Shown: piece after piece, positions 1 through 64,000 of the stretch | Position numbering within the stretch: the first letter of the stretch is position 1 | How the letters are laid out: each line of letters begins with the position of its first letter | Made by a program: the position numbers and the translations under genes | Notes under the pieces: model-generated | Told to the model about the DNA's origin: nothing | What the model saw: only the letters and a program-made list of their open reading frames with translations | Databases searched by the model: none | Source of the DNA: Minisyncoccota bacterium | Lineage (GTDB): Bacteria; Patescibacteriota; Minisyncoccia; Phycocordibacterales; JABAAK01 | NCBI GenBank assembly: GCA_965222235.1 | Contig: OZ244939.1 | Coordinates: 94,041 to 158,040, forward strand | Direction of reading: 5' to 3' | DNA: 64,000 nt

Positions 1-219
1 TGTTCCGGCGGCATGCCGTGCGTTTGTGCTTCCTCCCTGCCGATGCCGTGTATCGCTTCCGCTTCCAGATTCCAGGAAAATGTTTCCGGGATATAGTTTA
101 TATTCCATTCCTTTTTTTTAACCGGCTGCAGGCACTCGTCCAGGAAGATCATGCCGCACTGAATAACCTGCGATAACGCATAGTCAACCCCTGTTGTTTC
201 CGTGTCCAATGCGATAAAT

Positions 220-1497
220 CTATGCATGATGTATATTCGTGAATATTGTTTCCGGATCAACCGACAGCATCTTTTTTGTATCCTCTGTCCTGTTCACATA
301 TTCAACCTGTCCGGCAGCATGTGTGTTCTCCGAGATGATGAGGCGGCACGGCATACCGATCAAATCGCTGTCGGCAAACTTTTCTCCCGCGGAGACATCC
401 CGGTCGTCGTAGAGGATGTCGGCACCCCGCCGCCTAAGTTCATTGTACAGACTGTCCGCCCCCCCCCGCACTTCTTCCTGCTTGCCGAGCACCAGCAGGT
501 GGGCCGTAAATGGTGCGACTGACGGCGGCAGTATCATACTGTTTTCACCGCCGTACTTTTCCGTGATGACGCCGAGCAGTCGGGCGGGGCCGACACCGTA
601 TGAACCCATGAAGACGGGTTTTTCTGTGCCGTCTTCGTCGGTAAATCTCAGATCAAGCGCTTCTGAAAATCTGGTACCGAGCGTGAAGATATTGCCGACT
701 TCCGATGCGGGCTGCTCTTCCAGGTCCTCCCGGCGCATGTTCAGTCTGGCGAGCACTTCATTTGTGTATACCTCCTTGTTCAGCGCCATGCCCCGCTCTT
801 TATGAACATATATGGTGTCTTCTCCGACCGGCGTGACGGTCTGAAACTCATCGCTGAACTCCGAAAACGCACCGCCGCTTGCAAAGGTTCGGTAGGTCTC
901 GTCCCCGAGCCCAACCCGGGTGAAAATGCGTCTGTACGCTTCGCCGCATTGTTCATAGAATGTTTTATGCTGTTCCTCGTTTCTGCAGAAGGAATACATG
1001 TCCTTCATCACGAATTCGCGGGTACGCATGATACCGCTCTTCGCCCGTCCTTCATTCCTGAATTTCGTCTGAATCTGATAGATGTACAGGGGCAGGTCGC
1101 GGTATGAGTTGATGTGATGCCGCATCATTTCGGTAACCGGCTCCTCGTGCGTCCAGCCGAGACCGATCTCTCCTCCTGTGTTAAGACGGGATCGGAACCA
1201 CACTTCGTCCGTTTCCCCTTCCCAACGGCCCGACTTCTTCCACACTTCGGGGTTCTGCAGCCCGTTCATCACCACCTCCTGTCCGCCGATACCGTTCATT
1301 TCTTCACGAATGATGTCCACGATCCTGTTGTATGACCGCAGTCCGAGCGGCAACAGGCTGTATATGCCCGCCATGGTTTTGTGCACATAGCCGGCACGGA
1401 TGAGGAGGTTCGCGTTCCGTGCCGTTTCGTCAACGGGCGCTTCTTTTCGTGTTTTTGTCGCCAGCAGTGACTGTTTCATTGCTATGCAGTGTAGCAT
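220..1497 (-). CDS. proS: prolyl-tRNA synthetase, short form (no bacterial editing insertion)
   Basis: 425 aa. Class II motifs FRNEGRAKSGIMRTREFVMKDMYSF and the RAGYVHKTMAGIYSLLPLG N-region are typical of ProRS. TAG stop at 220-222. Confidence 0.88.
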   Translation of the reverse strand: MLHCIAMKQSLLATKTRKEAPVDETARNANLLIRAGYVHKTMAGIYSLLPLGLRSYNRIVDIIREEMNGIGGQEVVMNGLQNPEVWKKSGRWEGETDEVWFRSRLNTGGEIGLGWTHEEPVTEMMRHHINSYRDLPLYIYQIQTKFRNEGRAKSGIMRTREFVMKDMYSFCRNEEQHKTFYEQCGEAYRRIFTRVGLGDETYRTFASGGAFSEFSDEFQTVTPVGEDTIYVHKERGMALNKEVYTNEVLARLNMRREDLEEQPASEVGNIFTLGTRFSEALDLRFTDEDGTEKPVFMGSYGVGPARLLGVITEKYGGENSMILPPSVAPFTAHLLVLGKQEEVRGGADSLYNELRRRGADILYDDRDVSAGEKFADSDLIGMPCRLIISENTHAAGQVEYVNRTEDTKKMLSVDPETIFTNIHHA

Positions 1498-1556
1498 GTA
1501 TATGCAAAAAAAAGTGGCAGAACAATCGGTGACTGTTCTGCCGTAACGGGCTCCGT

Positions 1557-2201
1557 TCAGTTCTTCTGCGGAAGGTTCAGGTTGGAGTGCCGTTTCCGAA
1601 TCAGCTCATATATCTCAAGCGCCGCCGCCTTCAGTGTTGAGGGGCCGAGGTTTCTCACCTTAAGGTTGATGTTGAGCTCTTCCAGCTTCCCTCTCCACAG
1701 ATCGCCTCTGGCGTAGTTGCTGCTGCTGCCGAACACTTCAATCACATCGCCGCCGAGAGACCTGACAAACTCACATTCAACATGGTGCCGTAGGTCACTC
1801 AGAAGGATGATTTTTCTTCGGGATACGCGGATTTGTTCCGCGACGATGTCAACCCAGAAGTTTTCACCCAGATGTGTGTCAACAATTTCTTTGTGGAAGA
1901 CGTGCATCAGACCCGCCACATCCATGACTGAGCCGTCATATATCGTATCGCATTCGGCATACCGGTCATGTCCGACGATCGCCCTGATAATACTTCTCTG
2001 GCGTTCACCGAATGTCATGTGCTCCGCTGATCCGCCCGACGATTCAAACAGCATGTCGTACAGCATGTTGGCGATTGCATTCCTTCCCGACACCGGTTTG
2101 CCCGCGAGGGCGATGACCGTCTTGTCCCACGCGGCATTACAGGTGCGGTGGTATGAACCCCTGAATCTTTTGACGAGGACGTTCCTGTCTGTCGGTTTCA
2201 T
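1557..2201 (-). CDS. P-loop kinase-like protein, dNMP-kinase (phage T4 gp1-like) fold, degenerate Walker A (GKPVSGRN)
   Basis: 214 aa. N-terminal AGKPVSGRN resembles the G-x-K-x-SGKD P-loop of dNMP kinases. LGENFWVDIVAEQI and IILLSDLRHHVECEF resemble the dNMP-kinase core. Paralogous to 2374..3027. Confidence 0.4.
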   Translation of the reverse strand: MKPTDRNVLVKRFRGSYHRTCNAAWDKTVIALAGKPVSGRNAIANMLYDMLFESSGGSAEHMTFGERQRSIIRAIVGHDRYAECDTIYDGSVMDVAGLMHVFHKEIVDTHLGENFWVDIVAEQIRVSRRKIILLSDLRHHVECEFVRSLGGDVIEVFGSSSNYARGDLWRGKLEELNINLKVRNLGPSTLKAAALEIYELIRKRHSNLNLPQKN

Positions 2202-2373
2202 GGTGTGTACCTCTTCCGGATTGATTGTGTTACTTGTAAAAAAATGCTTGTATGCATTCTCCTAGATATTGTATATATATTTTGGGAAAAGGCAACGGAG
2301 CGGGTATGTATAGTTTTCAAAAAAGAAACGACACAGAGCAATACTGCACTCTGTGTCGTTAATGCTGTCCGGT

Positions 2374-3027
2374 TCAGCTCCATTCAAGCATAAGTGTCAG
2401 TCCCGGGTTATGTTTCTGCAGGAATTCAAATATACCGGTAACTTCATCCCGCATGTTTGTCCCGGACTGGTTGTTTTTTCGTGTGATCGTGATGTCAAAA
2501 TCATTCCCGCTCATCGGGCTGTTGTCCCGTGTGTCATCGTCAACGACCCGAATCGTCACTCCCCCGATATCCTTGATGAAGATGAACTCGTTCTGTCGCC
2601 GCAGGTCGTCTATGATGATCACGCCCCATCCGGATTGTTGTATCCGGTCGGCGATTATGTCAATGAAGAAATGTTCGCCCAGGCGCGGCTCAATGAATTT
2701 GCTTCTGAACTGCTCCGCCAGGGCTTCCATGTTCAGGAGGCCCGTGCCGTACAGCCGGTCACCCCCCTTCCACTGCACATTGCCGGCGAGTGCGCTCATG
2801 ACTTCCCGCAGGCGGTCACCGAACCCCATTCGTGTTACCCGAATCCCCCGCTCCATTTTGAGATAGGTGTAGAGCCAGGCGGCGGTGCAGTGCTGGCCAA
2901 TCTGCGGCTTTCCCGCAAATCCGACCACCAGTCGGTCGGACCGGGTAAGGGGGCTGTAGTCTCTTCTATAGCTGTGAATGTAGGGGGCCTTCTCTTCCTT
3001 CCGGTTTCTGTCGCCGGCATGATTCAT
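2374..3027 (-). CDS. P-loop kinase-like protein, dNMP-kinase-like, paralogue of 1557..2201
   Basis: 217 aa. It shares AGKP..G, LGEHFFIDIIADRI and VIIIDDLRRQNEFIF blocks with the neighbouring ORF. Same strand, tandem. Confidence 0.4.
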   Translation of the reverse strand: MNHAGDRNRKEEKAPYIHSYRRDYSPLTRSDRLVVGFAGKPQIGQHCTAAWLYTYLKMERGIRVTRMGFGDRLREVMSALAGNVQWKGGDRLYGTGLLNMEALAEQFRSKFIEPRLGEHFFIDIIADRIQQSGWGVIIIDDLRRQNEFIFIKDIGGVTIRVVDDDTRDNSPMSGNDFDITITRKNNQSGTNMRDEVTGIFEFLQKHNPGLTLMLEWS

Positions 3028-3091
3028 GGTAATGCTCCTTTCTGCGGCGGATGAGACTTCTACCGGACACTATACCACCGAATGCCCTGCG

Positions 3092-4300
3092 TTACCAGAG
3101 TATAAATATAGTGCGTCCGACCCGCAGGATGTGTTCTTTTCTCGTCGCCCTGTCTTTTTCGGTAATGGTATGTCGTATATCGGTCATCTTCTTTCCGTTC
3201 AGTGACACTGCGCCCTGCTCAAACTTTCTGCGTGCGTCTGCGTTGGATGCCGCCGCGTGTTCGGCAACGACGGTGAACAACAGTCCGTCTTCCGGTATGC
3301 CGATGCGTTCGGCATTGTCCGGCACTTCTTTTTCCCTGAACTGCTGTATATACCGCTCTTCGGCTTCCTGTGCCCGCTTCCCGCCCCAGAACATGGCAAC
3401 AATTTCCCGGGCGAGGTGCAGCTTGTGATCCCGCGTCTTCACGCCGCCCCCTGTGTCCATGTGTGTGATTTCTTCCATGGGCACGCGCGTGCAGCCGCAA
3501 AACAGCGGAATGATGAAACCGTCCGGTAGTGCCATGACACCTCCGAACATTCGGTCATTGCCGCCCGGCTCAATGTCAACGAAGACGCCGGTACCGGTAC
3601 TCTTTGACATCAACACACCGTTTGCCTGTATCAGGTTCATGGACACCACAAACTTTTCCTTGCCGAGATGCTTCTGCACCATCGTCCGCCCGAACAGCGC
3701 ATTGAAGGTCTGATCCGTGCCGCAGAGCTCCGCGTCCACCTTCATCGCGACGGAGTCGTACCCCTGCAGTATGGGATACACCATTTCATGCGCATGGAGC
3801 GGCTTGCCGTCCCGCAGCCGTTTCTGAAACATGTCCCGTTCCAGCAACTGCTGTACGGTGGTTTCACTCATGAGTTTCAGAAAATCTGCCAGCGAGAAGG
3901 AATCAAACCACCGATTGTTGTAGGTGATGGAGGCGTTACCGAACCGGGAAATCTGCAGAATCGGGGCAACCTGCTTTTTCCAGGTGCGCATGTTTTTCCG
4001 CACCTGTGCCGGCGTGAGCTGTGGCCGGGAAGATTCTTTTTCCGTCGGATCGCCGATGAGTCCGGTGAACGAGCCGAACAGGAGCGTCACCTTCGCGCCG
4101 AGTTTCCGCATATCCTCCAGAAACAGTATGTTCTGCACATGACCGAGGTGTATCTTTTCCGCGGTCGGGTCAATGCCGAGGTATATATGAAACGGTGTGC
4201 CCGAGAGCATGCGGGTTATAAATAAATCGCGGGAGGGTATGACCTCAACGATTGTTTCCCGCTCAAACAGCGCTTCAACATCCCTGCGTGTTGGCTTCAT
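3092..4300 (-). CDS. tyrS: tyrosyl-tRNA synthetase with C-terminal S4-like domain
   Basis: 402 aa. HIGH-type motif GIDPTAEKIHLGH, KMSKS-type LMSKSTG, class I fold. Confidence 0.9.
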   Translation of the reverse strand: MKPTRRDVEALFERETIVEVIPSRDLFITRMLSGTPFHIYLGIDPTAEKIHLGHVQNILFLEDMRKLGAKVTLLFGSFTGLIGDPTEKESSRPQLTPAQVRKNMRTWKKQVAPILQISRFGNASITYNNRWFDSFSLADFLKLMSETTVQQLLERDMFQKRLRDGKPLHAHEMVYPILQGYDSVAMKVDAELCGTDQTFNALFGRTMVQKHLGKEKFVVSMNLIQANGVLMSKSTGTGVFVDIEPGGNDRMFGGVMALPDGFIIPLFCGCTRVPMEEITHMDTGGGVKTRDHKLHLAREIVAMFWGGKRAQEAEERYIQQFREKEVPDNAERIGIPEDGLLFTVVAEHAAASNADARRKFEQGAVSLNGKKMTDIRHTITEKDRATRKEHILRVGRTIFILW

Positions 4301-4460
4301 ATGTCAGTAGTATATCATCTATTGAGAAATGATTTTGTGGCCGAGCTTCTGTGTGCTGCTGTCAATCATCCGCAACACCTCAAAGGCTGCGCGTCGCCGT
4401 GTCCGTTCCGAGGGATCCTCCTCCTCTTTGCCGAACAGGCGGGAGAGACGGTATGCGATT

Positions 4461-5360
4461 TCACTTTTTATCGTGTATTGATTTCCTCCATGCGTCATCA
4501 TTACGGTATAGTATACCACGGTCTATCTGGTATCTTTCTTTCCTTCTTCCGGAGATGAGTATTGTCAGTATGAGCAGCAGTTCAGCGACGATGACGGTGA
4601 GCAGCACCAGTATTCCCTTCATCAGCGGTGTATGATATTCCGGTATAGTATTCACCACTGTTATGGGCGGGGGCGGTATCGCCACCTCTTTTTCAATTAC
4701 CCGCTGTATGACGGTTTGCGGGACCGGAACAATTGTCTGAACGGCACTCACCGTATCGCTCACCCGCTGTTCCAGGGAGATGTCCGGCTCCGGCTCCTCC
4801 CGAACTGCCTCAGGGCCGCCTGCCGTGTTTTTGACTGTGATCGGATTCACTTCTATGCTCCCCGGCGTTGCGGGTCCCGAAACCTGTTCTCCGTCCGTGA
4901 TATGCAGTGTCGCACCGGTGCCGCTTGCATTTTCATCCGGGGTGTAGTGGAAGGAGGATATTGTCTCCTTCGTCCCCGGGTTATATATCCCTATCTCTTC
5001 TCCCTGACCGCCCCGCTGGCGAAGATTAAATATAGAAAGAAACATCGGTTCGTCATATGTCGGGTGGTCCTGAAGGAAGACATCTTCATCCTGTACGATG
5101 ACTCCCACACCTCCTGCAGCCAGCTCCCGCACGCCCGTGCTTGATTCTTTCAGATGGTGGTTTGTTTTTCCCTCCGCGAGGCGGTATGCAGTTACATCAA
5201 CAGATGTTTCATTGTCATTGAGGATCTCTATCCATTCGTGACCGGCATCCTTCTGCTGCTTCGGATCGTACATTATCTCGGTGATAACAATCTGTGCGAA
5301 TGCCTGAGGTGCAAGCAGCATGGTCAGCGTGCCGAATTGTACTGCCCGCAGCAAGTTCAT
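4461..5360 (-). CDS. secreted lamin-tail-domain (LTD) protein with C-terminal membrane anchor
   Basis: Signal peptide MNLLRAVQFGTLTMLLAPQAFA. LTD signature VITEIMYDP...EWIEILN. Hydrophobic helix LVLLTVIVAELLLILTILI near the C-terminus. Confidence 0.6.
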   Translation of the reverse strand: MNLLRAVQFGTLTMLLAPQAFAQIVITEIMYDPKQQKDAGHEWIEILNDNETSVDVTAYRLAEGKTNHHLKESSTGVRELAAGGVGVIVQDEDVFLQDHPTYDEPMFLSIFNLRQRGGQGEEIGIYNPGTKETISSFHYTPDENASGTGATLHITDGEQVSGPATPGSIEVNPITVKNTAGGPEAVREEPEPDISLEQRVSDTVSAVQTIVPVPQTVIQRVIEKEVAIPPPPITVVNTIPEYHTPLMKGILVLLTVIVAELLLILTILISGRRKERYQIDRGILYRNDDAWRKSIHDKK

Positions 5361-5366
5361 GTTCTA

Positions 5367-7775
5367 TTACTGTCGCCCGAGGATGAGTTTTGGAAGGGAG
5401 AGCGGTTGGCTTTGGTTCCCCGCGCTGTCCGACACCGTCACCGTACAGCCTACGTATTCCCTGCCGGCGATCAGCTCATACGGTATACCGTATCCGCTGT
5501 TCTGTGTCATGAAGCCGAGGCTGCCGTTTCCGCAGGGACCGTCGTAGGCAATCCGCAGCCAGTCGGCCGGCTGTATACCTCCCGCTGTCACCGGAACAAT
5601 AGCACTGTCGGCATCATCAGCGGCAAAGCCGAGCACGGTCGCGGAAGTTCCCGATGTCAATGTCGGAGCATCTGTTTCGCGGACTATGGTGATGACATTT
5701 CTCGCACTGCTTTTTGTGCCGCTGTTGTCGCTGACGGTGAACTTGAACTTCACACGCTTATCATCCTGCTCGCCCACATTGTCTGTGTTTGAACCGGCAA
5801 AGTTAACGGTATAGGTGACGTGCAGGTTGCCGCTGCTGGTGCCGGTGGTGCTGCCCTGAAGATAGTTTATGTGGTTTGTACCGCCCGATGTCACCTCAAT
5901 ATCCACTTTCTCATCATAGTTTGAACTGTTGTACCTGGTATCGTCATCGCTGATCTTTACTCTGAAACTTACCGAGTTTTTCTTCGTGAAAAATATGTTC
6001 TGACCGGGAGCGATTGCGCGCGATTCGTCAAAATGTATCACGCTCACAACCGGTCTGTTTCTGTCTATTGTCGTCGTCTGCACCGCTATTTCCTGCTTCT
6101 GCGGCTCGTGTGTTCGTTCAGAAGCGACTGCGGCAATGCCGGGCGTCGGATTGCCCTCAAATATACTTCCGGTTCCGAGGATGTGAAGCGTGTATCCGTT
6201 ATTATGTGCGCCGTCACTCTTCGTATAGGTAACGGTATCAACGGCGATTCCGTTGGATTTGAGCACCACGGTGTCGCCGGTATTTGTCAGCGATAGGGAG
6301 GCGACGAACAGTTGGCCGGCAAATGACGGATTCTCTATTCTGAATTTCTCCGCGCTGTCGGTGATAACGGCGACATCACCGTGTTCAAGCGCCGTTTCGC
6401 CCGCACCGCCCGAGTCGTACGCAATACTTTTCAGTCCGCCGTCGTCAATAACTAATCCGGAGACTGTGACCGGCACCGTGCCGCTGTTCACTATTTCAAC
6501 CCACTCACTCTCGCCTGATCCGCTGTACTTTATCTCACTTATCTCAACGGTGAGATCGGTGATGCCGGTGATTTGACCGAACGAAGCATAAGCTGTCTGC
6601 TCAAGAAGGTCCGTCACCTTAACACATACATACTTGTCATTGTTCTCAGTCCCGAACAGCACTATTGTTGCGGTGTGTTTCCCGCCGTCAGCCGCGGTTA
6701 CTTTCACCGTTTGTTCCGTTTCCGTTGCCGCGGTATATACCTCTTCCGTTCCGCACGCCGCATCGTGCATTTTGTACGATATATTTTCGGGAGGGGCGCT
6801 CTCGGTGATCCCCACCGTTATCTGTTTTCTTGATGTGTTATCGGTCGGTGATGTAATTGCAAATGCGATAACCGGCGCGACGCGGTCAATATATACCCGT
6901 TTCCCCTGATCGATCAGTGTGCCGTTTTTCAGTTCCTCATCGCCGTTCCTGACGGTATAGGTGATGTTCCCTGACGGGTCGTCCGCAGTGACGGTATAAG
7001 TGAAGGATTTGCTTGTATCAGTTCCGCCGTTCCCGGCAACCATCTCTCTTTGAGAGTTGCCGATGTGCAGCTTGACTGCCGTGCCGCTCGGCAGGTCTCT
7101 CGTGCGGAAGACGTGGAGTGTAATTACAGCATCCGTGTTCAGGAATACCGCGTCGTTAATCTCCTGTTTATTTTTCTGTCCCACCGATGAGGCGACGGCG
7201 ATAGTCGGTTCAACGGCAGTGTATGATTTAATCGGATTCACTTCCACTCTTCCGGGTGTCGCCGGCGCGACGACGAGCTCACCGTCCAGTCCGACATGAA
7301 GTGAAACATCCGTTTTCCCCGTTTGTATTGCGGTATATACGACGCTGTTTATTTCCGTCGTTCCCGTTGCGTCAAACAGCGCAACAGTGCCGTTCGTGTC
7401 AGGAAGATCAAACGCCGCGGTATATATCAAACCGGCATGCCCCGCGTGTCCGGATATAAATACGGAAGCATCTTTGGCAATGATCGCAACCGTCCCGGTT
7501 GTGAGCGTGTTTGCCGTACCGCTGTGTGCGGTTATGGCCAGCTTCTCACCGTCGCCAACCCCGATCTTCAGGGTGGTCAGGTCAATATCACCGCCCGTGT
7601 TAATGATTTCAATATATTCTCCGCCACTTCTCGGATTGTACGCTATCTCCGTTATCTCCACATCACCCGCGCTCTGCGCGTGAGCCGGCGAAGAAAGGTA
7701 TGCGCCGCATACCGCTGTGACCATCACACCTATTGCATATGCGAATCTTGTATGTTTGTTCGGATATTTGTTCAT
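5367..7775 (-). CDS. large secreted surface protein with two LTD domains and Ig-like beta-rich repeats
   Basis: 802 aa. N-terminal signal peptide. LTD motifs VEITEIAYNP...EYIEIIN and VEISEIKYSGSGESEWVEIVN. T/S/G/V-rich beta repeats. Confidence 0.62.
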   Translation of the reverse strand: MNKYPNKHTRFAYAIGVMVTAVCGAYLSSPAHAQSAGDVEITEIAYNPRSGGEYIEIINTGGDIDLTTLKIGVGDGEKLAITAHSGTANTLTTGTVAIIAKDASVFISGHAGHAGLIYTAAFDLPDTNGTVALFDATGTTEINSVVYTAIQTGKTDVSLHVGLDGELVVAPATPGRVEVNPIKSYTAVEPTIAVASSVGQKNKQEINDAVFLNTDAVITLHVFRTRDLPSGTAVKLHIGNSQREMVAGNGGTDTSKSFTYTVTADDPSGNITYTVRNGDEELKNGTLIDQGKRVYIDRVAPVIAFAITSPTDNTSRKQITVGITESAPPENISYKMHDAACGTEEVYTAATETEQTVKVTAADGGKHTATIVLFGTENNDKYVCVKVTDLLEQTAYASFGQITGITDLTVEISEIKYSGSGESEWVEIVNSGTVPVTVSGLVIDDGGLKSIAYDSGGAGETALEHGDVAVITDSAEKFRIENPSFAGQLFVASLSLTNTGDTVVLKSNGIAVDTVTYTKSDGAHNNGYTLHILGTGSIFEGNPTPGIAAVASERTHEPQKQEIAVQTTTIDRNRPVVSVIHFDESRAIAPGQNIFFTKKNSVSFRVKISDDDTRYNSSNYDEKVDIEVTSGGTNHINYLQGSTTGTSSGNLHVTYTVNFAGSNTDNVGEQDDKRVKFKFTVSDNSGTKSSARNVITIVRETDAPTLTSGTSATVLGFAADDADSAIVPVTAGGIQPADWLRIAYDGPCGNGSLGFMTQNSGYGIPYELIAGREYVGCTVTVSDSAGNQSQPLSLPKLILGRQ

Positions 7776-8383
7776 ATTTTTTGAAAAGAGTTTTTTAATT
7801 TCTGCGCGACGAACACTTTTTCATGATAAAGCAAAAACATACGGTATATTCATAAAACATGTTTTCAGTGGAAAACTTTTCACCGGGTTTTTATAAAACT
7901 ACAGGTGTGACGGATTTTTACTTTAAGTTTGGTATGTATAAATCTTATACGAAACGACTTATCTAGTCGTTACTTCATCTCATAGCATTCTACTGTAAGG
8001 GAGGGGGTATGGGCGGTAAGTGTATTTTGGTAGTACAGGGTCACCGTGGAATAATAACTCTTCTCTAAAAATTAACGAAATGAGCATTGCTAACACAGCA
8101 GAGAAAATAATATTCAAAAGTACGGTGATGATTTTCTTGTAAGGTACATCCTTTGTATTTTCTTCTTCTTTGTATCGCCCCTTGATACAAAAAACAGTAG
8201 ACCGGCAATAAGTCTGAGGAGCACCGCGAGTATACCGAGCCATACCCATATATTTCCCTGTTCGCTTTCGTGCGCTCCGCTCCCGCGCCATCTCGCCCAC
8301 CACCTTCCCGCTTACCCGCTTTGCGGGAAGTGGCGGGTTTCATTATTCCAACCATCATTTGGTATACTGTCTATACAAAAGGT

Positions 8384-9142
8384 ATGGAGAAGATTGTAAC
8401 AAAAAAGAAACTGTTAGACACTATCGTGTGTGGGGATGTGTTGGAAATTATGAAAGAAATACCAGATTCCTCCGTTGATTTAGTGATTACATCACCACCA
8501 TATAATATTAAAAATTCTACAGGAAATGGATTAAAAAATGGAAACGGCGGAAAATGGGCGAATGCGGAACTGCAAAACGGCTACTCACATTATGACGACT
8601 GTATGCCGCATGACGAGTATGTGGAGTGGCAGCGAGATTGCCTGCAAGAGATGATGCGCCTTATTCCGGAAGATGGAGCAATTTTCTACAACCACAAGTG
8701 GAGAGTACAAGCCGGGTTGTTGCAAGATCGTCAGGATATTGTGGAAGGGTTTCCGGTGCGACAAATCATTATTTGGCGAAGAAAGGGCGGTTTTAATTTT
8801 AATCCTGGGTATTTTTTGCCCACCTACGAAGTAATTTACTTAATCGCCAAACCAAAGTTTCTGCTGTTACCAAAGGCGAATGCCTGTGGCGATGTATGGG
8901 AGTTTACACAAGAAATGAAAAACAAGCATCCGGCAGCATTTCCTGTTGACCTTATAGACCGTATTATATCCTCAACCAACGCAAAGATTGTTTTAGATCC
9001 GTTTATGGGCTCAGGGACGGTGGCAGTATCAGCAAAAAATCTGAAAAGAAACTATATCGGTATTGATAAATCTCCGGAGTATTGTGAAATGGCGGAACAG
9101 AGGATACAGCAGTGTGAATCTCAACCAGCACTACCTCTATAA
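8384..9142 (+). CDS. beta-class amino-DNA methyltransferase (N4-cytosine or N6-adenine), SPPY then FxGxG order
   Basis: Motif IV DLVITSPPYN precedes motif I VLDPFMGSGTVAVSA, which is the beta permutation as in M.MvaI/M.BcnI-type N4mC MTases. Likely start at ATG 8384 (MEKIVTKKK). The longer ORF from 8270 is a GC-rich read-through. Confidence 0.75.
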   Translation: MEKIVTKKKLLDTIVCGDVLEIMKEIPDSSVDLVITSPPYNIKNSTGNGLKNGNGGKWANAELQNGYSHYDDCMPHDEYVEWQRDCLQEMMRLIPEDGAIFYNHKWRVQAGLLQDRQDIVEGFPVRQIIIWRRKGGFNFNPGYFLPTYEVIYLIAKPKFLLLPKANACGDVWEFTQEMKNKHPAAFPVDLIDRIISSTNAKIVLDPFMGSGTVAVSAKNLKRNYIGIDKSPEYCEMAEQRIQQCESQPALPL

Positions 9143-9143
9143 C

Positions 9144-9947
9144 ATGGTGACAAGAAAGAAAGCAAAAATATACACTAAGAAGGAATTACTACAGAAACTC
9201 AAGGAAATAGCAGACATGGGATGGGTGTCGAATACCAGGCATGGTAATGATGGTGGTGTGGGCAATACTCTTGAAGATTTACTCGGCATTGAAGAAAACA
9301 ACCTGCCGATACCAAACGCCGCCGAGTGGGAACTAAAGACACAGAGAATTAACACAGCATCACTTACTACATTATTTCACAGTGAACCCTCACCCCGCGC
9401 AATTCATTTTGTGCCACAGATATTACTTCCTCTGTACGGCTGGGTACACCAAGAGAGCGGTAAAAAGTACCCAAAAGGTGAAATGAGTTTCAGACAAACG
9501 ATACATGGACAAACAAGAAGTGACCGTGGGTTTATGGTAGTAATTGACCGCAGAAAAAAGAAAGTTTTGATTTCTTTTAATTCCGGCAGTGTTGATGTTC
9601 GGCATAAAAAATGGCTATCGTCTGTCAAAAGGCATGTGGGTCTTGGCGAAATTGATCCGCAGCCATACTGGGGATTTGATGATTTAGAACACAAAGCGGG
9701 TACAAAACTGCTCAATACATTCTATGTGCAGGCAGAGGCAAAAAGGGTTCGTGGCAAAGAGTATTACCGATACACAAAAGTAACAATGTTACAGAAATTT
9801 AGCTTTGACGGTTTTCTCAAAGCACTTGAGGAGGGAAAAATACTTGTTGATTTTGATGCCCGTACCGGACATAATCACGGTACAAAATTTCGCATGAAAC
9901 AAGGTACGCTCCCTACACTGTATGAGAAAAGTAAAATCATTTATTGA
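9144..9947 (+). CDS. putative type II restriction endonuclease partner of the upstream MTase (candidate MvaI/BcnI-like)
   Basis: ATG lies 1 nt after the MTase TAA stop. About 268 aa, AT-rich, no recognisable housekeeping motif. The assignment rests on context plus a weak resemblance (GGVGNTLEDLLGIEENNLPIP...EWELK); it is not proven. Confidence 0.4.
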   Translation: MVTRKKAKIYTKKELLQKLKEIADMGWVSNTRHGNDGGVGNTLEDLLGIEENNLPIPNAAEWELKTQRINTASLTTLFHSEPSPRAIHFVPQILLPLYGWVHQESGKKYPKGEMSFRQTIHGQTRSDRGFMVVIDRRKKKVLISFNSGSVDVRHKKWLSSVKRHVGLGEIDPQPYWGFDDLEHKAGTKLLNTFYVQAEAKRVRGKEYYRYTKVTMLQKFSFDGFLKALEEGKILVDFDARTGHNHGTKFRMKQGTLPTLYEKSKIIY

Positions 9948-10077
9948 TATATAAATCTTTTACAAACAAAGTTTGAGAGTAAATTACCTGTCTTAGTCGA
10001 AAGGACTTTTAGGTGGACTTTTATATAATTTTATTATCTCCGCCTTTTCTTTATTTAATGTTGACTCGTCAATTTGA

Positions 10078-11412
10078 TTGACACGATCGTCCACTTCGCT
10101 AATATCAATAAATCCTCATAAATTGGCAGAAAAAATCGCTAATTCAATAAAGAACCTTGATAGTGACGATAGTCTGGCCATTGGTATTGAAAGTAAGTGG
10201 GGTTCTGGAAAAACATCCTTCGTGAATCTGACACTTGAGAGCTTAAAGGAATCGGATCTTTTAATTATAAAGTTTAATCCTTGGAATTTTTCAGATCAAA
10301 ATGAACTCATCAAAGATTTTTTTAACTCAATTGCAAGAGAGCTGAGTCAGTGTGATGAGGATATAAAAAACAAAAATACTAATAAGTATACCGCAAACCC
10401 CGTTGATTTGATAAGAAGATATTATGTCAAATTACTAAAACGATCAGAAATAACAGTAACGGGATTTAGTTTTTTGTGGTTTAATTTTAGTTTTGGTAAA
10501 AAATCTGAATTTCATGATAGTACTCCATTAGAGAAACAGAAAGAGGAGATTAACGGGACTCTAAAAAACGCAGGGAAACGAATAGTGATTGTTATTGATG
10601 ACATTGACAGATTAGATAAAGAAGAAACGAAGACTGTTTTTAAATTGGTAAAAAATACTGCAAGGTTTAGTAATATAACCTTTCTTCTGACTTATGATAG
10701 AAGAAGAGTGTGTAAGCAAGTGAGTGATGAAGAAGTTGATGGGGAGGAGTACTTGAAGAAAATTATACAAATGAGATTTCCTTTGCCAAAGCCGGAGAAA
10801 CAATACCTGTTCAATATTCTTTTTGCAAGAATTGATTCTGTTATAGATGTGGACAAAAATGATATAGTGCGGTTGCAGCGTCTTTTTCATTCCGGTTTCA
10901 AAAATCTTTTCCCCACCGTTCGTGATATAAAGAGATATATAAACAGCATAAGACTTGATTTGGCGGCGATAGGGAGAGAAGAGATAAATCCTGTTGATTT
11001 TTTGGGTGTTGGAGCCATCAGAGTATTCGCCCCTGCCATCTATCAATCCATGGTTGATGAAAAAGATGCTTTTATCGGCCTTGATAGTGGTTTTATAAAT
11101 GATCCTAACCGAAGTGAAGAGCGGGAAAAGAGAAAAAATATCTGTGAAAACATAATAGCGGAAAAATCTCCCGAAGGATTATCTGATATTGTCAAAACAA
11201 TAATTCATGAACTTTTTCCTCAATGCAGATCTCTTTACTCCAACACACATTATGGTCCTGATTGGGAGTCAGAATGGAGAAAGGAGTTGAGAGTTTGTTC
11301 CAAACATTTTTTTGATAGATATTTCTCACTTTCTGTCCCTTCAACATCTGTCTCAGAAAATACCATAAATGATCTTTTAAGGAATATCAACAGTAGGGGG
11401 AAGATTCACTAA
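10078..11412 (+). CDS. KAP-family P-loop NTPase (N-terminal part)
   Basis: Walker A GIESKWGSGKTSF and the KAP signature IKFNPWNF. Walker B VIVIDDIDRL. Confidence 0.6.
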   Translation: MTRSSTSLISINPHKLAEKIANSIKNLDSDDSLAIGIESKWGSGKTSFVNLTLESLKESDLLIIKFNPWNFSDQNELIKDFFNSIARELSQCDEDIKNKNTNKYTANPVDLIRRYYVKLLKRSEITVTGFSFLWFNFSFGKKSEFHDSTPLEKQKEEINGTLKNAGKRIVIVIDDIDRLDKEETKTVFKLVKNTARFSNITFLLTYDRRRVCKQVSDEEVDGEEYLKKIIQMRFPLPKPEKQYLFNILFARIDSVIDVDKNDIVRLQRLFHSGFKNLFPTVRDIKRYINSIRLDLAAIGREEINPVDFLGVGAIRVFAPAIYQSMVDEKDAFIGLDSGFINDPNRSEEREKRKNICENIIAEKSPEGLSDIVKTIIHELFPQCRSLYSNTHYGPDWESEWRKELRVCSKHFFDRYFSLSVPSTSVSENTINDLLRNINSRGKIH

Positions 11413-11416
11413 AAAA

Positions 11417-12163
11417 TTGAAAGAGTTTGAAGAGGACAAGATGTACTCTGTATTTGATCGCCTTTCTGATCACACAGATAGTTTAGACGATCAGGAGCTT
11501 CAAAATTTAATTTTGGGAATATTTGATGCTGCCGATCATGTGGAAGATTTGGGAGAAATAAGATTTGATTTTCAGAATATTGATACAAAAGCAATGCTGA
11601 TTGCCCATGAAACCTTGAAAAAGGTTCAGAAAGAAAAAAGATTTGATTTGATTTCCAAAATCCTTAATGTACAAGAAATATATTTTTCTTGCGCATTATT
11701 AATATTTCACTTGAACAAGGAGTTTGAGGATTCTAAGGGAAGAAATTCAGGAGAATCTCCAACATTAACAGGGGATGAGGTTAATAATCTGAAAAGCGTT
11801 TTTATTAAAAAAATAAAAGAGCAGGCAAAAAATGGTTCGTTGGCTAACAGCAAAAATCTTCCATATTTCCTTTACAGATGGAAAGAATGGGGTTTAGAGA
11901 AAGAGGTAAGAAAGTATGTAAAAGAATTATCACAAACAGATGAAGGGTTGTTGATTCTGCTTGAGAAGTTTGAGTCAGTTTCAACTGAAACAAGCAATGA
12001 GGGGACAAAAACGATCAAGAGAGTCGACAAAGAGTCAATCGGACGACCTAATAGATCCTCTTTCTTTGTTTCTATTGGATTGTCTGAAATCATAATTTCC
12101 ATGATACTAGATTATCCTTATCAAGGCACAACATTCCCACCTTTGTTCTTTTTGCTCCGCTAA
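11417..12163 (+). CDS. hypothetical protein. It may be the C-terminal remainder of a split KAP NTPase.
   Basis: It starts 4 nt after the 10078..11412 stop, in the +1 frame, with a TTG start. KAP NTPases are normally 600-900 aa, so 444+248 aa would fit a disrupted single gene. Confidence 0.3.
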   Translation: MKEFEEDKMYSVFDRLSDHTDSLDDQELQNLILGIFDAADHVEDLGEIRFDFQNIDTKAMLIAHETLKKVQKEKRFDLISKILNVQEIYFSCALLIFHLNKEFEDSKGRNSGESPTLTGDEVNNLKSVFIKKIKEQAKNGSLANSKNLPYFLYRWKEWGLEKEVRKYVKELSQTDEGLLILLEKFESVSTETSNEGTKTIKRVDKESIGRPNRSSFFVSIGLSEIIISMILDYPYQGTTFPPLFFLLR

Positions 12164-12441
12164 TGCTCCGCAAAAAGTCTAAAGGTGGGAAAACGAAGCG
12201 AAACAGACACACCGAGCCAAAAAGTGAAAAAATAAAATGGTGGTGCGTAAGCACGCCCGTCTTATTTTTGAACGAGCGAGGTGTTGTCTGTGAAGCGAAG
12301 TGGTACTCGTTATACTACTGAGCGCGTCTCGCGCCTTTCTGAGCGCACGGAGGATTGACACGCAACAGGGTGGAGTGCGGATCCGGAGTAAGCAGAGCGA
12401 TAGGGCGCTGTGGTGTTTGGAGCGTACGAGGTATCTTCATG

Positions 12442-12515
12442 TGCTGAGGGTGGGACTCGAACCCACGACCCTTCGCTCTTCAGGCGAATGCTCTAGCCAA
12501 CTGAGCTACCTCAGC
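12442..12515 (-). tRNA. tRNA-Phe (GAA)
   Basis: Reverse complement GCTGAGGTAGCTCAGTTGGCTAGAGCATTCGCCTGAAGAGCGAAGGGTCGTGGGTTCGAGTCCCACCCTCAGCA. Cloverleaf with anticodon loop CTGAAGA. Confidence 0.85.
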
Positions 12516-12544
12516 GATATCGGGCAGTATACACTATTCCGCAT

Positions 12545-12835
12545 TCAGTTAATAGTCTCTTTTAACTTATCAAACGCATCAATCGTGTTTTTGACTTCTG
12601 ATATAAGTATCGTTGTTTTGTCCCTAATTTCAATTACCGTCTCTTTGTATTCTGTATACAGATAGTATCCGAATCCGGAAACGAACAGAGTTACACACAG
12701 AAATACGAATGTTTTCATATGACGCATGGCTCTCTCGGAGCGGAGCATGCGGTTATTCTCTTTCGTGAGACGCGTCAGCTTATCAACTTTCCTTTCCAGG
12801 CGGTCAATGTCGTTATTATTCTCTTCCATGTGCAT
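12545..12835 (-). CDS. hypothetical small membrane protein
   Basis: 96 aa. Coiled N-terminal part, then one TM helix FVFLCVTLFVSGFGYYLY. Confidence 0.3.
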   Translation of the reverse strand: MHMEENNNDIDRLERKVDKLTRLTKENNRMLRSERAMRHMKTFVFLCVTLFVSGFGYYLYTEYKETVIEIRDKTTILISEVKNTIDAFDKLKETIN

Positions 12836-12853
12836 AGTATACCTGTCTCAGGG

Positions 12854-12926
12854 CCTCCCCGTCAGGATTTGAACCTGAATCTGATCCTTAGGAGGGACCC
12901 GTTCTATCCTATTGAACTACGGGGAG
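12854..12926 (-). tRNA. tRNA-Arg (CCT)
   Basis: Reverse complement CTCCCCGTAGTTCAATAGGATAGAACGGGTCCCTCCTAAGGATCAGATTCAGGTTCAAATCCTGACGGGGAGG. Anticodon loop CTCCTAA. Confidence 0.8.
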
Positions 12927-12932
12927 AGGCGG

Positions 12933-13178
12933 TTATTCAGTTATACCGAGCGCCTCCATCACCTTCTGCTTATCAAAGCCGACAATCATTTCAGTATTAT
13001 CTATGAACATAACCGGCACACCGAGCTGCTGGCTTCGTTCGGTCAACTCCTTCCTCTTTTCTTCATCAGCAGTAACATCGTACTCGGTGTATGCGATTGA
13101 CCGCTCGTCCAGAAAGTTTTTCAGATCCTTGCAGAAATGACAGCCTGGGGATGTGTATATTTCTATTTTTTTATCCAT
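12933..13178 (-). CDS. glutaredoxin-like protein (NrdH/Grx family)
   Basis: 81 aa. CxxC active site SPGCHFCKD near the N-terminus. Thioredoxin-fold length. Confidence 0.7.
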   Translation of the reverse strand: MDKKIEIYTSPGCHFCKDLKNFLDERSIAYTEYDVTADEEKRKELTERSQQLGVPVMFIDNTEMIVGFDKQKVMEALGITE

Positions 13179-13230
13179 GTCTCTTTGTTGTATTTTTTAA
13201 TACACCTGTACTATACCACACCGAACAGGG

Positions 13231-13563
13231 TCACTGTTCAATCACTTTGAAGTCCTCATTTTCGGTGTACACCTTGTTTTTTACTCCCGGCGCATGCGAT
13301 CCGACTATCGCAATGCTGTGTATGGGTACGGTTTCGGATGCTTCGCCGGCAATATTTCCGGCGTATTGTTTCCGCAGATTTATCTCTTCCAGCTTCCGTT
13401 TCCACTCCTTTTGATTCTCAAATACCCGCCACGTATTATGCAGATGTTCCCCGCTTATCTTCCATGCGTAGATGGAGGTACTGAGATTAAACACACTGAA
13501 CACCAAAAAGAAAACGACGAAGATGCTGATTATCCATATGCCTTTTATATTCTTTCTGTGCAT
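13231..13563 (-). CDS. hypothetical membrane protein
   Basis: 110 aa. N-terminal TM helix IWIISIFVVFFLVFSVF. Confidence 0.3.
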   Translation of the reverse strand: MHRKNIKGIWIISIFVVFFLVFSVFNLSTSIYAWKISGEHLHNTWRVFENQKEWKRKLEEINLRKQYAGNIAGEASETVPIHSIAIVGSHAPGVKNKVYTENEDFKVIEQ

Positions 13564-13704
13564 ACACCCTATGGTATAGTATATACCTATATGAGAAACC
13601 TTCGTGATGTTTTCAAAAAAACCGTCGTGTGGGGTATTGTTTCTCTGGTCATCATTGCCTTCGTGGTGACATCAATGCCGGGAATTATATAGACAATGCG
13701 CCGG

Positions 13705-15507
13705 CTACCCCGATCTCTTCTGAATGACCTTTAGGAATGTGTCATGCGGAACAGTGACCTTACCGACGGCGCCCATTTTCTGTTTCCCCTTCTTCTGCTT
13801 CTCCCGCAGCTTCATTTTTCTGGTAATATCACCGCCGTAGAGTTTTGCAGTAACATCTTTTCTCAGCGCCGGCAGCGTTTTTGAGGCGATAATCTTGCCG
13901 TCTATTTTCGCCTGTATCTTCACCGTGAACAGTGTTCTTGGCACGGTCTCGTGGAGAATGCCGACAAATTCACGCGCTTCCCGTTCGGCATGTGTTCGGG
14001 AAACAATACTGGAAAACGCGGGGAACAGTTCCTCGGCGAGCAGAATATCCAGGCGGGCGACGTCGGACGGACGGTTTTCAATTCTTCTGTACGACAGCGA
14101 CGCATAGCCGGAACTGATGCTTTTCAGCCGATCAAAAAAACGGCGCATGAGTTCCCGGAGCGGCATCTCGCCCTCCATAACACAGCGGTTATTGTTAAAG
14201 TCCCGCACACTGTTGATGTATCCTTCGTATTCGGAAAATAGGCGCGATACCGCGGATACATACTCCCCGGGCATGATAATTGACACGACAACCCACGGCT
14301 CTGTCACTGATTGAATGTCATTACGATCAGGAAATTTTGCCGCCGTGGTCACCGTGCGGACCTCCCCTTTTCTGTCCGTTATGATATAGTCGGTGCTCGG
14401 CGAGGTAATGATGAGATCCACATGCGCCTCCCTGCGAATCCGTTCGGTGATAATTTCAAGATGCAGCATACCCAAAAATCCGCAGCGGAATCCCTTGCCG
14501 AGCGCGGTTGACTGTTCTTCTTCGTAGGTGAACGCGGCGTCAGACAGGCGCATCTGTTTCAGTGTATGAAGCAGCGCGGTGTGGTTATCGGCCGACTGCG
14601 GATACAGCGACGCCCAGACAACCGGCTTCATCTCCCGGTATCCGGGAAATGACGCAACGGCTGCATGTACATGGGCTATGGTATCACCGACTACGGCAAT
14701 CCCCGGTTCCTTGATGCCGGTCGTGAAATAGCCGATCATTCCTCCGTGCAGTTCGCCGGTCGGGGTGATGTCCGGCTTGAATATGCCGATGCTCTTGAGA
14801 ATAAATGGCGCCCGCACCTCACGCATCACGAGGCGATCACCCTCTTTGAATGAACCGCTGAATATCCGTGCATATGCGTTTATCCCCGTGTGGGTGGTAT
14901 AGGAGAAGTCAAAGACCAGCGCCCGGGCTTCTGTTCCCTCTTCCGGCTGCGGGGGCCTGATACCGTCCACCACCGCATTAAGCAGATCATGCACCCCCTC
15001 GCCTGTTTTTCCCGACACCAGATGTATATCCTCCTTAGCACACCCAAGCAGATCCGTCACCTCCCTGGAAATGTCGCCGACGCGCGCGTGATCCATATCT
15101 ATTTTTGAGAGCACGGGTATAACGGTGAGGTCAAGGTCCCGTGCCATATCCAGCACCGCCACGGTCTGCGCCTGCACGCCCTGGGTCGCGTCAACGAGCA
15201 GAATGACCCCCTCCACCGCCCGCAGCGAACGGGACACTTCGTATGAAAAATCAATATGACCGGGTGTGTCTATGATATTGAGGGTATATGCCGTACCGTC
15301 CTTTGTATGCGTGACGGACACCGGCTGCATCTTTATCGTAATTCCCCGCTCGCGTTCCAGCTCCATTCGGTCAAGCACCTGCTCTTTCATCTGCCGCTTG
15401 TCTATCGTCCCGGTGTATTCAAGTATTCTGTCGGCAAGTGTTGATTTTCCGTGGTCAACATGGGCGATGATTGAGATATTCCGTATAGTGTTCATGTATG
15501 TCATCAT
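13705..15507 (-). CDS. lepA: translation elongation factor 4 (LepA)
   Basis: 600 aa. G1 AHVDHGKST, G3 DTPGH. Characteristic LepA C-terminal region. Confidence 0.9.
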   Translation of the reverse strand: MMTYMNTIRNISIIAHVDHGKSTLADRILEYTGTIDKRQMKEQVLDRMELERERGITIKMQPVSVTHTKDGTAYTLNIIDTPGHIDFSYEVSRSLRAVEGVILLVDATQGVQAQTVAVLDMARDLDLTVIPVLSKIDMDHARVGDISREVTDLLGCAKEDIHLVSGKTGEGVHDLLNAVVDGIRPPQPEEGTEARALVFDFSYTTHTGINAYARIFSGSFKEGDRLVMREVRAPFILKSIGIFKPDITPTGELHGGMIGYFTTGIKEPGIAVVGDTIAHVHAAVASFPGYREMKPVVWASLYPQSADNHTALLHTLKQMRLSDAAFTYEEEQSTALGKGFRCGFLGMLHLEIITERIRREAHVDLIITSPSTDYIITDRKGEVRTVTTAAKFPDRNDIQSVTEPWVVVSIIMPGEYVSAVSRLFSEYEGYINSVRDFNNNRCVMEGEMPLRELMRRFFDRLKSISSGYASLSYRRIENRPSDVARLDILLAEELFPAFSSIVSRTHAEREAREFVGILHETVPRTLFTVKIQAKIDGKIIASKTLPALRKDVTAKLYGGDITRKMKLREKQKKGKQKMGAVGKVTVPHDTFLKVIQKRSG

Positions 15508-15534
15508 ACCGCACCCCGCGGTTCCCGGATATCC

Positions 15535-15906
15535 CTACCACACCCTGAGCAGCATGCCGAGTATCTCAACGATGCCGTATAAGAAGATGATATAGAAGGC
15601 GGTGCCGACAATGAACGCCAGGGCGATGATATTGATAATCTCATTCTTCCGTTTCTTCGCATCATCCAGCGTGCAGATGTTCTTTTTCCTTCTGAGATAC
15701 GAGATGATAAAGACAAGCAGAGCGATCGCGCCGGCACCGCGAAACAGCCACTTGTACTCGCCGTAAAGCACATCGGCAATCTCACCGGCAACGCTGACCG
15801 ACACAACGCCAAGTGACAAAAGGATAATCGGGGACAGGCAGCAGAGCGACGCGATAATAGCGGGCACTGTGCCCAGTTTCACAATGTCCCGTATATCCCG
15901 CTTCAT
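15535..15906 (-). CDS. hypothetical integral membrane protein
   Basis: 123 aa. Three predicted TM helices. Confidence 0.35.
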   Translation of the reverse strand: MKRDIRDIVKLGTVPAIIASLCCLSPIILLSLGVVSVSVAGEIADVLYGEYKWLFRGAGAIALLVFIISYLRRKKNICTLDDAKKRKNEIINIIALAFIVGTAFYIIFLYGIVEILGMLLRVW

Positions 15907-15927
15907 ATCGTATCAGTATACCCCGCC

Positions 15928-16242
15928 TTATACCGTGTTAATCCGTACCCTGCAGAACGGCTGCCGGTGTCCGTAGTGGCGCCGGTAGTTTGATTTTGAC
16001 CGGAACCGGATGACCGGAATCTTTTTTTTCCTGCCGACTTTTTCAATAACACCGCTCACCTTCTTCCCTTTGATGTACGGCGCGCCGATATCCGTCTTAG
16101 TGCCGTCATCAAATAAAAGCACCCTGTCAAAATCAACGGAGCCCCCCTCTTTACAGGAATCCATAATTTCAATATCAATAACCGTGTTTGTGCTGACGCA
16201 GTACTGCTTTCCGCCCGTCTCTATGACTGCAAAATTACTCAT
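15928..16242 (-). CDS. rplU: 50S ribosomal protein L21
   Basis: 104 aa. MSNFAVIETGGKQY N-terminal signature of bL21. Confidence 0.85.
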   Translation of the reverse strand: MSNFAVIETGGKQYCVSTNTVIDIEIMDSCKEGGSVDFDRVLLFDDGTKTDIGAPYIKGKKVSGVIEKVGRKKKIPVIRFRSKSNYRRHYGHRQPFCRVRINTV

Positions 16243-16273
16243 GTCTCTATGGTACTACGACCATGTTCCTTTT

Positions 16274-17524
16274 TCAAGACCCCCAGTGTTTTTCCTGCCG
16301 GACGAGCAGGCGGGCATCCCCGGGCTGCGCGAGCAGCTGTTTTACCACCCGCTCAATATGCGCAACCTGTGATCCTTTGCAGAGAAACACCGTATCCGCA
16401 TCGGCAATGTCCCTGCTCGCCGCCGCCGCCTCATGTGCGGATGCGCAGTGCGCCATATTCGGTCCGTCTCCGTAGCCGGCAGTACCGACTTCAATAACGG
16501 TATCGGCGATATCCCGCGCCCGCACTCCGACATCCCGGTGCAGATCGGATGAGTGTTTCCCGATTTGTGCCATTACACCGAGCACCGCCACCTTCTTCGG
16601 CATATTCAGTTGTTTCAGTGTATGCAGCGCCTCTTCCATGGCGACAGGAGAAGCGTTATAACTGTCGTCAAGGATGACGCTGCCGTTAAGGCCTCTGAGG
16701 ATGCGCATTCTTCCGGGTGTCGGCGGCCGTGAAGCGATCCCCTTGCGCATGTCCGAAACGGCTATGCCGGGAAGTACACAGCGTGCGGCCGCAACGGCCG
16801 CCGCCATGGACTGCACCACGCCGGTGCCGAGCACCTCGGGGATGTAGAACGGTTCGCGGACTCCGTCAAGCACAAGCACCGCATCGGTGCCCGTCGGACG
16901 ATTGGTGTCATAGTGAATGCCTGTTTCAGCAACGGATACTGTGTTGCCGTTGAAATCTGTCAGTTTAATATTCTTCGGCAGATCGTTACAGTATCTTTTC
17001 TGCACCGCATCCTCTGCGTTGTACACCGCGCATCCGCCCGGTTTTGTCGCCCGCAGAACGGACATCTTTTCCCGGTATATTTCGTCTTTGTTTGAAAAAT
17101 GTTCCAGATGGACCGGATGTTCCGGCAATCGTGTCATCACGCTCACATCGGGCTTCAGCCATGCGGTGATGGTGGCTATATCTCCCGGATATTCAAGTCC
17201 GACCTCAAGTACAATATATTTCGGCAGGCCGATGACTGTTTTAACCATGGCGGCACCCATGATATATATCCATGTGAACGGATTATGCATGCCGGTCGGC
17301 AGATCAAATATACTCAGCGGCACACCGATGTCGCTGTTATAGCTCTTGCGGCTGGCACGCACCGGCACCCCCGTCTCGCGAAGCATCGCCGCCAGCATAT
17401 CCTTGGTTGTCGTCTTTCCCACGCTCCCGGTGACGGCTATGACGGTCGGTCGGTGCAGCGTAATTGCCGCGCGCGCCAGTGCGGTAAGTGCGGCTATGAC
17501 GATTCGCCTGAGTACCTTTTTCAT
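16274..17524 (-). CDS. murF: Mur ligase family protein, MurF-like, lacking the usual N-terminal domain
   Basis: P-loop VIAVTGSVGKTTT lies only about 30 aa from the likely start (ATG at 17524, MKKVLRR). MurF-type DDSYNASP motif. Mur ligase C-terminal domain. The longer ORF to 17584 runs into tRNA-Thr. Confidence 0.65.
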   Translation of the reverse strand: MKKVLRRIVIAALTALARAAITLHRPTVIAVTGSVGKTTTKDMLAAMLRETGVPVRASRKSYNSDIGVPLSIFDLPTGMHNPFTWIYIMGAAMVKTVIGLPKYIVLEVGLEYPGDIATITAWLKPDVSVMTRLPEHPVHLEHFSNKDEIYREKMSVLRATKPGGCAVYNAEDAVQKRYCNDLPKNIKLTDFNGNTVSVAETGIHYDTNRPTGTDAVLVLDGVREPFYIPEVLGTGVVQSMAAAVAAARCVLPGIAVSDMRKGIASRPPTPGRMRILRGLNGSVILDDSYNASPVAMEEALHTLKQLNMPKKVAVLGVMAQIGKHSSDLHRDVGVRARDIADTVIEVGTAGYGDGPNMAHCASAHEAAAASRDIADADTVFLCKGSQVAHIERVVKQLLAQPGDARLLVRQEKHWGS

Positions 17525-17546
17525 ATATGCCCAGTGTATAGTATGC

Positions 17547-17621
17547 GGAGCCACCTGTCGGATTTGAACCGACGACCTACGCATTACAAGTGCGTTGCTC
17601 TACCAACTGAGCTAAGGTGGC
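17547..17621 (-). tRNA. tRNA-Thr (TGT)
   Basis: Reverse complement GCCACCTTAGCTCAGTTGGTAGAGCAACGCACTTGTAATGCGTAGGTCGTCGGTTCAAATCCGACAGGTGGCTCC. Confidence 0.8.
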
Positions 17622-17641
17622 ACACCACAATATTACCACAC

Positions 17642-18094
17642 CTACACTAACAGTTCACCGACAATTTTCGCTACTTTTGAGCCGTCCGCCTGTCCCTGCA
17701 GTTTGGACATAACACCCTTCATCAGCAGTCCCTGATTCTTTTTCTCCGATACGCCGAGTTCCTGTTTCGTTTCCTCAACAATGCGCCGGATGTCTTCTTC
17801 GGCCGTCTCCGGCGGGAGATATGTTTCAAGCACCGCACGTTCGGCTTCCTCGGCGGCGGCCTGTTTCTCCTGACCGGCGACGCGGTACTGTTCGGCCGCC
17901 TCGTTCCGCTGCTTCACCTGGCGTTTGAGCACCGCGATGACCTCGGTGTCATCTAATGCCTCCGTCGGTTTCATTTTTTTCTCAACCAGTGCATTTGTGC
18001 AGGCGGCGACCGCCAGCCGCAGCGTCTGCAGACGGACTGCATCCCGGGCCCTCATCGCTTCCCGCATGTCCGATTTCAGTGTGTCGTACAGCAT
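17642..18094 (-). CDS. yqeY: GatB/YqeY-domain protein
   Basis: 150 aa. Yqey-like pattern (AMRARD..RL.TLRL, KRQVKQRNEAAEQY, GLLMKGVMSKL). Confidence 0.75.
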   Translation of the reverse strand: MLYDTLKSDMREAMRARDAVRLQTLRLAVAACTNALVEKKMKPTEALDDTEVIAVLKRQVKQRNEAAEQYRVAGQEKQAAAEEAERAVLETYLPPETAEEDIRRIVEETKQELGVSEKKNQGLLMKGVMSKLQGQADGSKVAKIVGELLV

Positions 18095-18117
18095 ATATAC
18101 GGAGTATACCAGAGAAA

Positions 18118-19137
18118 TTACCCCCCCTCTTCGGTGTGCGGCCTGTCAATCGGTTCCTTGACATATGCGCCCCCTTCTCCCGTGATCTTGTACACATCCT
18201 TGTCAATCAGCGCGTACTGCTGCTCCGCCCTGTTGTAATGGTTCACGGCGGTGCCGAGTGACTTGCCGACACCGTGAAACGCTTTGGTGTATGTCTCAAG
18301 ATGTTTTTTCAGTGACTGCACCTGCGTGATGATTTCTTGCGCATGTTTTTCCACCCTGAACGACCTGAGACCGAGACTGACGGTCTGCAGGTACGCCAGC
18401 AGTGTCGTCGGCGAGACGATGATAACTTTGTGGGCGTTAAAGGCGAACTCAAGCATGTTCTGCCCGTCCCCGCCGATTTTCTGTGTGAGCAGATCGTAGT
18501 ACAGGGCTTCGGACGGTATGAACATAAAGGCATAATCCAGCGTCCCCTCTTCGGGGATGATGTACTTTGCCGTTTCTTTGATGCGCGCCTTGAGATCCTC
18601 CCTCAGCCGCCGCTCAATACTGTCCGGATTGTTCGATTCGCCGCAGAGCAGTTTTGTATAGTTATCAAGAGAGAATTTGGCGTCCATGCTGATAATTTTG
18701 TCGTCCTGCAGGAATATAACCGCGTCCGCCCGGACACCGTTTTTGAATGTGTACTGTGTCGCGTAGCTGTCGGGCGGCAGGACATTGGCGATGACCCGCT
18801 CAAGTATATATTCGCCGACTGCTCCCCGGCGCTGCGGATTCTTCAGCGTCTGTTCCAGCGACTGCAGCTGTTCGGTGAATGAGAGCATTTCCCTGCCCGT
18901 TGACTTTATCTCCGTCAGCTCTCTGGTGAAGGACCGTATTTGTTCCTGCAGTTGTTTCTGCATTGATTCTGTATTCTGATGCAGCCTGGTGTCCAGTGTT
19001 TTCCTCATCTCCTCCAGCCTGGTGTTGACACCTTTCCCGTCACTCTCCGCATCCTCACGCTTTTTCAATGAACGGAGAAACACGGGAGTCACCAGGATAA
19101 TCAGGACGGTGAGCAGCGCGATGATGATACCTTCCAT
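18118..19137 (-). CDS. rmuC: DNA recombination protein RmuC homologue
   Basis: N-terminal TM helix, coiled coil, then the RmuC core (RGAVGEYILE, MDAKFSLDNY, FMFIPSEALYYDLL). Start taken at ATG 19137 (MEGIIIAL). Confidence 0.7.
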   Translation of the reverse strand: MEGIIIALLTVLIILVTPVFLRSLKKREDAESDGKGVNTRLEEMRKTLDTRLHQNTESMQKQLQEQIRSFTRELTEIKSTGREMLSFTEQLQSLEQTLKNPQRRGAVGEYILERVIANVLPPDSYATQYTFKNGVRADAVIFLQDDKIISMDAKFSLDNYTKLLCGESNNPDSIERRLREDLKARIKETAKYIIPEEGTLDYAFMFIPSEALYYDLLTQKIGGDGQNMLEFAFNAHKVIIVSPTTLLAYLQTVSLGLRSFRVEKHAQEIITQVQSLKKHLETYTKAFHGVGKSLGTAVNHYNRAEQQYALIDKDVYKITGEGGAYVKEPIDRPHTEEGG

Positions 19138-19424
19138 GTATGCAGTATATCTGAAAATATTACTCCGAACTGCTGTGTCGCTTGTTATATCATTCAGTTG
19201 CCGTGGTATGATACAAAATACGATGCATGATCGCCTTCCACTCGCACTGCTTCCGCTCCTTTCTTTAAATTTGATTAAAAATCCCAAAGCCGCTGTCGGT
19301 CTGTCCATCATTCTCCTGGCACTATATTTCGTGATATATGCAACTCTTATTCCTGATATTGCAGTTTTCTCCGTCTAACAAGAAAAGTGGATGGGGGTAT
19401 GGAGACAGTGCTTGAATTAAAGCA

Positions 19425-20123
19425 TTACTTTGAAAACAATTCGCACGCTTCGCCCACATCAAACAGGTTTCCTCCGTGTCTGTTTGTTTCCACAAAGTAG
19501 TGTCCTTTCAGGTTTGGTAAATTGAAACACAGTACTTCACTGTGGAACAAGATGCCATCAAATACATCTTTCGGAAGGGAAACAATACTTGTTATCTCCG
19601 GATACTCACCGCGTGCAAACTTCATCCATCTCTTACTTACTTCGGTTTGGTTTAATCTAAATCCGTATGGTGTGAACATAACTATCGGCATGTTTTTACC
19701 GAATAACTCTATTGCTTTTTGTAACCATATTTCTGGCAACAATGGTCTGCCACCATAATTTTCTTTTATACACTGTTTCGTCTTTCCATCTATGTTAAAA
19801 GGTGGATTCATAATTACAAGAGAAACATCTTCCTCAACTTTATCACTCGTTAATTCTAAATAATTTAACACTTTTGTTTCTGGGAAACCTTGATCCTCTA
19901 TGTCAACGCCGACAACATCATACCCGCTCTTCTCCCATGGCAATAGGAGTGATCCTCCGCCAACACAAGGATCAAAAATCACTCCATTTTCTTTTTTTAT
20001 GCTTGGTTCCAAAATGTTAAAGAGAAAATCACTCACCTCTATTGGTGTATAGATAGTCGCCTTCTTTTGGGTAGTGTAGAAGTTGTTTCTGTCCACTCGG
20101 TACATACTTGAAGTATACCCCAC
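19425..20123 (-). CDS. gamma-class N6-adenine DNA methyltransferase, small, orphan
   Basis: Motif I FDPCVGGGSLL followed by motif IV NPPF. 232 aa. AT-rich local composition. No nuclease gene adjacent. Confidence 0.65.
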   Translation of the reverse strand: MGYTSSMYRVDRNNFYTTQKKATIYTPIEVSDFLFNILEPSIKKENGVIFDPCVGGGSLLLPWEKSGYDVVGVDIEDQGFPETKVLNYLELTSDKVEEDVSLVIMNPPFNIDGKTKQCIKENYGGRPLLPEIWLQKAIELFGKNMPIVMFTPYGFRLNQTEVSKRWMKFARGEYPEITSIVSLPKDVFDGILFHSEVLCFNLPNLKGHYFVETNRHGGNLFDVGEACELFSK

Positions 20124-20413
20124 TTCAAATATTGTTGCTATAATATCGGTATGATTTTTAAGGTACTCGTAATCTTATTGTTGGTGGCAATACTTGCTGC
20201 AATCACTGCTCCAGTATGGTTCTCAGTGTTGCTGCTGTTCTTATTCACCTCAACACCTGTATAGATACTGCAAATAGTTGCGATTTGTCAATTATCTCTT
20301 TGGAAAACAATAACATCAAACCTATTATTGAATACAAAAAGTAAGAAGGACTCCCAACGCACAAACACGTTTCGGACCCCCTCTCATATTGATACACCAT
20401 CTTTACCTTCCGG

Positions 20414-20504
20414 CGGAGGGGGAGGGATTCGAACCCTCGATACGGGTATGAAACCGTATACCAGTTTTCGAAACCGGCGCTTTCAACCACTCAGCCACCC
20501 CTCC
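20414..20504 (-). tRNA. tRNA-Ser (CGA), long variable arm
   Basis: Reverse complement GGAGGGGTGGCTGAGTGGTTGAAAGCGCCGGTTTCGAAAACTGGTATACGGTTTCATACCCGTATCGAGGGTTCGAATCCCTCCCCCTCCG. Confidence 0.8.
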
Positions 20505-20528
20505 TGTATCCCCTACAGTACCACACAG

Positions 20529-22280
20529 TTACCGGTCCGGCGGTATCGCATAGTATGAGATGAGGAATTTTGTCAGAGCACTGAACGGGCGAGCGAGCGT
20601 ATCCGAGGCAAACTGCGCCTGCGGATCAACGGCATACAGGAAGATAATATACTCCGGATTCCGGGCCGGGAAATATCCGACGAATGAATGAAGGAACTTC
20701 CCTTCCGCATATTTACCGGTCTTCGGATCCACTAGCTGTGCCGTTCCCGTCTTCGCGGCAATGCTGTATCTGGTATTGCGCAGTGAGCCGCCGAGCACGC
20801 CGCGGTCATATGCCCGAATGAGATATTCAGTCACCTGATCCACAGTTGACTCCTTGAATACCCGCTTCCGCTCCCTGATATTCGCGGTGTCAGTGTTTGT
20901 CGGCGCAGTGATGATACCGCCGACATGCGACTGCTGAATATCAGAGACCACATACGGCTGGATAATGAGACCGCCGTTCGCTAACGAGGCAAAGGCCCTG
21001 ATCGCCGCTATCGGTGTCACAGCGATGCCGTGACCGTATGACGCGGTCGCAAATTCTATCGTTCTGCTGCTGTTCAGGTTGCTGACAAGTCCCGGGACTT
21101 CCTTGGGCAGGTCAATACGGGTCACATCATTGAACCGGAAACGCTGGATATAGTCCTTGTAGATGCCGACCGTTGTTTTTTCCAGCAGGAAAACGGCGCC
21201 GGTGTTCAGCGACTGGGAGATAATGGTCTGGATAGGCGTGTTCGGTCCGCGTCCCCGCTTATCGTAGTTTGAAATTTTCCGACCGTCGATAACGACACTG
21301 CCGGTATCGTTATACGTGTCTTCCGGTGAAACCCGTCCGGAATCCAACGCTATCGCCAGTGTCAATGCCTTGAACACGGATCCCATTTCATACACATCCT
21401 CAATATTCGGATTATTGAACAGCGAATAGTCGCTGACCGTGTTAAAGGTGTTCGGATTGAACGTCGGCACGGCGCCCATGGCGACCACCATCCCGTTATA
21501 TGGATTCATGATAATACCGCCCACCTTTTTCGCCTCCCATCTTTTCTGTATATCCTTCAGCTGCACTTCAAGCTCCCGCTGCGCGTTAATGTCAATGCTC
21601 AAAAAGACACTGCCGCCTCCGGAAGACTTTGTTCGCGGTACTTCATTGAGCTGCTCTTTCAGCACCGTACCCGTACTCTTCACCGTCTTATTGGAAACAC
21701 TGAGTACATCGTCAAAAATATTTTCAATACCGTACTGCCCTCTCGTCGCATCATTACTGTCAACCGATACGAAGCCGACCACGTGCGCGCCGAGTGAGCC
21801 GTGGATATATTCCCGTTTCTTGAAAGATTCAAGCCACACCCCCGTTAAACCGTAGTTTGTGATTCTCTTCTGAATGCCGTCCCGGACCGACTTTGACAGA
21901 TCTTTTGTGATAACTTCATACTCGTCGTTATTCGGCTTCCGCGCCCGCGCCAGAAAATCCTCGCGATCAATGTCTATTTCCTCGTTCAGGTGTTCATATA
22001 TTTCCTCAAGATCGTCCTGACGCAGCTCAAGCGGTGATATATTCAGATTGTATCCGAAGTGGGTTGACGCGACGAGATGCGGTGCCCCCTCCTTGTCGGT
22101 AAAGAAAATGTGGCCCCGGTCGCCGACGCTTCTGAACGGCAGATGCGCACCGACCACTCCTTTTATGCTTTTATTGAACTGATTATCATAGAGCAGGTAT
22201 ATGGTGAGCAAAGCGATGATGAGTATGCAGTAGAGCGGAACATATGCACTTTCCAGCACCTTGTTATATATACGATTCAT
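20529..22280 (-). CDS. ftsI: peptidoglycan D,D-transpeptidase FtsI (PBP3-type)
   Basis: 583 aa. N-terminal TM anchor. SxxK (MGSVFKA), SxN, KTG (AAKTGTAQL). Sits directly after rsmH-ftsL. Confidence 0.8.
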   Translation of the reverse strand: MNRIYNKVLESAYVPLYCILIIALLTIYLLYDNQFNKSIKGVVGAHLPFRSVGDRGHIFFTDKEGAPHLVASTHFGYNLNISPLELRQDDLEEIYEHLNEEIDIDREDFLARARKPNNDEYEVITKDLSKSVRDGIQKRITNYGLTGVWLESFKKREYIHGSLGAHVVGFVSVDSNDATRGQYGIENIFDDVLSVSNKTVKSTGTVLKEQLNEVPRTKSSGGGSVFLSIDINAQRELEVQLKDIQKRWEAKKVGGIIMNPYNGMVVAMGAVPTFNPNTFNTVSDYSLFNNPNIEDVYEMGSVFKALTLAIALDSGRVSPEDTYNDTGSVVIDGRKISNYDKRGRGPNTPIQTIISQSLNTGAVFLLEKTTVGIYKDYIQRFRFNDVTRIDLPKEVPGLVSNLNSSRTIEFATASYGHGIAVTPIAAIRAFASLANGGLIIQPYVVSDIQQSHVGGIITAPTNTDTANIRERKRVFKESTVDQVTEYLIRAYDRGVLGGSLRNTRYSIAAKTGTAQLVDPKTGKYAEGKFLHSFVGYFPARNPEYIIFLYAVDPQAQFASDTLARPFSALTKFLISYYAIPPDR

Positions 22281-22313
22281 ACATGTGGGTAGTGTCAGTA
22301 TACGGCATGACAG

Positions 22314-22580
22314 CTACTGCGAAACGGAAACGGTAACCGGTTCGGCTATGACGAGGTGTGTTGCCGTGAGGTCCGTATCTCTCCACATGGTAACGCTGTG
22401 CCCCGATGCGGCCATAATCTCAATTTGCAGCGTCTGTATATCTTTTTCAATATCCCAGGCGATCGTGTTGTTGTGCGTTGCCATATATACAAAATACATG
22501 TTGGCCGCTATGGCGACGATGCTCAGTGTCGCCAGTGCCGGCACCAGCCGATGTATGTAGATTGTCAAAGTATTCTTCAT
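22314..22580 (-). CDS. ftsL: FtsL-like small bitopic cell-division protein
   Basis: 88 aa with a single TM helix. Position between rsmH and ftsI matches conserved dcw order. Confidence 0.35.
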   Translation of the reverse strand: MKNTLTIYIHRLVPALATLSIVAIAANMYFVYMATHNNTIAWDIEKDIQTLQIEIMAASGHSVTMWRDTDLTATHLVIAEPVTVSVSQ

Positions 22581-22581
22581 G

Positions 22582-23475
22582 TTATATATGTGTAAAGGTT
22601 CGTAATACGGCGCTTCGGGACCGGGGATTGGCTGACTGCTCTTCCGAAGAAGCCCGCACCGCCTTTTTTCCGTTCCGGTGTCCGATACCCCCGTTCTCCC
22701 ACGCTCTGAATGTTTGTTTCACTATCCTGTCCTCCAGGCTGTGAAATGAAAGCATCACTGTTCGTGATCCGCGGTGCATGAGTGCCGGTAGCGCACCGAG
22801 AAAATCCCGCAGTGCTTCCAGCTCATCGTTGACGGCAATTCGTATCGCCTGAAATGTTCTGGTTGCCGCATGCACGTTGCGCGGATGCATCTTTCTCGGA
22901 ATCGCCCCCGAAACAATGTCCGCGAGCTGCCGCGATGTTGTGATATATTTTTCCGCACGGGCGGTGACAATGTGATCCGCTATTCTGTCCGCCCATCGCT
23001 CTTCACCGTATTCCCGAATGATATCCGCGATCTTTTCCTTCTCAAAGGTGTTCACTATCTCCGTTGCCGTAAGGGAACATCCGTTTTTCCGTGTGCTGTA
23101 GCACATGATAAGCGGTTCATCGCCCCGGAAAGAAAATCCCCTTCCGCTTTGTATCTGGTGAACGCCCCACCCAAAATCAGCAAGGATTGCATCATACGTT
23201 TGTATACCTAGGTCAGATGATATGTCTGCAATATGCCTGAAATTACCTTCAACAACATGAGCGGTGACGTGTTCCGGCACTATGAGGCGGGCTTTTGCTC
23301 CGCCGAGTGCCGTGCTGTCGGCATCTATACCGACAAATGTTCCGCGTTTCAGTTCGTTGAGCATGCACTGCGCATGTCCGGCGGTACCGATCGTTGCATC
23401 AAGAACCGTGTCGCCCGGTGCGATACTGAGTGCCGCTATCGTTTCCCGAAGCAGTACTGGCGTATGTGTCTCCAT
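22582..23475 (-). CDS. rsmH: 16S rRNA (cytosine1402-N4)-methyltransferase RsmH (MraW)
   Basis: 297 aa. N-terminal PVLLRETIAAL...DATIGTAGHA SAM motif. Conserved dcw position after mraZ. Confidence 0.9.
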   Translation of the reverse strand: METHTPVLLRETIAALSIAPGDTVLDATIGTAGHAQCMLNELKRGTFVGIDADSTALGGAKARLIVPEHVTAHVVEGNFRHIADISSDLGIQTYDAILADFGWGVHQIQSGRGFSFRGDEPLIMCYSTRKNGCSLTATEIVNTFEKEKIADIIREYGEERWADRIADHIVTARAEKYITTSRQLADIVSGAIPRKMHPRNVHAATRTFQAIRIAVNDELEALRDFLGALPALMHRGSRTVMLSFHSLEDRIVKQTFRAWENGGIGHRNGKKAVRASSEEQSANPRSRSAVLRTFTHI

Positions 23476-23480
23476 ACCCG

Positions 23481-23927
23481 CTACTGCTCGTCGCTGAGCC
23501 GCTGAAACTCCTCGCTTTCCGCAAGTTTTCTCACTTCATCCATGTCCGGCATACCGTCGGATACCCATCGCTTGGAGCTCCAAATCTGAAACCCTTCGTC
23601 CGTGCCGATGAATACGACGGTGTCGCCGAGTTCGGCGAATGACGCCAGGTGATCCGGTATGACAATTCTTCCTGAGGAATCAAGATCAACCTGATCACCC
23701 ACTGTGAGAAACCGGGAAATCTTCCGGTGTTTTTCATTAATTGACAGCCGCCTGTTCAGCTGCTGCGCTTTTGTTTTTCCGCCTTCCCACAGTTTCGCCG
23801 AATATACACTGAGACAACCGTCAAGGTGTCTCGTTATAACCACAGCCCCGCCAATCTCCTGCCGATACCGGGTTGGGATGGAGATCCTTCGCTTTGTATC
23901 CATTGTTAAATGTATTTCCGAGAGCAT
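23481..23927 (-). CDS. mraZ: transcriptional regulator MraZ
   Basis: Two MraZ half-domains with DxxxR-type motifs (TKRRISIPTRYRQE, DSSGRIVIPDHL). Start chosen at ATG 23927. Confidence 0.8.
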   Translation of the reverse strand: MLSEIHLTMDTKRRISIPTRYRQEIGGAVVITRHLDGCLSVYSAKLWEGGKTKAQQLNRRLSINEKHRKISRFLTVGDQVDLDSSGRIVIPDHLASFAELGDTVVFIGTDEGFQIWSSKRWVSDGMPDMDEVRKLAESEEFQRLSDEQ

Positions 23928-23942
23928 AGGGTATGGTCTTAT

Positions 23943-24010
23943 TCCCCACCACAATTCTACTGTATCCCACTTCATTCCACTGTATTCCACAAAACCCCAC
24001 AGTTTTCCAC
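23943..24010 (-). promoter_or_regulatory. MraZ operator: six direct GTGG(G/A)A repeats with 10-bp phasing upstream of mraZ
   Basis: On the + strand, TCCCAC/TTCCAC repeats end at 23949, 23970, 23980, 23990, 24000 and 24010. MraZ proteins bind phased GTGGG-type direct repeats in their own promoter. Confidence 0.5.
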
Positions 24011-24141
24011 ATTTGAGTATTTATATTCCCAAAAACCCTTATTTACCAAGCTTTTTTGTTGACTCTTTTTTCTGCCCTATGTGGAAAAACACCGAGATCC
24101 GCTATTGACAACAGTACTACGGATGCTACACTTAACAAACA

Positions 24142-24594
24142 GTGAGCGAAGAAACTTTTATCACCACCAAAGAAAAACAGGAGTTTGAGCGGGAGCTTGA
24201 ACATCTGAAAAAGGTGGAGCGGGTTAAGATTCTTGAGCAGTTAAAAGTTGCCCGTTCGTACGGTGATCTGCGGGAAAACAGCGAGTATGACGCAGCACGA
24301 AAAAAACAGGCGGCGGTTGAAGGCCGCATCGGTGAGATTGAAAATATATTAAAGTCCACGCGGGTGGTCAACGAAGATCACGAGATAGAAACGGTGACGA
24401 TCGGCAATACCGTTGATGTTGAAATATCCGGTCAGGGAAAGAAAATATTTGATATAGGCACTAAGGGAAAAAATATTGCGATTTCCCCCCACTCTCCCAT
24501 AGCCAAGGGGCTGCTCGGCAAGCGGGTCGGTGAAATTGTCACCCTTACCATACCGAAGGGACCGGTGACGATGAAAATTGCCGATATCAGCTGA
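24142..24594 (+). CDS. greA: transcription elongation factor GreA
   Basis: 150 aa. GTG start. Coiled-coil N-domain with DLRENSEYDAA and a FKBP-like C-domain. Confidence 0.85.
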   Translation: MSEETFITTKEKQEFERELEHLKKVERVKILEQLKVARSYGDLRENSEYDAARKKQAAVEGRIGEIENILKSTRVVNEDHEIETVTIGNTVDVEISGQGKKIFDIGTKGKNIAISPHSPIAKGLLGKRVGEIVTLTIPKGPVTMKIADIS

Positions 24595-26322
24595 TTACTG
24601 CTGCATATATGACGGCGCATACAGCCGCATGCTGTCGAAAAATAGTTTGGCCGCGCTGATTGCGCCGCCCCCCCGTTTTCCGTATTCCATGACAATGGCG
24701 AATGTATACTGCGGATTTTCATACGGGAAAAAACCGATGAGAAGCGAATGGACAAAACCGCCCCTGCCCACCTGCGCGGTACCGGTTTTCACCGCAAGGT
24801 TATACGCATCGTTCGCAAGCTCCTTCGCCGTTCCCTCGGTAATTGTTTTCCGCATGCCGCGACGTACGATACTCAGCGTTTCCTCGGAAATGGCGAGCGA
24901 AATCTTCTCCCCTTCCTCATGCGCGATGAGATGGGGTTCAACCAGATAGCCCCCGTTCACTAACGCGGCCGATGCGCGCGCCATCTGCAGCGGCGTTACC
25001 TGAAACGCATACTGGCCGATAACGGTGTTGTATGTGTCTCCCACACGCCAATCTTCGTCATAGACACTTTCTTTCCACTCCCGGCTCGGCACCAGCCCCG
25101 CCGGCTCGTGGAATATACCGAGCCGCGTCGGCGCACCGTATCCGAAGATGCTCGCGTAAGTTTTCAGGCGGTCAATGCCGAGGCCTGCCTGCCGCTCATA
25201 CCCGCCGCCGACATGATAGAAATACACATTTGATGAATGTGCCAGTGCGCCGTATATATCCAGCGGTCCGTGCACCTTCCAATCTTTGTAGGTGTAGACG
25301 ATGGACGAATCATACGGGTTCTGTACGGTGATATATCCGTTGCTGACAATAATAGTGTGCGGAGAAACAACATTCTCCTCCAGTGCAGCGACGGCAAAAA
25401 ATGGTTTTATGGTTGATCCCGGGCTGTACAGGCCCGATACGGCTCTGCTGACAAATATGCCGTTCTCCCCACCTTCTCCGGCGCTTTCAGGGGTGTTTGT
25501 CAGCAGATTGTTGTCAAACTCGGGGTATGAGGTAAGTGCTATGATCTCTCCGGTGTTGCTGTTCAGCAGCACGCCGGAACCCGCCCGGAATCCGACCTGA
25601 TTCACTGTCTTTTTGATTGATTGGTACAAAAATTTTTGCACATCGGCATCAATGGACGTAACGATATCCTCACCGTCGGATGCTTCCTCAATAAATCGTT
25701 CAGAAACGGTCTCCCCCTTTGCGTCCTTTTCAAGAATGAACGACCCGTTTTTTCCCGAAAGCTCCAGATCATACATTTCTTCAAGCCCCCCTTCCCCTTC
25801 GGTTTTCTGCCGGTAATAGTTATCGGAACTGTCCTTCTTCGGATACCGCACAAAGCCGAGCAGTGTACTGAATCCCGGCGCCAGATAGTTTCGCGCCGGT
25901 ATATCATTGATAATGTCGCCGGTATTCCATGCGAGTGCCGTGCCGTTTCTGTCATGAATGTCACCACGGACCGCCAGCACCGGCACCCGTATGAATGTAT
26001 TATTCTCGCTGATATACCGATAGGTATCCCCCGCGGCTATCTGCAGCATCCCGACACGGAAAATGGTGTATATGACGGCGAGCATAAGAATGGCCGCAAG
26101 CAGATATATGTGGCGTCTGGTGACCGCATACCGCAGTCGTCCTTCACCGTGGCTGACAAGGAAATTTTTCGCACCGCTGTCCGTAAATGTTTCATGCAGG
26201 TTTAATCTCAGCCTGGGCTGTCTTTTTTTTCTGAATAGGTGTCTGATCATATTCTGCTGATATGTTTGAGAAATGCATAAAAGAGCAGTCCCGGTATCGT
26301 ATAGAATGTCAGCGATGTCCAT
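24595..26322 (-). CDS. mrdA: peptidoglycan D,D-transpeptidase MrdA (PBP2-type)
   Basis: 575 aa. TM anchor. STIK (SxxK), HSSN (SxN), KTGTAQV. Directly downstream of mreBCD. Confidence 0.8.
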   Translation of the reverse strand: MDIADILYDTGTALLCISQTYQQNMIRHLFRKKRQPRLRLNLHETFTDSGAKNFLVSHGEGRLRYAVTRRHIYLLAAILMLAVIYTIFRVGMLQIAAGDTYRYISENNTFIRVPVLAVRGDIHDRNGTALAWNTGDIINDIPARNYLAPGFSTLLGFVRYPKKDSSDNYYRQKTEGEGGLEEMYDLELSGKNGSFILEKDAKGETVSERFIEEASDGEDIVTSIDADVQKFLYQSIKKTVNQVGFRAGSGVLLNSNTGEIIALTSYPEFDNNLLTNTPESAGEGGENGIFVSRAVSGLYSPGSTIKPFFAVAALEENVVSPHTIIVSNGYITVQNPYDSSIVYTYKDWKVHGPLDIYGALAHSSNVYFYHVGGGYERQAGLGIDRLKTYASIFGYGAPTRLGIFHEPAGLVPSREWKESVYDEDWRVGDTYNTVIGQYAFQVTPLQMARASAALVNGGYLVEPHLIAHEEGEKISLAISEETLSIVRRGMRKTITEGTAKELANDAYNLAVKTGTAQVGRGGFVHSLLIGFFPYENPQYTFAIVMEYGKRGGGAISAAKLFFDSMRLYAPSYMQQ

Positions 26323-26510
26323 ATAGACGCTCCTGAAGGCAGAAATAATGAATCAACGAGCACGGAAAACACAATCGCGGCCACGTGCGCGCCGCAGGCG
26401 ACCGCAATCAAAGGAAAGGCCGCCAGCCCGGCAAACGGCAAAAGCGGCGCGAGCACCATACCGCTCACCAGGACACCGTATCCGATAGTTTTCTTTCGCA
26501 TGTCATTCAT
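26247..26510 (-). CDS. mreD: MreD-like small polytopic membrane protein
   Basis: 87 aa and hydrophobic. Position between mreC and mrdA. Confidence 0.35.
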   Translation of the reverse strand: MNDMRKKTIGYGVLVSGMVLAPLLPFAGLAAFPLIAVACGAHVAAIVFSVLVDSLFLPSGASIWTSLTFYTIPGLLFYAFLKHISRI

Positions 26511-26513
26511 ATA

Positions 26514-27221
26514 TTATTCCGTTTCTTTATCTTCATACTTCCGCCTGATCTCCTCCTCCTGTTCCCTGATCGCCTGTTCCTTTTTAGACTCGTCCACGCT
26601 TATACCTCCGTCGTGCCGCAGATACAGCACGGACATACCGGCGGGATTCTCGGCAATGACGCTGCCGATTCGCTGTATGTTTCTCTCCGAGATTTCATCA
26701 ACGGTGATGACGGAACCCGCAACCGCTCCCGTTGTCTGATGGATAATGGATTTTCCGTACCGTATGCTCCGGTCTATCGGTGTAATGAGATGAAAACCGC
26801 CGCCGCCGACTCCCTTTCCCTCCGCCACATGTCCGTCCACCGAGAAGATTTCCTTGCTGAGAGCGGAACTGAACAGCACAACGGTATAGAGCGAACCGCG
26901 CTGTTTATCAATGTATCCGACCGGCATTCCTTTTTCAGTGTAGACATACGGGGATCCGGTATACGGTCTGCCGGTTCTCTCGGTCACCAGCACGCTGTCA
27001 TACGGCGTCTGCGGCGGGCGGGCGATGACATACAGCGGAACTGTGCCCGGCTCATCCGCCGCCGCAGGCTGAATCTCCGGATGTGACGGATACCGATATA
27101 TAGCTGAAAACAACGCGCTTGATACCGTAACATACAGGGACGGAAACAGCAGGTAGCTGACCAGTACGCCGCTTATAAGAAGGTAGGATATATAAATGCC
27201 CGCCATTTGTTCTTTTCGCAT
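26514..27221 (-). CDS. mreC: MreC-like rod-shape protein
   Basis: 235 aa. N-terminal TM, beta-rich periplasmic body, charged C-terminal tail. Position after mreB. Confidence 0.45.
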   Translation of the reverse strand: MRKEQMAGIYISYLLISGVLVSYLLFPSLYVTVSSALFSAIYRYPSHPEIQPAAADEPGTVPLYVIARPPQTPYDSVLVTERTGRPYTGSPYVYTEKGMPVGYIDKQRGSLYTVVLFSSALSKEIFSVDGHVAEGKGVGGGGFHLITPIDRSIRYGKSIIHQTTGAVAGSVITVDEISERNIQRIGSVIAENPAGMSVLYLRHDGGISVDESKKEQAIREQEEEIRRKYEDKETE

Positions 27222-27239
27222 GTATACATACTACTACAC

Positions 27240-28379
27240 CTATAAGAAATATTTTTCATACCGGGATGAGTGTCGCGCTATCATCACCGTGCCCCGCGCA
27301 ACCACGGTTGTCGGACCGTCCGGTATAACAATGTTAAGATTGAGAGAATCTTTTATCCGATCTGAAAAACTGTGAATGAGCGGTCCGCCGCCCACAAACA
27401 AAATCCCGTTATTCTGCAGATCAGCGAGCACTTCGGGCGAGGCGTGTTTCGTAAATGCGTTAATGTGCGTCACTATCTCTTCAACGCACGGAGTGATGAA
27501 GTGAAGCACCTCGTCAAAGGTTACATCAATTTCCATCGGCAGATCATTGGACACGTTTCTTCCCTGTACCCTGAACATTTTTCTCTCAATTGCCGACTGC
27601 ATAATAGCCACCTTTAAATCTTCCGCCGTCCGTATACCGACGGCCATCTGCCGCTTCTCCCTGAGCCCGTTCATAATAGCACGGTCAAATGCATTTCCGG
27701 CGACGCGAATGCTGTCGGAGGCGATGATCTCTCCGCCCACCAAAATCATAGCATCGCTGGTGCCGCCGCCGACGTCAACAACCATGCTTGATGTTTCCTC
27801 CTTCAACGACAGGCCCAGTCCGACCGCAGCGGCCAACGGCTCATAGACAATATGAATTCGCCGGGCACCGGCATCAATTGCGGCATCCCTGACGGCGTTG
27901 ATTTCCGTCTGCGTCGTGCAGCACGGAACGCCCACGACGACCTCGGGGCCGAGAATTTTCGGGGACATATCCTGCACACTGCGGAATATATATTCAAATA
28001 ACTGTTCGGTCACCTCATAGTCATACACAACACCCTTCTGTACCGGCTGTACCACTTCTATATGCTCCGGCGTGCGCCCTATCATCACCCGGGCCCGTTT
28101 GCCGACCGCAATGACCTGTTCTGTTTTTTTGTTCACCGCAACCAGCGTCGGCTCCGACAGCACAATCCCCTTGTCCTCAAGATACACGACGGTGGTGGCT
28201 GTTCCCAGATCAACACCGACACGATTTGAGAAGAAATCAATCAACGAAGAGTTTTTTTCCGAACGGACCGGCTCTTCAGCCGCCCTGTCACCGTCTTTCT
28301 TCCGAAAGAACGCGCCCATCTTCGGCAGCACCTTTCTGATCCCGGTCATTGCAGTGCTGGTTGTCTCTTTCTTCTCCAT
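27240..28379 (-). CDS. mreB: rod-shape actin homologue MreB, with a ~45-aa basic N-terminal extension
   Basis: VGVDLGTATTVVY phosphate-1 motif, DVGGGTSD phosphate-2 motif, actin fold length. Confidence 0.85.
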   Translation of the reverse strand: MEKKETTSTAMTGIRKVLPKMGAFFRKKDGDRAAEEPVRSEKNSSLIDFFSNRVGVDLGTATTVVYLEDKGIVLSEPTLVAVNKKTEQVIAVGKRARVMIGRTPEHIEVVQPVQKGVVYDYEVTEQLFEYIFRSVQDMSPKILGPEVVVGVPCCTTQTEINAVRDAAIDAGARRIHIVYEPLAAAVGLGLSLKEETSSMVVDVGGGTSDAMILVGGEIIASDSIRVAGNAFDRAIMNGLREKRQMAVGIRTAEDLKVAIMQSAIERKMFRVQGRNVSNDLPMEIDVTFDEVLHFITPCVEEIVTHINAFTKHASPEVLADLQNNGILFVGGGPLIHSFSDRIKDSLNLNIVIPDGPTTVVARGTVMIARHSSRYEKYFL

Positions 28380-28381
28380 AG

Positions 28382-28933
28382 CTATGCCTGTATGCCGGCC
28401 ATTTTGCTTTTACACATATCATCTATCTCCGCATTTGCTCCGTCAACTTCCTCCTGTATCTGTTTCTTCAGCATAAATTCTTCATCCTCCGATATGCTGT
28501 CTCCCGTTTTTCTTTTCCGTATGTCGCCGATCAGTTTTTCCCGTACCCCGCGAATTGATTTCTTCGCTTCCTCAGCCCGCTCTTTCACGACTCTGGCGAG
28601 CATATCCCTGCGCTCAGCGGTCAACTCATGCGCCGTTATTCTGATACCCGTATCATTGACTGACACTGTTGCGGACGGCACCTGCTCCCGCAGCGCCGTT
28701 TCCATTTCCTGCGTCAATGTCTGATCATACGGAACAACCAGCAGCACTCTCGGTTCTTCTGAGGTGACGGAGGCGGCGTAATGCAAAGCCGTCTTCGCGC
28801 CGTACGCAGATATCGTCACGCCGTTCAGCAATGACGGCAACATGGCGCCGGACTGTATACCGGCAAACTCCTCACTCAGCCAGCCCGTTATCTCCCTTTT
28901 TCTCTCTAAAAATAGTCTTCGGTCATCGCTCAT
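28382..28933 (-). CDS. frr: ribosome recycling factor
   Basis: RRF motifs LLNGVTISAYG, LTAERRDMLARVVKERAEEAKKSIRGVRE. Start at ATG 28933. Confidence 0.85.
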   Translation of the reverse strand: MSDDRRLFLERKREITGWLSEEFAGIQSGAMLPSLLNGVTISAYGAKTALHYAASVTSEEPRVLLVVPYDQTLTQEMETALREQVPSATVSVNDTGIRITAHELTAERRDMLARVVKERAEEAKKSIRGVREKLIGDIRKRKTGDSISEDEEFMLKKQIQEEVDGANAEIDDMCKSKMAGIQA

Positions 28934-28983
28934 AGGTATATAGTAGCACAGGGCCGTTTTCAAGCAAAAGATGCCCGCGGGAA

Positions 28984-29622
28984 TCAGATAAATGCGAATA
29001 TCTGAAGTGTTCCTTTGTGCAGCGCACCGTGGTCAACGGCATCGCGCAGGTGCTCAACCGCCCTGCGGCACCGATCAACCGTATCGGCATCACCCGATGT
29101 CCTGATGGCGGTATGAAGATATATTTCGGCATCCCGGAGCAGTGCGAGAATTGCGGTGTGGCGAACACCTTCCCCCCGATCCCACAGTGTGTCAATCATG
29201 GCAAGCCGCTTTTTCGGCGCAGCACCGATGAACTCGGTGAAGTGCTCTGAAAGCGCGTTTCCGTCTTCCCCGTTGTTTTCAACAACATAGCAACGGGAGA
29301 GGAGTGTTTCCAGAACGGCGGTACCGGGCGGAAAGACGATAAAAAAGTATACTCCCTGCTGCATTTCTTCAAGTATTTTAAGCAGCGCATTCTGTGCCTG
29401 CACCGATGCACCGGTCGCCTCAAGAATTACCCGGCGCATCGGCGCATCTGTTGAATGGTGTGCGTACTCATGGAGCCAGCGCACATCCTCAACGCTGAGA
29501 TGTTTCCCGATTCGTATGACATATCGTTCCTCATGCACATTCGTCTCCACATGTTCGGGAACCGTGCCGAATATGATATATGCATGGTGCTGCGGACGCT
29601 CGCAGATGTCTTCAAAATTCAT
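28984..29622 (-). CDS. holB: DNA polymerase III clamp-loader delta-prime-like subunit (no intact Walker A)
   Basis: 212 aa. Sensor-1-like VQAQNALLKILEE is characteristic of clamp-loader AAA+ subunits. The N-terminal HAYIIFG lacks a GKT P-loop. Confidence 0.5.
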   Translation of the reverse strand: MNFEDICERPQHHAYIIFGTVPEHVETNVHEERYVIRIGKHLSVEDVRWLHEYAHHSTDAPMRRVILEATGASVQAQNALLKILEEMQQGVYFFIVFPPGTAVLETLLSRCYVVENNGEDGNALSEHFTEFIGAAPKKRLAMIDTLWDRGEGVRHTAILALLRDAEIYLHTAIRTSGDADTVDRCRRAVEHLRDAVDHGALHKGTLQIFAFI

Positions 29623-29655
29623 GTAGGTATAGTAACATCCGGGGTGTGCCGTACG

Positions 29656-30288
29656 CTATTCCTCCCCCCCGCACCGGTTGAGGACAAACGAAACGGTGTC
29701 CAACAGATGCCCTATATCCTCAGTCTCATCCAAGGATGTGCCGTAACGCAGCTTCAGCACACTGCTGACGGCATCGCGCGCGGTTTTCATCTCCTCCTGT
29801 TTTTCCTGCTCTGTCGCTCCGGTTCTGTTCAGGTGCCGCTCCAGCGTTTCTTCAACCAATTCGGTGTACAGAGCAGCGATGGTCGGCTGCTCGGCGCGCG
29901 CGGGCAGTGCACAACCGGAGAGATGCGCGAGCACTTCGGGAGATATAGAGCCGGTGCACCGCATACCGCCGGGAAATGTCCATGTCGGATACCGTTGTAT
30001 GTTCTCATCCCCGCACACCTGTTTCTGACTTTTTCGGTCGGGTTCCGAACATTCAACATACGGAAGGGCATCGTCAACCGGGGAAAATTCGCTCTTCTGC
30101 TGCGCGCACAGCGGACACCAAAAGGCACCGTAGAATACGGCATTGTTCTCCGTCAGACACTGTGCAAGTTCCGAGAGCGCGGCGCGGCGCGGCGCTTCAG
30201 ATCGATCCGCGTACCACAAGCCGGCGACAACCAGTGCCGCTATCACCACAGCCGCCGTGCCGTAGAGTAGACAGATCCTCTGTTCCAT
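29656..30288 (-). CDS. membrane-anchored thioredoxin-fold thiol-disulfide oxidoreductase
   Basis: N-terminal TM helix. FYGAFWCPLCAQQK CxxC motif. A second cysteine pair lies downstream. Confidence 0.5.
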   Translation of the reverse strand: MEQRICLLYGTAAVVIAALVVAGLWYADRSEAPRRAALSELAQCLTENNAVFYGAFWCPLCAQQKSEFSPVDDALPYVECSEPDRKSQKQVCGDENIQRYPTWTFPGGMRCTGSISPEVLAHLSGCALPARAEQPTIAALYTELVEETLERHLNRTGATEQEKQEEMKTARDAVSSVLKLRYGTSLDETEDIGHLLDTVSFVLNRCGGEE

Positions 30289-30306
30289 ATACCGCTGAGT
30301 ATACCA

Positions 30307-31335
30307 TTATTTCGACAGCAGTGCGCGGCGATGAAAATCCAGATGTCCCGTCTGAATGCTTCTGCCGATACCTCTGATGACGGCATACTCCGGTTCGTCC
30401 GCGACGTACACCGGCACATTAATCTGACGCTCAATAACTTGTGCGATATTGTTGAGCTTCGCGACACCGCCGGTTAGGATAATACCCCCTTCAATAATAT
30501 CGGAAGCGAGTTCGGGGGCGGTGTTCTGAAACAGATTCACAATAGTCTCCAGTATCTTCTGTATCTCACCCTGAACCGCCTCGGCGATATCGTTGGATGT
30601 AATGCGAATAATGCGGGGGAGTCGGGAGTTAACATCACTCCCTTTCACCTTTACCTCCGACGGCGATTCGGAAAGCGTGGCGGAACCGATGGTTTCTTTC
30701 ACCTGCCTGGCGACATCCTCGCTGATGAGCAGATGGTGCTGGCGCTGTATGTGCCGGACGACAGATGCATCCATATCATTTCCGCCGATTTTCGTTGAGC
30801 TGTAGCCGCTCATACCTCCCAGAGATATGACGGCGGCTTCGGTCAGACCCGCACCGATGTCGGTAATCATACGGCCGTGCAGTTCATCGCGGTCCATGCC
30901 GACACCGAACGCGGCAAGAATGACTTTTTGCTCGGTGAAAACATTTCTGGCGCCGGTGCGCTTGCAGGTCTGAATCACCGCACGCTCTTCCATGCTGGTG
31001 ACTTCGGTCGGGGTGCTGATTAAAATGTCGTTTCTGATAACCTGAAACATACCCCGAACTTTTTTCAGCGCTTCATACAGGTATTGCTCGGCGATGCGTT
31101 CATCCTGAATGACGCCGTGAGAAACAATGTTATGTATTGATATACTGTCCGGCGCCCTGCCGACCATTTCATGCGCGCAGTCGCCGACACATACCAGCTT
31201 CTTATGCTTCTCTTCTCCCTCAAACGCAAGTGCGCTCGGCTCGTCAAAAACGATACCGTTGTACGGAAGATATATCCTGGTGCGTGAGGTACCCAAATCA
31301 ATGCCGACATCGCGGGAAAAGGAGAATAGTGCCAT
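30307..31335 (-). CDS. second MreB/Mbl-like actin homologue (divergent)
   Basis: DVGIDLGTSRTRIY and DIGAGLTEAAVISLGGM (MreB-type phosphate motifs). Start at ATG 31335. The upstream 60 codons of the annotated ORF are probably untranslated. Confidence 0.7.
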   Translation of the reverse strand: MALFSFSRDVGIDLGTSRTRIYLPYNGIVFDEPSALAFEGEEKHKKLVCVGDCAHEMVGRAPDSISIHNIVSHGVIQDERIAEQYLYEALKKVRGMFQVIRNDILISTPTEVTSMEERAVIQTCKRTGARNVFTEQKVILAAFGVGMDRDELHGRMITDIGAGLTEAAVISLGGMSGYSSTKIGGNDMDASVVRHIQRQHHLLISEDVARQVKETIGSATLSESPSEVKVKGSDVNSRLPRIIRITSNDIAEAVQGEIQKILETIVNLFQNTAPELASDIIEGGIILTGGVAKLNNIAQVIERQINVPVYVADEPEYAVIRGIGRSIQTGHLDFHRRALLSK

Positions 31336-31665
31336 GTACGGAGTATACCACAGCGGTATTTTAGCATCCCCTTCCCTGCTACACTGGGTATGTATGGACT
31401 CAATCGGCAGACATATTCCGTCTTTTTTGAAGGATAAAAAAAACCCGACCTCGGAGCGGGCCCATGTAATACAGACAATATGCGACACGCTGTTTGACGA
31501 TACACAGTTCAAAAAAATACTCGGTCAGACGCGGCAATTTACGGTGAGTGAAATCAGATCAATTTTTGACCAGTCAAAGGGCTGGGAGAAAAACCCTCAG
31601 GCGCTTTTCTGGAAACTGTTGCGGGAAAAACAGGTACTGATCCGCGATCAGATCGATCCGGACAG

Positions 31666-31899
31666 CTAAGCCGCCGCCGATTTTAGATACGCAATGATGT
31701 CATCGCTTTCATACATCGTGATATTTTTTTCTTCGTCTATGAGAAACGGCACCTGGCGCTTTCCGCCGCGCTTCATCAACAGGTCACTGTGTTCCTGCTC
31801 CGCTATATCCTTCAGTGTCACCGGTATGTTGTGCTCGTTGGTGAACGCGAGAACTTTCTGGCAGAACGGACAGTTCGGTTTGTATAGCAGTGTGTACAT
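31666..31899 (-). CDS. glutaredoxin
   Basis: MYTLLYKPNCPFCQKV CPFC active site. 77 aa from ATG 31899. Confidence 0.7.
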   Translation of the reverse strand: MYTLLYKPNCPFCQKVLAFTNEHNIPVTLKDIAEQEHSDLLMKRGGKRQVPFLIDEEKNITMYESDDIIAYLKSAAA

Positions 31900-32017
31900 A
31901 AATATATTTCTTTTAAAATAGTAATGGTCACATTGTATCATATCCGCCGTGTGGTACCATGTGGAAGGATGTACGCTGTGCACCTGTCTTCAACAATCAA
32001 AAGAGGAGTATCCCTCA

Positions 32018-33466
32018 ATGATTACCCTTCCGACACGACCGAGCATTCACCGGATACGGCGGGAAACCGTCCGTGTCTACAAACATCTGGCCGACTTTTC
32101 CATAACCGCGAAAGTGTCGGGCAACGCGGAGAGAGACGCCGCCATCGGCGCCGCTCAATCCAGAAACCCCGCCACTCTGCTGGAGCGCATGCTGGAGCTC
32201 ACCCTCCAGGCGGTGAAGCGCATCATCGGTCGATATTTCCGTAACTACGGTCATTCATCGGTTGGCGAAATGGGCAACCTCTATCTTTCCTTTGAGGGAA
32301 TTTCAATGATCGGCGCACTGCGCACGATTAATTTCCCGCTCTTCAGGGGACAAGAAGCGTCAACCCGATATCTTGACTTCAGCGAGCCGCGGTACAGACT
32401 CCCTCAGTCCCTGTCCGTAAATCAGCATCTCCTTACCACCGTTGAACATGCGGTGCATGAGTGGTTTGGTCTGTACCGCGATGTGCTGGATATATGCCGA
32501 AATGCGTTCCGCAAAGACGGCATGCCGGAGAGTGAGATTGAGCCGCGCGCATTTGACATCGCGGGGGCATTTCTGCCCGTCGCCGCGAAAACAAGTGTAG
32601 TCATGACCTGCGATATACGGAACGCAATTGAGCAGGCGTGGCGCCTGCAGTCACATCTGGATGAAGAGGAGACACGCTGCATCGGCGAACACATGCTCGC
32701 GATAATTGACAATCTGTGCCCCAACTCGGTGAAGGAGCGTACGGAACAGGACTTGGCGGACTTACACTATGTCAGAACGATGCTGTGGGTGCTGAGCCGG
32801 GAGGACTCCGATGTATCGGCGGCACGTCAGCACAATCTCTGCTTCGCTGCAAGCACGGCCGACGCGGAAGACAATGACGGTCAGCTGAGCGACAATGAGG
32901 GGGGGGTTGCGGCTCGGATGGACTACGGGAATTTCAATTCGCAGGCATTATTCAAGGATGTCATCATGAATCCCGGTCGGGACGTCGTCCTTCGTCGCCC
33001 CGACAGCATTCTCGGACGATACGGTTCCATCACCGGCACCGGTGAGCTGTCATTCCGCTCCATGCGGGACATGTGGCGGCACCGTCCGTACGCCAAGGAG
33101 TTCCATCTCCTCCCGTACACCTTCGCCGACTGGTACATCCGGCAGCTGCCAATCGAACACCGATCACGGATTGAGGAACGAATAGACGCTATCTACAGCA
33201 CGCTGAAGCCCGTTGGGATACAACTGAGAAAAGACCTGCTCTACGCGATGCCGATGGGAATAATGAGCCGGTTTGAAATGACCGGGCCGCTGGACAAGTG
33301 GCTGTATCTCCTCAGACTTCGTTCCGGCGTGAAGGTGCATCCCGAAGTTCGGGGCATCGTACACAGCTGGATTCGCGATCTGGCGGAACACCTGTCATGC
33401 TCTGAAGACCTCTTCGGAGATATGACCCCGTCCGCGGATTACCGCAAGCGGTCCGGCGACAAATGA
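32018..33466 (+). CDS. divergent ThyX-family (flavin-dependent thymidylate synthase-like) protein, enlarged
   Basis: YGHSSVGEMGNLYLSFEGISMIGALRTINFPLFRGQEASTRY aligns with the ThyX core H.SV.EH....F...ISR....E..RHR..S.SQ.SQRY, but RHR is replaced by RTI. About 480 aa versus about 230-250 for ThyX. Confidence 0.4.
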   Translation: MITLPTRPSIHRIRRETVRVYKHLADFSITAKVSGNAERDAAIGAAQSRNPATLLERMLELTLQAVKRIIGRYFRNYGHSSVGEMGNLYLSFEGISMIGALRTINFPLFRGQEASTRYLDFSEPRYRLPQSLSVNQHLLTTVEHAVHEWFGLYRDVLDICRNAFRKDGMPESEIEPRAFDIAGAFLPVAAKTSVVMTCDIRNAIEQAWRLQSHLDEEETRCIGEHMLAIIDNLCPNSVKERTEQDLADLHYVRTMLWVLSREDSDVSAARQHNLCFAASTADAEDNDGQLSDNEGGVAARMDYGNFNSQALFKDVIMNPGRDVVLRRPDSILGRYGSITGTGELSFRSMRDMWRHRPYAKEFHLLPYTFADWYIRQLPIEHRSRIEERIDAIYSTLKPVGIQLRKDLLYAMPMGIMSRFEMTGPLDKWLYLLRLRSGVKVHPEVRGIVHSWIRDLAEHLSCSEDLFGDMTPSADYRKRSGDK

Positions 33467-33571
33467 AACTTCACCCCCTCCGAACCGGGCATCCGGTTCG
33501 GAGGGGTTTCCTTATATCAACGTGTGTATTCCACTTGTCACTTCCCCGCCGTCATATATACTGTTATATAT

Positions 33572-33644
33572 TCCGCGGTAGCTCAGCGGTAGAGCAACCG
33601 GCTGTTAACCGGTAGGTCGCAGGTTCGAATCCCGCCCGCGGAGC
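33572..33644 (+). tRNA. tRNA-Asn (GTT)
   Basis: TCCGCGGTAGCTCAGCGGTAGAGCAACCGGCTGTTAACCGGTAGGTCGCAGGTTCGAATCCCGCCCGCGGAG. Anticodon loop CTGTTAA. CCA follows. Confidence 0.8.
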
Positions 33645-33698
33645 CCAATAGTACAAAGAGAAGAAAAGTATCTTTCTATCCGCGACTTTACCGACAAT

Positions 33699-33902
33699 AT
33701 GAAACGCGAAGCCTACGAAAGACAGAAGGGTTTCTGTGTGAAATGTGAAGATTATTTTGAGATTGAAGAAATGGAGGCTGATCACACTGACCCTTGATAT
33801 GAGGGCGGTAAAACAATTACAGAAAATTGCCAGATGTTGTGTAAAAAGACAGCCGGATTAAAACTAGAAAGTAAAATGAAAAGATTGTTCCCTAGTGTCT
33901 AA
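33699..33902 (+). pseudogene. HNH endonuclease remnant with an in-frame TGA inside the HNH motif
   Basis: MKREAYERQKGFCVKCEDYFEIEEMEADHTDP-(TGA at 33795)-YEGGKTITENCQMLCKK matches C..C...(E)ADHI.P.S.GG.T..N.Q.LC..CN of HNH nucleases. It lies directly after tRNA-Asn. Confidence 0.45.
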
Positions 33903-34284
33903 TACACGAGACATATGACGATGTGTGCAATGGGTTAGAAGTGTATTCAGAAGCGATACATTACGGGAAAATTATTAATGGTGGAATAAAGCATTGTCGC
34001 CATATTTATTATGAAGATATAATGAAAGTTTTGAGTACAGGAAAATATTGGAAAAATATATAACAATATTTTTTATTATTTATCCACCCCTGGTTATGGT
34101 TTCCCCTGGATTTGGTTTGGGTAATGTTTGGGGATTTTGAGGATCACGCCCCTTGGTTATAGTTTCCCCTTGATTTGGTCTTGGTAATACAGAAGAATCA
34201 TCCTTTGACGGTTTTGACGGTTGTGGTTGGGCTGATTTATTATCTTTGGACATAATTAAATAATAGCAGTATATCACAAAAAAT

Positions 34285-34773
34285 CTAAATTATTAAGGAC
34301 AGTATAAATGGAAGTACCAGTAGGAATGAAGCAGCGATGAAAAAATATACTGCCCAACGATATAATAAAACTTTTTTCTCTAAAATACTGTTATTATTAG
34401 TAAAAGCATGTTGAGCGTCACTTATGAGTTGTAAAAGTAAATCTTTTTCAGGCTTTTCTAAATATTCAGGGTATTTCTTAAGATTTACAGAAATTGTTAA
34501 GTATTTTTTAGGGTGAGTTACAATAAGAAGGAAAATCACTGAAACTATAAGTAGCAATAAACCAGACATGCTTGCACAAAGACTTTTTCCACCAAGATTG
34601 TCAATAATAATGGGTACTGAAATAAATGCTGAATATCCAGTCATTAGAGCAATCTCAATTCCTATTAAAGTTGCAGCTTTTCCATCCAAACAATTATCGG
34701 CACTTGATAGGTGATCAATCTTGTTTTTCACTGATTCAAATAAAATTTTAAGCCCGTTATTTTCTTCTTTCAT
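34285..34773 (-). CDS. hypothetical three-TM membrane protein (island 3)
   Basis: 162 aa. Soluble N-terminal about 30 aa, then three hydrophobic helices. AT-rich. Divergent from the ParB-like gene. Confidence 0.4.
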   Translation of the reverse strand: MKEENNGLKILFESVKNKIDHLSSADNCLDGKAATLIGIEIALMTGYSAFISVPIIIDNLGGKSLCASMSGLLLLIVSVIFLLIVTHPKKYLTISVNLKKYPEYLEKPEKDLLLQLISDAQHAFTNNNSILEKKVLLYRWAVYFFIAASFLLVLPFILSLII

Positions 34774-34842
34774 TTAATTTTCACACTTTTATAATGTACA
34801 GTTTAACATAATATTTTTATCCTCTGTTATAATAATACCTAT

Positions 34843-36138
34843 ATGAATACACGGAATAGATGGCCTAAGCAGGATGTGAAACATGATGATATCGTTTTTG
34901 ATACCTATAATCCTCGATTACCTCTCGAGCAGATAGGAATGCTGAATCAGGAAAAACTTTATAATTTCTTGATAGAAAGCGGGGCTGACAGGATAGCGTA
35001 TCAGATGCGTATTGATGGCTTTCATAACAGTGAAATACTAATCGTAGTGAAAGAGGGTAGCAAATTTGTGGTTGTTGACGGCAACAGACGCCTGGCAGCT
35101 TTTCGGTATGCATGTAAAAAAGAATGGGTAGACGGTATTATCACCTTATTGCCCATCACTATCGCTCCGTCCCGGGAAGAAGCCGATCAGGAGATAGTAA
35201 CTAAACATGTCGGCAATCTAAAATCTAATTGGAATTCATTGAATCAATTAAATAAGTTGCAGGAAATTGTTTCAAGATCAAAAGTATCATTGGTTGAAAT
35301 TAGCAGACAACATCCAGCGCTAGGAAAAGAAAAAGGAATAAAAAGAAGATTAAAAAATCTTGCGATATATAATATTATTACTCGGCAACCATGGTTGACT
35401 GAGAAAGAAAAGAACATCCTCAAACAGCGCGGTATTAACATGATTAATCGTTTTTTCACCTCGAAATCCAGCAATGTATTTTTTGATTGGGATGCTATGG
35501 ATTATCCGTTTGATGAATTAGAATTGGAACGAAAAATTAATGACCCCGCGAGCAAGCGTATTATTAAACGGTATATCTTAAACAGGAACACATCAGCACA
35601 AATTAAAGCTTCGGAGGTAGAGAAGATATATCAATCCACAACATCTTCATCAGAATCCGACAAACAAGGCAGAAAGGTTTCTACTCAAAAGAAAACTACA
35701 GAGCGAACAGTTTTGGTGCCGAATGACTGCACCATTACCATAATAAAGCAAGGGAGAATAAAAAATATATACTTGGAACTTAAAAATGATCTACGGGTGG
35801 ATAAAACACCGAATGCGGCTGCAGTACTTTTCAGAGTTTTTATTGAGTTGAGCTTAGATCACTACCTGGAGAAAAAGATGAGGTATATTCCCGGAAGAAA
35901 CGAGAACATTTCTGGAAAGATCACTAAAGTTACGAACTATATGGAAAAAGAAGAAATTGCCAATAAAAACCAACTGAACAATATCAGGGGCGTTGGATCT
36001 GGAAACACTTACTTAAGTATAGAGAATTTTCACGCATATGTACACTCAACAAGAACTTCACCGACGCCGGAGGATATCAAACTGAAGTGGGACAATCTGC
36101 AGGAGTTTTTTGAGATGTTGTGGGATGATGTATCATAA
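34843..36138 (+). CDS. ParB/Sulfiredoxin-fold N-terminal domain protein with large unknown C-terminal region
   Basis: 431 aa. SKFVVVDGNRRLAAFRYA matches the ParB-nuclease DGxxR core. The C-terminal about 300 aa has no recognisable motif. The Dam-like MTase starts 8 nt after its stop. Confidence 0.55.
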   Translation: MNTRNRWPKQDVKHDDIVFDTYNPRLPLEQIGMLNQEKLYNFLIESGADRIAYQMRIDGFHNSEILIVVKEGSKFVVVDGNRRLAAFRYACKKEWVDGIITLLPITIAPSREEADQEIVTKHVGNLKSNWNSLNQLNKLQEIVSRSKVSLVEISRQHPALGKEKGIKRRLKNLAIYNIITRQPWLTEKEKNILKQRGINMINRFFTSKSSNVFFDWDAMDYPFDELELERKINDPASKRIIKRYILNRNTSAQIKASEVEKIYQSTTSSSESDKQGRKVSTQKKTTERTVLVPNDCTITIIKQGRIKNIYLELKNDLRVDKTPNAAAVLFRVFIELSLDHYLEKKMRYIPGRNENISGKITKVTNYMEKEEIANKNQLNNIRGVGSGNTYLSIENFHAYVHSTRTSPTPEDIKLKWDNLQEFFEMLWDDVS

Positions 36139-36145
36139 AAGTAGT

Positions 36146-36955
36146 ATGAAAACACCGCTTAGGTATCCTGGAGGGAAGGCGAAATTCGCTCCATATTTTT
36201 CTAATTTCATAGACGAGATGGGTATTAAAGATGCTATTTTTGTTGAGCCATTCTGCGGTGGTGCGGGTGCGGCGATAAAATTGTTGTTAGCAAGGAAGGT
36301 AAAAAAAATTTATATCAATGATTTTGACAGAAGTATTTATGCATTTTGGCATACCATCCTTAATGATTCAGAAAAAATAATTAAAAAAATCAGAAGGGCC
36401 CCTGTAACCATAGAGCAATTTGATAAGCAGCGACTTATACAAAAAAGGAAAGATTCCGTTGATTTATTTACCTTGGGATTTTCCACCTTTTTTTTGAATC
36501 GTACCGCTTTTTCAGGTATTTTGACCGGTGGTCCGATAGGCGGCAGAGCGCAAAACGGTCCGTATATGTTAGGGTGTCGTTTTAACAAAGAAGATTTGAT
36601 ACAGAGAATACAACTATTGTTCCGTCATAAGAATCAAATAAAGATTTTTAATAAAGATGCGGTTGATTTTTTGGCGATGCTTGTTATAAAAAAACTGCCG
36701 AAATCAAGAACAATATTTTACATCGATCCTCCTTATTTTGAAAAAGGTGTGTACTTGTATAAAAACAGCTATTTAACAGAAGATCATAAAGTGCTGGAAA
36801 ACACACTAAGAAAAACAAAAAAAGCAATTTTTGTTTCTTACGATAATAGAAAAGAAATTAAAGAGATATACTCCTCATGGCAATCTCACATGGTTGATGT
36901 CTCCCATTTTGCCAGGAAATATAAACCAGCTAAGGAAATTATTTTTTACAAATAG
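36146..36955 (+). CDS. Dam-family (D12 class) N6-adenine DNA methyltransferase
   Basis: PLRYPGGK, EPFCGGAGAA (motif I), NRTAFSG, IDPPY (motif IV) in the alpha-class order. Start at ATG 36146 (MKTPLRYPGGK). Confidence 0.8.
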   Translation: MKTPLRYPGGKAKFAPYFSNFIDEMGIKDAIFVEPFCGGAGAAIKLLLARKVKKIYINDFDRSIYAFWHTILNDSEKIIKKIRRAPVTIEQFDKQRLIQKRKDSVDLFTLGFSTFFLNRTAFSGILTGGPIGGRAQNGPYMLGCRFNKEDLIQRIQLLFRHKNQIKIFNKDAVDFLAMLVIKKLPKSRTIFYIDPPYFEKGVYLYKNSYLTEDHKVLENTLRKTKKAIFVSYDNRKEIKEIYSSWQSHMVDVSHFARKYKPAKEIIFYK

Positions 36956-37183
36956 TCATTTCAAAAGATATATAGTGGAAATCTCTATGCTCAAATGGCT
37001 ATTTCTGTACAGGTAATACAGTAATTGGAAAAATCTTCCAACTTATTTTTCATTTTTCGTATTGAGGTGGTGTTGCCGCTTACAATGTATTCCTTGCAAT
37101 TTTACTCTTCAAAAATATCATCAATGGTCATAGTAATACCATTTTTGATTTCAGATAGAACAATTTCTAAAATGTCCCCTCTT

Positions 37184-37999
37184 TTATTTGTTTATTTTCC
37201 ATATATTTTCTTTTAAACTTATTTTACCCTGTTTCTTCAAATTCTGCTGCGCACCTCTAACTAAATGTTTCCATTTTTTACCAAAGTGTTGACCATTTAT
37301 AATCCGATCTATTGTGTCATCACAAATATCCGGATGCGCCCTTCTGATATGTTTATTTAAACTGTCGGTTGACAATCCTTCGTGCTTATCAAGTAGGTAC
37401 AATATAGTATCTGAGAATATTCCATTTACTGTCTTACCCCCTTTTACACGATTTTTCATAAGCAACTCATTGAGTGCGCTATGTTTTCCGTCATCTTTTT
37501 CAATGATCTGCTCAATCCTTTCTGTCATTTCTAAGATCTCACTTAAAAAATTTCTGTCAAAGATATTTCCAAGAGAAAAATATTTCCGCAAATCACCCTG
37601 GATTAATTCAACAGTCTCCGTATCGCTAAACAGCACTCCGTATTCAAGATTGTTATATATCCCGCCACTTGTCAGATTTGCTGATGTAACTATTGCTTTT
37701 GTATTGTCTGTTATATAGATTTTGGCGTGTAAATTTTCCACACTTGATACTTTCACATTTTTAAATTTTTTGAAAATATCGACCATTGAATTTGGATCAG
37801 TAATACCTCTAACGATATTACTACAACTCAAATTTGCAAGAATTGTAACCGTGCAGTTTTTATTACCTGAATTCAATAAAAAATCAACGCCGACCTTGTT
37901 TATGAATGGAGAGCTTATTATTATTTCCTTCCTTGCTCCACTGAGAAAATTCCTAAAATCAGAGGCCCAATTTTTTGCTAATAACCTCGCTTCTGCCAT
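37184..37999 (-). CDS. PLD-family (single HKD) nuclease with C-terminal putative DNA-binding domain
   Basis: NLHAKIYITDNTKAIVTSANLTSGG is the HxK(x)4D(x)6GSxN motif of PLD/Nuc/BfiI-type nucleases. About 110-aa basic C-terminal extension. Convergent with the Dam-like MTase. Confidence 0.65.
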   Translation of the reverse strand: MAEARLLAKNWASDFRNFLSGARKEIIISSPFINKVGVDFLLNSGNKNCTVTILANLSCSNIVRGITDPNSMVDIFKKFKNVKVSSVENLHAKIYITDNTKAIVTSANLTSGGIYNNLEYGVLFSDTETVELIQGDLRKYFSLGNIFDRNFLSEILEMTERIEQIIEKDDGKHSALNELLMKNRVKGGKTVNGIFSDTILYLLDKHEGLSTDSLNKHIRRAHPDICDDTIDRIINGQHFGKKWKHLVRGAQQNLKKQGKISLKENIWKINK

Positions 38000-38320
38000 A
38001 AATGAATTTAATAGTCGTTTTCCCCAACCTTAGCTTTTATTATCACAATCGGGAAAAGTGTACCGTATTCCATTACATTTAGTATACCTTACAATATTAA
38101 ACAACAACCGCAAAAAATAAGGAAATCCGTCCACATATAACCCTGAACAGGAAGATATATGGGCAGATTACTGAAGTCCTCCCCCACCATCACAACCCAT
38201 ATTTTCTTTTTCAATTTGTCCGTCGCCTCACCCATTCAAAAACAGGAAATTCCTGGTGTTATACTAAACTTTATACAAAGGCTATAGATATACAAAATAC
38301 GAAAGCGGTGAAAAATATCT

Positions 38321-38569
38321 CTATTTCTCTATATTTACTCTTCCTCCACCCAAAAAAACAATACACAAATATACCCATAGCCAACCGCCAAGAATCCAAA
38401 ATGTCAACAGGGTTAATATGATGTGGAGTGCGTGGTTAATTGGTTTTTTTACTGAGACAAAATGCTCCGTTTCAGCCGTAATAATATAACCTCTCCGCAG
38501 ATAAGATTGCACTGTTTCCCTTGTATAGGTTTTTTTATTTTTGGCTGGCATATGTAAATAGTATATCAC
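38321..38569 (-). CDS. hypothetical small membrane protein
   Basis: 82 aa with two hydrophobic helices. AT-rich. Weak call. Confidence 0.2.
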   Translation of the reverse strand: MIYYLHMPAKNKKTYTRETVQSYLRRGYIITAETEHFVSVKKPINHALHIILTLLTFWILGGWLWVYLCIVFLGGGRVNIEK

Positions 38570-39284
38570 CTTTTATAACTTAACACGAAAGGAAATCCGA
38601 CTTTGTCCTCAAAACAATACACGAACAAATTTCTTGATATTCCCAAACCTTTCACCACCATTTTCTTTTTCAATCTCTTTTCGCCGCCGTTTTGCGCTTC
38701 ACGCGATTTTAATCGGCAAAAGAAAATGGATACTCACAACAACAATGTTATGTGTGTTGCTCTCTGCCACGGGGAGCGGAGCGCACGGATGGGTTGGTAT
38801 GAGCGGAGCGAATACGAGCCCACATTGAGGCGAGACGATTATCTGGCGACACTTTTGGGTTGGGGTTAAAGCTCTGGGGCGGATTGAGCGTGCGAGGTGT
38901 CGTCGGTGCATTGTCGCTCAAATTTCAACACTATCCCACCCTGAGAGCCCAATGGTAAAAGACGACACACCCCCGCCCTGCTTCCGCAGATATTGCTGAT
39001 AGTATTCCTCCGCTTTTAAAACTCGATCACGGGCAGTATCTCCGTTACAGAGGAATCCAATGTTTACAAAAGAAGATATTGGCGGAATACACCGCCTCGC
39101 GCCAGAGCAAGAAATGCGGTATCTTTGAAATCAGTGTGGAGGTGTGCGTACCGATCATTAAATCTCTTTCCATCTCGTTATCAAAAAGGGATCCCTATGG
39201 TCATCTCTGGAATCTGATCAAGGAATCTCAAATTGATGATGAATCCGTTGAAAACATACCCCTCTATGATTGACGAGATATTGT

Positions 39285-39311
39285 GACCCCGCTGAAAAGC
39301 GGGGTCCTTTT
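39285..39311 (+). terminator. rho-independent terminator
   Basis: GACCCCGC-tgaaaa-GCGGGGTC followed by CTTTTG. Confidence 0.6.
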
Positions 39312-39426
39312 GCACCGGTTGCCGACTTGGCGGTTTATTTTTGATAGTATCAGAATTTCTTGATTTTTTTTAAAATTCACAGTATTATATATATGCATTT
39401 ACTTTATTCAAAGAGGAGGCGGACAA

Positions 39427-39912
39427 ATGCGTAAGAAAGTTTTTGCGGTTATTGCGTCGGTCGGTATCGCGATGGTGATTGCGGGATGTCAAACAACCCC
39501 GAACGAACCCGCCGGCGGAATCGTCGGCGGCATCATTGGCGGTGTGGTCGGCAACCAATTTGGCAGCGGCGGCGGAAAGATTGTCGCCACCGCGGTTGGT
39601 GCTGGCATCGGCGCGCTGGTCGGATCAAACATCGCGCGGGAGCTTGATCAGGAATCCAGGGCACGAGCGTCCGGTGCGATGACACAGGCACTGAACAGTT
39701 CCCATGCCGGCGGGCGGGAAGTTACCTGGAGCAATCCGGGGAACCCTTCCGGACTGGCAAGCGGTACGGTGCGTATCACCCGTAACGGGCGTGACAACAT
39801 CGGCAGGGCCTGTCGGGAATACCATCAGACTGTCAACATCGCCGGCAAAACTCAACAGGCGTACGGAATCGCCTGTCAAGACGGGAACGGCGATTGGGAA
39901 ATCGTCAACTGA
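39427..39912 (+). CDS. glycine-zipper lipoprotein (17-kDa surface antigen / SlyB-like)
   Basis: Signal peptide plus lipobox VIAGC. GxxxG glycine-zipper stretch GGIVGGIIGGVVGNQFGSGGGKIVATAVGAGIGALVGS. Cys-containing C-terminal domain. Confidence 0.65.
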   Translation: MRKKVFAVIASVGIAMVIAGCQTTPNEPAGGIVGGIIGGVVGNQFGSGGGKIVATAVGAGIGALVGSNIARELDQESRARASGAMTQALNSSHAGGREVTWSNPGNPSGLASGTVRITRNGRDNIGRACREYHQTVNIAGKTQQAYGIACQDGNGDWEIVN

Positions 39913-39937
39913 AACAGTAATCGTCGCTCAACTTTGA

Positions 39938-39970
39938 TACCCCCACCAATTGGTGGGGGTATGTTTTTTG
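39938..39970 (+). terminator. rho-independent terminator of the lipoprotein gene
   Basis: TACCCCCACC-aatt-GGTGGGGGTA followed by TGTTTTTTG. Confidence 0.7.
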
Positions 39971-40206
39971 ATATCGTGCCGCAACCATCGCTTCCCGCAT
40001 ATGACCGGCAACGTGCCGATGTCGAAACAATACCATCAGCAATATCTGCTGAAGCAGGGCGGGGTGTGGGGTGTGCGAAATCCCCCCTTTCTCCTATGTA
40101 TACCAAAGTTTAGACGCTATCCCGATCTCAGTGGCCGGAAAGTGAGTGCGTACAACACTTTTCTTTTTGTGGTATATACTGAAAGTATTAGCAATTAAAA
40201 TAAATT

Positions 40207-40509
40207 ATGAACATCATCACAAAATATATTTGTTGGGGCGCAGCAATAATGTTTGCTATAAGCGCGATTGGTTTGATACTCGGACCCTCACCGCTTGGTC
40301 TTATTTTCGCACCCATACTGGGCATCACATTCCCCCTGTTGAAAATAATAAGCACGCCGTTCGCATCGATACAGGCAATACTTTCCGGAGGCTTTTACGG
40401 CTCCCCCCACGGATTTTTCACGGTCTTTATCCTGCTGACCGGATGGAACACACTGCTCGGTGCTCTGGGAGGATGGATCGTGGGAACGATTGTCAGGCGG
40501 AAACAATAG
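40207..40509 (+). CDS. hypothetical polytopic membrane protein
   Basis: 100 aa with three hydrophobic helices. Confidence 0.35.
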   Translation: MNIITKYICWGAAIMFAISAIGLILGPSPLGLIFAPILGITFPLLKIISTPFASIQAILSGGFYGSPHGFFTVFILLTGWNTLLGALGGWIVGTIVRRKQ

Positions 40510-40630
40510 CAAAGAGCAGCAAGGAAAATAGGAGGTGGAGATTGGGGCGGCAGAGTGAAGCACACAGACACCATCCCGCCCGAAGAGGACAAACGGTACA
40601 CACTCGCTATTATATAACAGCATACCTTTA

Positions 40631-41311
40631 TCATCTATTTCTAGGATAAGGATACCAGGGCCAAATATCAAATTTGCTACGGTGTTCTTTGAGAATAATA
40701 CTCGCTAGGTGATTTCTGTTTTCTGAAATAAATGACTCATTACCATTTGCATTTCCCTTCTCACAAATTAATCCAGTGACTATGTCAGTCAACTGCATCA
40801 AGGAGTTTATACGAGAATCACAAGGCTGAAAATGTTCTATTTCACAATCCAAATACCGTTCAATATAACTCCTGGTCTTCTGCCTCCACTTTTCATCCCT
40901 TGATTGTCTGCTTTCCTGAAATTGGTCAAATAAAATATGCAACTTACTTGGATTCACTTCCTTCCGTAACTCTCCTCTAACAGCATTTCTGCTAATAAGT
41001 AAATACATAAATTTTAATTGTAGCTCCTCAGTAACCTTTTGTTCATCCAATTTCTTTGTATCTATAACAATGAAACGGAAAAATGCATTCATATCAGAGA
41101 TTGCTTTTATAAATTCCTTATAAAAACACATAATATCATCCGAGGTATGATCACTGACTTTTTCCCATTTTACCTCTCCCCAACACTTAAAACGCAATCG
41201 CAATTCAGAAACATGCCTTTCAAAATCTGAAACACATTCCTTCGGAGCCCAAACAGAACCCAACACAAAGAAACGCTTGTTAATACCAGATTCATCACAG
41301 GTAACAAACAT
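40631..41311 (-). CDS. DUF3800-like hypothetical protein (island 4)
   Basis: 226 aa. N-terminal TCDESG...FVLGSVW resembles the start of the DUF3800 family. AT-rich. Confidence 0.3.
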   Translation of the reverse strand: MFVTCDESGINKRFFVLGSVWAPKECVSDFERHVSELRLRFKCWGEVKWEKVSDHTSDDIMCFYKEFIKAISDMNAFFRFIVIDTKKLDEQKVTEELQLKFMYLLISRNAVRGELRKEVNPSKLHILFDQFQESRQSRDEKWRQKTRSYIERYLDCEIEHFQPCDSRINSLMQLTDIVTGLICEKGNANGNESFISENRNHLASIILKEHRSKFDIWPWYPYPRNR

Positions 41312-42151
41312 ACCAATACATATACATAAAAACTAAGAAAGCTTGCCCTTCAGACTATTTATGTTTTTTTGATAGGAATCCTCTGCGGGACCAAATATCT
41401 TAATGTTCTCAATTTCCCTGTCAACAAAGTCCCGTAATATTCTCTTTTCTCTTTCAGAAACCTCAAGATTCCCTCTTTTAGAAAACCATTTTTTCATATA
41501 CAAAACATGACTTATTAATAGTATAAGTATGCCATCACCATATGTCAATGAGACATATCCACAACACAAAACTATACTGGTCAACCCTAAATGACGAAGC
41601 AAATACTATTGATGCCCATACCTTAAGTAGTGAGGAGACAACAAGCGGAAAATTATCCTCACTTCAGAACTCTTTTTTAAATATTGATAACGTTGATTCT
41701 CATATAAAAAGAAGTATACTGACTATAACGAAGTAGAATTATGTTTGGAATAAAACACATACTCCGTATGGGCAGCACCCAGAAAAACGTTTCCGAAAGG
41801 ATGCAGGATGATTTGATGTATAAATTTATTCACATGTCTTCGCGGGAGCACAAAAAATTTATGAAAAAAATTATAAGAGGCGCTACAAAGAGACAAATAG
41901 AAACTCTCAAGAAAGCAGCGGGTATGAAAAAGATGTAAGCACTTCATCTAGACATCTCTACACCGTGTCATAGACAGCGCAACAACTTCTTCCGGAGCGG
42001 GAAGATTCCCGTCATTCTTAAAAAAATCTTTCTTATCCACCCGGACTCGTTTTTCATTACCGCTGCGCAATGTCTCCCCATGTTGTTGTCAGAAGAACAT
42101 TGAAAATGGTATATTGTCCGTGGGCTTCCCGCCACACAACAGGAGAGTGCT

Positions 42152-42424
42152 ATGACACCGGATCATGTTATTGCCGTTGCGAAGCAGTACCGCGCCGCCT
42201 TTATCAAAAAAGGCATCGCGGCCGAAAAGCATCCGACCGGAGAATTCCCCCATGATTCCATAAGTGCTTTAGAGCACTGCCATCGGATGCTTGACAATAT
42301 AATCACATTCGCTTCGGAGGGGCGCACGGGCAAGGCGTACCGATGGCTTGGTTTTGTTCAGGGAGTCTGCTGGAGCTCCGGCATGTATACCATAGACGAC
42401 ATGCGGGACCACAACCGGGGATAG
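42152..42424 (+). CDS. hypothetical protein
   Basis: 90 aa. GC-typical codon usage. AGGAGAG Shine-Dalgarno 7 nt before the ATG. Confidence 0.35.
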   Translation: MTPDHVIAVAKQYRAAFIKKGIAAEKHPTGEFPHDSISALEHCHRMLDNIITFASEGRTGKAYRWLGFVQGVCWSSGMYTIDDMRDHNRG

Positions 42425-42581
42425 CGTCAGGAGGCGGTGTGTACATCATCTGCACACCGCCTTTTTCAACCCGATGCACCGGAAATCGGTGCACGGTATA
42501 CATACTATATATTCCATATCTCCGGATATGTACAAACAGGAAAAGTTGACATCACCGCATATATCGTATATACCGTCATAC

Positions 42582-44735
42582 ATGCGACACCTTGTCATTG
42601 TTGAATCACCCACTAAAGTAAAAACGATAGGAAAGTATCTCGGTAAGGAATATCAGGTGGTAGCCTCCGTCGGACACATCAGGGACCTGCCGAAAAGTGA
42701 AAAAGAAGCCGTTGACATTGAACACGGTTTCACGCCGAACTATGTCGTCAACGCCGATAAGAAGAAAGTTGTCATGGATATAGCGAAAAAAGCGAAAGAT
42801 GCCGACACGGTCATTCTCGCGACCGACCCGGACCGCGAAGGAGAGGCCATAGCGTGGCATATACAACAGGCGGTCAACCTGAAAAATCCGGACCGGATTG
42901 TATTCCATGAAATCACCAAAGATGCCGTGCATGAGGCACTCAAACATCCGAGAAAAATAGATCAGTCCCTCCGAAAATCGCAGGAGGCGCGGCGGGTGCT
43001 TGACCGGCTGTTCGGCTACACGCTCAGCAAACTCATCTGGACCAAAGTCAGGTACGGACTCTCCGCCGGACGTGTCCAGTCGCCCGCGCTCCGCATTCTC
43101 ATGGAACGGGAGCGGGAAATACGGGCGTTCACGCCGGAAACTTACTTTGAACTGAACGGCACCTTCACGAGAAAAGACGGAAACGAATATATCGCGGAAT
43201 GCGAGAAAACATTCAGTGACAAAGAAACGGTCGGTACAATTCTTAAACGGGCAAAACAGGAACAGTGGCGCGTCGGCAATATACAGGAGAGAAATCAAAA
43301 ACGAAATCCCCGCCCCCCGTTTATCACCTCCACGCTGCAGCAGGCGGCAAACAGCGTGTTCGGGTGGTCACCGTCATATACCATGCGCAGTGCCCAGAAA
43401 CTCTACGAAGCGGGACATATCACCTATATGCGCACTGACTCAACTGCCCTGTCGGCGGCGGCCCACGATATGATCCGAAAACGGATAACGAAAGAATACG
43501 GCGCAAAGATGTATCAACGCACTGATTATAAAACTAAAAGTAAGTCGGCCCAGGAGGCGCATGAAGCCATACGCCCGAGCAATGTCAGCAACCCGTTCTG
43601 CGGCAGCACGAAGCAGGAAAAGATGCTCTACACGCTCATCCACCGAAGAACCGTCGCAAGCCAGATGATTGCCGCCGAAATGATACGCACGGTCGTTTCA
43701 TTCACCGCAGACAACATGCCCGCCTTCATCATCCGCGGCGTCATTATCACTAATGAAGGATGGTTCCTTGCCGATCCGGATGCCCGAAACGAAGATGTAT
43801 CCCTGCCGACCTTTACGGAAGGAGAGCACATGACCTGCACTGACATTCAGTCGGCGGAAAAACAGACGACTCCTCCTCCCCGATATTCGGAAGCCGGACT
43901 GGTGAAAGAGCTTGAGGCTCGCGGCATCGGCAGGCCGTCCACCTACGCATCAACTATTCAGACGATTATTGAACGAAAATATGTGGAAAAAGATAACCGT
44001 TCGCTCCGTCCGACCGACCTCGGCGATGTCGTCAGCACCTTTATCGAAAATAACTTCACGCCATATATCAGTGATTCATTTACGGCAGATATGGAGGAAC
44101 AGCTCGATGCCATCGCCAACGGAAACAAGGAGTACGAAGAGACCCTCACCTCATTCTATCGGCCGTTCAAAAAAAGTGTCGACGAAAAAAAAGATATTCC
44201 GAAGATCACATCGCTCGGTCCGGTGCCCGAAATGTACTCCTGCCCGGAATGCGGAGCGGTGATGGAATACAAACTGTCAAAATCAGGCACCTTCATGAGC
44301 TGCACGAAATACCCGGACTGCCGGGGAGCCAGAACACATGAAGGAAAAGAAATTCAGCCGCCGAAGCCGATCGGCAAACCATGTCCGACATGCGGTGAGC
44401 CGCTGGTGCAGCGGACCGGCAGATTCGGCGATTTCGTCAGCTGCGCCAACTATCCGAAGTGCAAATATGTGGAGGAAGATCCGGAGGAAAAAAAGCGGAG
44501 AGATACCGGCGTGCGATGCACCGTCTGCAAGGAAGGAACCATCATTGAGCGGCAGGGACGTTTCGGTCCGTTTTTCGGCTGCTCAGCATATCCGACATGT
44601 AATAATACGATGAATGCGCGACCGACCGGAGAAACCTGCACCGAGTGCGGCGCGCTCATGATGGAAGGGACAAAAACTATACCGAACCGGTGCTCCGTGA
44701 AATCGTGCCCCATGCACAATCCGCACAAAATGTAA
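42582..44735 (+). CDS. topA: DNA topoisomerase I with C-terminal zinc ribbons
   Basis: Toprim N-terminus HLVIVESPTKVKTIGKYLG. Catalytic region. Three C4 zinc ribbons (CPECG...C..C). Start at ATG 42582. Confidence 0.9.
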   Translation: MRHLVIVESPTKVKTIGKYLGKEYQVVASVGHIRDLPKSEKEAVDIEHGFTPNYVVNADKKKVVMDIAKKAKDADTVILATDPDREGEAIAWHIQQAVNLKNPDRIVFHEITKDAVHEALKHPRKIDQSLRKSQEARRVLDRLFGYTLSKLIWTKVRYGLSAGRVQSPALRILMEREREIRAFTPETYFELNGTFTRKDGNEYIAECEKTFSDKETVGTILKRAKQEQWRVGNIQERNQKRNPRPPFITSTLQQAANSVFGWSPSYTMRSAQKLYEAGHITYMRTDSTALSAAAHDMIRKRITKEYGAKMYQRTDYKTKSKSAQEAHEAIRPSNVSNPFCGSTKQEKMLYTLIHRRTVASQMIAAEMIRTVVSFTADNMPAFIIRGVIITNEGWFLADPDARNEDVSLPTFTEGEHMTCTDIQSAEKQTTPPPRYSEAGLVKELEARGIGRPSTYASTIQTIIERKYVEKDNRSLRPTDLGDVVSTFIENNFTPYISDSFTADMEEQLDAIANGNKEYEETLTSFYRPFKKSVDEKKDIPKITSLGPVPEMYSCPECGAVMEYKLSKSGTFMSCTKYPDCRGARTHEGKEIQPPKPIGKPCPTCGEPLVQRTGRFGDFVSCANYPKCKYVEEDPEEKKRRDTGVRCTVCKEGTIIERQGRFGPFFGCSAYPTCNNTMNARPTGETCTECGALMMEGTKTIPNRCSVKSCPMHNPHKM

Positions 44736-44739
44736 CCCG

Positions 44740-46227
44740 CTAGAGCGATCCCCGGTTATCAGAACCCCGAAAACCCGAATAGACGGATGACGGAACACCG
44801 TCATATATCATATGAGCACTGTTCAGTGTTAATATATCAAGTGTACCGTCACCTCCCCAATCCGCGAGCACGGAGGTTGCAAAAGAGATATCACTCGGCA
44901 TCGTTGTATCAACAGATCCGTCCGCGCCTTTCAGGAAATAGAGCAGACTGGATGCGGCTGATACATCAGCGGCGGACACAATGACGGTGGAAAGTGTTCT
45001 TCTTGCGAACAGACCCTTCTTCGTGAATACAACCGGGTTTGCAATGACCATTCCGGTGATACGACTCTCCCACAACACACCTCCGCTCCGTCCGTCCACA
45101 GCAATAATCGCACTTTCAATCTCTGAACTCTTAAGAATGTCAAGAAAGAGATGCTCATTTTTGGAACCGTCACCCTCTTCAAAAGATTCATTCTCAGCAC
45201 CGTCTGAAGCGACCGTTTCATCGTTCAACGCGGAGAGAATGATGAAATTTCTGACAAAGATAAGATCCGGATATCCGTCCGCATTCATATCCGTCATGAC
45301 GGGCGAGGCATATGAAAATATTTTTTCTCCTTCCGCTTCCCGCGCTTCAAGCACCGAAAGACGCTCTCCGGTAAAAGCGTCAAGGGTAATGAGATTGCCG
45401 CAGAGATCGGGAATATACACCTTCCCGGCGACACTGTCTGCAAACGGAGAGGCTATGGTCCCGTATTCGCACAGGTCATCGGTATATTTCCAGAGCATTG
45501 CTGCGCCGCCGCTGTCGGTGTACCGAAACGCATAGACCCCGCCGGGTTCATCATACGATCCGAAACCGAAATACATATACTCGCCGGCACCCTGCCTGAA
45601 AACGGCAAGTGAAGAGTACAGCGCTTCCCGCAGGGTATGCCGTTCCCGCAGCACAAAGTGTTCATCAAAGAACAGCAGCGCTGAAAACGGATCTCCCGTT
45701 CTTTTTTCAGGCACGGGAACATCCATTTCGTTGCGTAAAAAATCAACCTGCTCATCATCGTAGCTCATCAGCACCGCGTAACCGCCGTCAATGGACACCG
45801 CGGACACGGTATTAATGTAATATTCAAGATCATCATCAATGACAACACTCCAGTCAAATGAATCAAGATTGAGTAGGATGATTTTCCCGAGAAACGGTGC
45901 CAGCACCGCGGTATCGCCGATACACACCGCTGTTGCATTGCCGGGATTTTGAATCAGGCCGTCTTCTTCAGTGATGCGAAATACGGTTTCGCCGGGGAGT
46001 ATGTCAGAAACCGTGAGCAGTGAATCATGATCGCGATATATTCTGATAATGCGGTCCCCGCACTGCGACACATTTCCGACAAGACTGTCCAGATCGGACG
46101 AATCGTCGTCACTTTCCTGCCACGAAATCTCTTTCACGTCTTCAAAACTGCCCGCCGACACGACAATATATATAATGCAGGTAAGGATTATGACGTTAAT
46201 GATAAGAAGTTTTTTGAACACAATCAC
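44740..46227 (-). CDS. membrane-anchored FG-GAP-repeat beta-propeller protein
   Basis: N-terminal TM. Repeats containing DMNADGYPDLIFV and DWGGDGTLDILTL (FG-GAP Ca-binding-like). Confidence 0.5.
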   Translation of the reverse strand: MIVFKKLLIINVIILTCIIYIVVSAGSFEDVKEISWQESDDDSSDLDSLVGNVSQCGDRIIRIYRDHDSLLTVSDILPGETVFRITEEDGLIQNPGNATAVCIGDTAVLAPFLGKIILLNLDSFDWSVVIDDDLEYYINTVSAVSIDGGYAVLMSYDDEQVDFLRNEMDVPVPEKRTGDPFSALLFFDEHFVLRERHTLREALYSSLAVFRQGAGEYMYFGFGSYDEPGGVYAFRYTDSGGAAMLWKYTDDLCEYGTIASPFADSVAGKVYIPDLCGNLITLDAFTGERLSVLEAREAEGEKIFSYASPVMTDMNADGYPDLIFVRNFIILSALNDETVASDGAENESFEEGDGSKNEHLFLDILKSSEIESAIIAVDGRSGGVLWESRITGMVIANPVVFTKKGLFARRTLSTVIVSAADVSAASSLLYFLKGADGSVDTTMPSDISFATSVLADWGGDGTLDILTLNSAHMIYDGVPSSVYSGFRGSDNRGSL

Positions 46228-46278
46228 AGTATACAGCTATATGCATCTGACAGCAAAAGGTTGAGTATAGCGCCTCAC

Positions 46279-47775
46279 ATGCGGTATAGTGCGGTAATGA
46301 ACAAGACTGGGCATATCACCGTACAGGACATCCTCAGTGCCGTACAGTATCGCATATCAAACGCGGATAAAATGATCATAGAGCGGGCCTGCGCGTATGC
46401 GCAGGAAAAACATGCGGGGCAGAAACGATACTCCGGCCTCCCCTACTACACGCACACGTTTGAAGTGGGAAAACTCCTTGCGGAATATAACATGCCGGTC
46501 AACGTCATCGCTGCGGGCATCCTGCACGACACCCTTGAAGACACCGACACCCACGAGGAAGACCTGAGGCGGGATTTCAACGATGAAATCGCCTTTTTCG
46601 TTGAAAGCGTCAGCAATCTCGGCGAAGTGCGGTATCGCGGCCTGGATGTCAGAATTAAATCACTTCAGAAACTCTTCGTCGCCACCTCAAAGGATGTACG
46701 GGTTATCATCATCAAACTGATGGACCGGCTGCATAACATGCGGACAATTGACTCCGTGCCGAAAGAAAAGCAGAAGCGCATCTCAAAGGAAACCCAGCGG
46801 GTGTATGTGCCGATCGCCGACCGGCTCGGTATGGGAACAATCAAAAAAGAAATGGAGGATCTTGCGTTTAAAAATATTGACCCGAAAAACTACCGGGAAG
46901 TGAAAAAGAAAATTGACGAGTGGATCGGCACCATTTCAATACAGAACATTGAGCGGAAGGTCAGTTCCCTGCTCTCAAAAACGGGAGTGAAACACTTTGA
47001 AACCTCATCCCGGATAAAAAGTGTGTACAGCACCCATATGAAGATGGGGTTCAAGAAGTACACCTTTGAACAGATCAATGACATCATCGCGCTCAGGATT
47101 GTTGTTCGGGACACAGGCACTGCATACAATATACTCGGTATCATTCACGCAAACTGGTATCCGATTCCCGGCACATTCAAAGACTACATCTCCCTGCCGA
47201 AGCCGAACGGGTATCAGGCGCTGCATACCCGCATCATCATAGACAAGCATATTCTTGAAATCCAAATCCTTACTCATGCTATGTACCGGCATGCACAGAT
47301 CGGTATCGCCGCGCATTTCAACTACAAGGAAAAGAGGGCCGGAATCGCCGGCATTGAGGAGAAGTGGTTCAATAAGCTGCTCAGCCCGCACGGCATGCAT
47401 GCTATGCCGCGGCAGGAACAGAATCTGTCGCCCAGTGAAAAAAAGAAGGCCATGCGGAATTTCGCGGAAGATGTGGAGGCAGATTTTCTGCAGGAGCGAA
47501 TGTTTGTTTTCACGCCGAAAGGCGAGGTGGTTGATCTGCCGGTGCTGGCGACTGTCGTTGATTTTGCCTTTGCCATTCACAGCGATATCGGCATTCACGC
47601 GGAAGGTGCATTGGTGAACGGCACCTACACTTCGCTTAAACATGAACTTAAGAACGGGGACATTGTCAATGTGAAAACGGCAAAGAAACCGACCGTTACA
47701 AAAAAATGGCTTGACTGGGTGAAGACCGCGGAAGCGCGGTCACGCATCCGGCGGTTTATAAAGAAAAATTCCTGA
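46279..47775 (+). CDS. rel: RelA/SpoT-family (p)ppGpp synthetase/hydrolase, short form (HD + synthetase + TGS, no ACT)
   Basis: HD motif ILHDTLEDT. Synthetase region RIKSVYSTHMKM..IIALRIVV. TGS VFTPKGEVVDLP. Starts at the first ATG beyond the overlap with the upstream gene. TGA stop. Confidence 0.85.
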   Translation: MRYSAVMNKTGHITVQDILSAVQYRISNADKMIIERACAYAQEKHAGQKRYSGLPYYTHTFEVGKLLAEYNMPVNVIAAGILHDTLEDTDTHEEDLRRDFNDEIAFFVESVSNLGEVRYRGLDVRIKSLQKLFVATSKDVRVIIIKLMDRLHNMRTIDSVPKEKQKRISKETQRVYVPIADRLGMGTIKKEMEDLAFKNIDPKNYREVKKKIDEWIGTISIQNIERKVSSLLSKTGVKHFETSSRIKSVYSTHMKMGFKKYTFEQINDIIALRIVVRDTGTAYNILGIIHANWYPIPGTFKDYISLPKPNGYQALHTRIIIDKHILEIQILTHAMYRHAQIGIAAHFNYKEKRAGIAGIEEKWFNKLLSPHGMHAMPRQEQNLSPSEKKKAMRNFAEDVEADFLQERMFVFTPKGEVVDLPVLATVVDFAFAIHSDIGIHAEGALVNGTYTSLKHELKNGDIVNVKTAKKPTVTKKWLDWVKTAEARSRIRRFIKKNS

Positions 47776-48694
47776 AGTTATACACTTCTTCCTCGGCATC
47801 ATCAGGAGTATCATGTGCCGGGGCAGCTTTCTCCGTTGCGGCGGTCTGAGATGCCTGATGTTTTTCCTGTAGGCGGTCAATGATGCCTTTCAGGTCATCA
47901 TCGGAGAAATAATCAATGACGATTTTGCCGCCCGAAGCACCCTGTTTCTGAATGGACACCCGGGTATCAAGCATTCCCTCAATCATCATCTGCGCCTCCC
48001 GAACATACGGATCGGCATCAGGACGGCGCACCCGGTCAACCGCATGCCGCCGGGCGATGATCTCTGATTCCCGCACGGTTATCCTCCGCAGCACCATCTC
48101 ATCAAACAGCGCGCGCTGTTTCTGAACATCGTCTGAGAGCATCAGCAGCGGGCGGGTATGCCCTTCGGATATATTGCCCTCAACAACCGCCTGAATCATA
48201 TCCTCAGGGAGTGTCAAAAGCCGCAGACTGTTAGAGATATATTCCCTGCTCCGGCCCATGCGCCGCGCAACCTCGGTATGGGTCAGGGTAAACTCATCAA
48301 TCAGCCGCCTGAAAGCGCGTGCCCGGTCAATGGGGTTCAAATCCTCACGCTGTAGATTTTCAATAATGGCAAGCTCCAGACGGACATTGTTATCCTTAAT
48401 ATCCGAACGAATGACCACCGGCACCTGCCGGAGACCGGCGATTTTTGAGGCACGCAGGCGGCGCTCACCGGCAATCAGCTCGTAGCGCGCGGACATATCG
48501 CCGTCATCGGTAACCGCCTCCTTTTTTGTCACCACCAGCGGCTGCAGCACGCCGTACCGGCGGATGGATTGCGCCAAATTCCCTAATTTTTCATCAGAAA
48601 ACTCTTTGCGCGGCTGAAACGGATTCGGGTCAATTTTGTCAACCGCGACAAAAAAAACAGACAGTGGGGCGTGTGAATAATCCTCCATACTCAC
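47756..48694 (-). CDS. parB: chromosome partitioning protein ParB
   Basis: LQPLVV, ELIAGERRLRAS ParB box, HTH region, C-terminal extension. Confidence 0.85.
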   Translation of the reverse strand: MSMEDYSHAPLSVFFVAVDKIDPNPFQPRKEFSDEKLGNLAQSIRRYGVLQPLVVTKKEAVTDDGDMSARYELIAGERRLRASKIAGLRQVPVVIRSDIKDNNVRLELAIIENLQREDLNPIDRARAFRRLIDEFTLTHTEVARRMGRSREYISNSLRLLTLPEDMIQAVVEGNISEGHTRPLLMLSDDVQKQRALFDEMVLRRITVRESEIIARRHAVDRVRRPDADPYVREAQMMIEGMLDTRVSIQKQGASGGKIVIDYFSDDDLKGIIDRLQEKHQASQTAATEKAAPAHDTPDDAEEEVYNFRNFSL

Positions 48695-48768
48695 AGTATA
48701 CAGGACATATATTCGCTATACACGGCACGATTGATTGTGCAGGTCTCGGGATATACAATACCTGTACA

Positions 48769-48842
48769 GGGTCTGTAGTTTAATCGGTAAAACAGCGGTC
48801 TCCAAAACCGCCGTTCCAGGTTCAAGTCCTGGCGGACCCGCC
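48769..48842 (+). tRNA. tRNA-Trp (CCA)
   Basis: GGGTCTGTAGTTTAATCGGTAAAACAGCGGTCTCCAAAACCGCCGTTCCAGGTTCAAGTCCTGGCGGACCCG. All four stems pair. Confidence 0.8.
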
Positions 48843-49736
48843 GTATTCCCCGTCAAGCAGGCGATACAGCGCGGAAAACTCATGCTCATAAAACCAGCGT
48901 GCCTCGGGGTACCGGCGCCACCAAGTTTCCTGCCGCTTCGCGTATGCCGTAATCGCTCTGAACAGATTCTCCCGTGTCTCCTCTTTAGAAATGCGGCGGA
49001 CAAGCATACGGGACAGGTGCCGACATTCAAGACCGAGACTGTCAAACCACATCGGATCCGTACCCGCATTGAGCAACACCCGCATTTCCTCGGTCATCGC
49101 CTCAAAGCGTTCATCAAGGCGCCGGGCGATACGCCTGTACAGGTGTTCCCTGTTGTGCCTGATGCCGATCATCATATATGAAAAACGCTTCGTCCGTTTC
49201 CTGCGGAACGGAGTGCCGCCGCGGATAATTTCAAGGGCGCGGATTATCCGCCGTGGATTATCCGCATCTATCGTTGCATACGCATCCGGATCGCGTTCCT
49301 GCAGTTCCTGTCGGAGTGCCTGTATGTTTTTTCGCTCCGCATTGCGGCGGTACACGGGATCGGGAGGCACCTCGCTGAGTGCCCCCTCAAACAGCACTGC
49401 GTCGATATAAAAGCCGGTGCCGCCGGTGATAATCGGCAGTGCGCCGCGGGAACGGATATCCGACACCAGCGGAACGGCGCGTTCGGCGAACGCATGCGCG
49501 CTGTAATAGTCGCCGACAGACACCTCGCTGAGCATGTAATGCGGCACCCCCCGCATCTCCTCCTCGGACACCTTTCCGACCGTATGCACCAGTGAAGCGT
49601 ACACCTGCCGTGAATCTGCGGAGATGATTTCACCGCCGTACCGTAGCGCGATGTCAACTGCTAATGCGCTCTTTCCGCTTGCGGTTGATCCGACAATGAC
49701 GAGAACCGGAGCAGTATATATAGCATCGGTGTTCAT
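48822..49736 (-). CDS. miaA: tRNA dimethylallyltransferase MiaA
   Basis: P-loop LVIVGSTASGKSALA, ITGGTGFY. Start ATG 49736 right after tRNA-Leu. The annotated 3' end overlaps the tRNA-Trp 3' end by about 20 nt. Confidence 0.85.
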   Translation of the reverse strand: MNTDAIYTAPVLVIVGSTASGKSALAVDIALRYGGEIISADSRQVYASLVHTVGKVSEEEMRGVPHYMLSEVSVGDYYSAHAFAERAVPLVSDIRSRGALPIITGGTGFYIDAVLFEGALSEVPPDPVYRRNAERKNIQALRQELQERDPDAYATIDADNPRRIIRALEIIRGGTPFRRKRTKRFSYMMIGIRHNREHLYRRIARRLDERFEAMTEEMRVLLNAGTDPMWFDSLGLECRHLSRMLVRRISKEETRENLFRAITAYAKRQETWWRRYPEARWFYEHEFSALYRLLDGEYGGSART

Positions 49737-49738
49737 AG

Positions 49739-49823
49739 TGTGTGCCGGAGGAGGGACTTGAACCCTCACACCCGAAGGTACACGATTTTGAGTCGTGCGC
49801 GTCTGCCAATTCCGCCACTCCGG
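49739..49823 (-). tRNA. tRNA-Leu (CAA), CCA encoded
   Basis: Reverse complement GCCGGAGTGGCGGAATTGGCAGACGCGCACGACTCAAAATCGTGTACCTTCGGGTGTGAGGGTTCAAGTCCCTCCTCCGGCACCA. Confidence 0.85.
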
Positions 49824-50061
49824 CCTTGTGATACATACAGTATATACCCCGTTTACATTGATGCTGCACACATGAAAAGAATTCTTCTCCACAACGATGT
49901 ACGAAGGGAGGTTGTGTCGGGTGTGAGACTCACCTGCCCGGCGGCGGCGGAAGAGGGAGACAGCACTCCCGCCGTATGTCCGCTGAACGACAGCACACCG
50001 ACAAGTATACCCCGCCTGTCCGTTTCGTCAAAAAATACACCGATATGATGCAAGTAATACG

Positions 50062-50144
50062 GTGCCGGAGGAGGGATTCGAACCCTCACACCCGAAGGTA
50101 CACGATTTTAAGTCGTGCGCGTATACCAATTCCGCCACTCCGGC
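50062..50144 (-). tRNA. tRNA-Leu (TAA)
   Basis: Reverse complement GCCGGAGTGGCGGAATTGGTATACGCGCACGACTTAAAATCGTGTACCTTCGGGTGTGAGGGTTCGAATCCCTCCTCCGGCAC. Near-duplicate of the CAA isoacceptor. Confidence 0.85.
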
Positions 50145-50183
50145 CTTCTACAAACAGTATATATGCAGTTCCGGCTGCAAAAC

Positions 50184-52478
50184 CTACCGCACCTCAAATC
50201 CTTTCTCCTGCAGCACCCGATACAGCCGTTCCGTCTGTTCATTGACAATACCGTCATCAAGTGTCTGAGAATCCGATTGAAATACCAGACGGAACGCATA
50301 TGATGTCCGTCCGTCTTTGACAAATGTGTCAAATAGATTGGTGCGGTATAGATAGCTGCCGCCGTGATCGTGCAGCAGCCGTTCCGCATCTTCTGCAGAA
50401 ACACCCGGGGGAACGAACATCGCAACATCGCGGAGCGCGAACGGATACGGCGAAGGAATACGATACTGCACATCCCCGATCGCCGGAGGAAGCATGTAGG
50501 TGTCAGCGGTAAGATCAATATCGTCAAGCACCACCTCCAATACCGAACCGTCAAAACTGCCGGGCAGGTCAATGCGGGAACGTACCGCCTCCTCAATCTC
50601 TTTCATATTCACCTTCGGCCTGCCGACCGTTTCAGTTACGCCGAGCGCAAGATGAACCTTTTCACCGTCTTCAGTGAAAACACTGCCGATTTCCATAATC
50701 CGGATATCACGCAGGCCGAGCAGCTCGCCGTTGTGCGCATTGCGCACAAGTGCCTCCTCAATCCCCTGCCGGAGATTCGGGCGGAGACACCCTTTGTCTT
50801 TCGCCACCGGATGTGCAACACAGATATCCCCCCTGTCACGGAATGAATAGGTGATGACTTCGGAAAAACCGAGCTCCCCGAGCTCCCGAATGAGCGCCAA
50901 ACGCTTCGCGAATGTTTTCGTGACCGTTCGTGCCGGTACATCGCCCGCCGGATCGGCTGCCGGTACGGCATCATAACCTGACATCCTGCCGATCTCCTCA
51001 ATGACATCGGCTTCGTGCTGTATATCAGGCCGCTCAACAGGAACGGTAATAATGAATCGCCGCTCGCCCCCGGACCATATCTCAGATGCATACACCATCC
51101 GACTGCGCTGAAACGGACGGCGCACGACGGCACGTTCGCCGGTGTCCCCTTCCGCCTCAATGACGGTATCGGCATCCAACAGAACCCCCGCATGATTGAT
51201 ACCCCGTTCGAGCGTGCCGGGAGACACCGGATACCCCGCCTCATATACCTGTTTTGTATGCAACGGCAATTTCGGATCGGCGGACACCATAAACACGAGG
51301 TCACCGGGTTTCGGATCAATCACCGGATTTGTTGAAAGATACTGATTAACAGACATACGGGGAAGTGAGGTGCCCGCCTGCGCCGCGGCAAAACATATGA
51401 GCGAGGAGCAGTCAAACATATCCGGCGCGTCTTTGGTGACTGATGCCCCCCAGGCATATGGTTTGCCGATCTGTAACTGCAGCACATCAAGGAAATATGC
51501 CCGGGGATCGCCGTACTCAAACGGCAGCTGCAGCCGCTCCAGTACATTCCGTATATCCTTCTCCGTGTATGATGACCCGAGATACTGATTCACACCGGCG
51601 ACTGACATGCCTGTTTTCCGCTGCCGTCCGAGCGGTACGCGCCGGCAGTCATATGACCCGGTGACGGTGCCGTACTGACCGAACACTTCCGCGACGCGAT
51701 GCATGGTATAGTCAATGAGCTCGGCGGGAAGATTCTGAGAAAAACGCAGACCGGCATCGGAGGTAAGATTAAGGCGGCGCATCGTTGCACGCACCGCGGC
51801 GCCCTGAAAGGTTGCCACTTCTACATATATATCTTTTGTGTCCGCATCAACTCCGGCATCCTCGCCCCCCTTAATGCCGGCCAGCCCCACGGCGCGGTCG
51901 TTGTCAACAATGACCGTATCCTCGGGTGTCAGCGTGATCGTGTCGCCGCCGAGAAGTGTCAGTGTTTCACCCTCCTTTGCCTGCCGTACACCGAACATTC
52001 CTGTAGTTTTTGCCGCATCAAATACGTGCGTCGGCTGGCCGATATCAAAAAGCAGGTAGTTAGATAAGTCAACAAGCGGACTGATGCTCCGCTGTCCGAG
52101 CGCCTCCAGCCGCTTCTGTATTTCAGCGGGCGTTTCGCGCAGATTAATATCTGACACGTTCAGCACGGTGTACCGGTCGCACCGGTCGGTATAAATATAT
52201 TCCTTTTTCTCCGCGAATGAAAACGGTGTATCAAAATACCGCCGGTTCATGGCAAGCGAGAAAATGGCCGCGATCTCTTTCGCGATGCCGTAGTGCGCAA
52301 GACAATCCGCGGAACGGTTCGGCAGAATATCAAGTTCATAGACCGTGTCACCGTTCTGTTCCGCTGCCGACTCAACCTCAAACGAATGCCGCATCAGCCC
52401 TTCACGAATATCTTCCGGAGGCGGCAGCGGTATATCAAAGAATGATTGTAACCAGGCATGGCTGTATATTCTTTTCAT
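50184..52478 (-). CDS. pheT: phenylalanyl-tRNA synthetase beta subunit with an embedded NlpC/P60-like domain
   Basis: B3/B4 editing domain (LVDLSNYLLFDIGQPTHVFD). B5. B6/7 start FIITVPVERPDIQHEADVIEEIGRMSGYD. C-terminal anticodon-binding domain. Residues about 325-472 form an extra domain (see findings). Confidence 0.85.
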   Translation of the reverse strand: MKRIYSHAWLQSFFDIPLPPPEDIREGLMRHSFEVESAAEQNGDTVYELDILPNRSADCLAHYGIAKEIAAIFSLAMNRRYFDTPFSFAEKKEYIYTDRCDRYTVLNVSDINLRETPAEIQKRLEALGQRSISPLVDLSNYLLFDIGQPTHVFDAAKTTGMFGVRQAKEGETLTLLGGDTITLTPEDTVIVDNDRAVGLAGIKGGEDAGVDADTKDIYVEVATFQGAAVRATMRRLNLTSDAGLRFSQNLPAELIDYTMHRVAEVFGQYGTVTGSYDCRRVPLGRQRKTGMSVAGVNQYLGSSYTEKDIRNVLERLQLPFEYGDPRAYFLDVLQLQIGKPYAWGASVTKDAPDMFDCSSLICFAAAQAGTSLPRMSVNQYLSTNPVIDPKPGDLVFMVSADPKLPLHTKQVYEAGYPVSPGTLERGINHAGVLLDADTVIEAEGDTGERAVVRRPFQRSRMVYASEIWSGGERRFIITVPVERPDIQHEADVIEEIGRMSGYDAVPAADPAGDVPARTVTKTFAKRLALIRELGELGFSEVITYSFRDRGDICVAHPVAKDKGCLRPNLRQGIEEALVRNAHNGELLGLRDIRIMEIGSVFTEDGEKVHLALGVTETVGRPKVNMKEIEEAVRSRIDLPGSFDGSVLEVVLDDIDLTADTYMLPPAIGDVQYRIPSPYPFALRDVAMFVPPGVSAEDAERLLHDHGGSYLYRTNLFDTFVKDGRTSYAFRLVFQSDSQTLDDGIVNEQTERLYRVLQEKGFEVR

Positions 52479-52479
52479 G

Positions 52480-53184
52480 TTAAAACTGGTTGATCAGACG
52501 GAGATCCGCTTTGTAGAGCAGGCGTACATCATCAAACTGGTAGCGCAGCATTGCAATGCGGTCAATCCCTATCCCGAACGCAAATCCACGGTACCGGCGC
52601 GGATCAATGCCCACCCGCGAGAGCACCTGCCGGTGCACCATACCGCACCCGAGTATTTCTATCCATTGATCATCCCCGTTCCGTTTCATGTCCACCTCCA
52701 GACTCGGTTCGGTGAACGGAAAAAAACTCGGGCGGTACCGGATTAAAACAGTACTGCCGAACAGGCGGCGCAGCACGGCTTCAAGCACCCCTTTCATGTC
52801 GGCAAGTGAGGTATCTTCGGTGATACACAGTCCCTCAAGCTGGTGAAACTGTGCTTCATGCGTTGCATCAGTCGCCTCATTCCTGAATACTTTGCCCGGA
52901 ATGATAATGCGGATGGGAGGCTGGTGGGTTTCCATATGCCGTATCTGCACCGGCGAGGTGTGCGTCCGCATTACCTGTCCCGGGGTGTCTTTAATCCAAA
53001 AGGTGTCCTGCATGTCCCGGGCCGGATGATCTGCGGGGATATTCAGCGCGTCAAAATTGTGGTACTCATCCTCAAGCTCGGGGCCGACGGCGATTGTGTA
53101 GCCGAATTCATCAAAAATACCGGTCATCTCGCCGATGATCGCAGTGAGGGGGTGCGTGCTTCCCCGTCGTATCCCCGATTCCAT
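52480..53184 (-). CDS. pheS: phenylalanyl-tRNA synthetase alpha subunit, catalytic core only
   Basis: 234 aa. Class II motifs HPARDMQDTFWI, RPSFFPFTEPSLEVDM. Lacks the N-terminal coiled-coil arm. Confidence 0.85.
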   Translation of the reverse strand: MESGIRRGSTHPLTAIIGEMTGIFDEFGYTIAVGPELEDEYHNFDALNIPADHPARDMQDTFWIKDTPGQVMRTHTSPVQIRHMETHQPPIRIIIPGKVFRNEATDATHEAQFHQLEGLCITEDTSLADMKGVLEAVLRRLFGSTVLIRYRPSFFPFTEPSLEVDMKRNGDDQWIEILGCGMVHRQVLSRVGIDPRRYRGFAFGIGIDRIAMLRYQFDDVRLLYKADLRLINQF

Positions 53185-53205
53185 ATGTATGTCAGTATAT
53201 CATAC

Positions 53206-53676
53206 ATGACCGGTATTCTTCTTGAAAATATACGGAGTGTGTTCAATGTCGGCAGTATATTCAGAACGGCCGATGCGGTCGGCGCCTCATTTGTACTGCT
53301 GTGCGGGTATACGCCGTGCCCGATTGACCGCATGGGACGCGTCAATGTAAAGATGCATAAAACGGCTCTCGGAGCGGAGATGAGCGTTCCGTGGAAGCGG
53401 TTTGAAAGCACACGGAAGGCGCTGAATGCCTATCCCGATCTGATGCCGGTTGCTGTTGAACAGACACCGTCCGCGGTACCCTACACGGAATGCGCCGTCG
53501 AACACCCCCTGTTCATATTCGGTAACGAAGTGGACGGCATCAGCCGGGACATTCGTGCGCAGGCACAGCGGCATATTTGCCTGCCTATGCGGGGATCAAA
53601 GGAATCGCTCAATGTCTCCATGTGCGCCGCGGTGGTGCTCTACCATCATTACTCCCGGGCGGCTGTCGCACCTTAA
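53206..53676 (+). CDS. SpoU-family tRNA 2'-O-methyltransferase (TrmL-like size)
   Basis: 156 aa from ATG 53206. SPOUT motifs FIFGNEVDGIS, LNVSMCAAVVLY. The longer annotated ORF overlaps pheS on the opposite strand. Confidence 0.6.
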   Translation: MTGILLENIRSVFNVGSIFRTADAVGASFVLLCGYTPCPIDRMGRVNVKMHKTALGAEMSVPWKRFESTRKALNAYPDLMPVAVEQTPSAVPYTECAVEHPLFIFGNEVDGISRDIRAQAQRHICLPMRGSKESLNVSMCAAVVLYHHYSRAAVAP

Positions 53677-54060
53677 TCAGCGGGAAGAGCGCTTTTTAAC
53701 TGATGATTTTTTCTCAAACAGCGTGCGCAGGTGCGGAGATATTTTTTTGATAGATTTTTTCTTAACGCGCACCTTGCCGGTTTTCATTTCATCATATTTC
53801 TTGTGTGTTTCAATGATCGGCTCAGCAATGGGATCAATGAGATCATGCTCAACCGCATCGCTTCCCTTTTTATACACATTAGTCATATATGCGATGCCTA
53901 TTTCAAGTTTTCTCACGGCAGCAAGTGCCCTGTCGTCAATATATTTCCGGAATCCGGAAGCGATGCGCACGCCGAAGTGATGTTCACAGAGAATCAGCGC
54001 GAGATACAGCAGTGCTGACAGGGACACGATGACTGTGATGTGCCCGAAATACTGCTCCAT
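53677..54060 (-). CDS. hypothetical membrane-anchored protein
   Basis: 127 aa. N-terminal TM helix. Lys-rich C-terminal tail. Confidence 0.3.
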   Translation of the reverse strand: MEQYFGHITVIVSLSALLYLALILCEHHFGVRIASGFRKYIDDRALAAVRKLEIGIAYMTNVYKKGSDAVEHDLIDPIAEPIIETHKKYDEMKTGKVRVKKKSIKKISPHLRTLFEKKSSVKKRSSR

Positions 54061-54079
54061 ACCATTAAGTATACCGCTG

Positions 54080-54661
54080 TTATATAACCCAGACGGTATA
54101 TTTCCCCACCTCTATCCGTTCGCCGAATTTTTGCACCGCCTCATCAATCATATTTTTCACCGTGCGGAAGTCGTCTTTCAAAAATGCCTGTTCAAGCAGA
54201 ATGACCTCCCGCATCTTCGCATCCACCATACCCTGCAGTATCTTTTCCTGAATATCCGCGGGCTTACCGGCATCTATGCCCTCTTTCAGTTCCGCAAGAA
54301 CCGTGTCCATCACATCCTGCGGCACCTGATCGCGGGAACAATACTGCGGCTGGTACGCCGCGCAGTGCATCGCGACATCACGCGCAAGCGCAATGAACCC
54401 CTCATTGCGGGCAACGAAATCAGTTTCGCAGAACATCTCAACCATCGCGCCGATGCGGTTCGTGGTATGAATGTATGACTGAATGACACCGGCGCCGAGA
54501 TTACGCTCTGACTTTTTCTGCGCGGCAAGAGCGCCACGCTCACGCAGCACCTCTCTCGCCCGCTCAATATCGCCGTCAGACATCTCCAGCGCCTCTTTGC
54601 ACTTCGAAATGGAATGTCCTGTCTCATCCCGCAATGTTTTAATTACCGTAATATCCACCAT
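54080..54661 (-). CDS. tsf: elongation factor Ts (short form)
   Basis: 193 aa. UBA-like N-terminus IKTLRDETGHSISKCKEAL. EF-Ts core TDFVARNEGF. Confidence 0.85.
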   Translation of the reverse strand: MVDITVIKTLRDETGHSISKCKEALEMSDGDIERAREVLRERGALAAQKKSERNLGAGVIQSYIHTTNRIGAMVEMFCETDFVARNEGFIALARDVAMHCAAYQPQYCSRDQVPQDVMDTVLAELKEGIDAGKPADIQEKILQGMVDAKMREVILLEQAFLKDDFRTVKNMIDEAVQKFGERIEVGKYTVWVI

Positions 54662-54666
54662 ATATA

Positions 54667-55404
54667 TTACTCCGTATCGTCGGTCGTATCGTCATTTTTC
54701 CCTTTTTTCCTCACTCCGGTGAGATATGCCTCTTCAATGAGAGAGAGAATGTATTGCACCGCATCACGCGACTGAATGTTCGCGATGATGGGATGCTGAA
54801 TGAGATTCCTGTCGGCATCGGCATTTGAAAAACCGATGACGGAAACACCGAGGCGGTTCGCCTCGGTGACGGCATTGTGCTCCTTCCGTGTGTCAAGTAC
54901 GAATACGGCGGACGGCATCTCTTCAAGAGAGATAATGCCTAAAAATTTACTCTCCAACTTGGTCAGTTCCCGATTCATCAATACTTTTTCTTTTTTGGTA
55001 AAGCGGGTCCATTTCCCCTCTTTCTTTTCCCGGCGCAGACGTTCCATATATTCAACCCGACCGCGGATGTTTTTGAAATTAGACAGTGCACCGCCGATCC
55101 ATCGGTTCAGCATGTACGGCATGGAAAGCGCCTGCGCGGTTTTTTCAACGAGATCAATTGTTTCCTTCCTCGTTGAAACGAAAAGGATAATCTGCCCCTT
55201 ATTCCCACACTGTTCAATATATGACAATGTTGACTGAAGCATATCAGTTATCTTTTCAACATCAAACATATTTCTTCCGACGGTAACGGAAGACAGCGAT
55301 GGATGGCGATACCGCCCCGTCACGGCATACTGGCCCCCGACTTCCCGTATCTTTTCTGCAATATCCTGATTACTCGGCATATATACAGGCATCATACCAC
55401 GCAT
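54667..55404 (-). CDS. rpsB: 30S ribosomal protein S2
   Basis: NRWIGGALSNFKNI, RELTKLESKFLGI, VFVLDTRKEHNAVTEANRLGVSVIGFSNADAD match uS2. The N-terminal about 45 aa are divergent. Confidence 0.8.
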   Translation of the reverse strand: MRGMMPVYMPSNQDIAEKIREVGGQYAVTGRYRHPSLSSVTVGRNMFDVEKITDMLQSTLSYIEQCGNKGQIILFVSTRKETIDLVEKTAQALSMPYMLNRWIGGALSNFKNIRGRVEYMERLRREKKEGKWTRFTKKEKVLMNRELTKLESKFLGIISLEEMPSAVFVLDTRKEHNAVTEANRLGVSVIGFSNADADRNLIQHPIIANIQSRDAVQYILSLIEEAYLTGVRKKGKNDDTTDDTE

Positions 55405-55438
55405 ACTGCGCTGATGGCAAGGAAGTTTCCGGCCGATG

Positions 55439-56179
55439 TTATGCCGCCTTCAGGCCCGCATCATCATCCGACAATGTAGCCAGTTCCCGGAATACCCGCT
55501 CTTTCTCCTTATCGACGTACACGGCAAAACCGGTATCGGCGATATACCGCAACGCATCCAATGAGCAGGAAAAAATACCGGGCATCTGCATCACTTCTTC
55601 ACGGTATCCCCGATCAAGAAGGGATCCGGCTTCAAATACGGAAAGAGATTGTTTCGGAAAATGATGAAGGTGCTGCACAAGCACATCGGAGGAGCCGTTT
55701 TCAATGAGCGCACGCGCCAGCGCAGACCGCTCAACCTCGGCAAAGGTATCATTGAGGTGCGCGAATACGAATGCGGCATCTCCCCGTGCGGCGAGCAGCA
55801 GCGCCACATCAACGCGGGAGACAATATCGGTGGAATCAACCAGCGGAATGACTTCGGAGATGATCCGATCAATCGGAACAAATTCAATGCTGTCAAATAG
55901 TTCCCGCCCGGTCACGGCAATGCTCTCAACCGTTTCAATTTCCTTCCGCATTTCCCCAGATTCCCTTCGCCGCCGCCCCTTGGTTGTCGTATCTTCAAAC
56001 CTGATATCCTGTTTATCATTCCTGCGAGGCTCGGCGCCGTCACGGATTCCTTTCGTATGATCACTTTTTCTTTTTGTTATCCTGTTGTTCTGCCGCTCAA
56101 CAAATTGACGGTCGCCCTTGCTCCGCTGCGCCGTTGTGCGCTTCTTTTCCCTTTTCGCATCAAAACCGAATAACTTCAT
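55439..56179 (-). CDS. hypothetical protein with highly basic N-terminal region
   Basis: About 246 aa from ATG 56179. K/R-rich first 90 aa, then an acidic/alpha-helical body. No recognisable motif. Confidence 0.3.
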   Translation of the reverse strand: MKLFGFDAKREKKRTTAQRSKGDRQFVERQNNRITKRKSDHTKGIRDGAEPRRNDKQDIRFEDTTTKGRRRRESGEMRKEIETVESIAVTGRELFDSIEFVPIDRIISEVIPLVDSTDIVSRVDVALLLAARGDAAFVFAHLNDTFAEVERSALARALIENGSSDVLVQHLHHFPKQSLSVFEAGSLLDRGYREEVMQMPGIFSCSLDALRYIADTGFAVYVDKEKERVFRELATLSDDDAGLKAA

Positions 56180-56314
56180 ATATATCTGCAGTATATACCC
56201 TCTCTCCGTGTGCCTGGTACGTATCACCATATTTTCCACATGAACCGGAACAGGTGCCCGTATCCGGGATGTATACTGAAGAGTAGAAATCATTACCACC
56301 GGAAGGAGAAAAAC

Positions 56315-56878
56315 ATGGACATCGGTTTGGATTTTGACGGCGTCATTGCTGACTGCAATGTGGTAAAGTCAATTGCCGCAGAAAAAATTTACGGTGAGCA
56401 CATTTCTCCCCGGGCATTCGCCATGAAGGAGATCGCGGAAGTGCTTACAGACGATCAATACCGGAACCTGAAACGCAGAATATATAACACGCGGGAATTT
56501 GAATCCGCAATGCGGCTTATCTGCGGAGCGGAGCGGACCATCAACGCACTGCTCGCCGAGGGACATGTAGTCCGGGTCATCACATCGCGGTTTGACACCA
56601 GTCTCACCATCGCCCGGCAATTCCTGCTCCGGCATGCCCTGCCGCTGCAGATCACAGGAGTCGGTATCAATACCAGCAAAAAAGAAGCTGCTGACGGTCT
56701 TGATGTGTTCATAGACGACGATGTTGAAAAGCTGGAACCGCTTGTCACGACCGTCAAACATCTGTATGTTTTCTCGTATCGGGATTGTGATGCGGATGAA
56801 CAAAATCTGCGCATCCGACGGGTATCTTCCTGGGAAGACATACATAACCGCATTCGTGCGCTTACCAAAGACACCTGA
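56315..56878 (+). CDS. HAD-superfamily hydrolase, possibly 5'(3')-deoxyribonucleotidase-like
   Basis: GGAAGGAG Shine-Dalgarno. HAD motif I IGLDFDGVIADC. Motif III/IV region FIDDDVEK. 187 aa. Confidence 0.55.
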   Translation: MDIGLDFDGVIADCNVVKSIAAEKIYGEHISPRAFAMKEIAEVLTDDQYRNLKRRIYNTREFESAMRLICGAERTINALLAEGHVVRVITSRFDTSLTIARQFLLRHALPLQITGVGINTSKKEAADGLDVFIDDDVEKLEPLVTTVKHLYVFSYRDCDADEQNLRIRRVSSWEDIHNRIRALTKDT

Positions 56879-56920
56879 CCCGGGTGTCTTTTCTTGCCCC
56901 CGGTGTATTCCTCCATAAAG

Positions 56921-57898
56921 CTACATTCTCTTTTCAACGATGAAACCCTTCTCCGTGCCGATAATGCCGATGCCGTACACCTCCTGTGCGATGCCCTGAT
57001 GTAGCAGTTTTTTGGCAATCTGATTGACAGTCGCTCCGGATCCGATCATATCGTCAATAATGAGAACCCGGGTGAACTTCTCTTCATACAGCGGGATATG
57101 GAATGTGAGGTCGGCATATTTCAGCCGCTCCGCATCAGTTGACAGATATTTCTGCTGCTGCGGAACCTCTCCCCCCTGTTTCTCTATCGGTATGACCGGC
57201 AGTGAAAAAGCACCTCCAAAGCTCCGGGAAAACGAGTGCATAATCTGAAAATCCCTTGAGGCAGAGTGAGGAACAATCACCACCGCCTCAATGTCTTTGT
57301 CGCGGATATACGCGCGAAGGACGGGGAGAAAATCTGACAGCAGCTGCCTGCCGTACCTCTCTGCCTGCGGTGTGTTGTCCTTGGCGATGCCGAGAAAAAT
57401 TGATTCTTTGGTTTTTCCGAAATCAGGCAGCGCATACGGAAATGCAAACACGGCCTCCTGCAAAAACATTTTTTCTCCGGTTTTTTCAGAAAAAGACCGT
57501 ATTTTTTCCGTTGAAGAAAAAATGTTTCCCTGTACCGCGCTGACAGCCTCCTCATACAGGCTGACTTTTTCCTGCAGAGAATGTTTTTTTAAACTGCCGT
57601 CAGACCACCGTAAAAAGGCTTCGGCACCCGTGTACATATCACCGATGGTGTCCCTGTAGATAAAGTGTTTTTCAATAAGGGGGCTTCGTATGGTCGGGTC
57701 GGGTCGGCGCACCATGCGGTAGCGAACGCGCGGTGCTCTGCCTAATTTCTCCACATGCCCGCTCTCGGTCAGCTCCTTCAGATACCTATGCACCAACTGC
57801 GGACTGACATTCAGCAGGCGCACCAAATCACGCGGCGCACAGTCCTGCTTCTCCAGCATATCCACCAATGCCTGCCTTTTACTGGTTGTATGTTTCAT
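56921..57898 (-). CDS. winged-HTH + phosphoribosyltransferase-domain regulator (PurR-like architecture)
   Basis: N-terminal wHTH (LVRLLNVSPQLVHRYLKELTESGHVEK). C-terminal PRPP-binding motif VLIIDDMIGSGATV. Confidence 0.55.
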   Translation of the reverse strand: MKHTTSKRQALVDMLEKQDCAPRDLVRLLNVSPQLVHRYLKELTESGHVEKLGRAPRVRYRMVRRPDPTIRSPLIEKHFIYRDTIGDMYTGAEAFLRWSDGSLKKHSLQEKVSLYEEAVSAVQGNIFSSTEKIRSFSEKTGEKMFLQEAVFAFPYALPDFGKTKESIFLGIAKDNTPQAERYGRQLLSDFLPVLRAYIRDKDIEAVVIVPHSASRDFQIMHSFSRSFGGAFSLPVIPIEKQGGEVPQQQKYLSTDAERLKYADLTFHIPLYEEKFTRVLIIDDMIGSGATVNQIAKKLLHQGIAQEVYGIGIIGTEKGFIVEKRM

Positions 57899-57935
57899 GA
57901 TGGTATGGTATCACATATATAAACAAATATACAGA

Positions 57936-58195
57936 CTATGGAATAAGGATATTAAGATAAAAGTCCACTATATACAGGATATTTTTTAGTTTATAGCACA
58001 CCATGTACTATAAACAACCATAGAGCCTATGAAATAAGGATATTGAGATAAAAGTCCACTATATACAGGATATTTTTTGGTTTATAGCACACCGTGTACT
58101 ATAAACAACCATAGAGCCTATGAAATAAGGATATTGAGATAAAAGTCCACTATATACAGGATATTTTTTGGTTGTATGGCACATCATACATGCTA
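57936..58195. repeat. tandem repeat, 91-bp unit x about 2.8 copies, each with a 25-bp near-palindrome TTTATAGCACAC-C-GTGTACTATAAA
   Basis: Units start at 57936, 58027 and 58118 with 2-4 mismatches between copies. The third copy degenerates after about 70 bp. Confidence 0.85.
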
Positions 58196-58284
58196 CACCG
58201 TCATATACTCCAGTATCGTAAAGAATGGTGAGAGAGATCTGCACACGACCGGGGTACATCCCGATCGTGTGTACACATAACATC

Positions 58285-58300
58285 TTTCTCTTGCTCCGAC
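58285..58300 (-). other. 16S precursor trailer half of a 16-bp leader/trailer processing stem (partner at 59883..59898)
   Basis: The + strand 58285-58300 TTTCTCTTGCTCCGAC is the exact reverse complement of + strand 59883-59898 GTCGGAGCAAGAGAAA. Confidence 0.6.
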
Positions 58301-58399
58301 TGCCTCCGGTTACGCATATCCGGAAAAGCGGGTACATGTTTCGGACGAGGTACCATTGTCCTGCTCACAAATAAATGAGAGCAATTGACTTCCTCCTTG

Positions 58400-59875
58400 C
58401 GGAGGCAGTTTCCTTGAATTATTCCACGAACAGCTTCCGCTACCCGTGCCTTGTTACGCCTTAGCCCTTGTTATTGAATTTACCTTAGACCCGTATGAAA
58501 CGGGGCGTCGGGTACCCTCAACTTCCTTGACTTGGCGGGCGGTGAGTACAAGACTCGAGAACGTATTCACCGCAGCGTGCTGATCTGCGATTACTAGCGA
58601 TTTCAACTTCATGAGGTCAAATTGCAGACCTCAATCCGGACTGAGACTACTTTTATGAGGATTTGCTCCGGCTTGCGCCTTGGCTTCCCGTTGTAGCAGC
58701 CATTGTATCATGCGTGCAGCCCGAGGCATCGAGGGACATGCGGACCTGGCGTCATCCTCTCCTTCCTCCCTCGTGAGAGGGCAGTCTCGTCTGACAACGT
58801 ATAACAGACGACGAGGGTTGCGTTCGTTACCCCACTTAAGGGAACAGTTCAAACCACGAACTGACGACGGCCATGCATCACCTGCCTACCCGCCCGAAGG
58901 AAATACCCCTTTCAGGGTATCGTCGTGTAGGTTTCTAGCCTCGGTAAGGTTTGTCGCTTAGCATCGAATTAAGCCGCGTGATCCACCGCTTGTGCGAGTC
59001 CCCGTCTATTCCTTTGAGTTTTAAGCTTGCGCTCGTACTACCCAGGCGGCTTGCTTAACGCGTTAGCTTCGCCTCATGAGGGTCAATGCCTCAAAAAGCT
59101 AGCAAGCATCGTTTAGGGCGTGGACTACTGGGGTATCTAATCCCATTCGCTACCCACGCTTTCGTCTCTGAGTGTCAGGAGCAGACCAGTGTGCTGCCTT
59201 CGCATTTGGTGTTCCCCACAGTATCAACGGATTTCACCCCTACTCTGTGAGTTCCACACACCTCTTCTGTCCTCAAGCACTGCCGTTTCGTATGCGGTTT
59301 TCCGGTTGAGCCGGAAGATTTAACATACGACTAACAGCGCCACCTACAGACGCTTTACGCCCAGTGATTCCGGGTAACGCTCGGGGCTTCTGTATTACCG
59401 CTCCTGCTGGCACAGAATTAGGAGCCCCTTATTCATACGGTACCGTCAATAAACTTCTTCCCGTATAAAAGGTGTTTACGCGCCGAAACGCTTCATCCAC
59501 CACGCGGCGTCGCTCCGTCAGGCTTTCGCCCATTGCGGAATATTCTCGACTGCGGCCTCCCGTAGGAGTATGGCCCGTGTCTCAGTGCCATCGGTGGGGG
59601 TCAGGCTCTCACCTCCCCTACGCGTCATAGCCTTGGTACGCCATTACCGTACCAACAAGCTGATGCGAAGCAGGCCCATCCCTAAGCGATAAATCTTTAC
59701 TCCGTAGAGACTATCGGGAATTAGCACATCTTTCGATGCGTTATGCCCGACTTAGGGGTAGATTCCTACCTGTTACTACCTCGTTTGCCACTGGGTCCGA
59801 AGACCCCGTTCGACTTGCATGCCCTATCCACGCCGCCAGCGTTCACCCTGAGCTAGGATCAAACTCTAAAAAAAG
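58400..59875 (-). rRNA. rrs: 16S ribosomal RNA, not linked to a 23S gene
   Basis: 5' end: reverse complement AGAGTTTGATCCTAGCTCAGGGTGAACGCTGGCGGCGTGG at about 59867. 515F/806R/1390-type conserved blocks. The 3' end is ...GTAACAAGG...GGAAACTGCCTCC near 58401. Confidence 0.9.
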
Positions 59876-60142
59876 AAAAACGGTCGGAGCAAGAGAAACA
59901 TGTCATATGTCTCCCCTGCCGTTCCTTACTCTATAGTGTACATAGGTTATGTATATATGTATACATAATAATTGTAAAAGATCATACGCCAACGCGTACT
60001 TAATCAGTATACGCTGAAACAGTGCCTTAGGTCAACTGTTTGATAGAATTGTGTGGGGATAAAATCAAAAGACCGCGGGTGTTAGTTGAAGTGTTTCATC
60101 ATATCTTCCGCAGAAGTAAACCCCCAGAGACATCCCTCCCCA

Positions 60143-63100
60143 TCAAAACGCATCCTGTATGAAGCTGGGACGGACGGACGGAAGGACTGCCGGAGGGGTG
60201 AGCAGGACGGAGCCGGTGTCTGAAGTGGGGAAGGTGTAGCCGCGGGGTTCAGCAGGCGGTGTGTACTCTTCTATGACCTCTACGGTCGGGATGATGACCC
60301 TCGGTGTTTCAGGAGGGGTGAGGATGAAGACCGGGGCGGTGCGTCTGGTTACGGCGGGGACGGGGAAACGGATCTCCTGCTGTACAACGGTCGGCGGTGT
60401 TTCTTCCTCCGGGGGTGCCTGCCGTTTGGCGAGGAGTTCCTGAATACGGGCACTGATGACTGCTATCTGCTGTTTGATGGCGGCGATGAGTTTTCGGCGC
60501 ACGGTGTCGGCAACGATGTCCACGGATTCTCCCACCGGTTCAATGACGGGGACGAGGATGCCGGTTTCGCTCTGAGGGTCGGCGGTGTCAGTGTTGAATC
60601 TGAAGAGTCCGATACCTCCGCCTCCTCCTCCGCCGCCACCTCCGCCTCCTCCGCCGCCGCTTCTGACACCGGTGATGGGTACGTGGACGGAGGTGTTCTC
60701 ATCCTCCTTCTGAGCGTTGCCCACGGCATCAACGGCGATGAGATCACATGTTGATGCGTCGTAGGTTTCCTGAGGAATGGTGATGTCATATGTATACCGT
60801 ACATCGTCCTTCTGTGCACTGTCTGTGAATGCCGGCGAACGGGGGAATGCGGCACAGGCTCCTGTGAAGGACAGGTATATCGCCTCATTGCCCTTCATGG
60901 TCGGGTGGTTGTTGCGGTCGACAAATGCCGACACTTTTACTATTGTCCCCTGTGTGCTGATGAGGAACCGTTTCACCGCCGGCGCCGCACTGTCCACAAA
61001 GAAGAGGTAGGAGGTGCTGCCTGCGGTGCTGTTGCCTGCGGGATCTGCAACCGTCGGCAGGGTGATGTTGCGGATACCGGAGGAAGCACCGTCAGGTACC
61101 GCATGATTGATAGTTGCGGGGAAGGTGCTGAGATCATGATTGGTGGTGCCGATGGTTGCTCGCAGCGGGTTTGCCTCACTCACCGCTTTCCCGTTCACCC
61201 ATACCGGGTTAGCGTCTGTCAGGGCAAGATTGACCTGTACCGTGCCGCCGGGTCTCGCCGCATTCTGTTTCGGTGTGACGGTATATATCGGAGCTGTACG
61301 GTCTACGGTGATGGGTGTGTTCGTCACAGGACCGCTGAGAGAGACGGTGAACTCTTCGCCGACGGTGAAGATGCGCGTCAACAGTGCGCTGTTGCCAGCA
61401 GCAGGACTATGGTCCACATCAAAACTCAGGTACTCCCTGTTGAGCCCTTGACGTGCGTCATCAATAGCGGTGGTGAAGGTATCCGCCCCCTTGCGCAGGG
61501 TAATGTCATACCCCGCAAGGACTGCCTTCTCCTCCACGTTGTTGCCGTTTTCATCCGTGATACGGAGGAAAAGGTCAAGATTAGTATTGTCATAATACAA
61601 ATCAGCGAGGGTATATGTTGTGCCGCCTGCCGTGAAGGTGGCGGGGGCGACGGATCCCACCGCCGATATGAGATTTAATCCGTAAAATGTTTCTGCGTAT
61701 ATTCCTTCACCTTCAATGAACTGCCCACTCGCCGCCACTCCGGTATATATTGTCTCCCTTCCCTGCACTACCAGGGTGGTCTCAATGGTGATGGGGTTGC
61801 CTGCTCTGTCGGTCGCGGAAAAGGACAGGGTGCCGGTTCCCTCCTCAGCGGTGTCAGTCAGGGTCAGAATATCACAGCTCAGTGCGTTGTCTGTATCGGT
61901 CATGCAGTTTGTAAATGATTCACCGGCGAAGGTGAGGGTGATGTCTGTGAGTGTTTCGCTTGCGGTGAGAGCACCGAGGGTGAGTGTGTCTCCTTCTGTG
62001 GCATATGCCGGGTTGGTGTTGCCTGAGGTGAGCATGAGGGTGCCGAGGAGTGCCGGGGCGGTGTCGTCAACCGTCACCGTGCCGATCCTGACTACTGAGC
62101 CGTGTGTGCCGGAGCGGTCAATGTCTATGGATGCGTAGAGGTGGAGATCGTCGGTTGTTTCGGGGACGGAGAGTGTGGTGCTGAGTGTACCGGTCCCGTC
62201 GGCTATTGTTGTCAGGGGGGTGATTCCTTCACGTTCCGTGTCACTTAACTGACCGTCGCTGTCTGCGTCAACCGTGCTTTCAACGAGGTAGAAGGCGATC
62301 TCGGCTTCCGGTGCTGACTGAGCGGTGAGTGCGCGGGAGCCTGAACGGACAATGTGGTTCATACCGTCTGAGGTGCCGTCGGTGAATCGGAGGCCTCCCG
62401 CCGTTTCAATGGCGTCTTCGGTGTGTTTCGCCGCCCTGTTCCCCGCCTCGTCAGTGAAGATGAAACAGATGCCGATTGCGGTATCGGCTGGTGTAGCACC
62501 CGTGCCCGGGGTGTAGGCGGTGCCGGTTGTGCCGGTTGAGCAGGATGCCTGTGCGGTGTTGTCCGCCCACAGAGCGGTGGCGGCCTCATCAGCGACTGCA
62601 CGGTAGTCAGATCCTGACTTAATGATGATGATGGTCGGTGCTTCGGTGTCCAGCGTGTAGGGTACCGCCTCGGAGCAGACTCTGTTGCCTGCGGTGTCTT
62701 CCGCACTGCCGTAGAATGTATATGCCCCGTCGGTGTCAAGGGTGTGTGCGGTGATGTCCGTTGCTGTGTCAGATGACCCCAGTGTCACCTCGGTGCCTGC
62801 CTCAACGGAGCAGGTATTGTCGGTGTAAAGACCGATGAGAGCGTTTGTTTCCGTACTCATCGTGAAGACTGGCTCTTCAACATTGCCGGGGGTGCCGGTC
62901 GGTGTCTTCAGCACAAATGCTGTCGTCGGATTACTCACATCAACCGTCACCTGTGTCATGCTGACCGGTGTACTCAATTCACTGTCGCCCAGTGCAGTGT
63001 TGGTGATGTATCCGCGGAGATCAACAGCGGTTGGTTCCTGCGGCGGGGCTATGATGGAGGCGGTGAACTGTCCGCCGACGGTGAAGATATTTTGGAAGAG

Positions 63101-63997
63101 TGACGACATATCACCAGTAGGATAAAAGCCGATATATGGGATTGAGCTAAAGAATGTAGTACCATCGTCAACATTCAGTGTGACGGTGTCGTCCCCCTTG
63201 GTCAACACGAGCGTGTGCCCGGCAAAGACCGTTTTCTCTTTTATGTCAGCACCGTCGGCTGTGTCAATCTGTATATGAAATTCATTTGGAGATTCATTCG
63301 TATTGAAATACAAGTTCTTAATCGTGTAGGCAGTGCCGTCTGCGGTGAATGTTACGGGGCTGATTGATCCGCCGGTGGCAATGATACCACTGGTTACTGA
63401 AGAAAATCCCATGGCTTCCCCTGCATTACCAGATGTCACCGTCCCGGTATATATCGTTGACGTCTCAGAAGCAGCCACCGGTGAACTCAATATTTTTGAA
63501 GTGGTGAACTGTCCGTTCCCGTCGGTGGTGACGGTCTCTTCATATGCGTTATCCCACGATTCACCGGCCTGTTTACCCTGCACCCGCACGGTTGAGTCCG
63601 GCAGCGTCATACCCGCATAACGGGGGTTTGGATTGTTGGTGATACTGTCTGTTTCGCTTCTGCCGGCATCGTCTTCGGTGAGCACACCGCTGTCGGTGAT
63701 GAGATCGGTTGCCTCATTCTTCACATGCACGGCGGAGCGGTTGCCGTAGCCGTCAGTCGCCATGACACAGGCATTGATGTTGTTGGTGCGCTGCACGATT
63801 GACAGAGGCGTGTAGTCAACGCCCGCATCAACAGGAACACAGGTGCCGCTGTTGGGATAGTCAAACTGTTTATAGGGCTCGGCGATCGGTCCGTCGTTAC
63901 GCGAGACCGCCGTCACCAGATAGGTGTCGCCTGACACCGATCCCCTGAGAGAGAGAGTGAATTGCGTGTCGGCGGTGGAGAAGAAATTATGAAACAA
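60143..63997 (-). CDS. giant extracellular surface protein (N-terminus beyond window) with Ig-like repeats, 15-Gly linker and Pro-rich C-terminal tail
   Basis: At least 1284 aa in one frame. T/S/G/A-rich beta repeats. GGGGGGGGGGGGGGG at 60615-60660. Coiled segment and PPxxP tail. Confidence 0.5.
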   Translation of the reverse strand: MFHNFFSTADTQFTLSLRGSVSGDTYLVTAVSRNDGPIAEPYKQFDYPNSGTCVPVDAGVDYTPLSIVQRTNNINACVMATDGYGNRSAVHVKNEATDLITDSGVLTEDDAGRSETDSITNNPNPRYAGMTLPDSTVRVQGKQAGESWDNAYEETVTTDGNGQFTTSKILSSPVAASETSTIYTGTVTSGNAGEAMGFSSVTSGIIATGGSISPVTFTADGTAYTIKNLYFNTNESPNEFHIQIDTADGADIKEKTVFAGHTLVLTKGDDTVTLNVDDGTTFFSSIPYIGFYPTGDMSSLFQNIFTVGGQFTASIIAPPQEPTAVDLRGYITNTALGDSELSTPVSMTQVTVDVSNPTTAFVLKTPTGTPGNVEEPVFTMSTETNALIGLYTDNTCSVEAGTEVTLGSSDTATDITAHTLDTDGAYTFYGSAEDTAGNRVCSEAVPYTLDTEAPTIIIIKSGSDYRAVADEAATALWADNTAQASCSTGTTGTAYTPGTGATPADTAIGICFIFTDEAGNRAAKHTEDAIETAGGLRFTDGTSDGMNHIVRSGSRALTAQSAPEAEIAFYLVESTVDADSDGQLSDTEREGITPLTTIADGTGTLSTTLSVPETTDDLHLYASIDIDRSGTHGSVVRIGTVTVDDTAPALLGTLMLTSGNTNPAYATEGDTLTLGALTASETLTDITLTFAGESFTNCMTDTDNALSCDILTLTDTAEEGTGTLSFSATDRAGNPITIETTLVVQGRETIYTGVAASGQFIEGEGIYAETFYGLNLISAVGSVAPATFTAGGTTYTLADLYYDNTNLDLFLRITDENGNNVEEKAVLAGYDITLRKGADTFTTAIDDARQGLNREYLSFDVDHSPAAGNSALLTRIFTVGEEFTVSLSGPVTNTPITVDRTAPIYTVTPKQNAARPGGTVQVNLALTDANPVWVNGKAVSEANPLRATIGTTNHDLSTFPATINHAVPDGASSGIRNITLPTVADPAGNSTAGSTSYLFFVDSAAPAVKRFLISTQGTIVKVSAFVDRNNHPTMKGNEAIYLSFTGACAAFPRSPAFTDSAQKDDVRYTYDITIPQETYDASTCDLIAVDAVGNAQKEDENTSVHVPITGVRSGGGGGGGGGGGGGGGIGLFRFNTDTADPQSETGILVPVIEPVGESVDIVADTVRRKLIAAIKQQIAVISARIQELLAKRQAPPEEETPPTVVQQEIRFPVPAVTRRTAPVFILTPPETPRVIIPTVEVIEEYTPPAEPRGYTFPTSDTGSVLLTPPAVLPSVRPSFIQDAF
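60615..60660 (-). repeat. (GGN)15 simple-sequence repeat encoding a poly-Gly linker
   Basis: + strand cctccgcctcctcctccgccgccacctccgcctcctccgccgccgc. Confidence 0.8.
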
Positions 63998-64000
63998 AAA

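Follow-up and report, generated by a model that had tools for sequence, protein, structure and literature searches.

A composite insert of an MvaI/BcnI-type restriction-modification cassette and a probably decaying PifA-like KAP gene beside tRNA-Phe in a Patescibacteria genome

Results

Features of the locus in the window (the whole stretch of DNA analysed, 64 kb) are listed in Table 1. The GC content was 0.32–0.43 between about 7500 and about 12000 versus 0.52–0.55 in the flanks, and by module it was 0.42 for the restriction-modification (R-M) cassette, 0.345 for the KAP gene and 0.53 for host genes. All features described in an earlier note on this DNA were recovered in place, and the island limits it had drawn (7780–12200) were corrected by comparison with other genomes and independent contigs, according to which the foreign DNA runs from about 8297 to about 12190 (about 3.9 kb). 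The insert lies between tRNA-Phe and a gene for a lamin-tail-domain surface protein, in a Patescibacteria (Paceibacterota-like) genome. On the left, blastn homology to the circular CPR genome L004 (829 kb) starts at 8297, and the edge hairpin aligns with the L004 sequence just 5′ of its methyltransferase (MTase) gene and is conserved along with the cassette. On the right, independent Logan contigs stop at 12184 and 12213, near the second hairpin.

Table 1. Features of the insert and its tRNA border (window positions)
Feature	Position	Strand	Evidence or remark
GC-rich hairpin, left edge of R-M cassette	8295..8338	+	RNA fold −26.7 kcal/mol, z −5.45
Extended −10-like element TGGTATACT, putative promoter	8360..8368	+	15 nt 5′ of MTase ATG
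Beta-class DNA MTase, predicted N4-cytosine specific	8384..9142	+	Pfam, PADLOC and PDB matches
Restriction endonuclease (REase), 267 aa, MvaI/BcnI family (MutH-like, PD-(D/E)XK), Type IIP, Asn-variant subfamily	9144..9947	+	Pfam, PADLOC, PDB
PifA-like KAP P-loop NTPase gene, 5′ part, 444 codons	10078..11412	+	Ends at premature TAA from frameshift
G5 homopolymer, most likely +1 insertion site splitting KAP	11396..11400	+	Homologue alignment
KAP gene, 3′ part, +1 frame, 248 codons	11417..12163	+	PADLOC PifA E 1.8e-20, positions 483–680 of 720
Long hairpin over KAP stop codon, right insert edge	12134..12191	.	Inverted repeat I5; RNA fold −31.7 kcal/mol, z −6.3
tRNA-Phe(gaa), 3′ end toward insert	12441..12515	−	ARAGORN; Rfam 73.7 bits
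tRNA-Arg(cct)	12851..12927	−	ARAGORN; Rfam; synteny in L007 and L010

The MTase ORF spans 8270–9142, and its start was placed at the ATG at 8384 by homology and conservation of the start. The protein matched Pfam N6_N4_Mtase PF01555 (E 6e-42) and PADLOC MTase_II (E 2e-116), and since motif IV (SPPY, residue 37) comes before motif I (FMGSG, residue 207), it is of the beta class. The N4mC type suggested by the earlier note is supported by the closest PDB relative, the N4-cytosine MTase structure 8s9n (N4CMT, E 3.8e-34), which shares the SPPY motif; the enzyme is predicted to produce N4-methylcytosine within a CCNGG-type pentanucleotide. In an alignment of the upstream regions, the window, L004 and L005 all retain the −10-like element, which may be the MTase promoter.

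The MTase stop codon (TAA, 9140–9142) is separated by the single base C at 9143 from the REase ATG, and REase homologues of 264–266 aa begin at the equivalent residue. The coupling noted earlier holds in 62/62 related cassettes examined, in which the two genes either overlap by up to 26 nt or are at most 7 nt apart. The 1-nt gap would allow translational coupling, and we propose that the REase is thereby not produced without the MTase.

The downstream ORF proved to be a nuclease homologue, and the Type II R-M operon of MvaI/BcnI type that the earlier note had postulated was supported by a full-length match to Pfam MvaI_BcnI PF15515 (E 2e-66, 227/227 profile positions) and by alignment to the PDB structures of MvaI (2oa9, E 6.4e-19) and BcnI (2odh, E 4.4e-9); the PADLOC REase_II profile matched with E 4.6e-84. 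MvaI cuts CC/WGG and BcnI cuts CC/SGG, and both are paired with N4-cytosine MTases. Identity to MvaI is only about 30%, with the equivalents of Glu36, Glu55 and Lys57 as well as Thr68 kept and the recognition residues His223, His225 and Arg230 present as HNHGTKFR (HxHGTxFR segment), whereas Arg209, which reads the central T in MvaI, is not conserved. The His at the BcnI H77 position is also carried, but the C-terminal lobe fails to align with BcnI. The SPPY-type beta-class partner is consistent with the m4C protection known for MvaI (PMC3001055). The AF2 model of the REase was too poor for use (pLDDT 57.5). In the 64-kb window, neither avoidance of CCWGG (ratio 0.79, z −1.7) nor of CCSGG (ratio 0.96) was significant.

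Unlike both characterized enzymes, the REase has an Asn (N58) at the position that aligns with their metal-chelating Asp (Asp50 in MvaI, Asp55 in BcnI), with an acid three positions on (E61); the earlier note had not remarked on this. MvaI Asp50 ligates both metal ions (PMC1874612), and because of its replacement REase activity is not assured: the protein could be catalytically dead, leaving an MTase with a DNA-binding or nicking-defective partner and no true restriction. We consider this unlikely, although Asn occupies the position in 120/120 of the closest homologues listed. Asn-type enzymes form a large subfamily (17/57 long 50%-identity representatives) on which purifying selection is strong, their genes are in every case tightly coupled to that of a partner MTase, and the three active-site equivalents named above are retained. 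Moreover, a Glu or Asp three residues after the position was found in 15/16 Asn-type representatives versus 10/33 of the Asp type (Fisher p 3e-5, without phylogenetic correction), and this co-variation suggests that the catalytic carboxylate has moved by three residues in the Asn-type subfamily. By analogy with MvaI and BcnI, the enzyme would be a monomer whose single active site cuts first one strand and then the other at unmethylated sites. The R-M module (8297–9947) looks intact and functional.

The 1.65-kb cassette (promoter, M and R) is about 75–92% identical over many CPR lineages; at the DNA level it is 90% identical to L004 and 83% to L005, where it lies in unrelated contexts without KAP. 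REase homologues (n = 7221) occur across CPR lineages, and among the matches listed those in Daviesbacteria, Peregrinibacteria, Sungbacteria and other lineages are about 75–80% identical, while LepA is just 41–55% identical to genomes of such lineages, which indicates horizontal spread of the cassette. In 12/57 loci the cassette comes immediately 3′ of a tRNA in the same orientation, far above background.

The tRNA border belongs to a conserved backbone, LepA-Grx-tRNA-Arg-small protein-tRNA-Phe, which is syntenic in L007 and L010. Across related genomes, the comparison that the earlier note had proposed, different genes follow the syntenic tRNA-Phe: VTT-domain and membrane protein genes in L007, a truncated C5 MTase in L010 and the same R-M cassette in L005. 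Elsewhere in the window, another MTase gene of low GC content sits 3′ of tRNA-Ser. The suggestion of tRNA-targeted integration therefore stands in a weaker form, as a variable slot and an enrichment of the cassette 3′ of tRNAs; as for its stronger form, the ORF list and Pfam gave no integrase or recombinase ORF, and there was no tRNA-Phe-derived direct repeat (best score 20, shuffle mean 19.6, maximum 24).

It could be supposed that the whole of 7780–12200 is one classical integrative element, inserted by a tyrosine integrase at tRNA-Phe, from which the integrase and the att repeat were later lost. The insert does border tRNA-Phe on its 3′ side, relatives carry other cargo there and the tRNA-Ser-associated MTase gene offers a parallel, but this history is improbable, because besides the missing ORF and repeat the R-M and KAP modules differ in GC and occur apart from each other in other genomes, and the cassette is reversed relative to the usual tRNA-M-R order, with KAP between it and the tRNA. 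R-M and KAP are separate acquisitions, a point that the earlier note had missed.

PifA of the E. coli F plasmid, which excludes phage T7, is the founding prokaryotic KAP NTPase. The 5′ part of the window gene matched Pfam PF07693 (E 1.1e-46) and PADLOC PifA (E 4.7e-70, positions 23–459 of 720) and carries Walker A (GSGKTS, residue 42) and Walker B (VIVIDDIDR, residue 170). Both halves, in different frames, are collinear on one PADLOC PifA profile (PDLC02361), so that the earlier description as a split KAP NTPase is supported, and they also align collinearly with intact homologues, which are single ORFs of 690–700 aa (about 695). In the homologue alignment, frame 1 matches as far as ...NINSRG and the +1 frame from RFTKKLKEF on. 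The gene has a TTG start and a divergent N-terminus, and neither terminus can be aligned with relatives, which the earlier note had likewise not seen; homology of the 3′ part to full-length relatives stops near 12040, the final ~40 codons being unrelated, and the conserved C-terminus is not recovered in any other frame.

The most probable reading of the KAP gene is that of a pseudogene in decay. Exactly the same frameshift is present in an ENA contig from a different sample (L003) and in a Logan contig from a different run (L006), the latter being 100% identical to the window over 9803–12213 with two genes called there too. That three independent assemblies carry the split argues for a real pseudogene rather than an obvious sequencing error, with the proviso that the three may share a sequencing technology, which leaves a small chance of a systematic homopolymer error. 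A search of 5.8 billion proteins found no intact allele with an identity above 61%.

Alternatively, the gene might still work, either with the NTPase and the helical C-terminal part made as two polypeptides or with the G5/A6 runs causing +1 ribosomal frameshifting or transcriptional slippage. Walker A and B are intact, which makes residual function of the N-terminal product possible; the halves are open, in a homologue's AF2 model the break separates the NTPase-proximal part from the helical region at the C-terminus, and P0168, the closest homologue, stops close to that point (residue 426). Nevertheless, continued function is quite unlikely: at least 100 other homologues of comparable length are all single ORFs, reading by eye recognised no +1 slippery motif beside the stop codon, and in L079 the C-terminal part is absent with a tRNA gene in its place, which points to truncation rather than a conserved split. 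P0168 itself is truncated and lies 17 nt from tRNA-Ala. Tested KAP defence proteins need the NTPase and the C-terminal region within one protein (PMC13552941).

That an extra homopolymer G added in assembly or basecalling hides an intact gene of about 690 aa with working PifA-like defence, a possibility raised in the earlier note as a sequencing error, is very unlikely, for although deleting one base in the G5 run would suffice and L003, a low-coverage sister contig with 13 errors in 8 kb, each of them a +1 homopolymer insertion, shows that this type of data is prone to such errors, none of the 13 falls at G5, where L003 agrees with the window, the Logan assembly has the same site, and the TTG start, divergent N-terminus and unalignable C-terminal tail are decay beyond single-base repair.

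Discussion

The KAP gene's relation to known systems was judged from intact relatives, which resemble PifA as single-gene proteins of about 700 aa with a KAP P-loop domain and Walker A/B; the comparison was made via the profile. The window copy differs in its frameshift and in lacking a pifC-like neighbour, and plasmid-borne relatives are at most 32% identical (tblastn). A full-length homologue in L170 lies in a defence-island context. The tested KAP defence proteins (PMC13552941) share the architecture, in which a long helical region without a Pfam domain comes after the KAP NTPase; they have transmembrane helices, whereas the window family has only a disordered insert (residues 119–146 of the homologue model), and the window copy is broken. 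The closest solved structure to the intact family is RdrA of RADAR (PDB 8fnt, 8fnu), with a resemblance of fold at 12–13% identity and large rmsd. Membership in RADAR was rejected, as the likeness is of fold only and the KAP gene has no RdrB adenosine deaminase gene beside it. The intact family would be a STAND/AAA+-like sensor ATPase, which the +1 insertion in G5 would have inactivated in the window copy.

In conclusion, the locus is with good confidence a composite insert, about 3.9 kb long, in a variable tRNA-Phe slot, in which an intact R-M cassette and a probably decaying PifA-like KAP gene were acquired independently. It is an ordinary defence islet of a well-understood element type, with a few unusual details.

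Organization of the locus

Judged from its sequence, this is a small defence islet of an ordinary kind, in which an apparently functional Type IIP restriction-modification (R-M) cassette stands beside a probable pseudogene of a KAP NTPase. Across about 7500-12000 of the window, GC falls from 0.52-0.55 to 0.32-0.43. All elements named in the earlier note, namely the methyltransferase (MTase) gene, the ORF downstream of it, the split KAP gene and the two tRNA genes at the island edge, were recovered, the tRNAs by both ARAGORN and Rfam (see the table). Scanning 7000-13500 against Rfam at E up to 1 yielded these two tRNAs and nothing else. The host is a member of the Patescibacteria, its best LepA match being a Candidatus Pacebacteria chromosome (77% identity).

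On its other side the island is flanked by two adjoining lamin-tail-domain (LTD) proteins, 802 and 299 aa long, with signal-peptide-like N-termini, which look like the large surface proteins typical of CPR genomes. The 81-aa ORF between them and the cassette had no Pfam match.

Features of the island and of neighbouring regions (window positions)
Feature	Position	Strand	Evidence or remark
Two LTD proteins	4461-7775	-	
81-aa ORF	7980-8225	-	
Cassette hairpin	8295-8338		-26.7 kcal/mol, z -5.5 (RNA fold)
MTase ORF	8270-9142, conserved start ATG 8384	+	ORF listing, homologue alignment
REase ORF	9144-9947		
KAP-N ORF	10078-11412, ends TAA		PF07693, E 1.1e-46
G5 run	11396-11400		
KAP-C ORF	11417-12163, +1 frame		PADLOC PifA profile
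Right-edge hairpin	12134-12191, spans KAP stop codon		-31.7 kcal/mol
Spacer	12192-12440		
tRNA-Phe(gaa)	12441-12515	-	ARAGORN, Rfam
tRNA-Arg(cct)	12851-12927	-	ARAGORN, Rfam
232-aa MTase	19425-20123	-	PF02384, E 2e-10
tRNA-Ser(cga)	20412-20504	-	

Methyltransferase and coupling of the R-M genes

The MTase matched the Pfam profile N6_N4_Mtase (PF01555, E 6e-42) and the PADLOC Type II MTase profile (E 2e-116). In beta-class MTases motif IV (SPPY) lies N-terminal to motif I (FxGxG), and the enzyme was assigned to this class because SPPY at residue 37 precedes FMGSG at residue 207. The closest solved structure was the rotifer N4-cytosine MTase N4CMT (8s9n, E 3.8e-34), which has the same SPPY in motif IV, whereas the adenine MTase CcrM has DPPY instead. 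The predicted product is N4-methylcytosine at the site of the restriction endonuclease (REase).

The MTase stop codon (TAA, 9140-9142) is separated by a single base from the REase ATG at 9144, and the 1-nt gap described in the earlier note was thus confirmed. In 62 of 62 related loci the two genes overlap by up to 26 nt or lie at most 7 nt apart. The two genes adjoin, are co-oriented and are tightly coupled, as in a Type II R-M operon. ENA gene callers placed the REase start at an upstream GTG (277 aa), and homologues of 264-266 aa start at the residue equivalent to 9144. The MTase covers positions 9-243 of the PADLOC profile PDLC03305 (513 positions, labelled MTase_II) and the REase covers 254-507; since both proteins match, this profile was apparently built on M-R sequences of the cassette that had been fused or annotated jointly.

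Active site and predicted specificity of the REase

The earlier note had allowed that the downstream ORF might show clear non-nuclease homology; instead the ORF matched MvaI_BcnI over the whole profile (PF15515, 224.7 bits against a cut-off of 25, E 2e-66, positions 1-227 of 227). It also matched the PADLOC REase_II profile (E 4.6e-84), MvaI (2oa9) in an end-to-end phmmer alignment (E 6.4e-19) and BcnI in the N-terminal lobe only (E 4.4e-9). The Pfam, PADLOC and PDB matches of both genes bear out an MvaI/BcnI-type system with an N4mC MTase. MvaI (CC/WGG) and BcnI (CC/SGG) are monomers that cut one strand after the other, and by analogy the REase would act in this way too.

The R-M pair belongs to a subfamily of MvaI/BcnI with a variant active-site motif. 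The active site of MvaI consists of Glu36, Asp50, Glu55 and Lys57, and both metal ions are ligated by Asp50 (PMC1874612). The REase retains the equivalents of Glu36 (the E of TLEDLL), Glu55 and Lys57 (E-L-K of EWELK), and in place of the metal-chelating aspartate (Asp50 of MvaI, Asp55 of BcnI) it has Asn58, within PIPNAAEWELK and the motif ENNLPIPNAAEWELK. The same Asn was present in 120 of 120 closest homologues (the best 120 of 7221). Among 57 representatives of at least 230 aa, drawn from the best 150 matches among 50%-identity cluster representatives, the position was Asn in 17 and Asp in 35. The Asn is therefore not a private mutation, as it is common to the closest homologues and to 17 of the 57 representatives. 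A Glu or Asp three residues later was found in 15 of 16 Asn-type sequences vs 10 of 33 Asp-type sequences (Fisher p 3e-5, kinship ignored).

We infer that the catalytic carboxylate has migrated in the Asn-type REases and that these enzymes would be active. Catalytic death of the whole subfamily, in which the residue that ligates both metal ions in MvaI is replaced, is improbable given the wide conservation of the Asn and the acid three residues later. An AF2 model of the REase built from 39 close homologues had a mean pLDDT of 57.5, with the catalytic segment below 50. The UbaLAI paper contained nothing on active-site variants.

In BcnI a pair of histidines, H77 among them, reads the central C:G pair. 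The target of the REase is probably a CCNGG-type pentanucleotide, because the residues reading the outer C:G pairs in MvaI (His223, His225, Arg230 and Thr68) are kept, the MvaI residue for the central T (Arg209) is not, and a His is present at the BcnI H77 position. No clear site avoidance was seen in the 64-kb window under a Markov-3 model: the ratio was 0.79 for CCWGG (z -1.7) and 0.96 for CCSGG, while the control GGWCC was equally low (0.74).

AGACT/AGTCT (AGWCT) was strongly depleted relative to the Markov-3 expectation in three other sequences, each taken over the whole locus: the circular 829-kb CPR genome L004 (0.33), the cassette-carrying contig L005 (0.12) and the syntenic relative L007 (0.15), which may reflect another R-M specificity there; in the window it was not depleted (40 observed vs 47 expected).

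Identity and decay of the KAP gene

The gene next to the cassette is a degraded PifA-like KAP NTPase. On the PADLOC PifA profile (720 positions) the N-terminal ORF matched 23-459 (E 4.7e-70) and the C-terminal ORF 483-680 (E 1.8e-20), with Walker A (GSGKTS) at residue 42 and Walker B (VIVIDDIDR) at residue 170. The joined query recovered 1155 homologues, of which the best are single proteins of about 690-700 aa with both parts collinear; in the window a +1 frameshift interrupts such an ORF, in agreement with the split and +1-frame continuation described earlier. The alignment runs in frame 1 to ...NINSRG and in the +1 frame from RFTKKLKEF, and one extra G is the simplest lesion, because the switch of frame falls at the G5 run listed in the table.

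The earlier note had raised sequencing error as the source of the split. The frameshift recurred in L003 (ENA contig ERZ25067264), assembled at 2x coverage from another ENA sample and belonging to the same strain, and in L006, a Logan contig of a different run that is 100% identical to the window over 9803-12213 and in which the KAP gene is likewise called as two genes. Between L003 and the window 13 single-base homopolymer indels were counted over 5075-13050 (12 of them insertions in L003), none at the KAP frameshift. These indels fragment the MTase and KAP gene calls in L003, a low-coverage assembly error that mimics pseudogenes.

Both termini have also diverged. The gene has a TTG start and an N-terminus unlike the conserved MIPDNPI...DLL motif, and the C-terminal ~40-45 codons align to nothing in any frame. 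A second frameshift rescuing the C-terminus was rejected, as no frame in 11990-12260 encodes the ...FTDIxELDKRV...LYKN tail. Programmed frameshifting was likewise discarded: no slippery site was recognised, homologues have the gene as a single ORF, and the C-terminal part has been deleted, not split off, in L079, the contig with the closest homologue. Among database proteins no intact KAP allele exceeded 61% identity. Because the frameshift recurs in L003 and L006, no intact allele was found and the termini are divergent, the gene is quite probably a pseudogene that has lost its function.

The closest homologue, P0168 (61% identity; L079, 6001-7363), breaks off at the equivalent of residue 426, and 17 nt lie between its end and the 3' end of a convergent tRNA-Ala(tgc). 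Its neighbour gene in L079 encodes 691 aa with a weak RIIA.1-like Pfam match.

Structure and context of intact KAP homologues

Many KAP members have transmembrane helices in or near the P-loop domain. In the AF2 model of the intact homologue P0121 (pLDDT 85) a P-loop domain leads into a long run of helices and ends in a small beta/alpha tail; residues 119-146 form an insert of low confidence, and inspection of the model revealed no obvious membrane helices. A full-length homologue, P0161, lies on a 760-kb contig of CPR genome size (L170, 1-12067). Its neighbours encode a giant PIN-TPR-GreABC protein, an AAA_13 ATPase, a HicA toxin and a TPR-UvrD helicase. The L170 locus looks like a dense defence island, and this context fits a defence role of KAP. 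KAP NTPases with uncharacterised C-terminal regions were recently shown to act as antiphage defences for which both parts are needed (PMC13552941). The window locus differs from RADAR in that the RdrB adenosine deaminase partner is absent among the adjacent window ORFs, and the likeness of RdrA to KAP is structural only.

Spread of the cassette

At E <= 1e-5 the REase had 7221 homologues. The best 120 of them are 75-100% identical and come from Daviesbacteria, Peregrinibacteria, Sungbacteria, Staskawiczbacteria and other Patescibacteria. Horizontal spread of the cassette is indicated, because LepA of such lineages is only 41-55% identical to that of the window (77% in the closest species). At the DNA level the cassette is 90% identical in L004 (8297-9942) and 83% in L005 (8335-9896) within unrelated flanks, and the shared DNA comprises the hairpin, a conserved TGGTATACT element and the M and R genes.

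Phages as the main carriers were rejected: among 2.9 million viral contigs only 10 distant matches to the cassette were obtained (49-69% identity, some with a different MTase), and since these are few and distant, phages are not its main vehicle. A published account mentions, in general terms, that genomic islands of Patescibacteria carry R-M systems (PMC12455944). In the limited library searched, the CPR literature mentioned neither MvaI nor BcnI and gave no description of this cassette, the Asn variant or the tRNA association.

The tRNA-Phe slot and the edges of the insert

The order LepA-Grx-tRNA-Arg-small protein-tRNA-Phe is kept in the syntenic relatives L007 and L010 (the latter a Kaiserbacteria contig). 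Beyond tRNA-Phe, L007 carries a VTT-domain membrane protein, a 141-aa protein and then an LTD gene, L010 a truncated C5 cytosine MTase gene 40 nt after the tRNA (13679-14461; PF00145, E 2e-68, profile positions 2-209 of 324), and L005 the same R-M cassette 77 nt after the tRNA. The C5 MTase gene is another decaying methylase in this slot. Because the genes beyond tRNA-Phe differ among the three, the slot is a variable hotspot; the window insert faces the tRNA-Phe 3' end, and syntenic sites in relatives carry other genes. The LTD protein of L007 is at the syntenic position. The 81-aa ORF of the window, considered as a counterpart of the L007 141-aa protein, was unrelated (E 6.9).

The right edge of the insert lies near 12184-12213, where independent Logan contigs stop. 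The contigs, all 100% identical to the window, end at 8441 (L002), at 9803 and 12213 (L006) and at 12184 (L001), with 30 nt shared between L001 and L006. These breaks may be due to k-mers in common with other R-M cassettes of the sample, or to an insert that only part of the population carries. The spacer between the insert and tRNA-Phe (250 nt, GC 0.51) has no ORF and no Rfam match; its minus strand contains at ~12226-12262 a short stem followed by AUUUUAUUUUUU (fold z only -2.0), which may be the tRNA-Phe terminator.

Enrichment of the cassette 3' of tRNAs

The survey was based on 80 metagenome loci with the cassette. In 12 of the 57 loci evaluable on the upstream side, a co-oriented tRNA lay within 400 bp of the MTase, its identity varying among loci; on the downstream side, 0 of 75 evaluable loci had any tRNA within 400 bp of the REase. 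The remaining flanks of the cassette loci (~319 kb) contained 13 tRNAs, and by our estimate about 1 such locus would be expected by chance; the enrichment directly 3' of tRNAs is roughly tenfold. L004 (tRNA-Met) and L005 (tRNA-Phe) follow this tRNA-to-cassette pattern; in the window the cassette has the opposite orientation and the KAP gene sits between it and tRNA-Phe.

No integrase or recombinase was detected among the island ORFs of at least 50 aa, the long ones of which were scanned against Pfam, and a repeat search of the island gave no tRNA-derived direct repeats. Smith-Waterman comparison of the island with tRNA-Phe and its flank gave a best score of 20 (shuffles: mean 19.6, maximum 24), and att-like repeats were rejected as nothing exceeded the shuffled controls. 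Since the window cassette is inverted and the KAP gene intervenes, the tRNA-targeted integration proposed earlier is to be taken as a hotspot phenomenon at the 3' side of the tRNA and not as a demonstrated integrase mechanism. The R-M genes (GC 0.42) and the KAP gene (GC 0.345) are separate acquisitions, because their GC differs and each occurs alone elsewhere.

The window contains two loci of MTase genes by tRNAs. The second, in another low-GC patch (0.37-0.45), encodes a 232-aa N6_Mtase-type MTase (motifs FDPCVGGGS and NPPF) just 3' of a co-oriented tRNA-Ser, about 290 nt downstream; it has no evident nuclease partner, and the next gene is RmuC.

Discussion

The locus is mostly confirmatory of known kinds of element. 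A bolder reading joins a migrated acid (PD...ExK to PN-x2-[E/D]-x-E-x-K) in a very large subfamily with CPR-wide, recombinase-free insertion of the minimal promoter-M-R cassette of 1.65 kb, preferentially just 3' of co-oriented tRNAs; we regard it as a tentative possibility. If true, it would mean an unrecognised insertion route of R-M cassettes in the streamlined genomes of Patescibacteria, and possibly that the CCNGG enzymes include a further specificity. The abundant and conserved Asn-type REases offer a way to test how plastic the active site of MutH-like nucleases is, and they might yield new CCNGG-type enzymes or nickases.

Ultra-small CPR bacteria are largely without CRISPR. The locus shows that compact Type II R-M cassettes are present in them and pass between them, and that they let a KAP NTPase decay. 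Should the MTase be active, its methylation motif could help to connect CPR contigs when metagenomes are binned by methylation. The roughly tenfold enrichment 3' of tRNAs is a concrete, testable pattern for the movement of R-M genes in CPR genomes.

Follow-up and report, generated by a model that had tools for sequence, protein, structure and literature searches.

The two adjacent genes for protein A, which combines a ParB/Srx-fold and a HEPN-fold domain, and protein B, a D12-class (Dam-family) adenine DNA methyltransferase, very probably constitute a two-gene defence system of the PD-λ-5 type, to which the nearby genes for a PLD nuclease and a membrane protein do not belong (Table 1). Here and in what follows, the window is the whole stretch of 64,000 nucleotides that was analysed. 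The genes had at first been said to form a combination without a counterpart among the named systems; components A and B of PD-Lambda-5 are in fact recognised in the ParB-like protein and the methyltransferase. The pair adds a member to a known system and, since this system has already been validated experimentally, its core is not a discovery in itself; its interest lies in the occurrence of PD-λ-5 in uncultivated lineages whose genome-scale contigs are small (641 kb; circular, 647-831 kb, in relatives), in the behaviour of the pair as a self-contained cassette of ~2.5 kb, in a non-canonical HEPN domain and in two neighbours of note, namely a PLD-winged-helix nuclease whose methyltransferase partners are decaying and a cyclase-less PycTM-like gene accompanied by a peptide gene.

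Table 1. Features of the tRNA-Asn island (positions are those of the window).
Feature	Position	Strand	Basis and remarks
tRNA-Asn(GTT)	33571-33647	+	ARAGORN; Rfam 33572-33643, 70.6 bits
Left border repeat of the island	33629-33656		tRNA-Asn 3' end
HNH endonuclease pseudogene remnant	33648-33902	+	N-terminally truncated at the tRNA; in-frame TGA 33795-33797
Small hydrophilic peptide gene, ~57 aa	34080-34277	-	Likely start ATG 34253; partner of the PycTM-like gene
3-TM PycTM-like membrane protein, without cyclase	34285-34773	-	PADLOC PycTM, 9.1e-8
Protein A, probable PD-λ-5 component A, 431 aa, predicted effector	34843-36138	+	PADLOC, fold search
Protein B, probable PD-λ-5 component B, D12-class (Dam-family) N6-adenine DNA methyltransferase	36146-36955	+	PADLOC, Pfam
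Degraded remnant of the ~90-aa PLD-partner ORF	36991-37191	-	No start codon; in-frame stop near 37102-37104
Single-HKD (PLD-superfamily) nuclease with C-terminal winged-helix DNA-binding domain	37184-37999	-	Pfam PLDc_2, 1.4e-11
82-aa small membrane protein	38321-38569	-	phrog_2697, 3.4e-13, function unknown
Right-hand junction element, ~250 nt	38740-38990	.	Degenerate tRNA-Asn 3'-end copy 38933-38952; CATCCGTGCGCTC motif 38779-38791

The ParB-HEPN protein and its methyltransferase partner

Among the PADLOC models, 16 of those for PD-Lambda-5_A match protein A (PDLC03998 with 1.9e-53 and 179.9 bits), while protein B is matched by the PD-Lambda-5_B model PDLC04018 (9.4e-99) over residues 2-268 of its 269; in Pfam, protein B is recognised as MethyltransfD12 (1.7e-23), and it carries the glycine-rich EPFCGGAG loop and a DPPY motif at residue 194. 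The stop codon of the A gene and the start of the B gene are separated by 7 nt on the same strand, and in 80 of the 83 loci the family-A gene is directly followed by a co-oriented D12 methyltransferase gene, the three exceptions being cut off by contig ends; the genome scan kept the 80 best out of at least 390 matches. Loci with the A-B arrangement span Bacteroidota, Patescibacteria, Proteobacteria, Chloroflexota, Planctomycetota and Acidobacteriota, and include one archaeon.

PD-λ-5, described as "ParB/HEPN, methyltransferase", was validated in E. coli (Vassallo et al. 2022), where it confers strong and broad protection from phages, requires a Δmrr host and was labelled by its authors a compacted RM+Abi system. 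The window pair shares with the system of the E. coli ECOR7 prophage a ParB/HEPN gene followed by a D12 adenine methyltransferase gene, in the same order and orientation, as well as the PADLOC match; it differs in that its host is an uncultivated organism represented by a contig of ~641 kb and in its location, a tRNA-Asn island as opposed to a prophage. Within the family, the window proteins are distant from the characterised members and share a low identity (23-30%) with most of the others, and protein A, with its 431 residues, is shorter than the ~440-490 aa of the others. By analogy with this literature, the window pair would be expected to act against phages, and protein B to be an active methyltransferase, with the qualification that the system of E. 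coli needed the Δmrr background.

A search of phages and plasmids by tblastn with protein A returned partial relatives only. One of them lies in a P2-hotspot locus, where the gene for a ParB-N protein is accompanied by one for a hypothetical protein and by a convergent methyltransferase gene; this locus is related to the window pair and has a different layout. A distant DNA search for the E. coli PD-λ-5, carried out with a Pseudomonas member, matched a different P2-hotspot system, made of a Dam methylase and an AAA ATPase.

The close relatives L002 and L003 contain the A and B genes and have neither the PLD nor the membrane protein gene; in L002 the pair stands alone, flanked by two copies of the island junction element. 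The order A-B-PLD of the window recurs in L001, whose sequence is 100% identical over 2654 nt, and the two are probably the same organism. Classical R-M pairs can act as addiction cassettes, and it may be asked if the A and B genes are mainly a selfish, toxin-antitoxin-like element stabilising the island, in which the methyltransferase guards against a ParB-HEPN toxin, with phage defence as a by-product at most. In L002 the pair behaves as a mobile cassette of 2.5 kb that is complete in itself, and genomes that contain the pair can be very small (contigs of 641 and 647 kb), both of which agree with such a role; the strong and broad anti-phage protection given by the E. coli homologue nevertheless makes it unlikely as the main one, the two roles being compatible.

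The PLD nuclease and the PycTM-like module

The protein encoded convergently to the methyltransferase, at a distance of 228 nt, is a single-HKD nuclease, as the preliminary description had stated, whereas what had there been called a basic C-terminal extension is a winged-helix domain. Its fold and its catalytic H-x-K-x4-D motif, with H91, K93 and D98 invariant across the family, are those of Nuc, NucT, BfiI, NgoAVII and SauUSI, and the PLD domain resembles the restriction endonuclease domains of the last three; it differs from these enzymes in having a winged helix and not B3-like or helicase domains. DISARM was considered and rejected, the similarity being confined to DrmC-like PLD matches (7e-16) with no other Drm component among the island proteins. 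The search for PLD relatives in plasmids and viral contigs gave no match.

Among the matches listed, no PLD relative was detected by profile HMM within ±10 kb of the other family-A loci (0/82) and, likewise among the matches listed, no family-A gene or D12 methyltransferase occurs in the PLD loci (0/85); beyond this organism, the PLD gene is never found with the A and B genes with which it had been joined in one system. The PLD-winged-helix gene is independent of PD-λ-5 and is usually solitary, with occasional partners of its own: the adjacent methyltransferase, where present, is of another class (N6_N4_Mtase) and its gene is fragmentary, and in 19 of 74 loci the PLD gene is immediately followed by a member of a family of ~90-aa ORFs. 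A degraded ORF of this kind lies next to the PLD gene in the window (Table 1); on visual comparison, its translation can be aligned with the 99-aa ORF of locus L084. It is conceivable, if very unlikely, that the PLD nuclease, having lost its own partners here (no N6_N4 methyltransferase, and the ~90-aa ORF degraded), was recruited under the protection of methyltransferase B; were this true, the result would be a composite system in which a single methyltransferase is combined with two effectors, the ParB-HEPN protein and the HKD nuclease.

The membrane protein upstream of the A gene, with hydrophobic segments at residues 39-57, 62-92 and 135-162, resembles the PycTM profiles of the Pycsar system in PADLOC; its score with the Pfam model PycTM (PF18967), 12.3 bits, falls short of the cut-off of 27.2, and its relatives carry a precomputed PF18967 match. 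A complete Pycsar system in the island was rejected, no PycC cyclase being present in the window or in L090-L096, nor was a cyclase found near the other family-A loci; it is a further difference from Pycsar that the membrane protein gene is always accompanied by a small peptide gene. Small ORFs follow the PycTM-like genes directly in L092, L093 and L096 too, and all of them end with LPKPN(Q/P)GE(T/M)(I/V)T(K/R)GG. The other family-A loci have no PycTM-like gene in the surrounding ±10 kb (0/82, among the matches listed), and the PycTM-like gene together with its conserved peptide gene is an independent module, not a part of PD-λ-5.

The preliminary description had left two readings open, both of which assign the PLD nuclease to the same system as the methyltransferase. 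That proteins A and B act jointly with the PLD nuclease and the TM protein as a novel three- or four-gene module is highly improbable: all four genes carry defence-type domains and lie together in a segment of the island that no junction element interrupts, but the order A-B-PLD is repeated only in L001, which is identical in sequence and probably the same organism. The trio, whose lack of co-conservation elsewhere had been named beforehand as refuting the proposal, is indeed co-conserved nowhere outside this organism (none among the matches listed in other genomes); L002 and L003 contain the A+B pair and lack the PLD and TM genes, L090 carries the TM module and none of the other three genes, and each gene has a distinct conserved partner. 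Extremely improbable is the other reading, a Type II R-M system in which the PLD protein serves as restriction enzyme to a cognate Dam-class methyltransferase, with an accessory role for the ParB-like protein; the likeness of the PLD domain to those of NgoAVII, BfiI and SauUSI, its winged-helix DNA-binding domain and the convergent position next to the methyltransferase gene would suit such a system, but the two genes do not meet in either set of loci counted above, the methyltransferases adjacent to PLD genes are of a different class, and the universal partner of the D12 methyltransferase is the ParB-HEPN protein.

Domains of protein A and possible mode of action

The calls of the preliminary description for the ParB/Srx-like, Dam-class, single-HKD PLD and three-TM proteins were borne out, that of ParB/Srx at the level of the fold only; the ParB-like core of protein A had been seen, the HEPN domain at its C-terminus missed. 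According to the fold search, protein A is composed of an N-terminal ParB/Srx-fold domain, a helical middle part and a C-terminal HEPN domain (~290-431). The domain calls rest on this search, since Pfam and NCBIfam are silent: no significant match was obtained with the whole protein or with the protein split, up to E<=10 (the best being DUF4145 at 0.095 and Tox-REase-2 at 0.22), Pfam ParBc does not match even at E<=10, and the family-A profile run against PDB sequences gave only spurious matches to designed proteins. The GNRR motif (residues 80-83; VVVDGNRRLA in the window) is invariant in the family. It is scarcely credible that protein A is a ParB for the partition of a chromosome or plasmid, or a regulator of the ParB type, beside an orphan Dam methylase, and a ParABS system was rejected, because the ParB/Srx fold, the likeness of GNRR to ParB box II and the RefSeq label of a phage relative ('ParB N-terminal domain-containing protein') are outweighed by the lack of a ParA among the island ORFs, by a HEPN domain in place of the ParB dimerisation domain, by the silence of ParBc, by the constant methyltransferase partner and by the membership of the family in a validated defence system.

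As judged from the fold-level evidence, the HEPN domain of the PD-λ-5 family A is non-canonical. The Rx4-6H motif is absent from the C-terminal domain of protein A (no R.{4,6}H) and, at the corresponding position, from each of the 40 members aligned, so that RNase activity is not assured, while E312, R331, E335 and H401 are invariant. To our knowledge, no mechanism of PD-λ-5 has been published, and it is for this reason that the composition of the HEPN domain is relevant to how the system works.

ParB-HEPN fusions, as well as operons of HEPN, ParB nuclease and methylase genes, were catalogued by Anantharaman et al. 2013, together with a PrrC-like model. With PrrC/EcoprrI the window pair shares the coupling of DNA modification or restriction to a HEPN effector; it differs in the lack of an ABC ATPase and of hsdMSR, in the fusion of HEPN to ParB and in the missing Rx4-6H motif. 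On the PD-λ-5 reading, protein B would mark the DNA of the host, and protein A would be the effector, in which a ParB/Srx-fold domain predicted to bind NTP and/or to nick DNA (GNRR) is joined to the HEPN-fold domain; by analogy with R-M-coupled HEPN nucleases of the PrrC/EcoprrI type, the ParB part would sense or attack unmarked incoming DNA, and the HEPN part would add a second activity, probably directed at RNA or otherwise abortive. This division of labour between the two domains is proposed by analogy, and it may be that the ParB domain works as an NTP switch and not as a nuclease.

Borders of the island and remaining cargo

The AT-rich island next to tRNA-Asn and all the genes attributed to it beforehand are present, as seen with ARAGORN, GC content and ORFs. 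From ~33650 to ~38600 the GC content is 0.30-0.40, as against 0.50-0.59 outside and 0.55-0.59 before the drop, which starts at the 3' end of tRNA-Asn(GTT), which is the integration site of the island and, in Rfam, its sole match. Further copies of the 20-mer at the tRNA-Asn 3' end are located at 38933 and 40573, and in the relative L090 a smaller island is bounded by a 28-nt perfect copy of the tRNA-Asn 3'-end repeat. The scan for promoters and terminators gave signals no better than chance.

The remnant that opens the island is, as had been proposed, of the HNH type: the conceptual translation of the frame 33648-33899, with the TGA read as Trp, matches Pfam HNH with 2.9e-8. The 82-aa membrane protein at the other end has no Pfam matches and is not kept beside PLD genes elsewhere. 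The tRNA-Asn island is a mosaic defence island, in which the PLD gene, the PycTM-like gene with its peptide gene and the HNH remnant are cargo separate from the PD-λ-5-type pair. In the window no junction element lies between the A+B pair and the PLD gene, and the three genes may possibly have been acquired together as one piece. Homologues of the right-hand junction element are found between cassettes, with two copies in L090 and at least two in L002, and the tRNA-Asn island of L090 contains the PycTM module, its 3-TM gene 97% identical in DNA sequence to that of the window, and has no A, B or PLD gene.

Identity and fold of the ParB/HEPN-methyltransferase pair

The features of the preliminary description were all recovered: the tRNA-Asn gene by ARAGORN and Rfam, the open reading frames by ORF calls, and the fall in GC content of the island (to 0.30-0.40 from ~33650 to ~38600, down from 0.55-0.59); the HNH remnant is also genuine, since the frame 33648-33899, cut off at the tRNA-Asn, matches Pfam HNH (2.9e-8) with the in-frame TGA at 33795-33797 translated as Trp. 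The two adjacent genes coding for the 431-aa protein (A) and the D12 methyltransferase (B) are a member of PD-λ-5, an anti-phage system of E. coli: A matches PADLOC PD-Lambda-5_A (best 1.9e-53; 16 models), and B matches PD-Lambda-5_B over its full length (9.4e-99), belongs to Pfam MethyltransfD12 (1.7e-23) and keeps the catalytic DPPY motif; no Pfam match was obtained for A, even at E ≤ 10. The domain calls and the defence context proposed earlier are retained, but the view that the genes correspond to no named system is contradicted by these matches, and the proposed multi-gene unit has to be abandoned (see below).

Coordinates of the features of the island and of related elements in loci from other genomes or contigs (L-numbers)
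Feature	Position	Strand	Details
tRNA-Asn(GTT)	33571-33647		ARAGORN; Rfam agrees
TM protein	34285-34773	-	162 aa; ORF call
TM gene and small ORF, window	34080-34773	-	
TM gene and small ORF, other loci	L090 7001-7700; L093 3379-3979; L096 5001-5487		
A protein	34843-36138	+	431 aa; ORF call
B methyltransferase	36146-36955	+	ATG at 36146; gap to A stop 7 nt
PLD protein	37184-37999	-	271 aa, convergent; ORF call
Junction-element or tRNA-3'-end sites, window	33629-33656; 38740-38990; 40040-40160; 40573-40592		
Junction elements, relatives	L090 5260-5500, 6166-6400; L002 4700-4960, 7215-7480		

The AlphaFold2 model of A, built from a 40-sequence alignment (mean pLDDT 87.8), bears out the ParB/Srx-like call at the level of the fold, with matches to PadC (9.1), pNOB8 ParB-N (9.0), KorB (8.8), sulfiredoxin (7.2) and Spo0J (6.3); according to the model, A also carries a C-terminal HEPN domain, beyond what could be seen in the preliminary description, matching the HEPN domains of Roquin (9.9), AF0298 (9.7) and sacsin (9.5) and HEPN toxins (8.5-8.8). 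This domain is non-canonical, because the Rx4-6H motif is missing in A and at the aligned site of 40/40 family members; the residues invariant in the family are G80, N81, R82, R83, H122, W130, R203, E312, L313, R331, F333, E335, H401 and P407.

PD-λ-5 is among the 21 systems that a functional selection in E. coli yielded (Vassallo et al. 2022, PMC9519451), where it is listed in Table S1 as "ParB/HEPN, methyltransferase", validated and without escape plaques; it gave broad protection, T-even phages included, and its cloning required a host without mrr (PMC9519451). The lack of escape plaques and the activity against T-even phages suggest that PD-λ-5 does more than plain restriction. On the basis of this literature the pair would defend against phages and B would modify host DNA, given that E. 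coli PD-λ-5 needed a Δmrr host. The effector role is predicted for A, in which model and alignment reveal both a ParB and a HEPN fold, along with polar residues that are conserved: the ParB domain might sense or cut unmodified DNA, ParB/Srx proteins including both NTPases and nucleases (PMC10853773), while the HEPN domain might provide a back-up, abortive activity, by analogy with the PrrC-type model proposed for R-M-linked HEPN proteins by Anantharaman et al. (2013), who also catalogued ParB-HEPN fusions and HEPN/ParB/methylase operons.

Conservation of the pair and of its neighbours

Among 83 family-A loci (80 from scanning a single genome for each species, being the best 80 of at least 390 matches and spanning many phyla, and 3 from metagenomes), a same-strand D12 methyltransferase directly follows the family-A gene in 80, the other 3 stopping at the contig edge; within ±10 kb in this same set, phmmer and a PLD-family profile HMM detected no relative of the PLD protein, TM protein or small ORFs other than in L001, a short contig identical to the window (100% over 2654 nt) and probably from the same organism. 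Conversely, neither a family-A gene nor a D12 methyltransferase occurs in 85 PLD-family loci. The joint unit of A, B, PLD and TM genes is thus not upheld; absence of the trio elsewhere, which the preliminary description had itself named as evidence against its proposal, is what was observed at the 82 other family-A loci (the identical L001 apart) and the 85 PLD loci.

The PLD family is large and well conserved (at least 499 relatives in archaea and bacteria, ~285 aa, 45-65% identical over their full length); H91, K93, D98, S106 and N108 are invariant, and the C-terminal region is also highly conserved. The model (pLDDT 89.3) has two parts, a C-terminal winged helix and a single-HKD nuclease domain that matches Nuc (14.7), NucT (14.4), SauUSI (13.7), Zucchini (13.6), NgoAVII (12.6) and BfiI (11.2), so that a DNA-directed nuclease is likely. 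The family is mostly solitary, and searches of viral contigs and plasmids detected no member; its own partners (in the L084-L088, L099-L178 set) are only occasional, namely a ~90-aa ORF directly 3' of the gene (19/74 loci) and an adjoining N6_N4-class methyltransferase ORF (Pfam 1e-28; 14/52 loci), which in almost every case is a fragment (57-181 aa). The window holds a pseudogenised copy of the former (~36991-37191, minus strand, with an in-frame stop), and no N6_N4 methyltransferase remnant was found beside its PLD gene. Where the two adjoin, a conserved PLD-winged-helix nuclease stands beside a decaying N6_N4 methyltransferase.

The TM protein, with three hydrophobic segments, resembles Pycsar TM effectors (PADLOC 9.1e-8; Pfam PycTM 12.3 bits, below the cut-off of 27.2); no cyclase is present in the window or beside any relative. 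Behind the TM gene there is always a small ORF, 44-57 aa long and hydrophilic, whose product ends with LPKPN(Q/P)GE(T/M)(I/V)T(K/R)GG, a motif that the window copy bears twice, and in L093-L095 the two directly follow an Eco47II-type R-M pair (Eco47II REase and C5 methyltransferase); the cyclase-less PycTM-like gene and the small ORF look like an undescribed two-gene module.

A variable array of cassettes at tRNA-Asn

Copies of the tRNA-Asn 3' end (33629-33648), identical at 16 of 20 positions, are found at 38933 and 40573, against a chance expectation of ~0.15 per window (3 in total in 20 window shuffles). The first is part of a ~250-nt junction element (38740-38990) with homologues in relatives, which starts with the tRNA-3'-end copy, finishes in CCTCCGTGCGCTC and separates cassettes in the tRNA-Asn-linked array. 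The L090 island, from tRNA-Asn to a perfect 28-nt repeat, contains the PycTM module and what is left of a recombinase and nothing else, and in L002, which carries the pair, two junction elements bracket A and B alone; defence cassettes thus form a variable array at this locus, PD-λ-5 being one self-contained cassette. The PycTM module, the pair and the PLD gene may instead have been acquired jointly, as no junction element separates these three in the window, but no other genome supports this.

The DNA of the PycTM module is 97% identical between the window (33813-34824) and L090 (6950-7953), whereas the flanking MreB DNA is only 66% identical, which indicates that this cassette has recently been transferred horizontally across distinct lineages. 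A large serine recombinase beside the array is complete in L002 (512 aa, abutting tRNA-Asn); L090 keeps a remnant of it, and the window has none. In L002 the pair is adjoined by a Tsp45I R-M cassette (REase, N6_N4 methyltransferase, 315-aa ORF), which is flanked by 374-nt perfect inverted repeats (7261-7634 and 10997-11370) and could be an invertible segment or a recent duplication.

A second AT-rich patch (40600-41900) follows another tRNA-3'-end copy; it encodes a DUF3800 protein (40631-41311, minus strand) matching phrog_3732 and, among PADLOC candidate systems, PDC-M04A (1.2e-22), and may be a further defence cassette of the array. At 12341-12399, ~40 nt from tRNA-Phe (12441-12515), the junction-element end (CCTCCGTGCGCTC) recurs in part, which may point to a second integration site linked to a tRNA.

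The contig that carries the exact window proteins measures 641 kb, and the contigs of relatives are circular and span 647-831 kb; these sizes suggest a reduced-genome lineage as host. Farther afield, the P2 defence hotspot of Escherichia phage vB_EcoM-12474III (3459-6495, between portal and replication genes) encodes a protein related to A in its N-terminal half, which bears the annotation 'ParB N-terminal domain-containing protein'; next come a hypothetical protein of 330 aa and, in convergent orientation, a DNA methyltransferase, an arrangement that may represent a split or variant PD-λ-5 layout.

What the first reader, a model, noticed from the sequence alone, without database searches (positions are those of the whole stretch)
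51065..51506. NlpC/P60 (papain-fold) domain inserted inside phenylalanyl-tRNA synthetase beta subunit
Between the B5 domain (…LERLQLPFEYGD) and the canonical B6 start (FIITVPVERPDIQHEADVIEEIGRMSGYD), pheT carries about 145 extra residues. They contain a near-textbook NlpC/P60 signature: KPYAWGASVTKDAPDMFDCSSLICFAAAQAGTSLPRMSVNQYL (Y.WGG…FDCSGL…G.SLPR.S..Q), then PGDLVFM (PGDLVFF) and NHAGVLL (catalytic His). The Cys/His residues look intact. A cell-wall-hydrolase or acyltransferase-type domain embedded in an essential aaRS is highly unusual. It may be a moonlighting or editing-related activity, or a domesticated insertion.
Basis: seen in the sequence. Interest (0 to 1): 0.72.

Follow-up and report, generated by a model that had tools for sequence, protein, structure and literature searches.

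The report
Peptidase domain nested inside PheRS beta
The beta subunit of this bacterium's phenylalanyl-tRNA synthetase carries a complete, apparently active cell-wall-type (NlpC/P60) cysteine peptidase inside a hairpin of its B5 domain; many Parcubacteria share this feature, I found no paper on it, and its substrate is unknown.

Summary

The insert sits inside B5, in the beta-hairpin turn, not between B5 and B6. It is not a quirk of this genome. 96 of the 120 best PheT homologues, down to 30% identity and all Parcubacteria/Paceibacterota, have it at the same point. Cys357 is kept in 96/96, His429 in 95/96, and the gamma-D-Glu S1 signature is also kept. The insert is as conserved as the editing domain.

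The module behaves as autonomous:
- It was deleted in several sublineages.
- It survives as a stand-alone B5::P60 gene where pheT has otherwise fallen apart.
- A cytoplasmic Peptidase_C39_2 gene follows pheT directly in 51 of 71 insert-bearing loci, and is fused to the stand-alone form. This window has no such gene.

Best reading: an active gamma-glutamyl-type amidase riding on PheRS beta, probably acting on peptidoglycan-derived peptides. Editing or tRNA-linked roles are disfavoured but not excluded. It is a new variant of known kinds, and the substrate is unproven.

The parts
50184..52478 (-). pheT, phenylalanyl-tRNA synthetase beta subunit (764 aa). It has no B2/tRNA_bind domain. Layout: B1-like N-terminus, B3_4, B5 split by the insert, catalytic-like module, FDX-ACB.
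   Evidence: ORF. Pfam B3_4, B5 (2 stretches), NLPC_P60, tRNA_synthFbeta and FDX-ACB. TIGR00472 scores 330 bits, below its 402.65 cut-off. Full model has pLDDT 94.7 and pTM 0.84. Best structural matches are bacterial PheRS beta chains, E about 1e-45.
51672..52181 (-). B3_4 editing domain (aa 100-269) with the His151 (52026-52028) and Glu220 (51819-51821) signature kept.
   Evidence: Pfam E 1.9e-47. H151 is invariant and E220 is kept in at least 90% of 94 homologues. The identification of these two residues as editing residues comes from my own knowledge of E. coli betaHis265/betaGlu334.
51507..51632 (-). B5 domain, first half (aa 283-324), ending in strand 320-323 '...LQLPFEYGD'.
   Evidence: Pfam B5 is matched in two stretches. 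Secondary structure comes from the full model. Coordinates.
51063..51506 (-). Inserted NlpC/P60 (MEROPS C40) cysteine peptidase domain, aa 325-472. It contains an extra beta-hairpin (about aa 398-420) between the GDLVF strand and the catalytic His.
51408..51410 (-). Codon of the catalytic nucleophile Cys357, in the motif F355-D356-C357-S358-S359.
   Evidence: Kept in 96/96 inserts. Invariant in A1, A2 and A3. Coordinates.
51192..51194 (-). Codon of the catalytic His429.
   Evidence: Kept in 95/96 inserts. Coordinates.
51156..51158 (-). Codon of the third triad residue Glu441, 12 residues after His429. The family has His in 71, Glu in 16 and Asp in 2 sequences.
   Evidence: The spacing is the same as His291 to His303 of YkfC.
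51351..51458 (-). Gamma-D-Glu (S1) recognition signature: Tyr341, Trp343, Asp356, Ser358, Arg374 (Cys+17) and Ser376 (small residue).
   Evidence: Residue conservation. The equivalent YkfC residues Tyr226, Trp228, Asp237, Ser239, Arg255 and Ser257, and their roles, come from PMC2954226. The mapping is by motif and spacing, which is an inference.
50964..51062 (-). B5 domain, second half (aa 473-505): 'RRFIITVPVERPDIQHEADVIEEIGRMSGYDAV'.
   Evidence: Pfam B5 profile positions 33-67 map to aa 468-502. It aligns to '[29 protein letters not shown]' of P. aeruginosa PheT.
50610..50963 (-). Catalytic-like module (B6/B7), aa 506-623.
   Evidence: Pfam tRNA_synthFbeta, E 9e-08.
50190..50453 (-). FDX-ACB anticodon-binding domain (B8), aa 676-763.
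   Evidence: Pfam E 1.2e-13.
52480..53184 (-). pheS, alpha subunit reduced to the catalytic core (234 aa, no N-terminal coiled coil). It lies directly upstream of pheT.
   Evidence: Pfam tRNA-synt_2d, E 2.4e-94, covering aa 5-234. TIGR00468 scores 315 bits and matches profile positions 66-322 only.

Best explanation
**What it is.** The segment is a complete, catalytically competent NlpC/P60 (C40) cysteine peptidase domain of the canonical, non-permuted P60 type. It was inserted long ago into the turn of the beta2-beta3 hairpin of the B5 domain of PheRS beta. It has been inherited vertically through the Parcubacteria (Paceibacterota) lineage to which this window belongs.

**How it most likely works.** PheRS beta is only its carrier. 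The domain is an autonomous cytoplasmic hydrolase. Cys357 attacks an amide bond, with His429 and Glu441 completing the triad. The residues Tyr341, Trp343, Asp356, Ser358, Arg374 and Ser376 form the pocket that binds a gamma-D-glutamyl residue in characterised P60 enzymes.

The most likely substrates are therefore peptidoglycan-derived peptides or precursors of the type X-L-Ala-gamma-D-Glu-|-diamino acid, met inside the cell during recycling or scavenging. This would resemble YkfC of Bacillus and Chlamydia. In most relatives it acts together with a small cytoplasmic Peptidase_C39_2-type cysteine peptidase encoded directly downstream of pheT. In this window's own sublineage that partner is not nearby.

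**What is shown and what is inferred.**
- Shown: the domain identity, its exact position, the conserved catalytic and S1 residues, its phyletic spread, its repeated loss, its survival as a stand-alone B5::P60 gene, and its linkage or fusion with C39_2.
- Inferred: activity, cytoplasmic location (no signal peptide; part of PheRS), substrate class, and independence from aminoacylation.
For: **Domain identity and fold:**

**Position inside the B5 hairpin:**

**Purifying selection on an active site.**
- C357 is kept in 96/96 inserts and H429 in 95/96. The third residue is H, E or D.
- Y341, D356, S358, P373, R374, G392, D393 and F396 are each kept in at least 95%.
- Mean pairwise identity of the insert is 42.5%. 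B3_4 is 44.2% and the catalytic-like module is 36.6%.

**Gamma-D-Glu signature.**
[quoted passage not shown]
- The Cys-to-Arg (+17), Arg-to-small-residue (+2) and His-to-third-residue (+12) spacings are unchanged.

**Closest structures** are DL-endopeptidases, not acyltransferases or CHAP amidases.

**The organism makes peptidoglycan.** The window holds a Mur ligase, two class-B PBPs, mraZ/mraW and two mreB genes.

**Autonomy.**
- Insert-less PheT sequences are nested among insert-bearing ones in at least three places of the tree.
- One pair is 92% identical outside the indel.
- Stand-alone B5::P60 ORFs of 199-241 aa exist in at least 35 clusters.
- Some of these lie away from any PheRS gene. 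One sits beside ftsW, murG, a PBP5-like peptidase and mraY.

**Partner.**
- A Peptidase_C39_2 gene with conserved Gln, Cys and His lies within 100 nt downstream of pheT in 43 loci.
- Counting every linked case, it is present in 51 of 71 assessable insert-bearing loci and in 0 of 6 insert-less loci. Fisher p is about 0.001, not corrected for phylogeny.
- It follows the stand-alone genes.
- It is fused to them in at least 15 clusters.

**Precedent.** A cytoplasmic NlpC/P60 peptidase recycles peptidoglycan peptides in the reduced-genome Chlamydia (PMC9928106).
Against: - No activity or substrate has been measured. The gamma-D-Glu pocket is inferred from motif spacing, not from a superposed model.
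- It lacks the features of the known cytoplasmic murein-peptide peptidases (YkfC/DPP VI). There is no SH3b domain, and Met375 stands where YkfC has Asp256, which binds the free L-Ala amine.
- I could not check whether these genomes import or recycle muropeptides.
- Nothing explains why PheT of all proteins is the host.
- The B5 halves always travel with the domain. The first half of B5 is more conserved when it hosts the insert, at 0.62 against 0.51 identity. The stand-alone gene still sits next to a PheRS gene in 4 of the 8 stand-alone or fused contexts I looked up. These three points could mean a PheRS- or tRNA-linked role.
- The window's own sublineage has no C39_2 gene within reach. The two-enzyme picture may therefore not apply here.
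Confidence: 0.5

Rival explanations
1. tRNA-linked activity. The papain-like domain acts on the product of the enzyme that carries it. It would hydrolyse mis-acylated, D-aminoacyl or N-acylated aminoacyl-tRNA(Phe). Alternatively it would take the phenylalanyl group onto Cys357 as a thioester and pass it to an acceptor. That would be a new cis-editing or aminoacyl-transfer module.
For: - It is embedded in an aminoacyl-tRNA synthetase and is as conserved as the B3/4 editing domain.
- The B5 halves are always retained with it, even in stand-alone genes.
- The first half of B5 is more constrained when the insert is present.
- Stand-alone copies often stay next to a PheRS gene.
- PheS here lacks its tRNA-binding coiled coil and PheT lacks B2, so the enzyme is otherwise stripped down.
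Against: - The canonical editing signature in B3/4 is intact, so no replacement is needed.
- The pocket residues are those that bind gamma-D-Glu in cell-wall peptidases.
- The insert was lost repeatedly while PheT stayed.
- Stand-alone copies occur away from PheRS genes and are fused to a C39_2 peptidase, a domain known from endolysins.
- To my knowledge, no known aminoacyl-tRNA-acting enzyme has this fold.
Confidence: 0.12
2. The same active cytoplasmic cysteine amidase, but with a substrate that is not derived from peptidoglycan. Candidates are another gamma-glutamyl compound (a glutathione-like thiol or polyamine conjugate, poly-gamma-glutamate, folyl-polyglutamate) or a peptide or protein that is processed jointly with the C39_2 peptidase, as in leader-peptide removal.
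For: - C39-family peptidases classically cleave leader peptides inside the cell (Pfam Peptidase_C39 also matches 18 of 36 partners).
- The YkfC-specific residues that bind the L-Ala amine are absent.
Against: - The closest sequence and structure relatives are all peptidoglycan DL-endopeptidases.
[quoted passage not shown]
- Peptidase_C39_2 is also an endolysin catalytic domain.
- No candidate precursor-peptide gene was seen next to these loci.
Confidence: 0.18
3. A non-catalytic role. The domain is kept as a binding or scaffolding module. It might sense muropeptides and tune PheRS, or hold a partner protein, as the inactive NlpC/P60 protein RipD does.
For: - Inactive NlpC/P60 domains exist: RipD is among the structural matches.
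- The full-length model is rigid (pTM 0.84), which suggests a fixed packing against the PheT core.
Against: Cys357 is kept in 96/96 and His429 in 95/96 sequences that are only 30-60% identical overall. The oxyanion and S1 residues are kept as well. Inactive relatives lose exactly these residues.
Confidence: 0.07
4. Artefact or recent accident: an assembly chimera, a frameshifted gene fusion, a mobile element or an intein.
For: The gene comes from an uncultivated organism known only from metagenome assemblies.
Against: - The reading frame is uninterrupted and GC is unchanged.
- The same insertion point occurs in 96 independent homologues and in 73 of the 80 best GTDB species-genome loci.
- No intein or transposase family matched. 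The residue after the insert is Arg/Phe, not Cys, Ser or Thr.
- Insert identity tracks host-protein identity, which indicates vertical descent.
Confidence: 0.01

Closest known systems
NlpC/P60 (MEROPS C40, Pfam PF00877) peptidoglycan DL-endopeptidases, e.g. C. difficile Acd24020 (7cfl), B. subtilis LytE and CwlO, E. coli MepS/Spr
   Same: - Same order of catalytic Cys, His and His/Glu.
- Same Tyr, hydrophobic, Asp, Ser and Arg residues around the nucleophile.
   Different: - Those enzymes are secreted or lipid-anchored and carry SH3b, LysM or coiled-coil targeting modules. This one has no signal peptide and is spliced into a cytoplasmic tRNA synthetase.
- It has 4 extra residues before the nucleophile ('GASVxxDAP' instead of 'GGxxP').
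- It has an extra beta-hairpin of about 20-35 residues between the GDLVF strand and the catalytic His. Pfam therefore aligns only profile positions 1-61.
YkfC / dipeptidyl-peptidase VI: cytoplasmic gamma-D-Glu-diamino-acid endopeptidases of murein-peptide recycling (Bacillus; Chlamydia trachomatis YkfC)
   Same: An intracellular NlpC/P60 enzyme acting on free peptidoglycan peptides. This is the functional model I propose. The S1 residues are shared.
Hydrolytic domains inserted in aminoacyl-tRNA synthetases (LeuRS/IleRS/ValRS CP1, ProRS INS, ThrRS N2, PheRS B3/B4)
   Same: A hydrolase domain nested within a synthetase polypeptide and conserved over a large clade. A 2026 survey notes synthetases as frequent hosts of inserted domains (PMC13114784).
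   Different: Those domains hydrolyse mis-acylated tRNA, and none has a papain-like fold. Here the native editing domain is still present and looks intact. The inserted domain has the pocket of a cell-wall peptidase and can be lost or live on its own.
Bifunctional glutathionylspermidine synthetase/amidase and trypanothione synthetase (CHAP-type amidase fused to a ligase)
   Same: A cytoplasmic papain-like amidase of the wider NlpC/P60-CHAP group, joined in one chain to an ATP-dependent ligase-type enzyme.

Membership tests
NlpC/P60 (Pfam PF00877, MEROPS C40) | Match to the family profile above the curated threshold | tested here: met
   41.7 bits in the whole protein and 48.2 bits in the segment, against a gathering score of 23. 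96 of 120 homologues carry PF00877.
NlpC/P60 (Pfam PF00877, MEROPS C40) | Papain-like alpha+beta fold with the nucleophile at the start of a helix and the His on a beta-strand, in the non-permuted order | tested here: met
   [not shown]
NlpC/P60 (Pfam PF00877, MEROPS C40) | Catalytic Cys-His plus a polar third residue | tested here: met
   C357 in 96/96 and H429 in 95/96. Position 441 has His in 71, Glu in 16 and Asp in 2. The window protein has C357, H429 and E441.
NlpC/P60 (Pfam PF00877, MEROPS C40) | Gamma-D-Glu S1 signature (Tyr, Trp or hydrophobic, Asp, Ser, Arg, small residue), as defined on YkfC | tested here: met
   Y341, W343, D356, S358, R374 and S376, with unchanged spacings around Cys and His. 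The mapping is by motif and not by superposition.
NlpC/P60 (Pfam PF00877, MEROPS C40) | Hydrolysis of a gamma-D-Glu-diamino-acid (or related) amide bond | not testable with these tools
   This needs an enzyme assay.
Secreted cell-wall hydrolases of the P60 type | Signal peptide or lipobox, and cell-wall-targeting modules (SH3b, LysM, coiled coil) | tested here: not met
   The domain lies at aa 325-472 of PheT. The N-terminus of PheT is the conserved B1-like start shared with all PheT sequences. Pfam finds only PheT domains around it. No signal-peptide predictor was available.
YkfC / DPP VI subfamily | N-terminal SH3b domains that contribute Tyr118, and Asp256 that binds the free L-Ala amine | tested here: not met
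   No SH3b match. The position after Arg374 is Met, Ile or Val. Definition from PMC2954226.
Bacterial PheRS beta subunit (TIGR00472 pheT_bact) | B3_4, B5, catalytic-like module and FDX-ACB domains in order, encoded next to pheS | tested here: met
Bacterial PheRS beta subunit (TIGR00472 pheT_bact) | Equivalog score threshold and the N-terminal B2 (tRNA_bind/OB) domain | tested here: not met
   330.2 bits against a cut-off of 402.65. The match starts at profile position 157. There is no tRNA_bind hit. I still regard it as the organism's PheT, but it is a reduced form.
Bacterial PheRS beta subunit (TIGR00472 pheT_bact) | Editing-site residues in B3/4 (E. coli betaHis265, betaGlu334) | tested here: met
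   'GQPTH151VFD' and 'YVE220VATF' align with 'GQPMHAFD' and 'FLESAFF' of solved PheT chains. H151 is invariant and E220 is kept in at least 90%. The residue roles come from my own knowledge.
LRAT / PLAAT / YiiX acyltransferase-type NlpC/P60 branches | Circularly permuted topology with the Cys near the C-terminus | tested here: not met
   [not shown]
Inteins / mobile insertions | HINT domain, and Cys/Ser/Thr at the first position of the insert and at the residue after it | tested here: not met
   No such Pfam or NCBIfam match. The junctions read ...EYGD|PRAY... and ...GGE|RRFI....
Peptidase_C39_2 (Pfam PF13529): the partner gene in related loci, not in this window | Profile match and a conserved Gln-Cys-His | tested here: met
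   36 of 36 members match, best E 2.1e-16. Q11, C25 and H138 are kept in at least 90%. The PDB hit 3erv has E 6e-07. The window has no homologue.

The most novel reading that the evidence does not exclude
The B5::NlpC/P60 unit is a new kind of synthetase-borne catalytic module that acts on the aminoacyl or peptidyl end of tRNA(Phe), or on Phe-AMP. The B5 winged-helix part would serve as the docking element. It could be a thiol-based editing or peptidyl-tRNA hydrolase activity. It could also be an aminoacyl-transferase that passes Phe through a Cys357 thioester to a peptide acceptor, possibly one trimmed by the C39_2 partner. This would link translation to cell-wall or protein N-terminal modification in these minimal bacteria.
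Probability: 0.1. Interest if true: 0.9.

Novelty: new variant of a known kind. Interest (0 to 1): 0.66.

Why it matters
Aminoacyl-tRNA synthetases are among the most conserved proteins. Their accessory domains are almost always tied to tRNA binding or editing. Here, in many Parcubacteria species (73 of the 80 best-matching GTDB species genomes), the beta subunit of PheRS carries an intact cell-wall-type cysteine peptidase.

If the domain is active in the cytoplasm, it points to an unrecognised route for breaking down or reusing peptidoglycan peptides. These organisms have very small genomes and cannot make most of their building blocks.

The related loci provide a natural series for testing what the domain does and whether it needs PheRS:
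- the insert present;
- the insert cleanly lost;
- the B5::P60 unit alone or fused to a second peptidase;
- the rest of pheT reduced so that a single-chain, mitochondrial-like PheRS remains.

The case also warns annotators. The same protein is named 'C40 family peptidase' in some records and 'PheRS beta' in others.

Tried and rejected
**Searches that gave nothing.**
1. The word-indexed protein database found nothing with the 154-aa insert alone. This is a limit of the index, not a biological result.
2. The first scan of GTDB genomes, with the single protein, confirmed no relative. The insert alignment had no stretch conserved enough to scan. The full-length alignment then worked.
3. The AFDB Foldseek library was not available.
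4. Cluster look-up gave no organism names.
5. Eight literature searches found no paper on an NlpC/P60 domain in PheRS. The terms included NlpC, PheRS, B5 domain, Parcubacteria, Patescibacteria, C40 peptidase, candidate phyla radiation, domain insertion, SrmL, and Peptidase_C39_2/YvpB. A 2026 survey of domain insertions does not mention it. The library lacks most subscription journals.

**Ideas considered and rejected.**
- Assembly artefact or recent horizontal insertion: GC is flat, the insertion point is shared, and the insert's divergence tracks the host's.
- Intein or mobile element: no such domain or junction residues.
- Replacement of a decayed editing domain: the B3/4 signature is intact.
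- Acyltransferase-type (LRAT-like) domain: wrong topology and a distant fold.
- Free-living close relatives of the insert outside PheT. Of the 150 best-scoring of the 192 representatives with E no greater than 1e-30, those I examined by length, match position or sequence are PheT proteins, B5::P60 derivatives, or multi-repeat proteins whose scores add up.
- A second copy of the domain, or a C39_2 gene, in the 64-kb window: none found.

**Not resolved.** I could not compute where the P60 active site lies relative to the tRNA acceptor end or the editing site.


Full report
**1. What is in the window**

The longest ORF across the finding is 50184..52478 on the minus strand (764 aa). It starts one base after the stop codon of a 234-aa ORF at 52480..53184.

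Pfam identifies the upstream ORF as the class II core of PheRS alpha (E 2.4e-94). In the 764-aa protein it finds:
- B3_4 (aa 100-269);
- B5 in two separate stretches;
- NLPC_P60 (aa 338-399, E 1.2e-10, 41.7 bits against a curated cut-off of 23);
- the catalytic-like module (aa 506-623);
- FDX-ACB (aa 676-763).

The excised segment alone scores 48.2 bits. NCBIfam adds weaker matches to RipC, p60, RipB and related hydrolases.

**2. Exact position**

The second B5 stretch (aa 468-502) matches B5 profile positions 33-67.

Alignment to solved PheT chains shows that the canonical enzyme has a tight hairpin here. P. aeruginosa reads 'LTVVADGEGQWSVGVP'. Insert-less relatives of the window protein read 'LEFIRKTDSQEQFTVSVP'.

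In the full-length AlphaFold2 model (pLDDT 94.7, pTM 0.84), strand 320-323 leads straight into the first helix of the insert (325-334). The last strand of the insert (461-466) leads into strand 474-479.

So 148 residues (aa 325-472, nt 51063-51506) are spliced into the turn of a B5 beta-hairpin. GC content does not change across the insert.

**3. The inserted domain**

Modelled alone with 36 homologous inserts, the domain has pLDDT 96.0 and pTM 0.90.

| Comparison | Result |
|---|---|
| Foldseek against the PDB | 62 matches at E no greater than 0.001; the 50 listed are NlpC/P60-type cell-wall hydrolases |
| Insert profile against PDB sequences, 7cfl | E 1.3e-27 |

It is a canonical, non-permuted P60 domain with two small additions. 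There are four extra residues before the nucleophile. There is also an extra hairpin between the GDLVF strand and the catalytic His. The hairpin explains why Pfam aligns only profile positions 1-61.

**4. It is conserved as an enzyme**

Of the 120 best PheT homologues (63% down to 30% identity), 96 have 142-180 extra residues at the same point. The other 24 have 1-7.

Among the 96 inserts:
- Cys357 is invariant.
- His429 is present in 95.
- The third residue, 12 positions later, is His in 71, Glu in 16 and Asp in 2. The window has Glu441.
- Tyr341, Phe355, Asp356, Ser358, Gly369, Pro373, Arg374, Gly392, Asp393 and Phe396 are each at 95% or more.

Mean pairwise identity is 42.5% in the insert. 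It is 44.2% in the editing domain, 36.6% in the catalytic-like module and 46.2% in FDX-ACB. That pattern indicates purifying selection on a working active site, not a decaying passenger.

**5. What the pocket says**

The crystal structure of YkfC with its product L-Ala-gamma-D-Glu defined the S1 site of P60 enzymes as Tyr226, Trp228, Asp237, Ser239 and a small residue at 257. Arg255 lies in the hydrogen-bond network. The authors proposed that proteins keeping Tyr, Trp, Asp and Ser with the triad bind X-L-Ala-gamma-D-Glu (PMC2954226).

The window protein has all of these:
- Tyr341 and Trp343;
- Asp356-Cys357-Ser358;
- Arg374 at Cys+17, the same spacing as YkfC;
- Ser376 at Arg+2, which is Ser, Ala or Thr across the family;
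- His429 and Glu441 at +12, again the same spacing.

It lacks the YkfC-specific readers of a free L-Ala amine. There is no SH3b domain, and Met375 stands where YkfC has Asp256.

By sequence it looks like a gamma-D-Glu-specific DL-endopeptidase, but not one of the YkfC subfamily. This is an inference from motifs. I could not superpose coordinates.

**6. Who has it**

The named homologues are from Candidatus Kaiserbacteria, Parcubacteria group and Minisyncoccia.

A scan of one genome per GTDB species with a conserved C-terminal PheT pattern confirmed 594 relatives. Of the best 80 loci, 73 encode the long form. Their titles name Paceibacterota, Kaiser-, Nomura-, Lloyd-, Yonath- and Taylorbacteria. 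Many 'uncultured Saccharibacteria' labels look generic. Kaiserbacteria sit in the Parcubacteria group of the Patescibacteria.

A profile search of 1.84 billion representatives found 192 proteins at E no greater than 1e-30. Among the 150 best-scoring listed, almost all are PheT of 750-830 aa with the match at about residues 330-490. No solved PheRS has the insert. Eight full-text searches found no paper on it.

**7. It can be lost**

A neighbour-joining tree of the PheT sequences with the insert columns masked gives two results:
- It places two insert-less groups inside the second large clade.
- It interleaves insert-less and insert-bearing sequences within the window's own clade.

P0016 (insert) and P0033 (no insert) are 92% identical outside the indel. 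They come from the same sample, on syntenic contigs.

Their DNA is 90-97% identical over pheS, pheT and the downstream genes. It drops to 73% and then 57% in the 200 nt just 5' of the indel. This suggests that the B5 region was swapped by recombination.

Several insert-less hairpins keep what look like the first residues of the insert, for example 'YLDPQK|RF' against 'YVDPRKQF...EERF'. That points to deletion.

Among insert-bearing sequences, insert identity tracks identity of the rest of the protein, which indicates vertical descent.

The first half of B5 is more conserved when it hosts the insert. There it is 0.62 identical, against 0.60 for the rest of the protein. Without the insert it is 0.51, against 0.70.

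**8. It can live alone, and it has a partner**

Among the profile hits are short complete ORFs (199-241 aa). They consist of the first half of B5, the P60 domain and the second half of B5. A search seeded with one of them found at least 35 such clusters. It also found at least 15 clusters of 391-399-aa proteins in which the same unit is fused to a Peptidase_C39_2 domain.

In three contigs the stand-alone gene is followed at once by a separate C39_2 gene. A fourth short contig shows the start of one.

I then looked downstream of pheT in the GTDB loci.
- A homologous C39_2 gene (173-254 aa, no obvious signal peptide) lies on the same strand in 51 of 71 assessable insert-bearing loci.
- It lies within 100 nt, or overlaps pheT, in 43 of 50 cases.
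- It is present in none of 6 assessable insert-less loci. Fisher p is about 0.001, not corrected for shared ancestry.
- All 36 aligned members match PF13529. Gln, Cys and His are each kept in at least 90%. The nearest solved structure is an uncharacterised C39-like peptidase, 3erv.
- Peptidase_C39_2 is listed as an endolysin catalytic domain in phage surveys.

One fused copy lies beside ftsW, murG, a PBP5-type carboxypeptidase and mraY.

The window and its three closest GTDB relatives (L001-L003) have no C39_2 gene within reach. Downstream of pheT here are two tRNA-Leu genes and miaA.

**9. Collapse of pheT in some relatives**

In four contigs the stand-alone B5::P60 gene sits next to a 382-389-aa protein made of the PheS core plus FDX-ACB. 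That is the architecture of monomeric mitochondrial PheRS. It scores:
- TIGR00469 at 247 bits against a cut-off of 258;
- NF051887 'PheS-related mystery ligase SrmL' at 257 bits against a cut-off of 300.

In L085 the gene order is rpsB, tsf, a few genes, PheS-core+FDX-ACB, B5::P60, C39_2, gyrB. The window has rpsB, tsf, a small ORF, a SpoU methylase, pheS and pheT. This looks like the same locus after pheT lost B1, B3/4 and B6/7. Its anticodon-binding domain would have joined PheS, and the B5::P60 unit was kept.

If so, the peptidase unit was worth keeping when the rest of PheRS beta was not. I could not check whether these genomes hold another pheT.

**10. Mechanism**

Taken together:
- The domain is an intact P60 peptidase with the gamma-D-Glu pocket.
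- It is inside the cell.
- The organism makes peptidoglycan: a Mur ligase, two class-B PBPs, mraZ/mraW and two mreB genes are in the window.
- The unit is separable from PheRS function.
- It is coupled to a second cysteine peptidase of a family also used in cell-wall lysis.

The best-supported mechanism is an autonomous cytoplasmic amidase acting on peptidoglycan-derived peptides or precursors. This is analogous to YkfC in Bacillus and in the reduced-genome Chlamydia (PMC9928106). PheT would be merely the carrier.

My confidence, by claim:

| Claim | Confidence |
|---|---|
| Architecture and domain identity | about 0.97 |
| The domain is catalytically active | about 0.85 |
| Its role is independent of aminoacylation and editing | about 0.7 |
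| The substrate is a peptidoglycan-type gamma-D-Glu peptide | about 0.4 |
| The composite statement | 0.5 |

**11. Rivals**

- *A tRNA-linked role.* It is attractive because of the host protein, the obligatory B5 halves and the lingering synteny with PheRS genes. Against it stand the intact B3/4 signature, the pocket residues, the distance from acyltransferase-type relatives, the repeated losses, and the stand-alone and fused forms.
- *A different gamma-glutamyl or peptide substrate.* I cannot exclude this.
- *A non-catalytic role.* The invariant triad makes it unlikely.
- *An artefact.* This is excluded.

**12. Novelty and score**

Both parts belong to well-known families. The combination is what is new: a cell-wall-type cysteine peptidase nested in a B5 hairpin of PheRS beta, common among Parcubacteria, with a linked C39_2 peptidase and a series of loss and fission states.

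I found it in databases only as inconsistent automatic names ('C40 family peptidase', 'PheRS beta subunit-related') and not in any paper. I class it as a new variant of a known kind, with interest 0.66. A synthetase specialist would be surprised, and the question is directly testable. The function, however, is still inferred.

Noticed in passing
Related loci L004-L072, directly downstream of pheT (e.g. L013 5336-5908, L024 5360-5908, L051 5349-5906). Absent from window 1-64000.: A gene for a small cytoplasmic Peptidase_C39_2-type cysteine peptidase (173-254 aa, conserved Gln/Cys/His) follows or overlaps pheT. It is present in 51 of 71 insert-bearing Parcubacteria loci and in 0 of 6 insert-less loci. 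The window and its closest relatives L001-L003 lack it nearby.
   Followed up: yes
L081 846-1505, L082 68-769, L084 10001-10600, L085 8803-9504, L086 9519-10187, L087 3616-4284; fusion in L083 10001-11194: The B5::NlpC/P60 unit exists as a stand-alone gene of 199-241 aa (at least 35 clusters) and as a fusion to Peptidase_C39_2 of 391-399 aa (at least 15 clusters). The fused copy in L083 lies beside ftsW, murG, a PBP5-like peptidase and mraY.
   Followed up: yes
L085 7655-8803, L086 8312-9481 (minus), L087 2409-3578 (minus): A single-chain PheRS-like protein (382-389 aa: PheS catalytic core plus FDX-ACB) is found in these bacteria. This is the layout of monomeric mitochondrial PheRS. It sits at what looks like the decayed pheS-pheT locus and scores just under the TIGR00469 (pheS_mito) and NF051887 (SrmL) cut-offs. 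I could not check whether it is the only PheRS in those genomes.
   Followed up: partly
window 52480-53184 (pheS) and 50184-52478 (pheT): The PheRS here is stripped down. PheS is only the 234-aa catalytic core, without the N-terminal coiled coil that contacts tRNA in other bacteria. PheT lacks the B2/tRNA_bind domain (its match to TIGR00472 starts at profile position 157).
   Followed up: partly
L088 3181-3380 versus L089 (same sample, ERZ21830300): Two co-occurring, syntenic strains have pheS-pheT DNA that is 90-97% identical. One has the insert and one does not. Identity falls to 73% and then 57% in the 200 nt just 5' of the indel. This looks like a recombination footprint that moved the B5 region, with or without the insert.
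   Followed up: partly
PheT alignment, aa 283-322 (window 51513-51632): In the window's subclade the first half of B5 is more conserved in insert-bearing proteins than in insert-less ones. Identity is 0.62 against 0.51, although the rest of the insert-less proteins is more alike (0.60 against 0.70). This suggests that B5 packs against, or works with, the peptidase domain.
   Followed up: partly
window 52843-53676 (+): The longest ORF for the SpoU-type methylase overlaps pheS on the opposite strand by about 340 nt. The SpoU domain covers only aa 125-267, so the real start is probably near 53200.
   Followed up: no
window 8270-11412 and 36110-36955: Defence-type genes. An N6/N4 DNA methylase is paired with an MvaI/BcnI-family restriction endonuclease (8270-9947). 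A KAP-family P-loop NTPase follows (10078-11412). There is a second, D12-class adenine methylase (36110-36955) and a truncated N6_Mtase ORF (19425-20123).
   Followed up: no
window 16274-31512: A cell-envelope cluster: a Mur ligase (16274-17584), two class-B PBPs (20529-22280 and 24595-26322), mraW and mraZ (22582-23990), and two MreB paralogues (27240-28379 and 30307-31512). I used it only as evidence that the organism makes peptidoglycan.
   Followed up: partly
window 31949-33466 (+): The ThyX-like ORF has 505 aa, but the Thy1 domain covers only aa 60-259. The C-terminal half of about 245 aa has no Pfam match.
   Followed up: no
window 4461-7775 (-) and 60143-63997 (-): There are large probable surface proteins. 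Two adjacent ORFs carry lamin-tail domains (299 and 802 aa). A 1284-aa ORF has a single Big_13 match and runs to the end of the window.
   Followed up: no
window 48769-50144: tRNA-Trp, miaA and two tRNA-Leu genes (CAA, UAA) are packed between parB and pheT. The two tRNA-Leu genes occupy the position where most relatives have the C39_2 gene.
   Followed up: no
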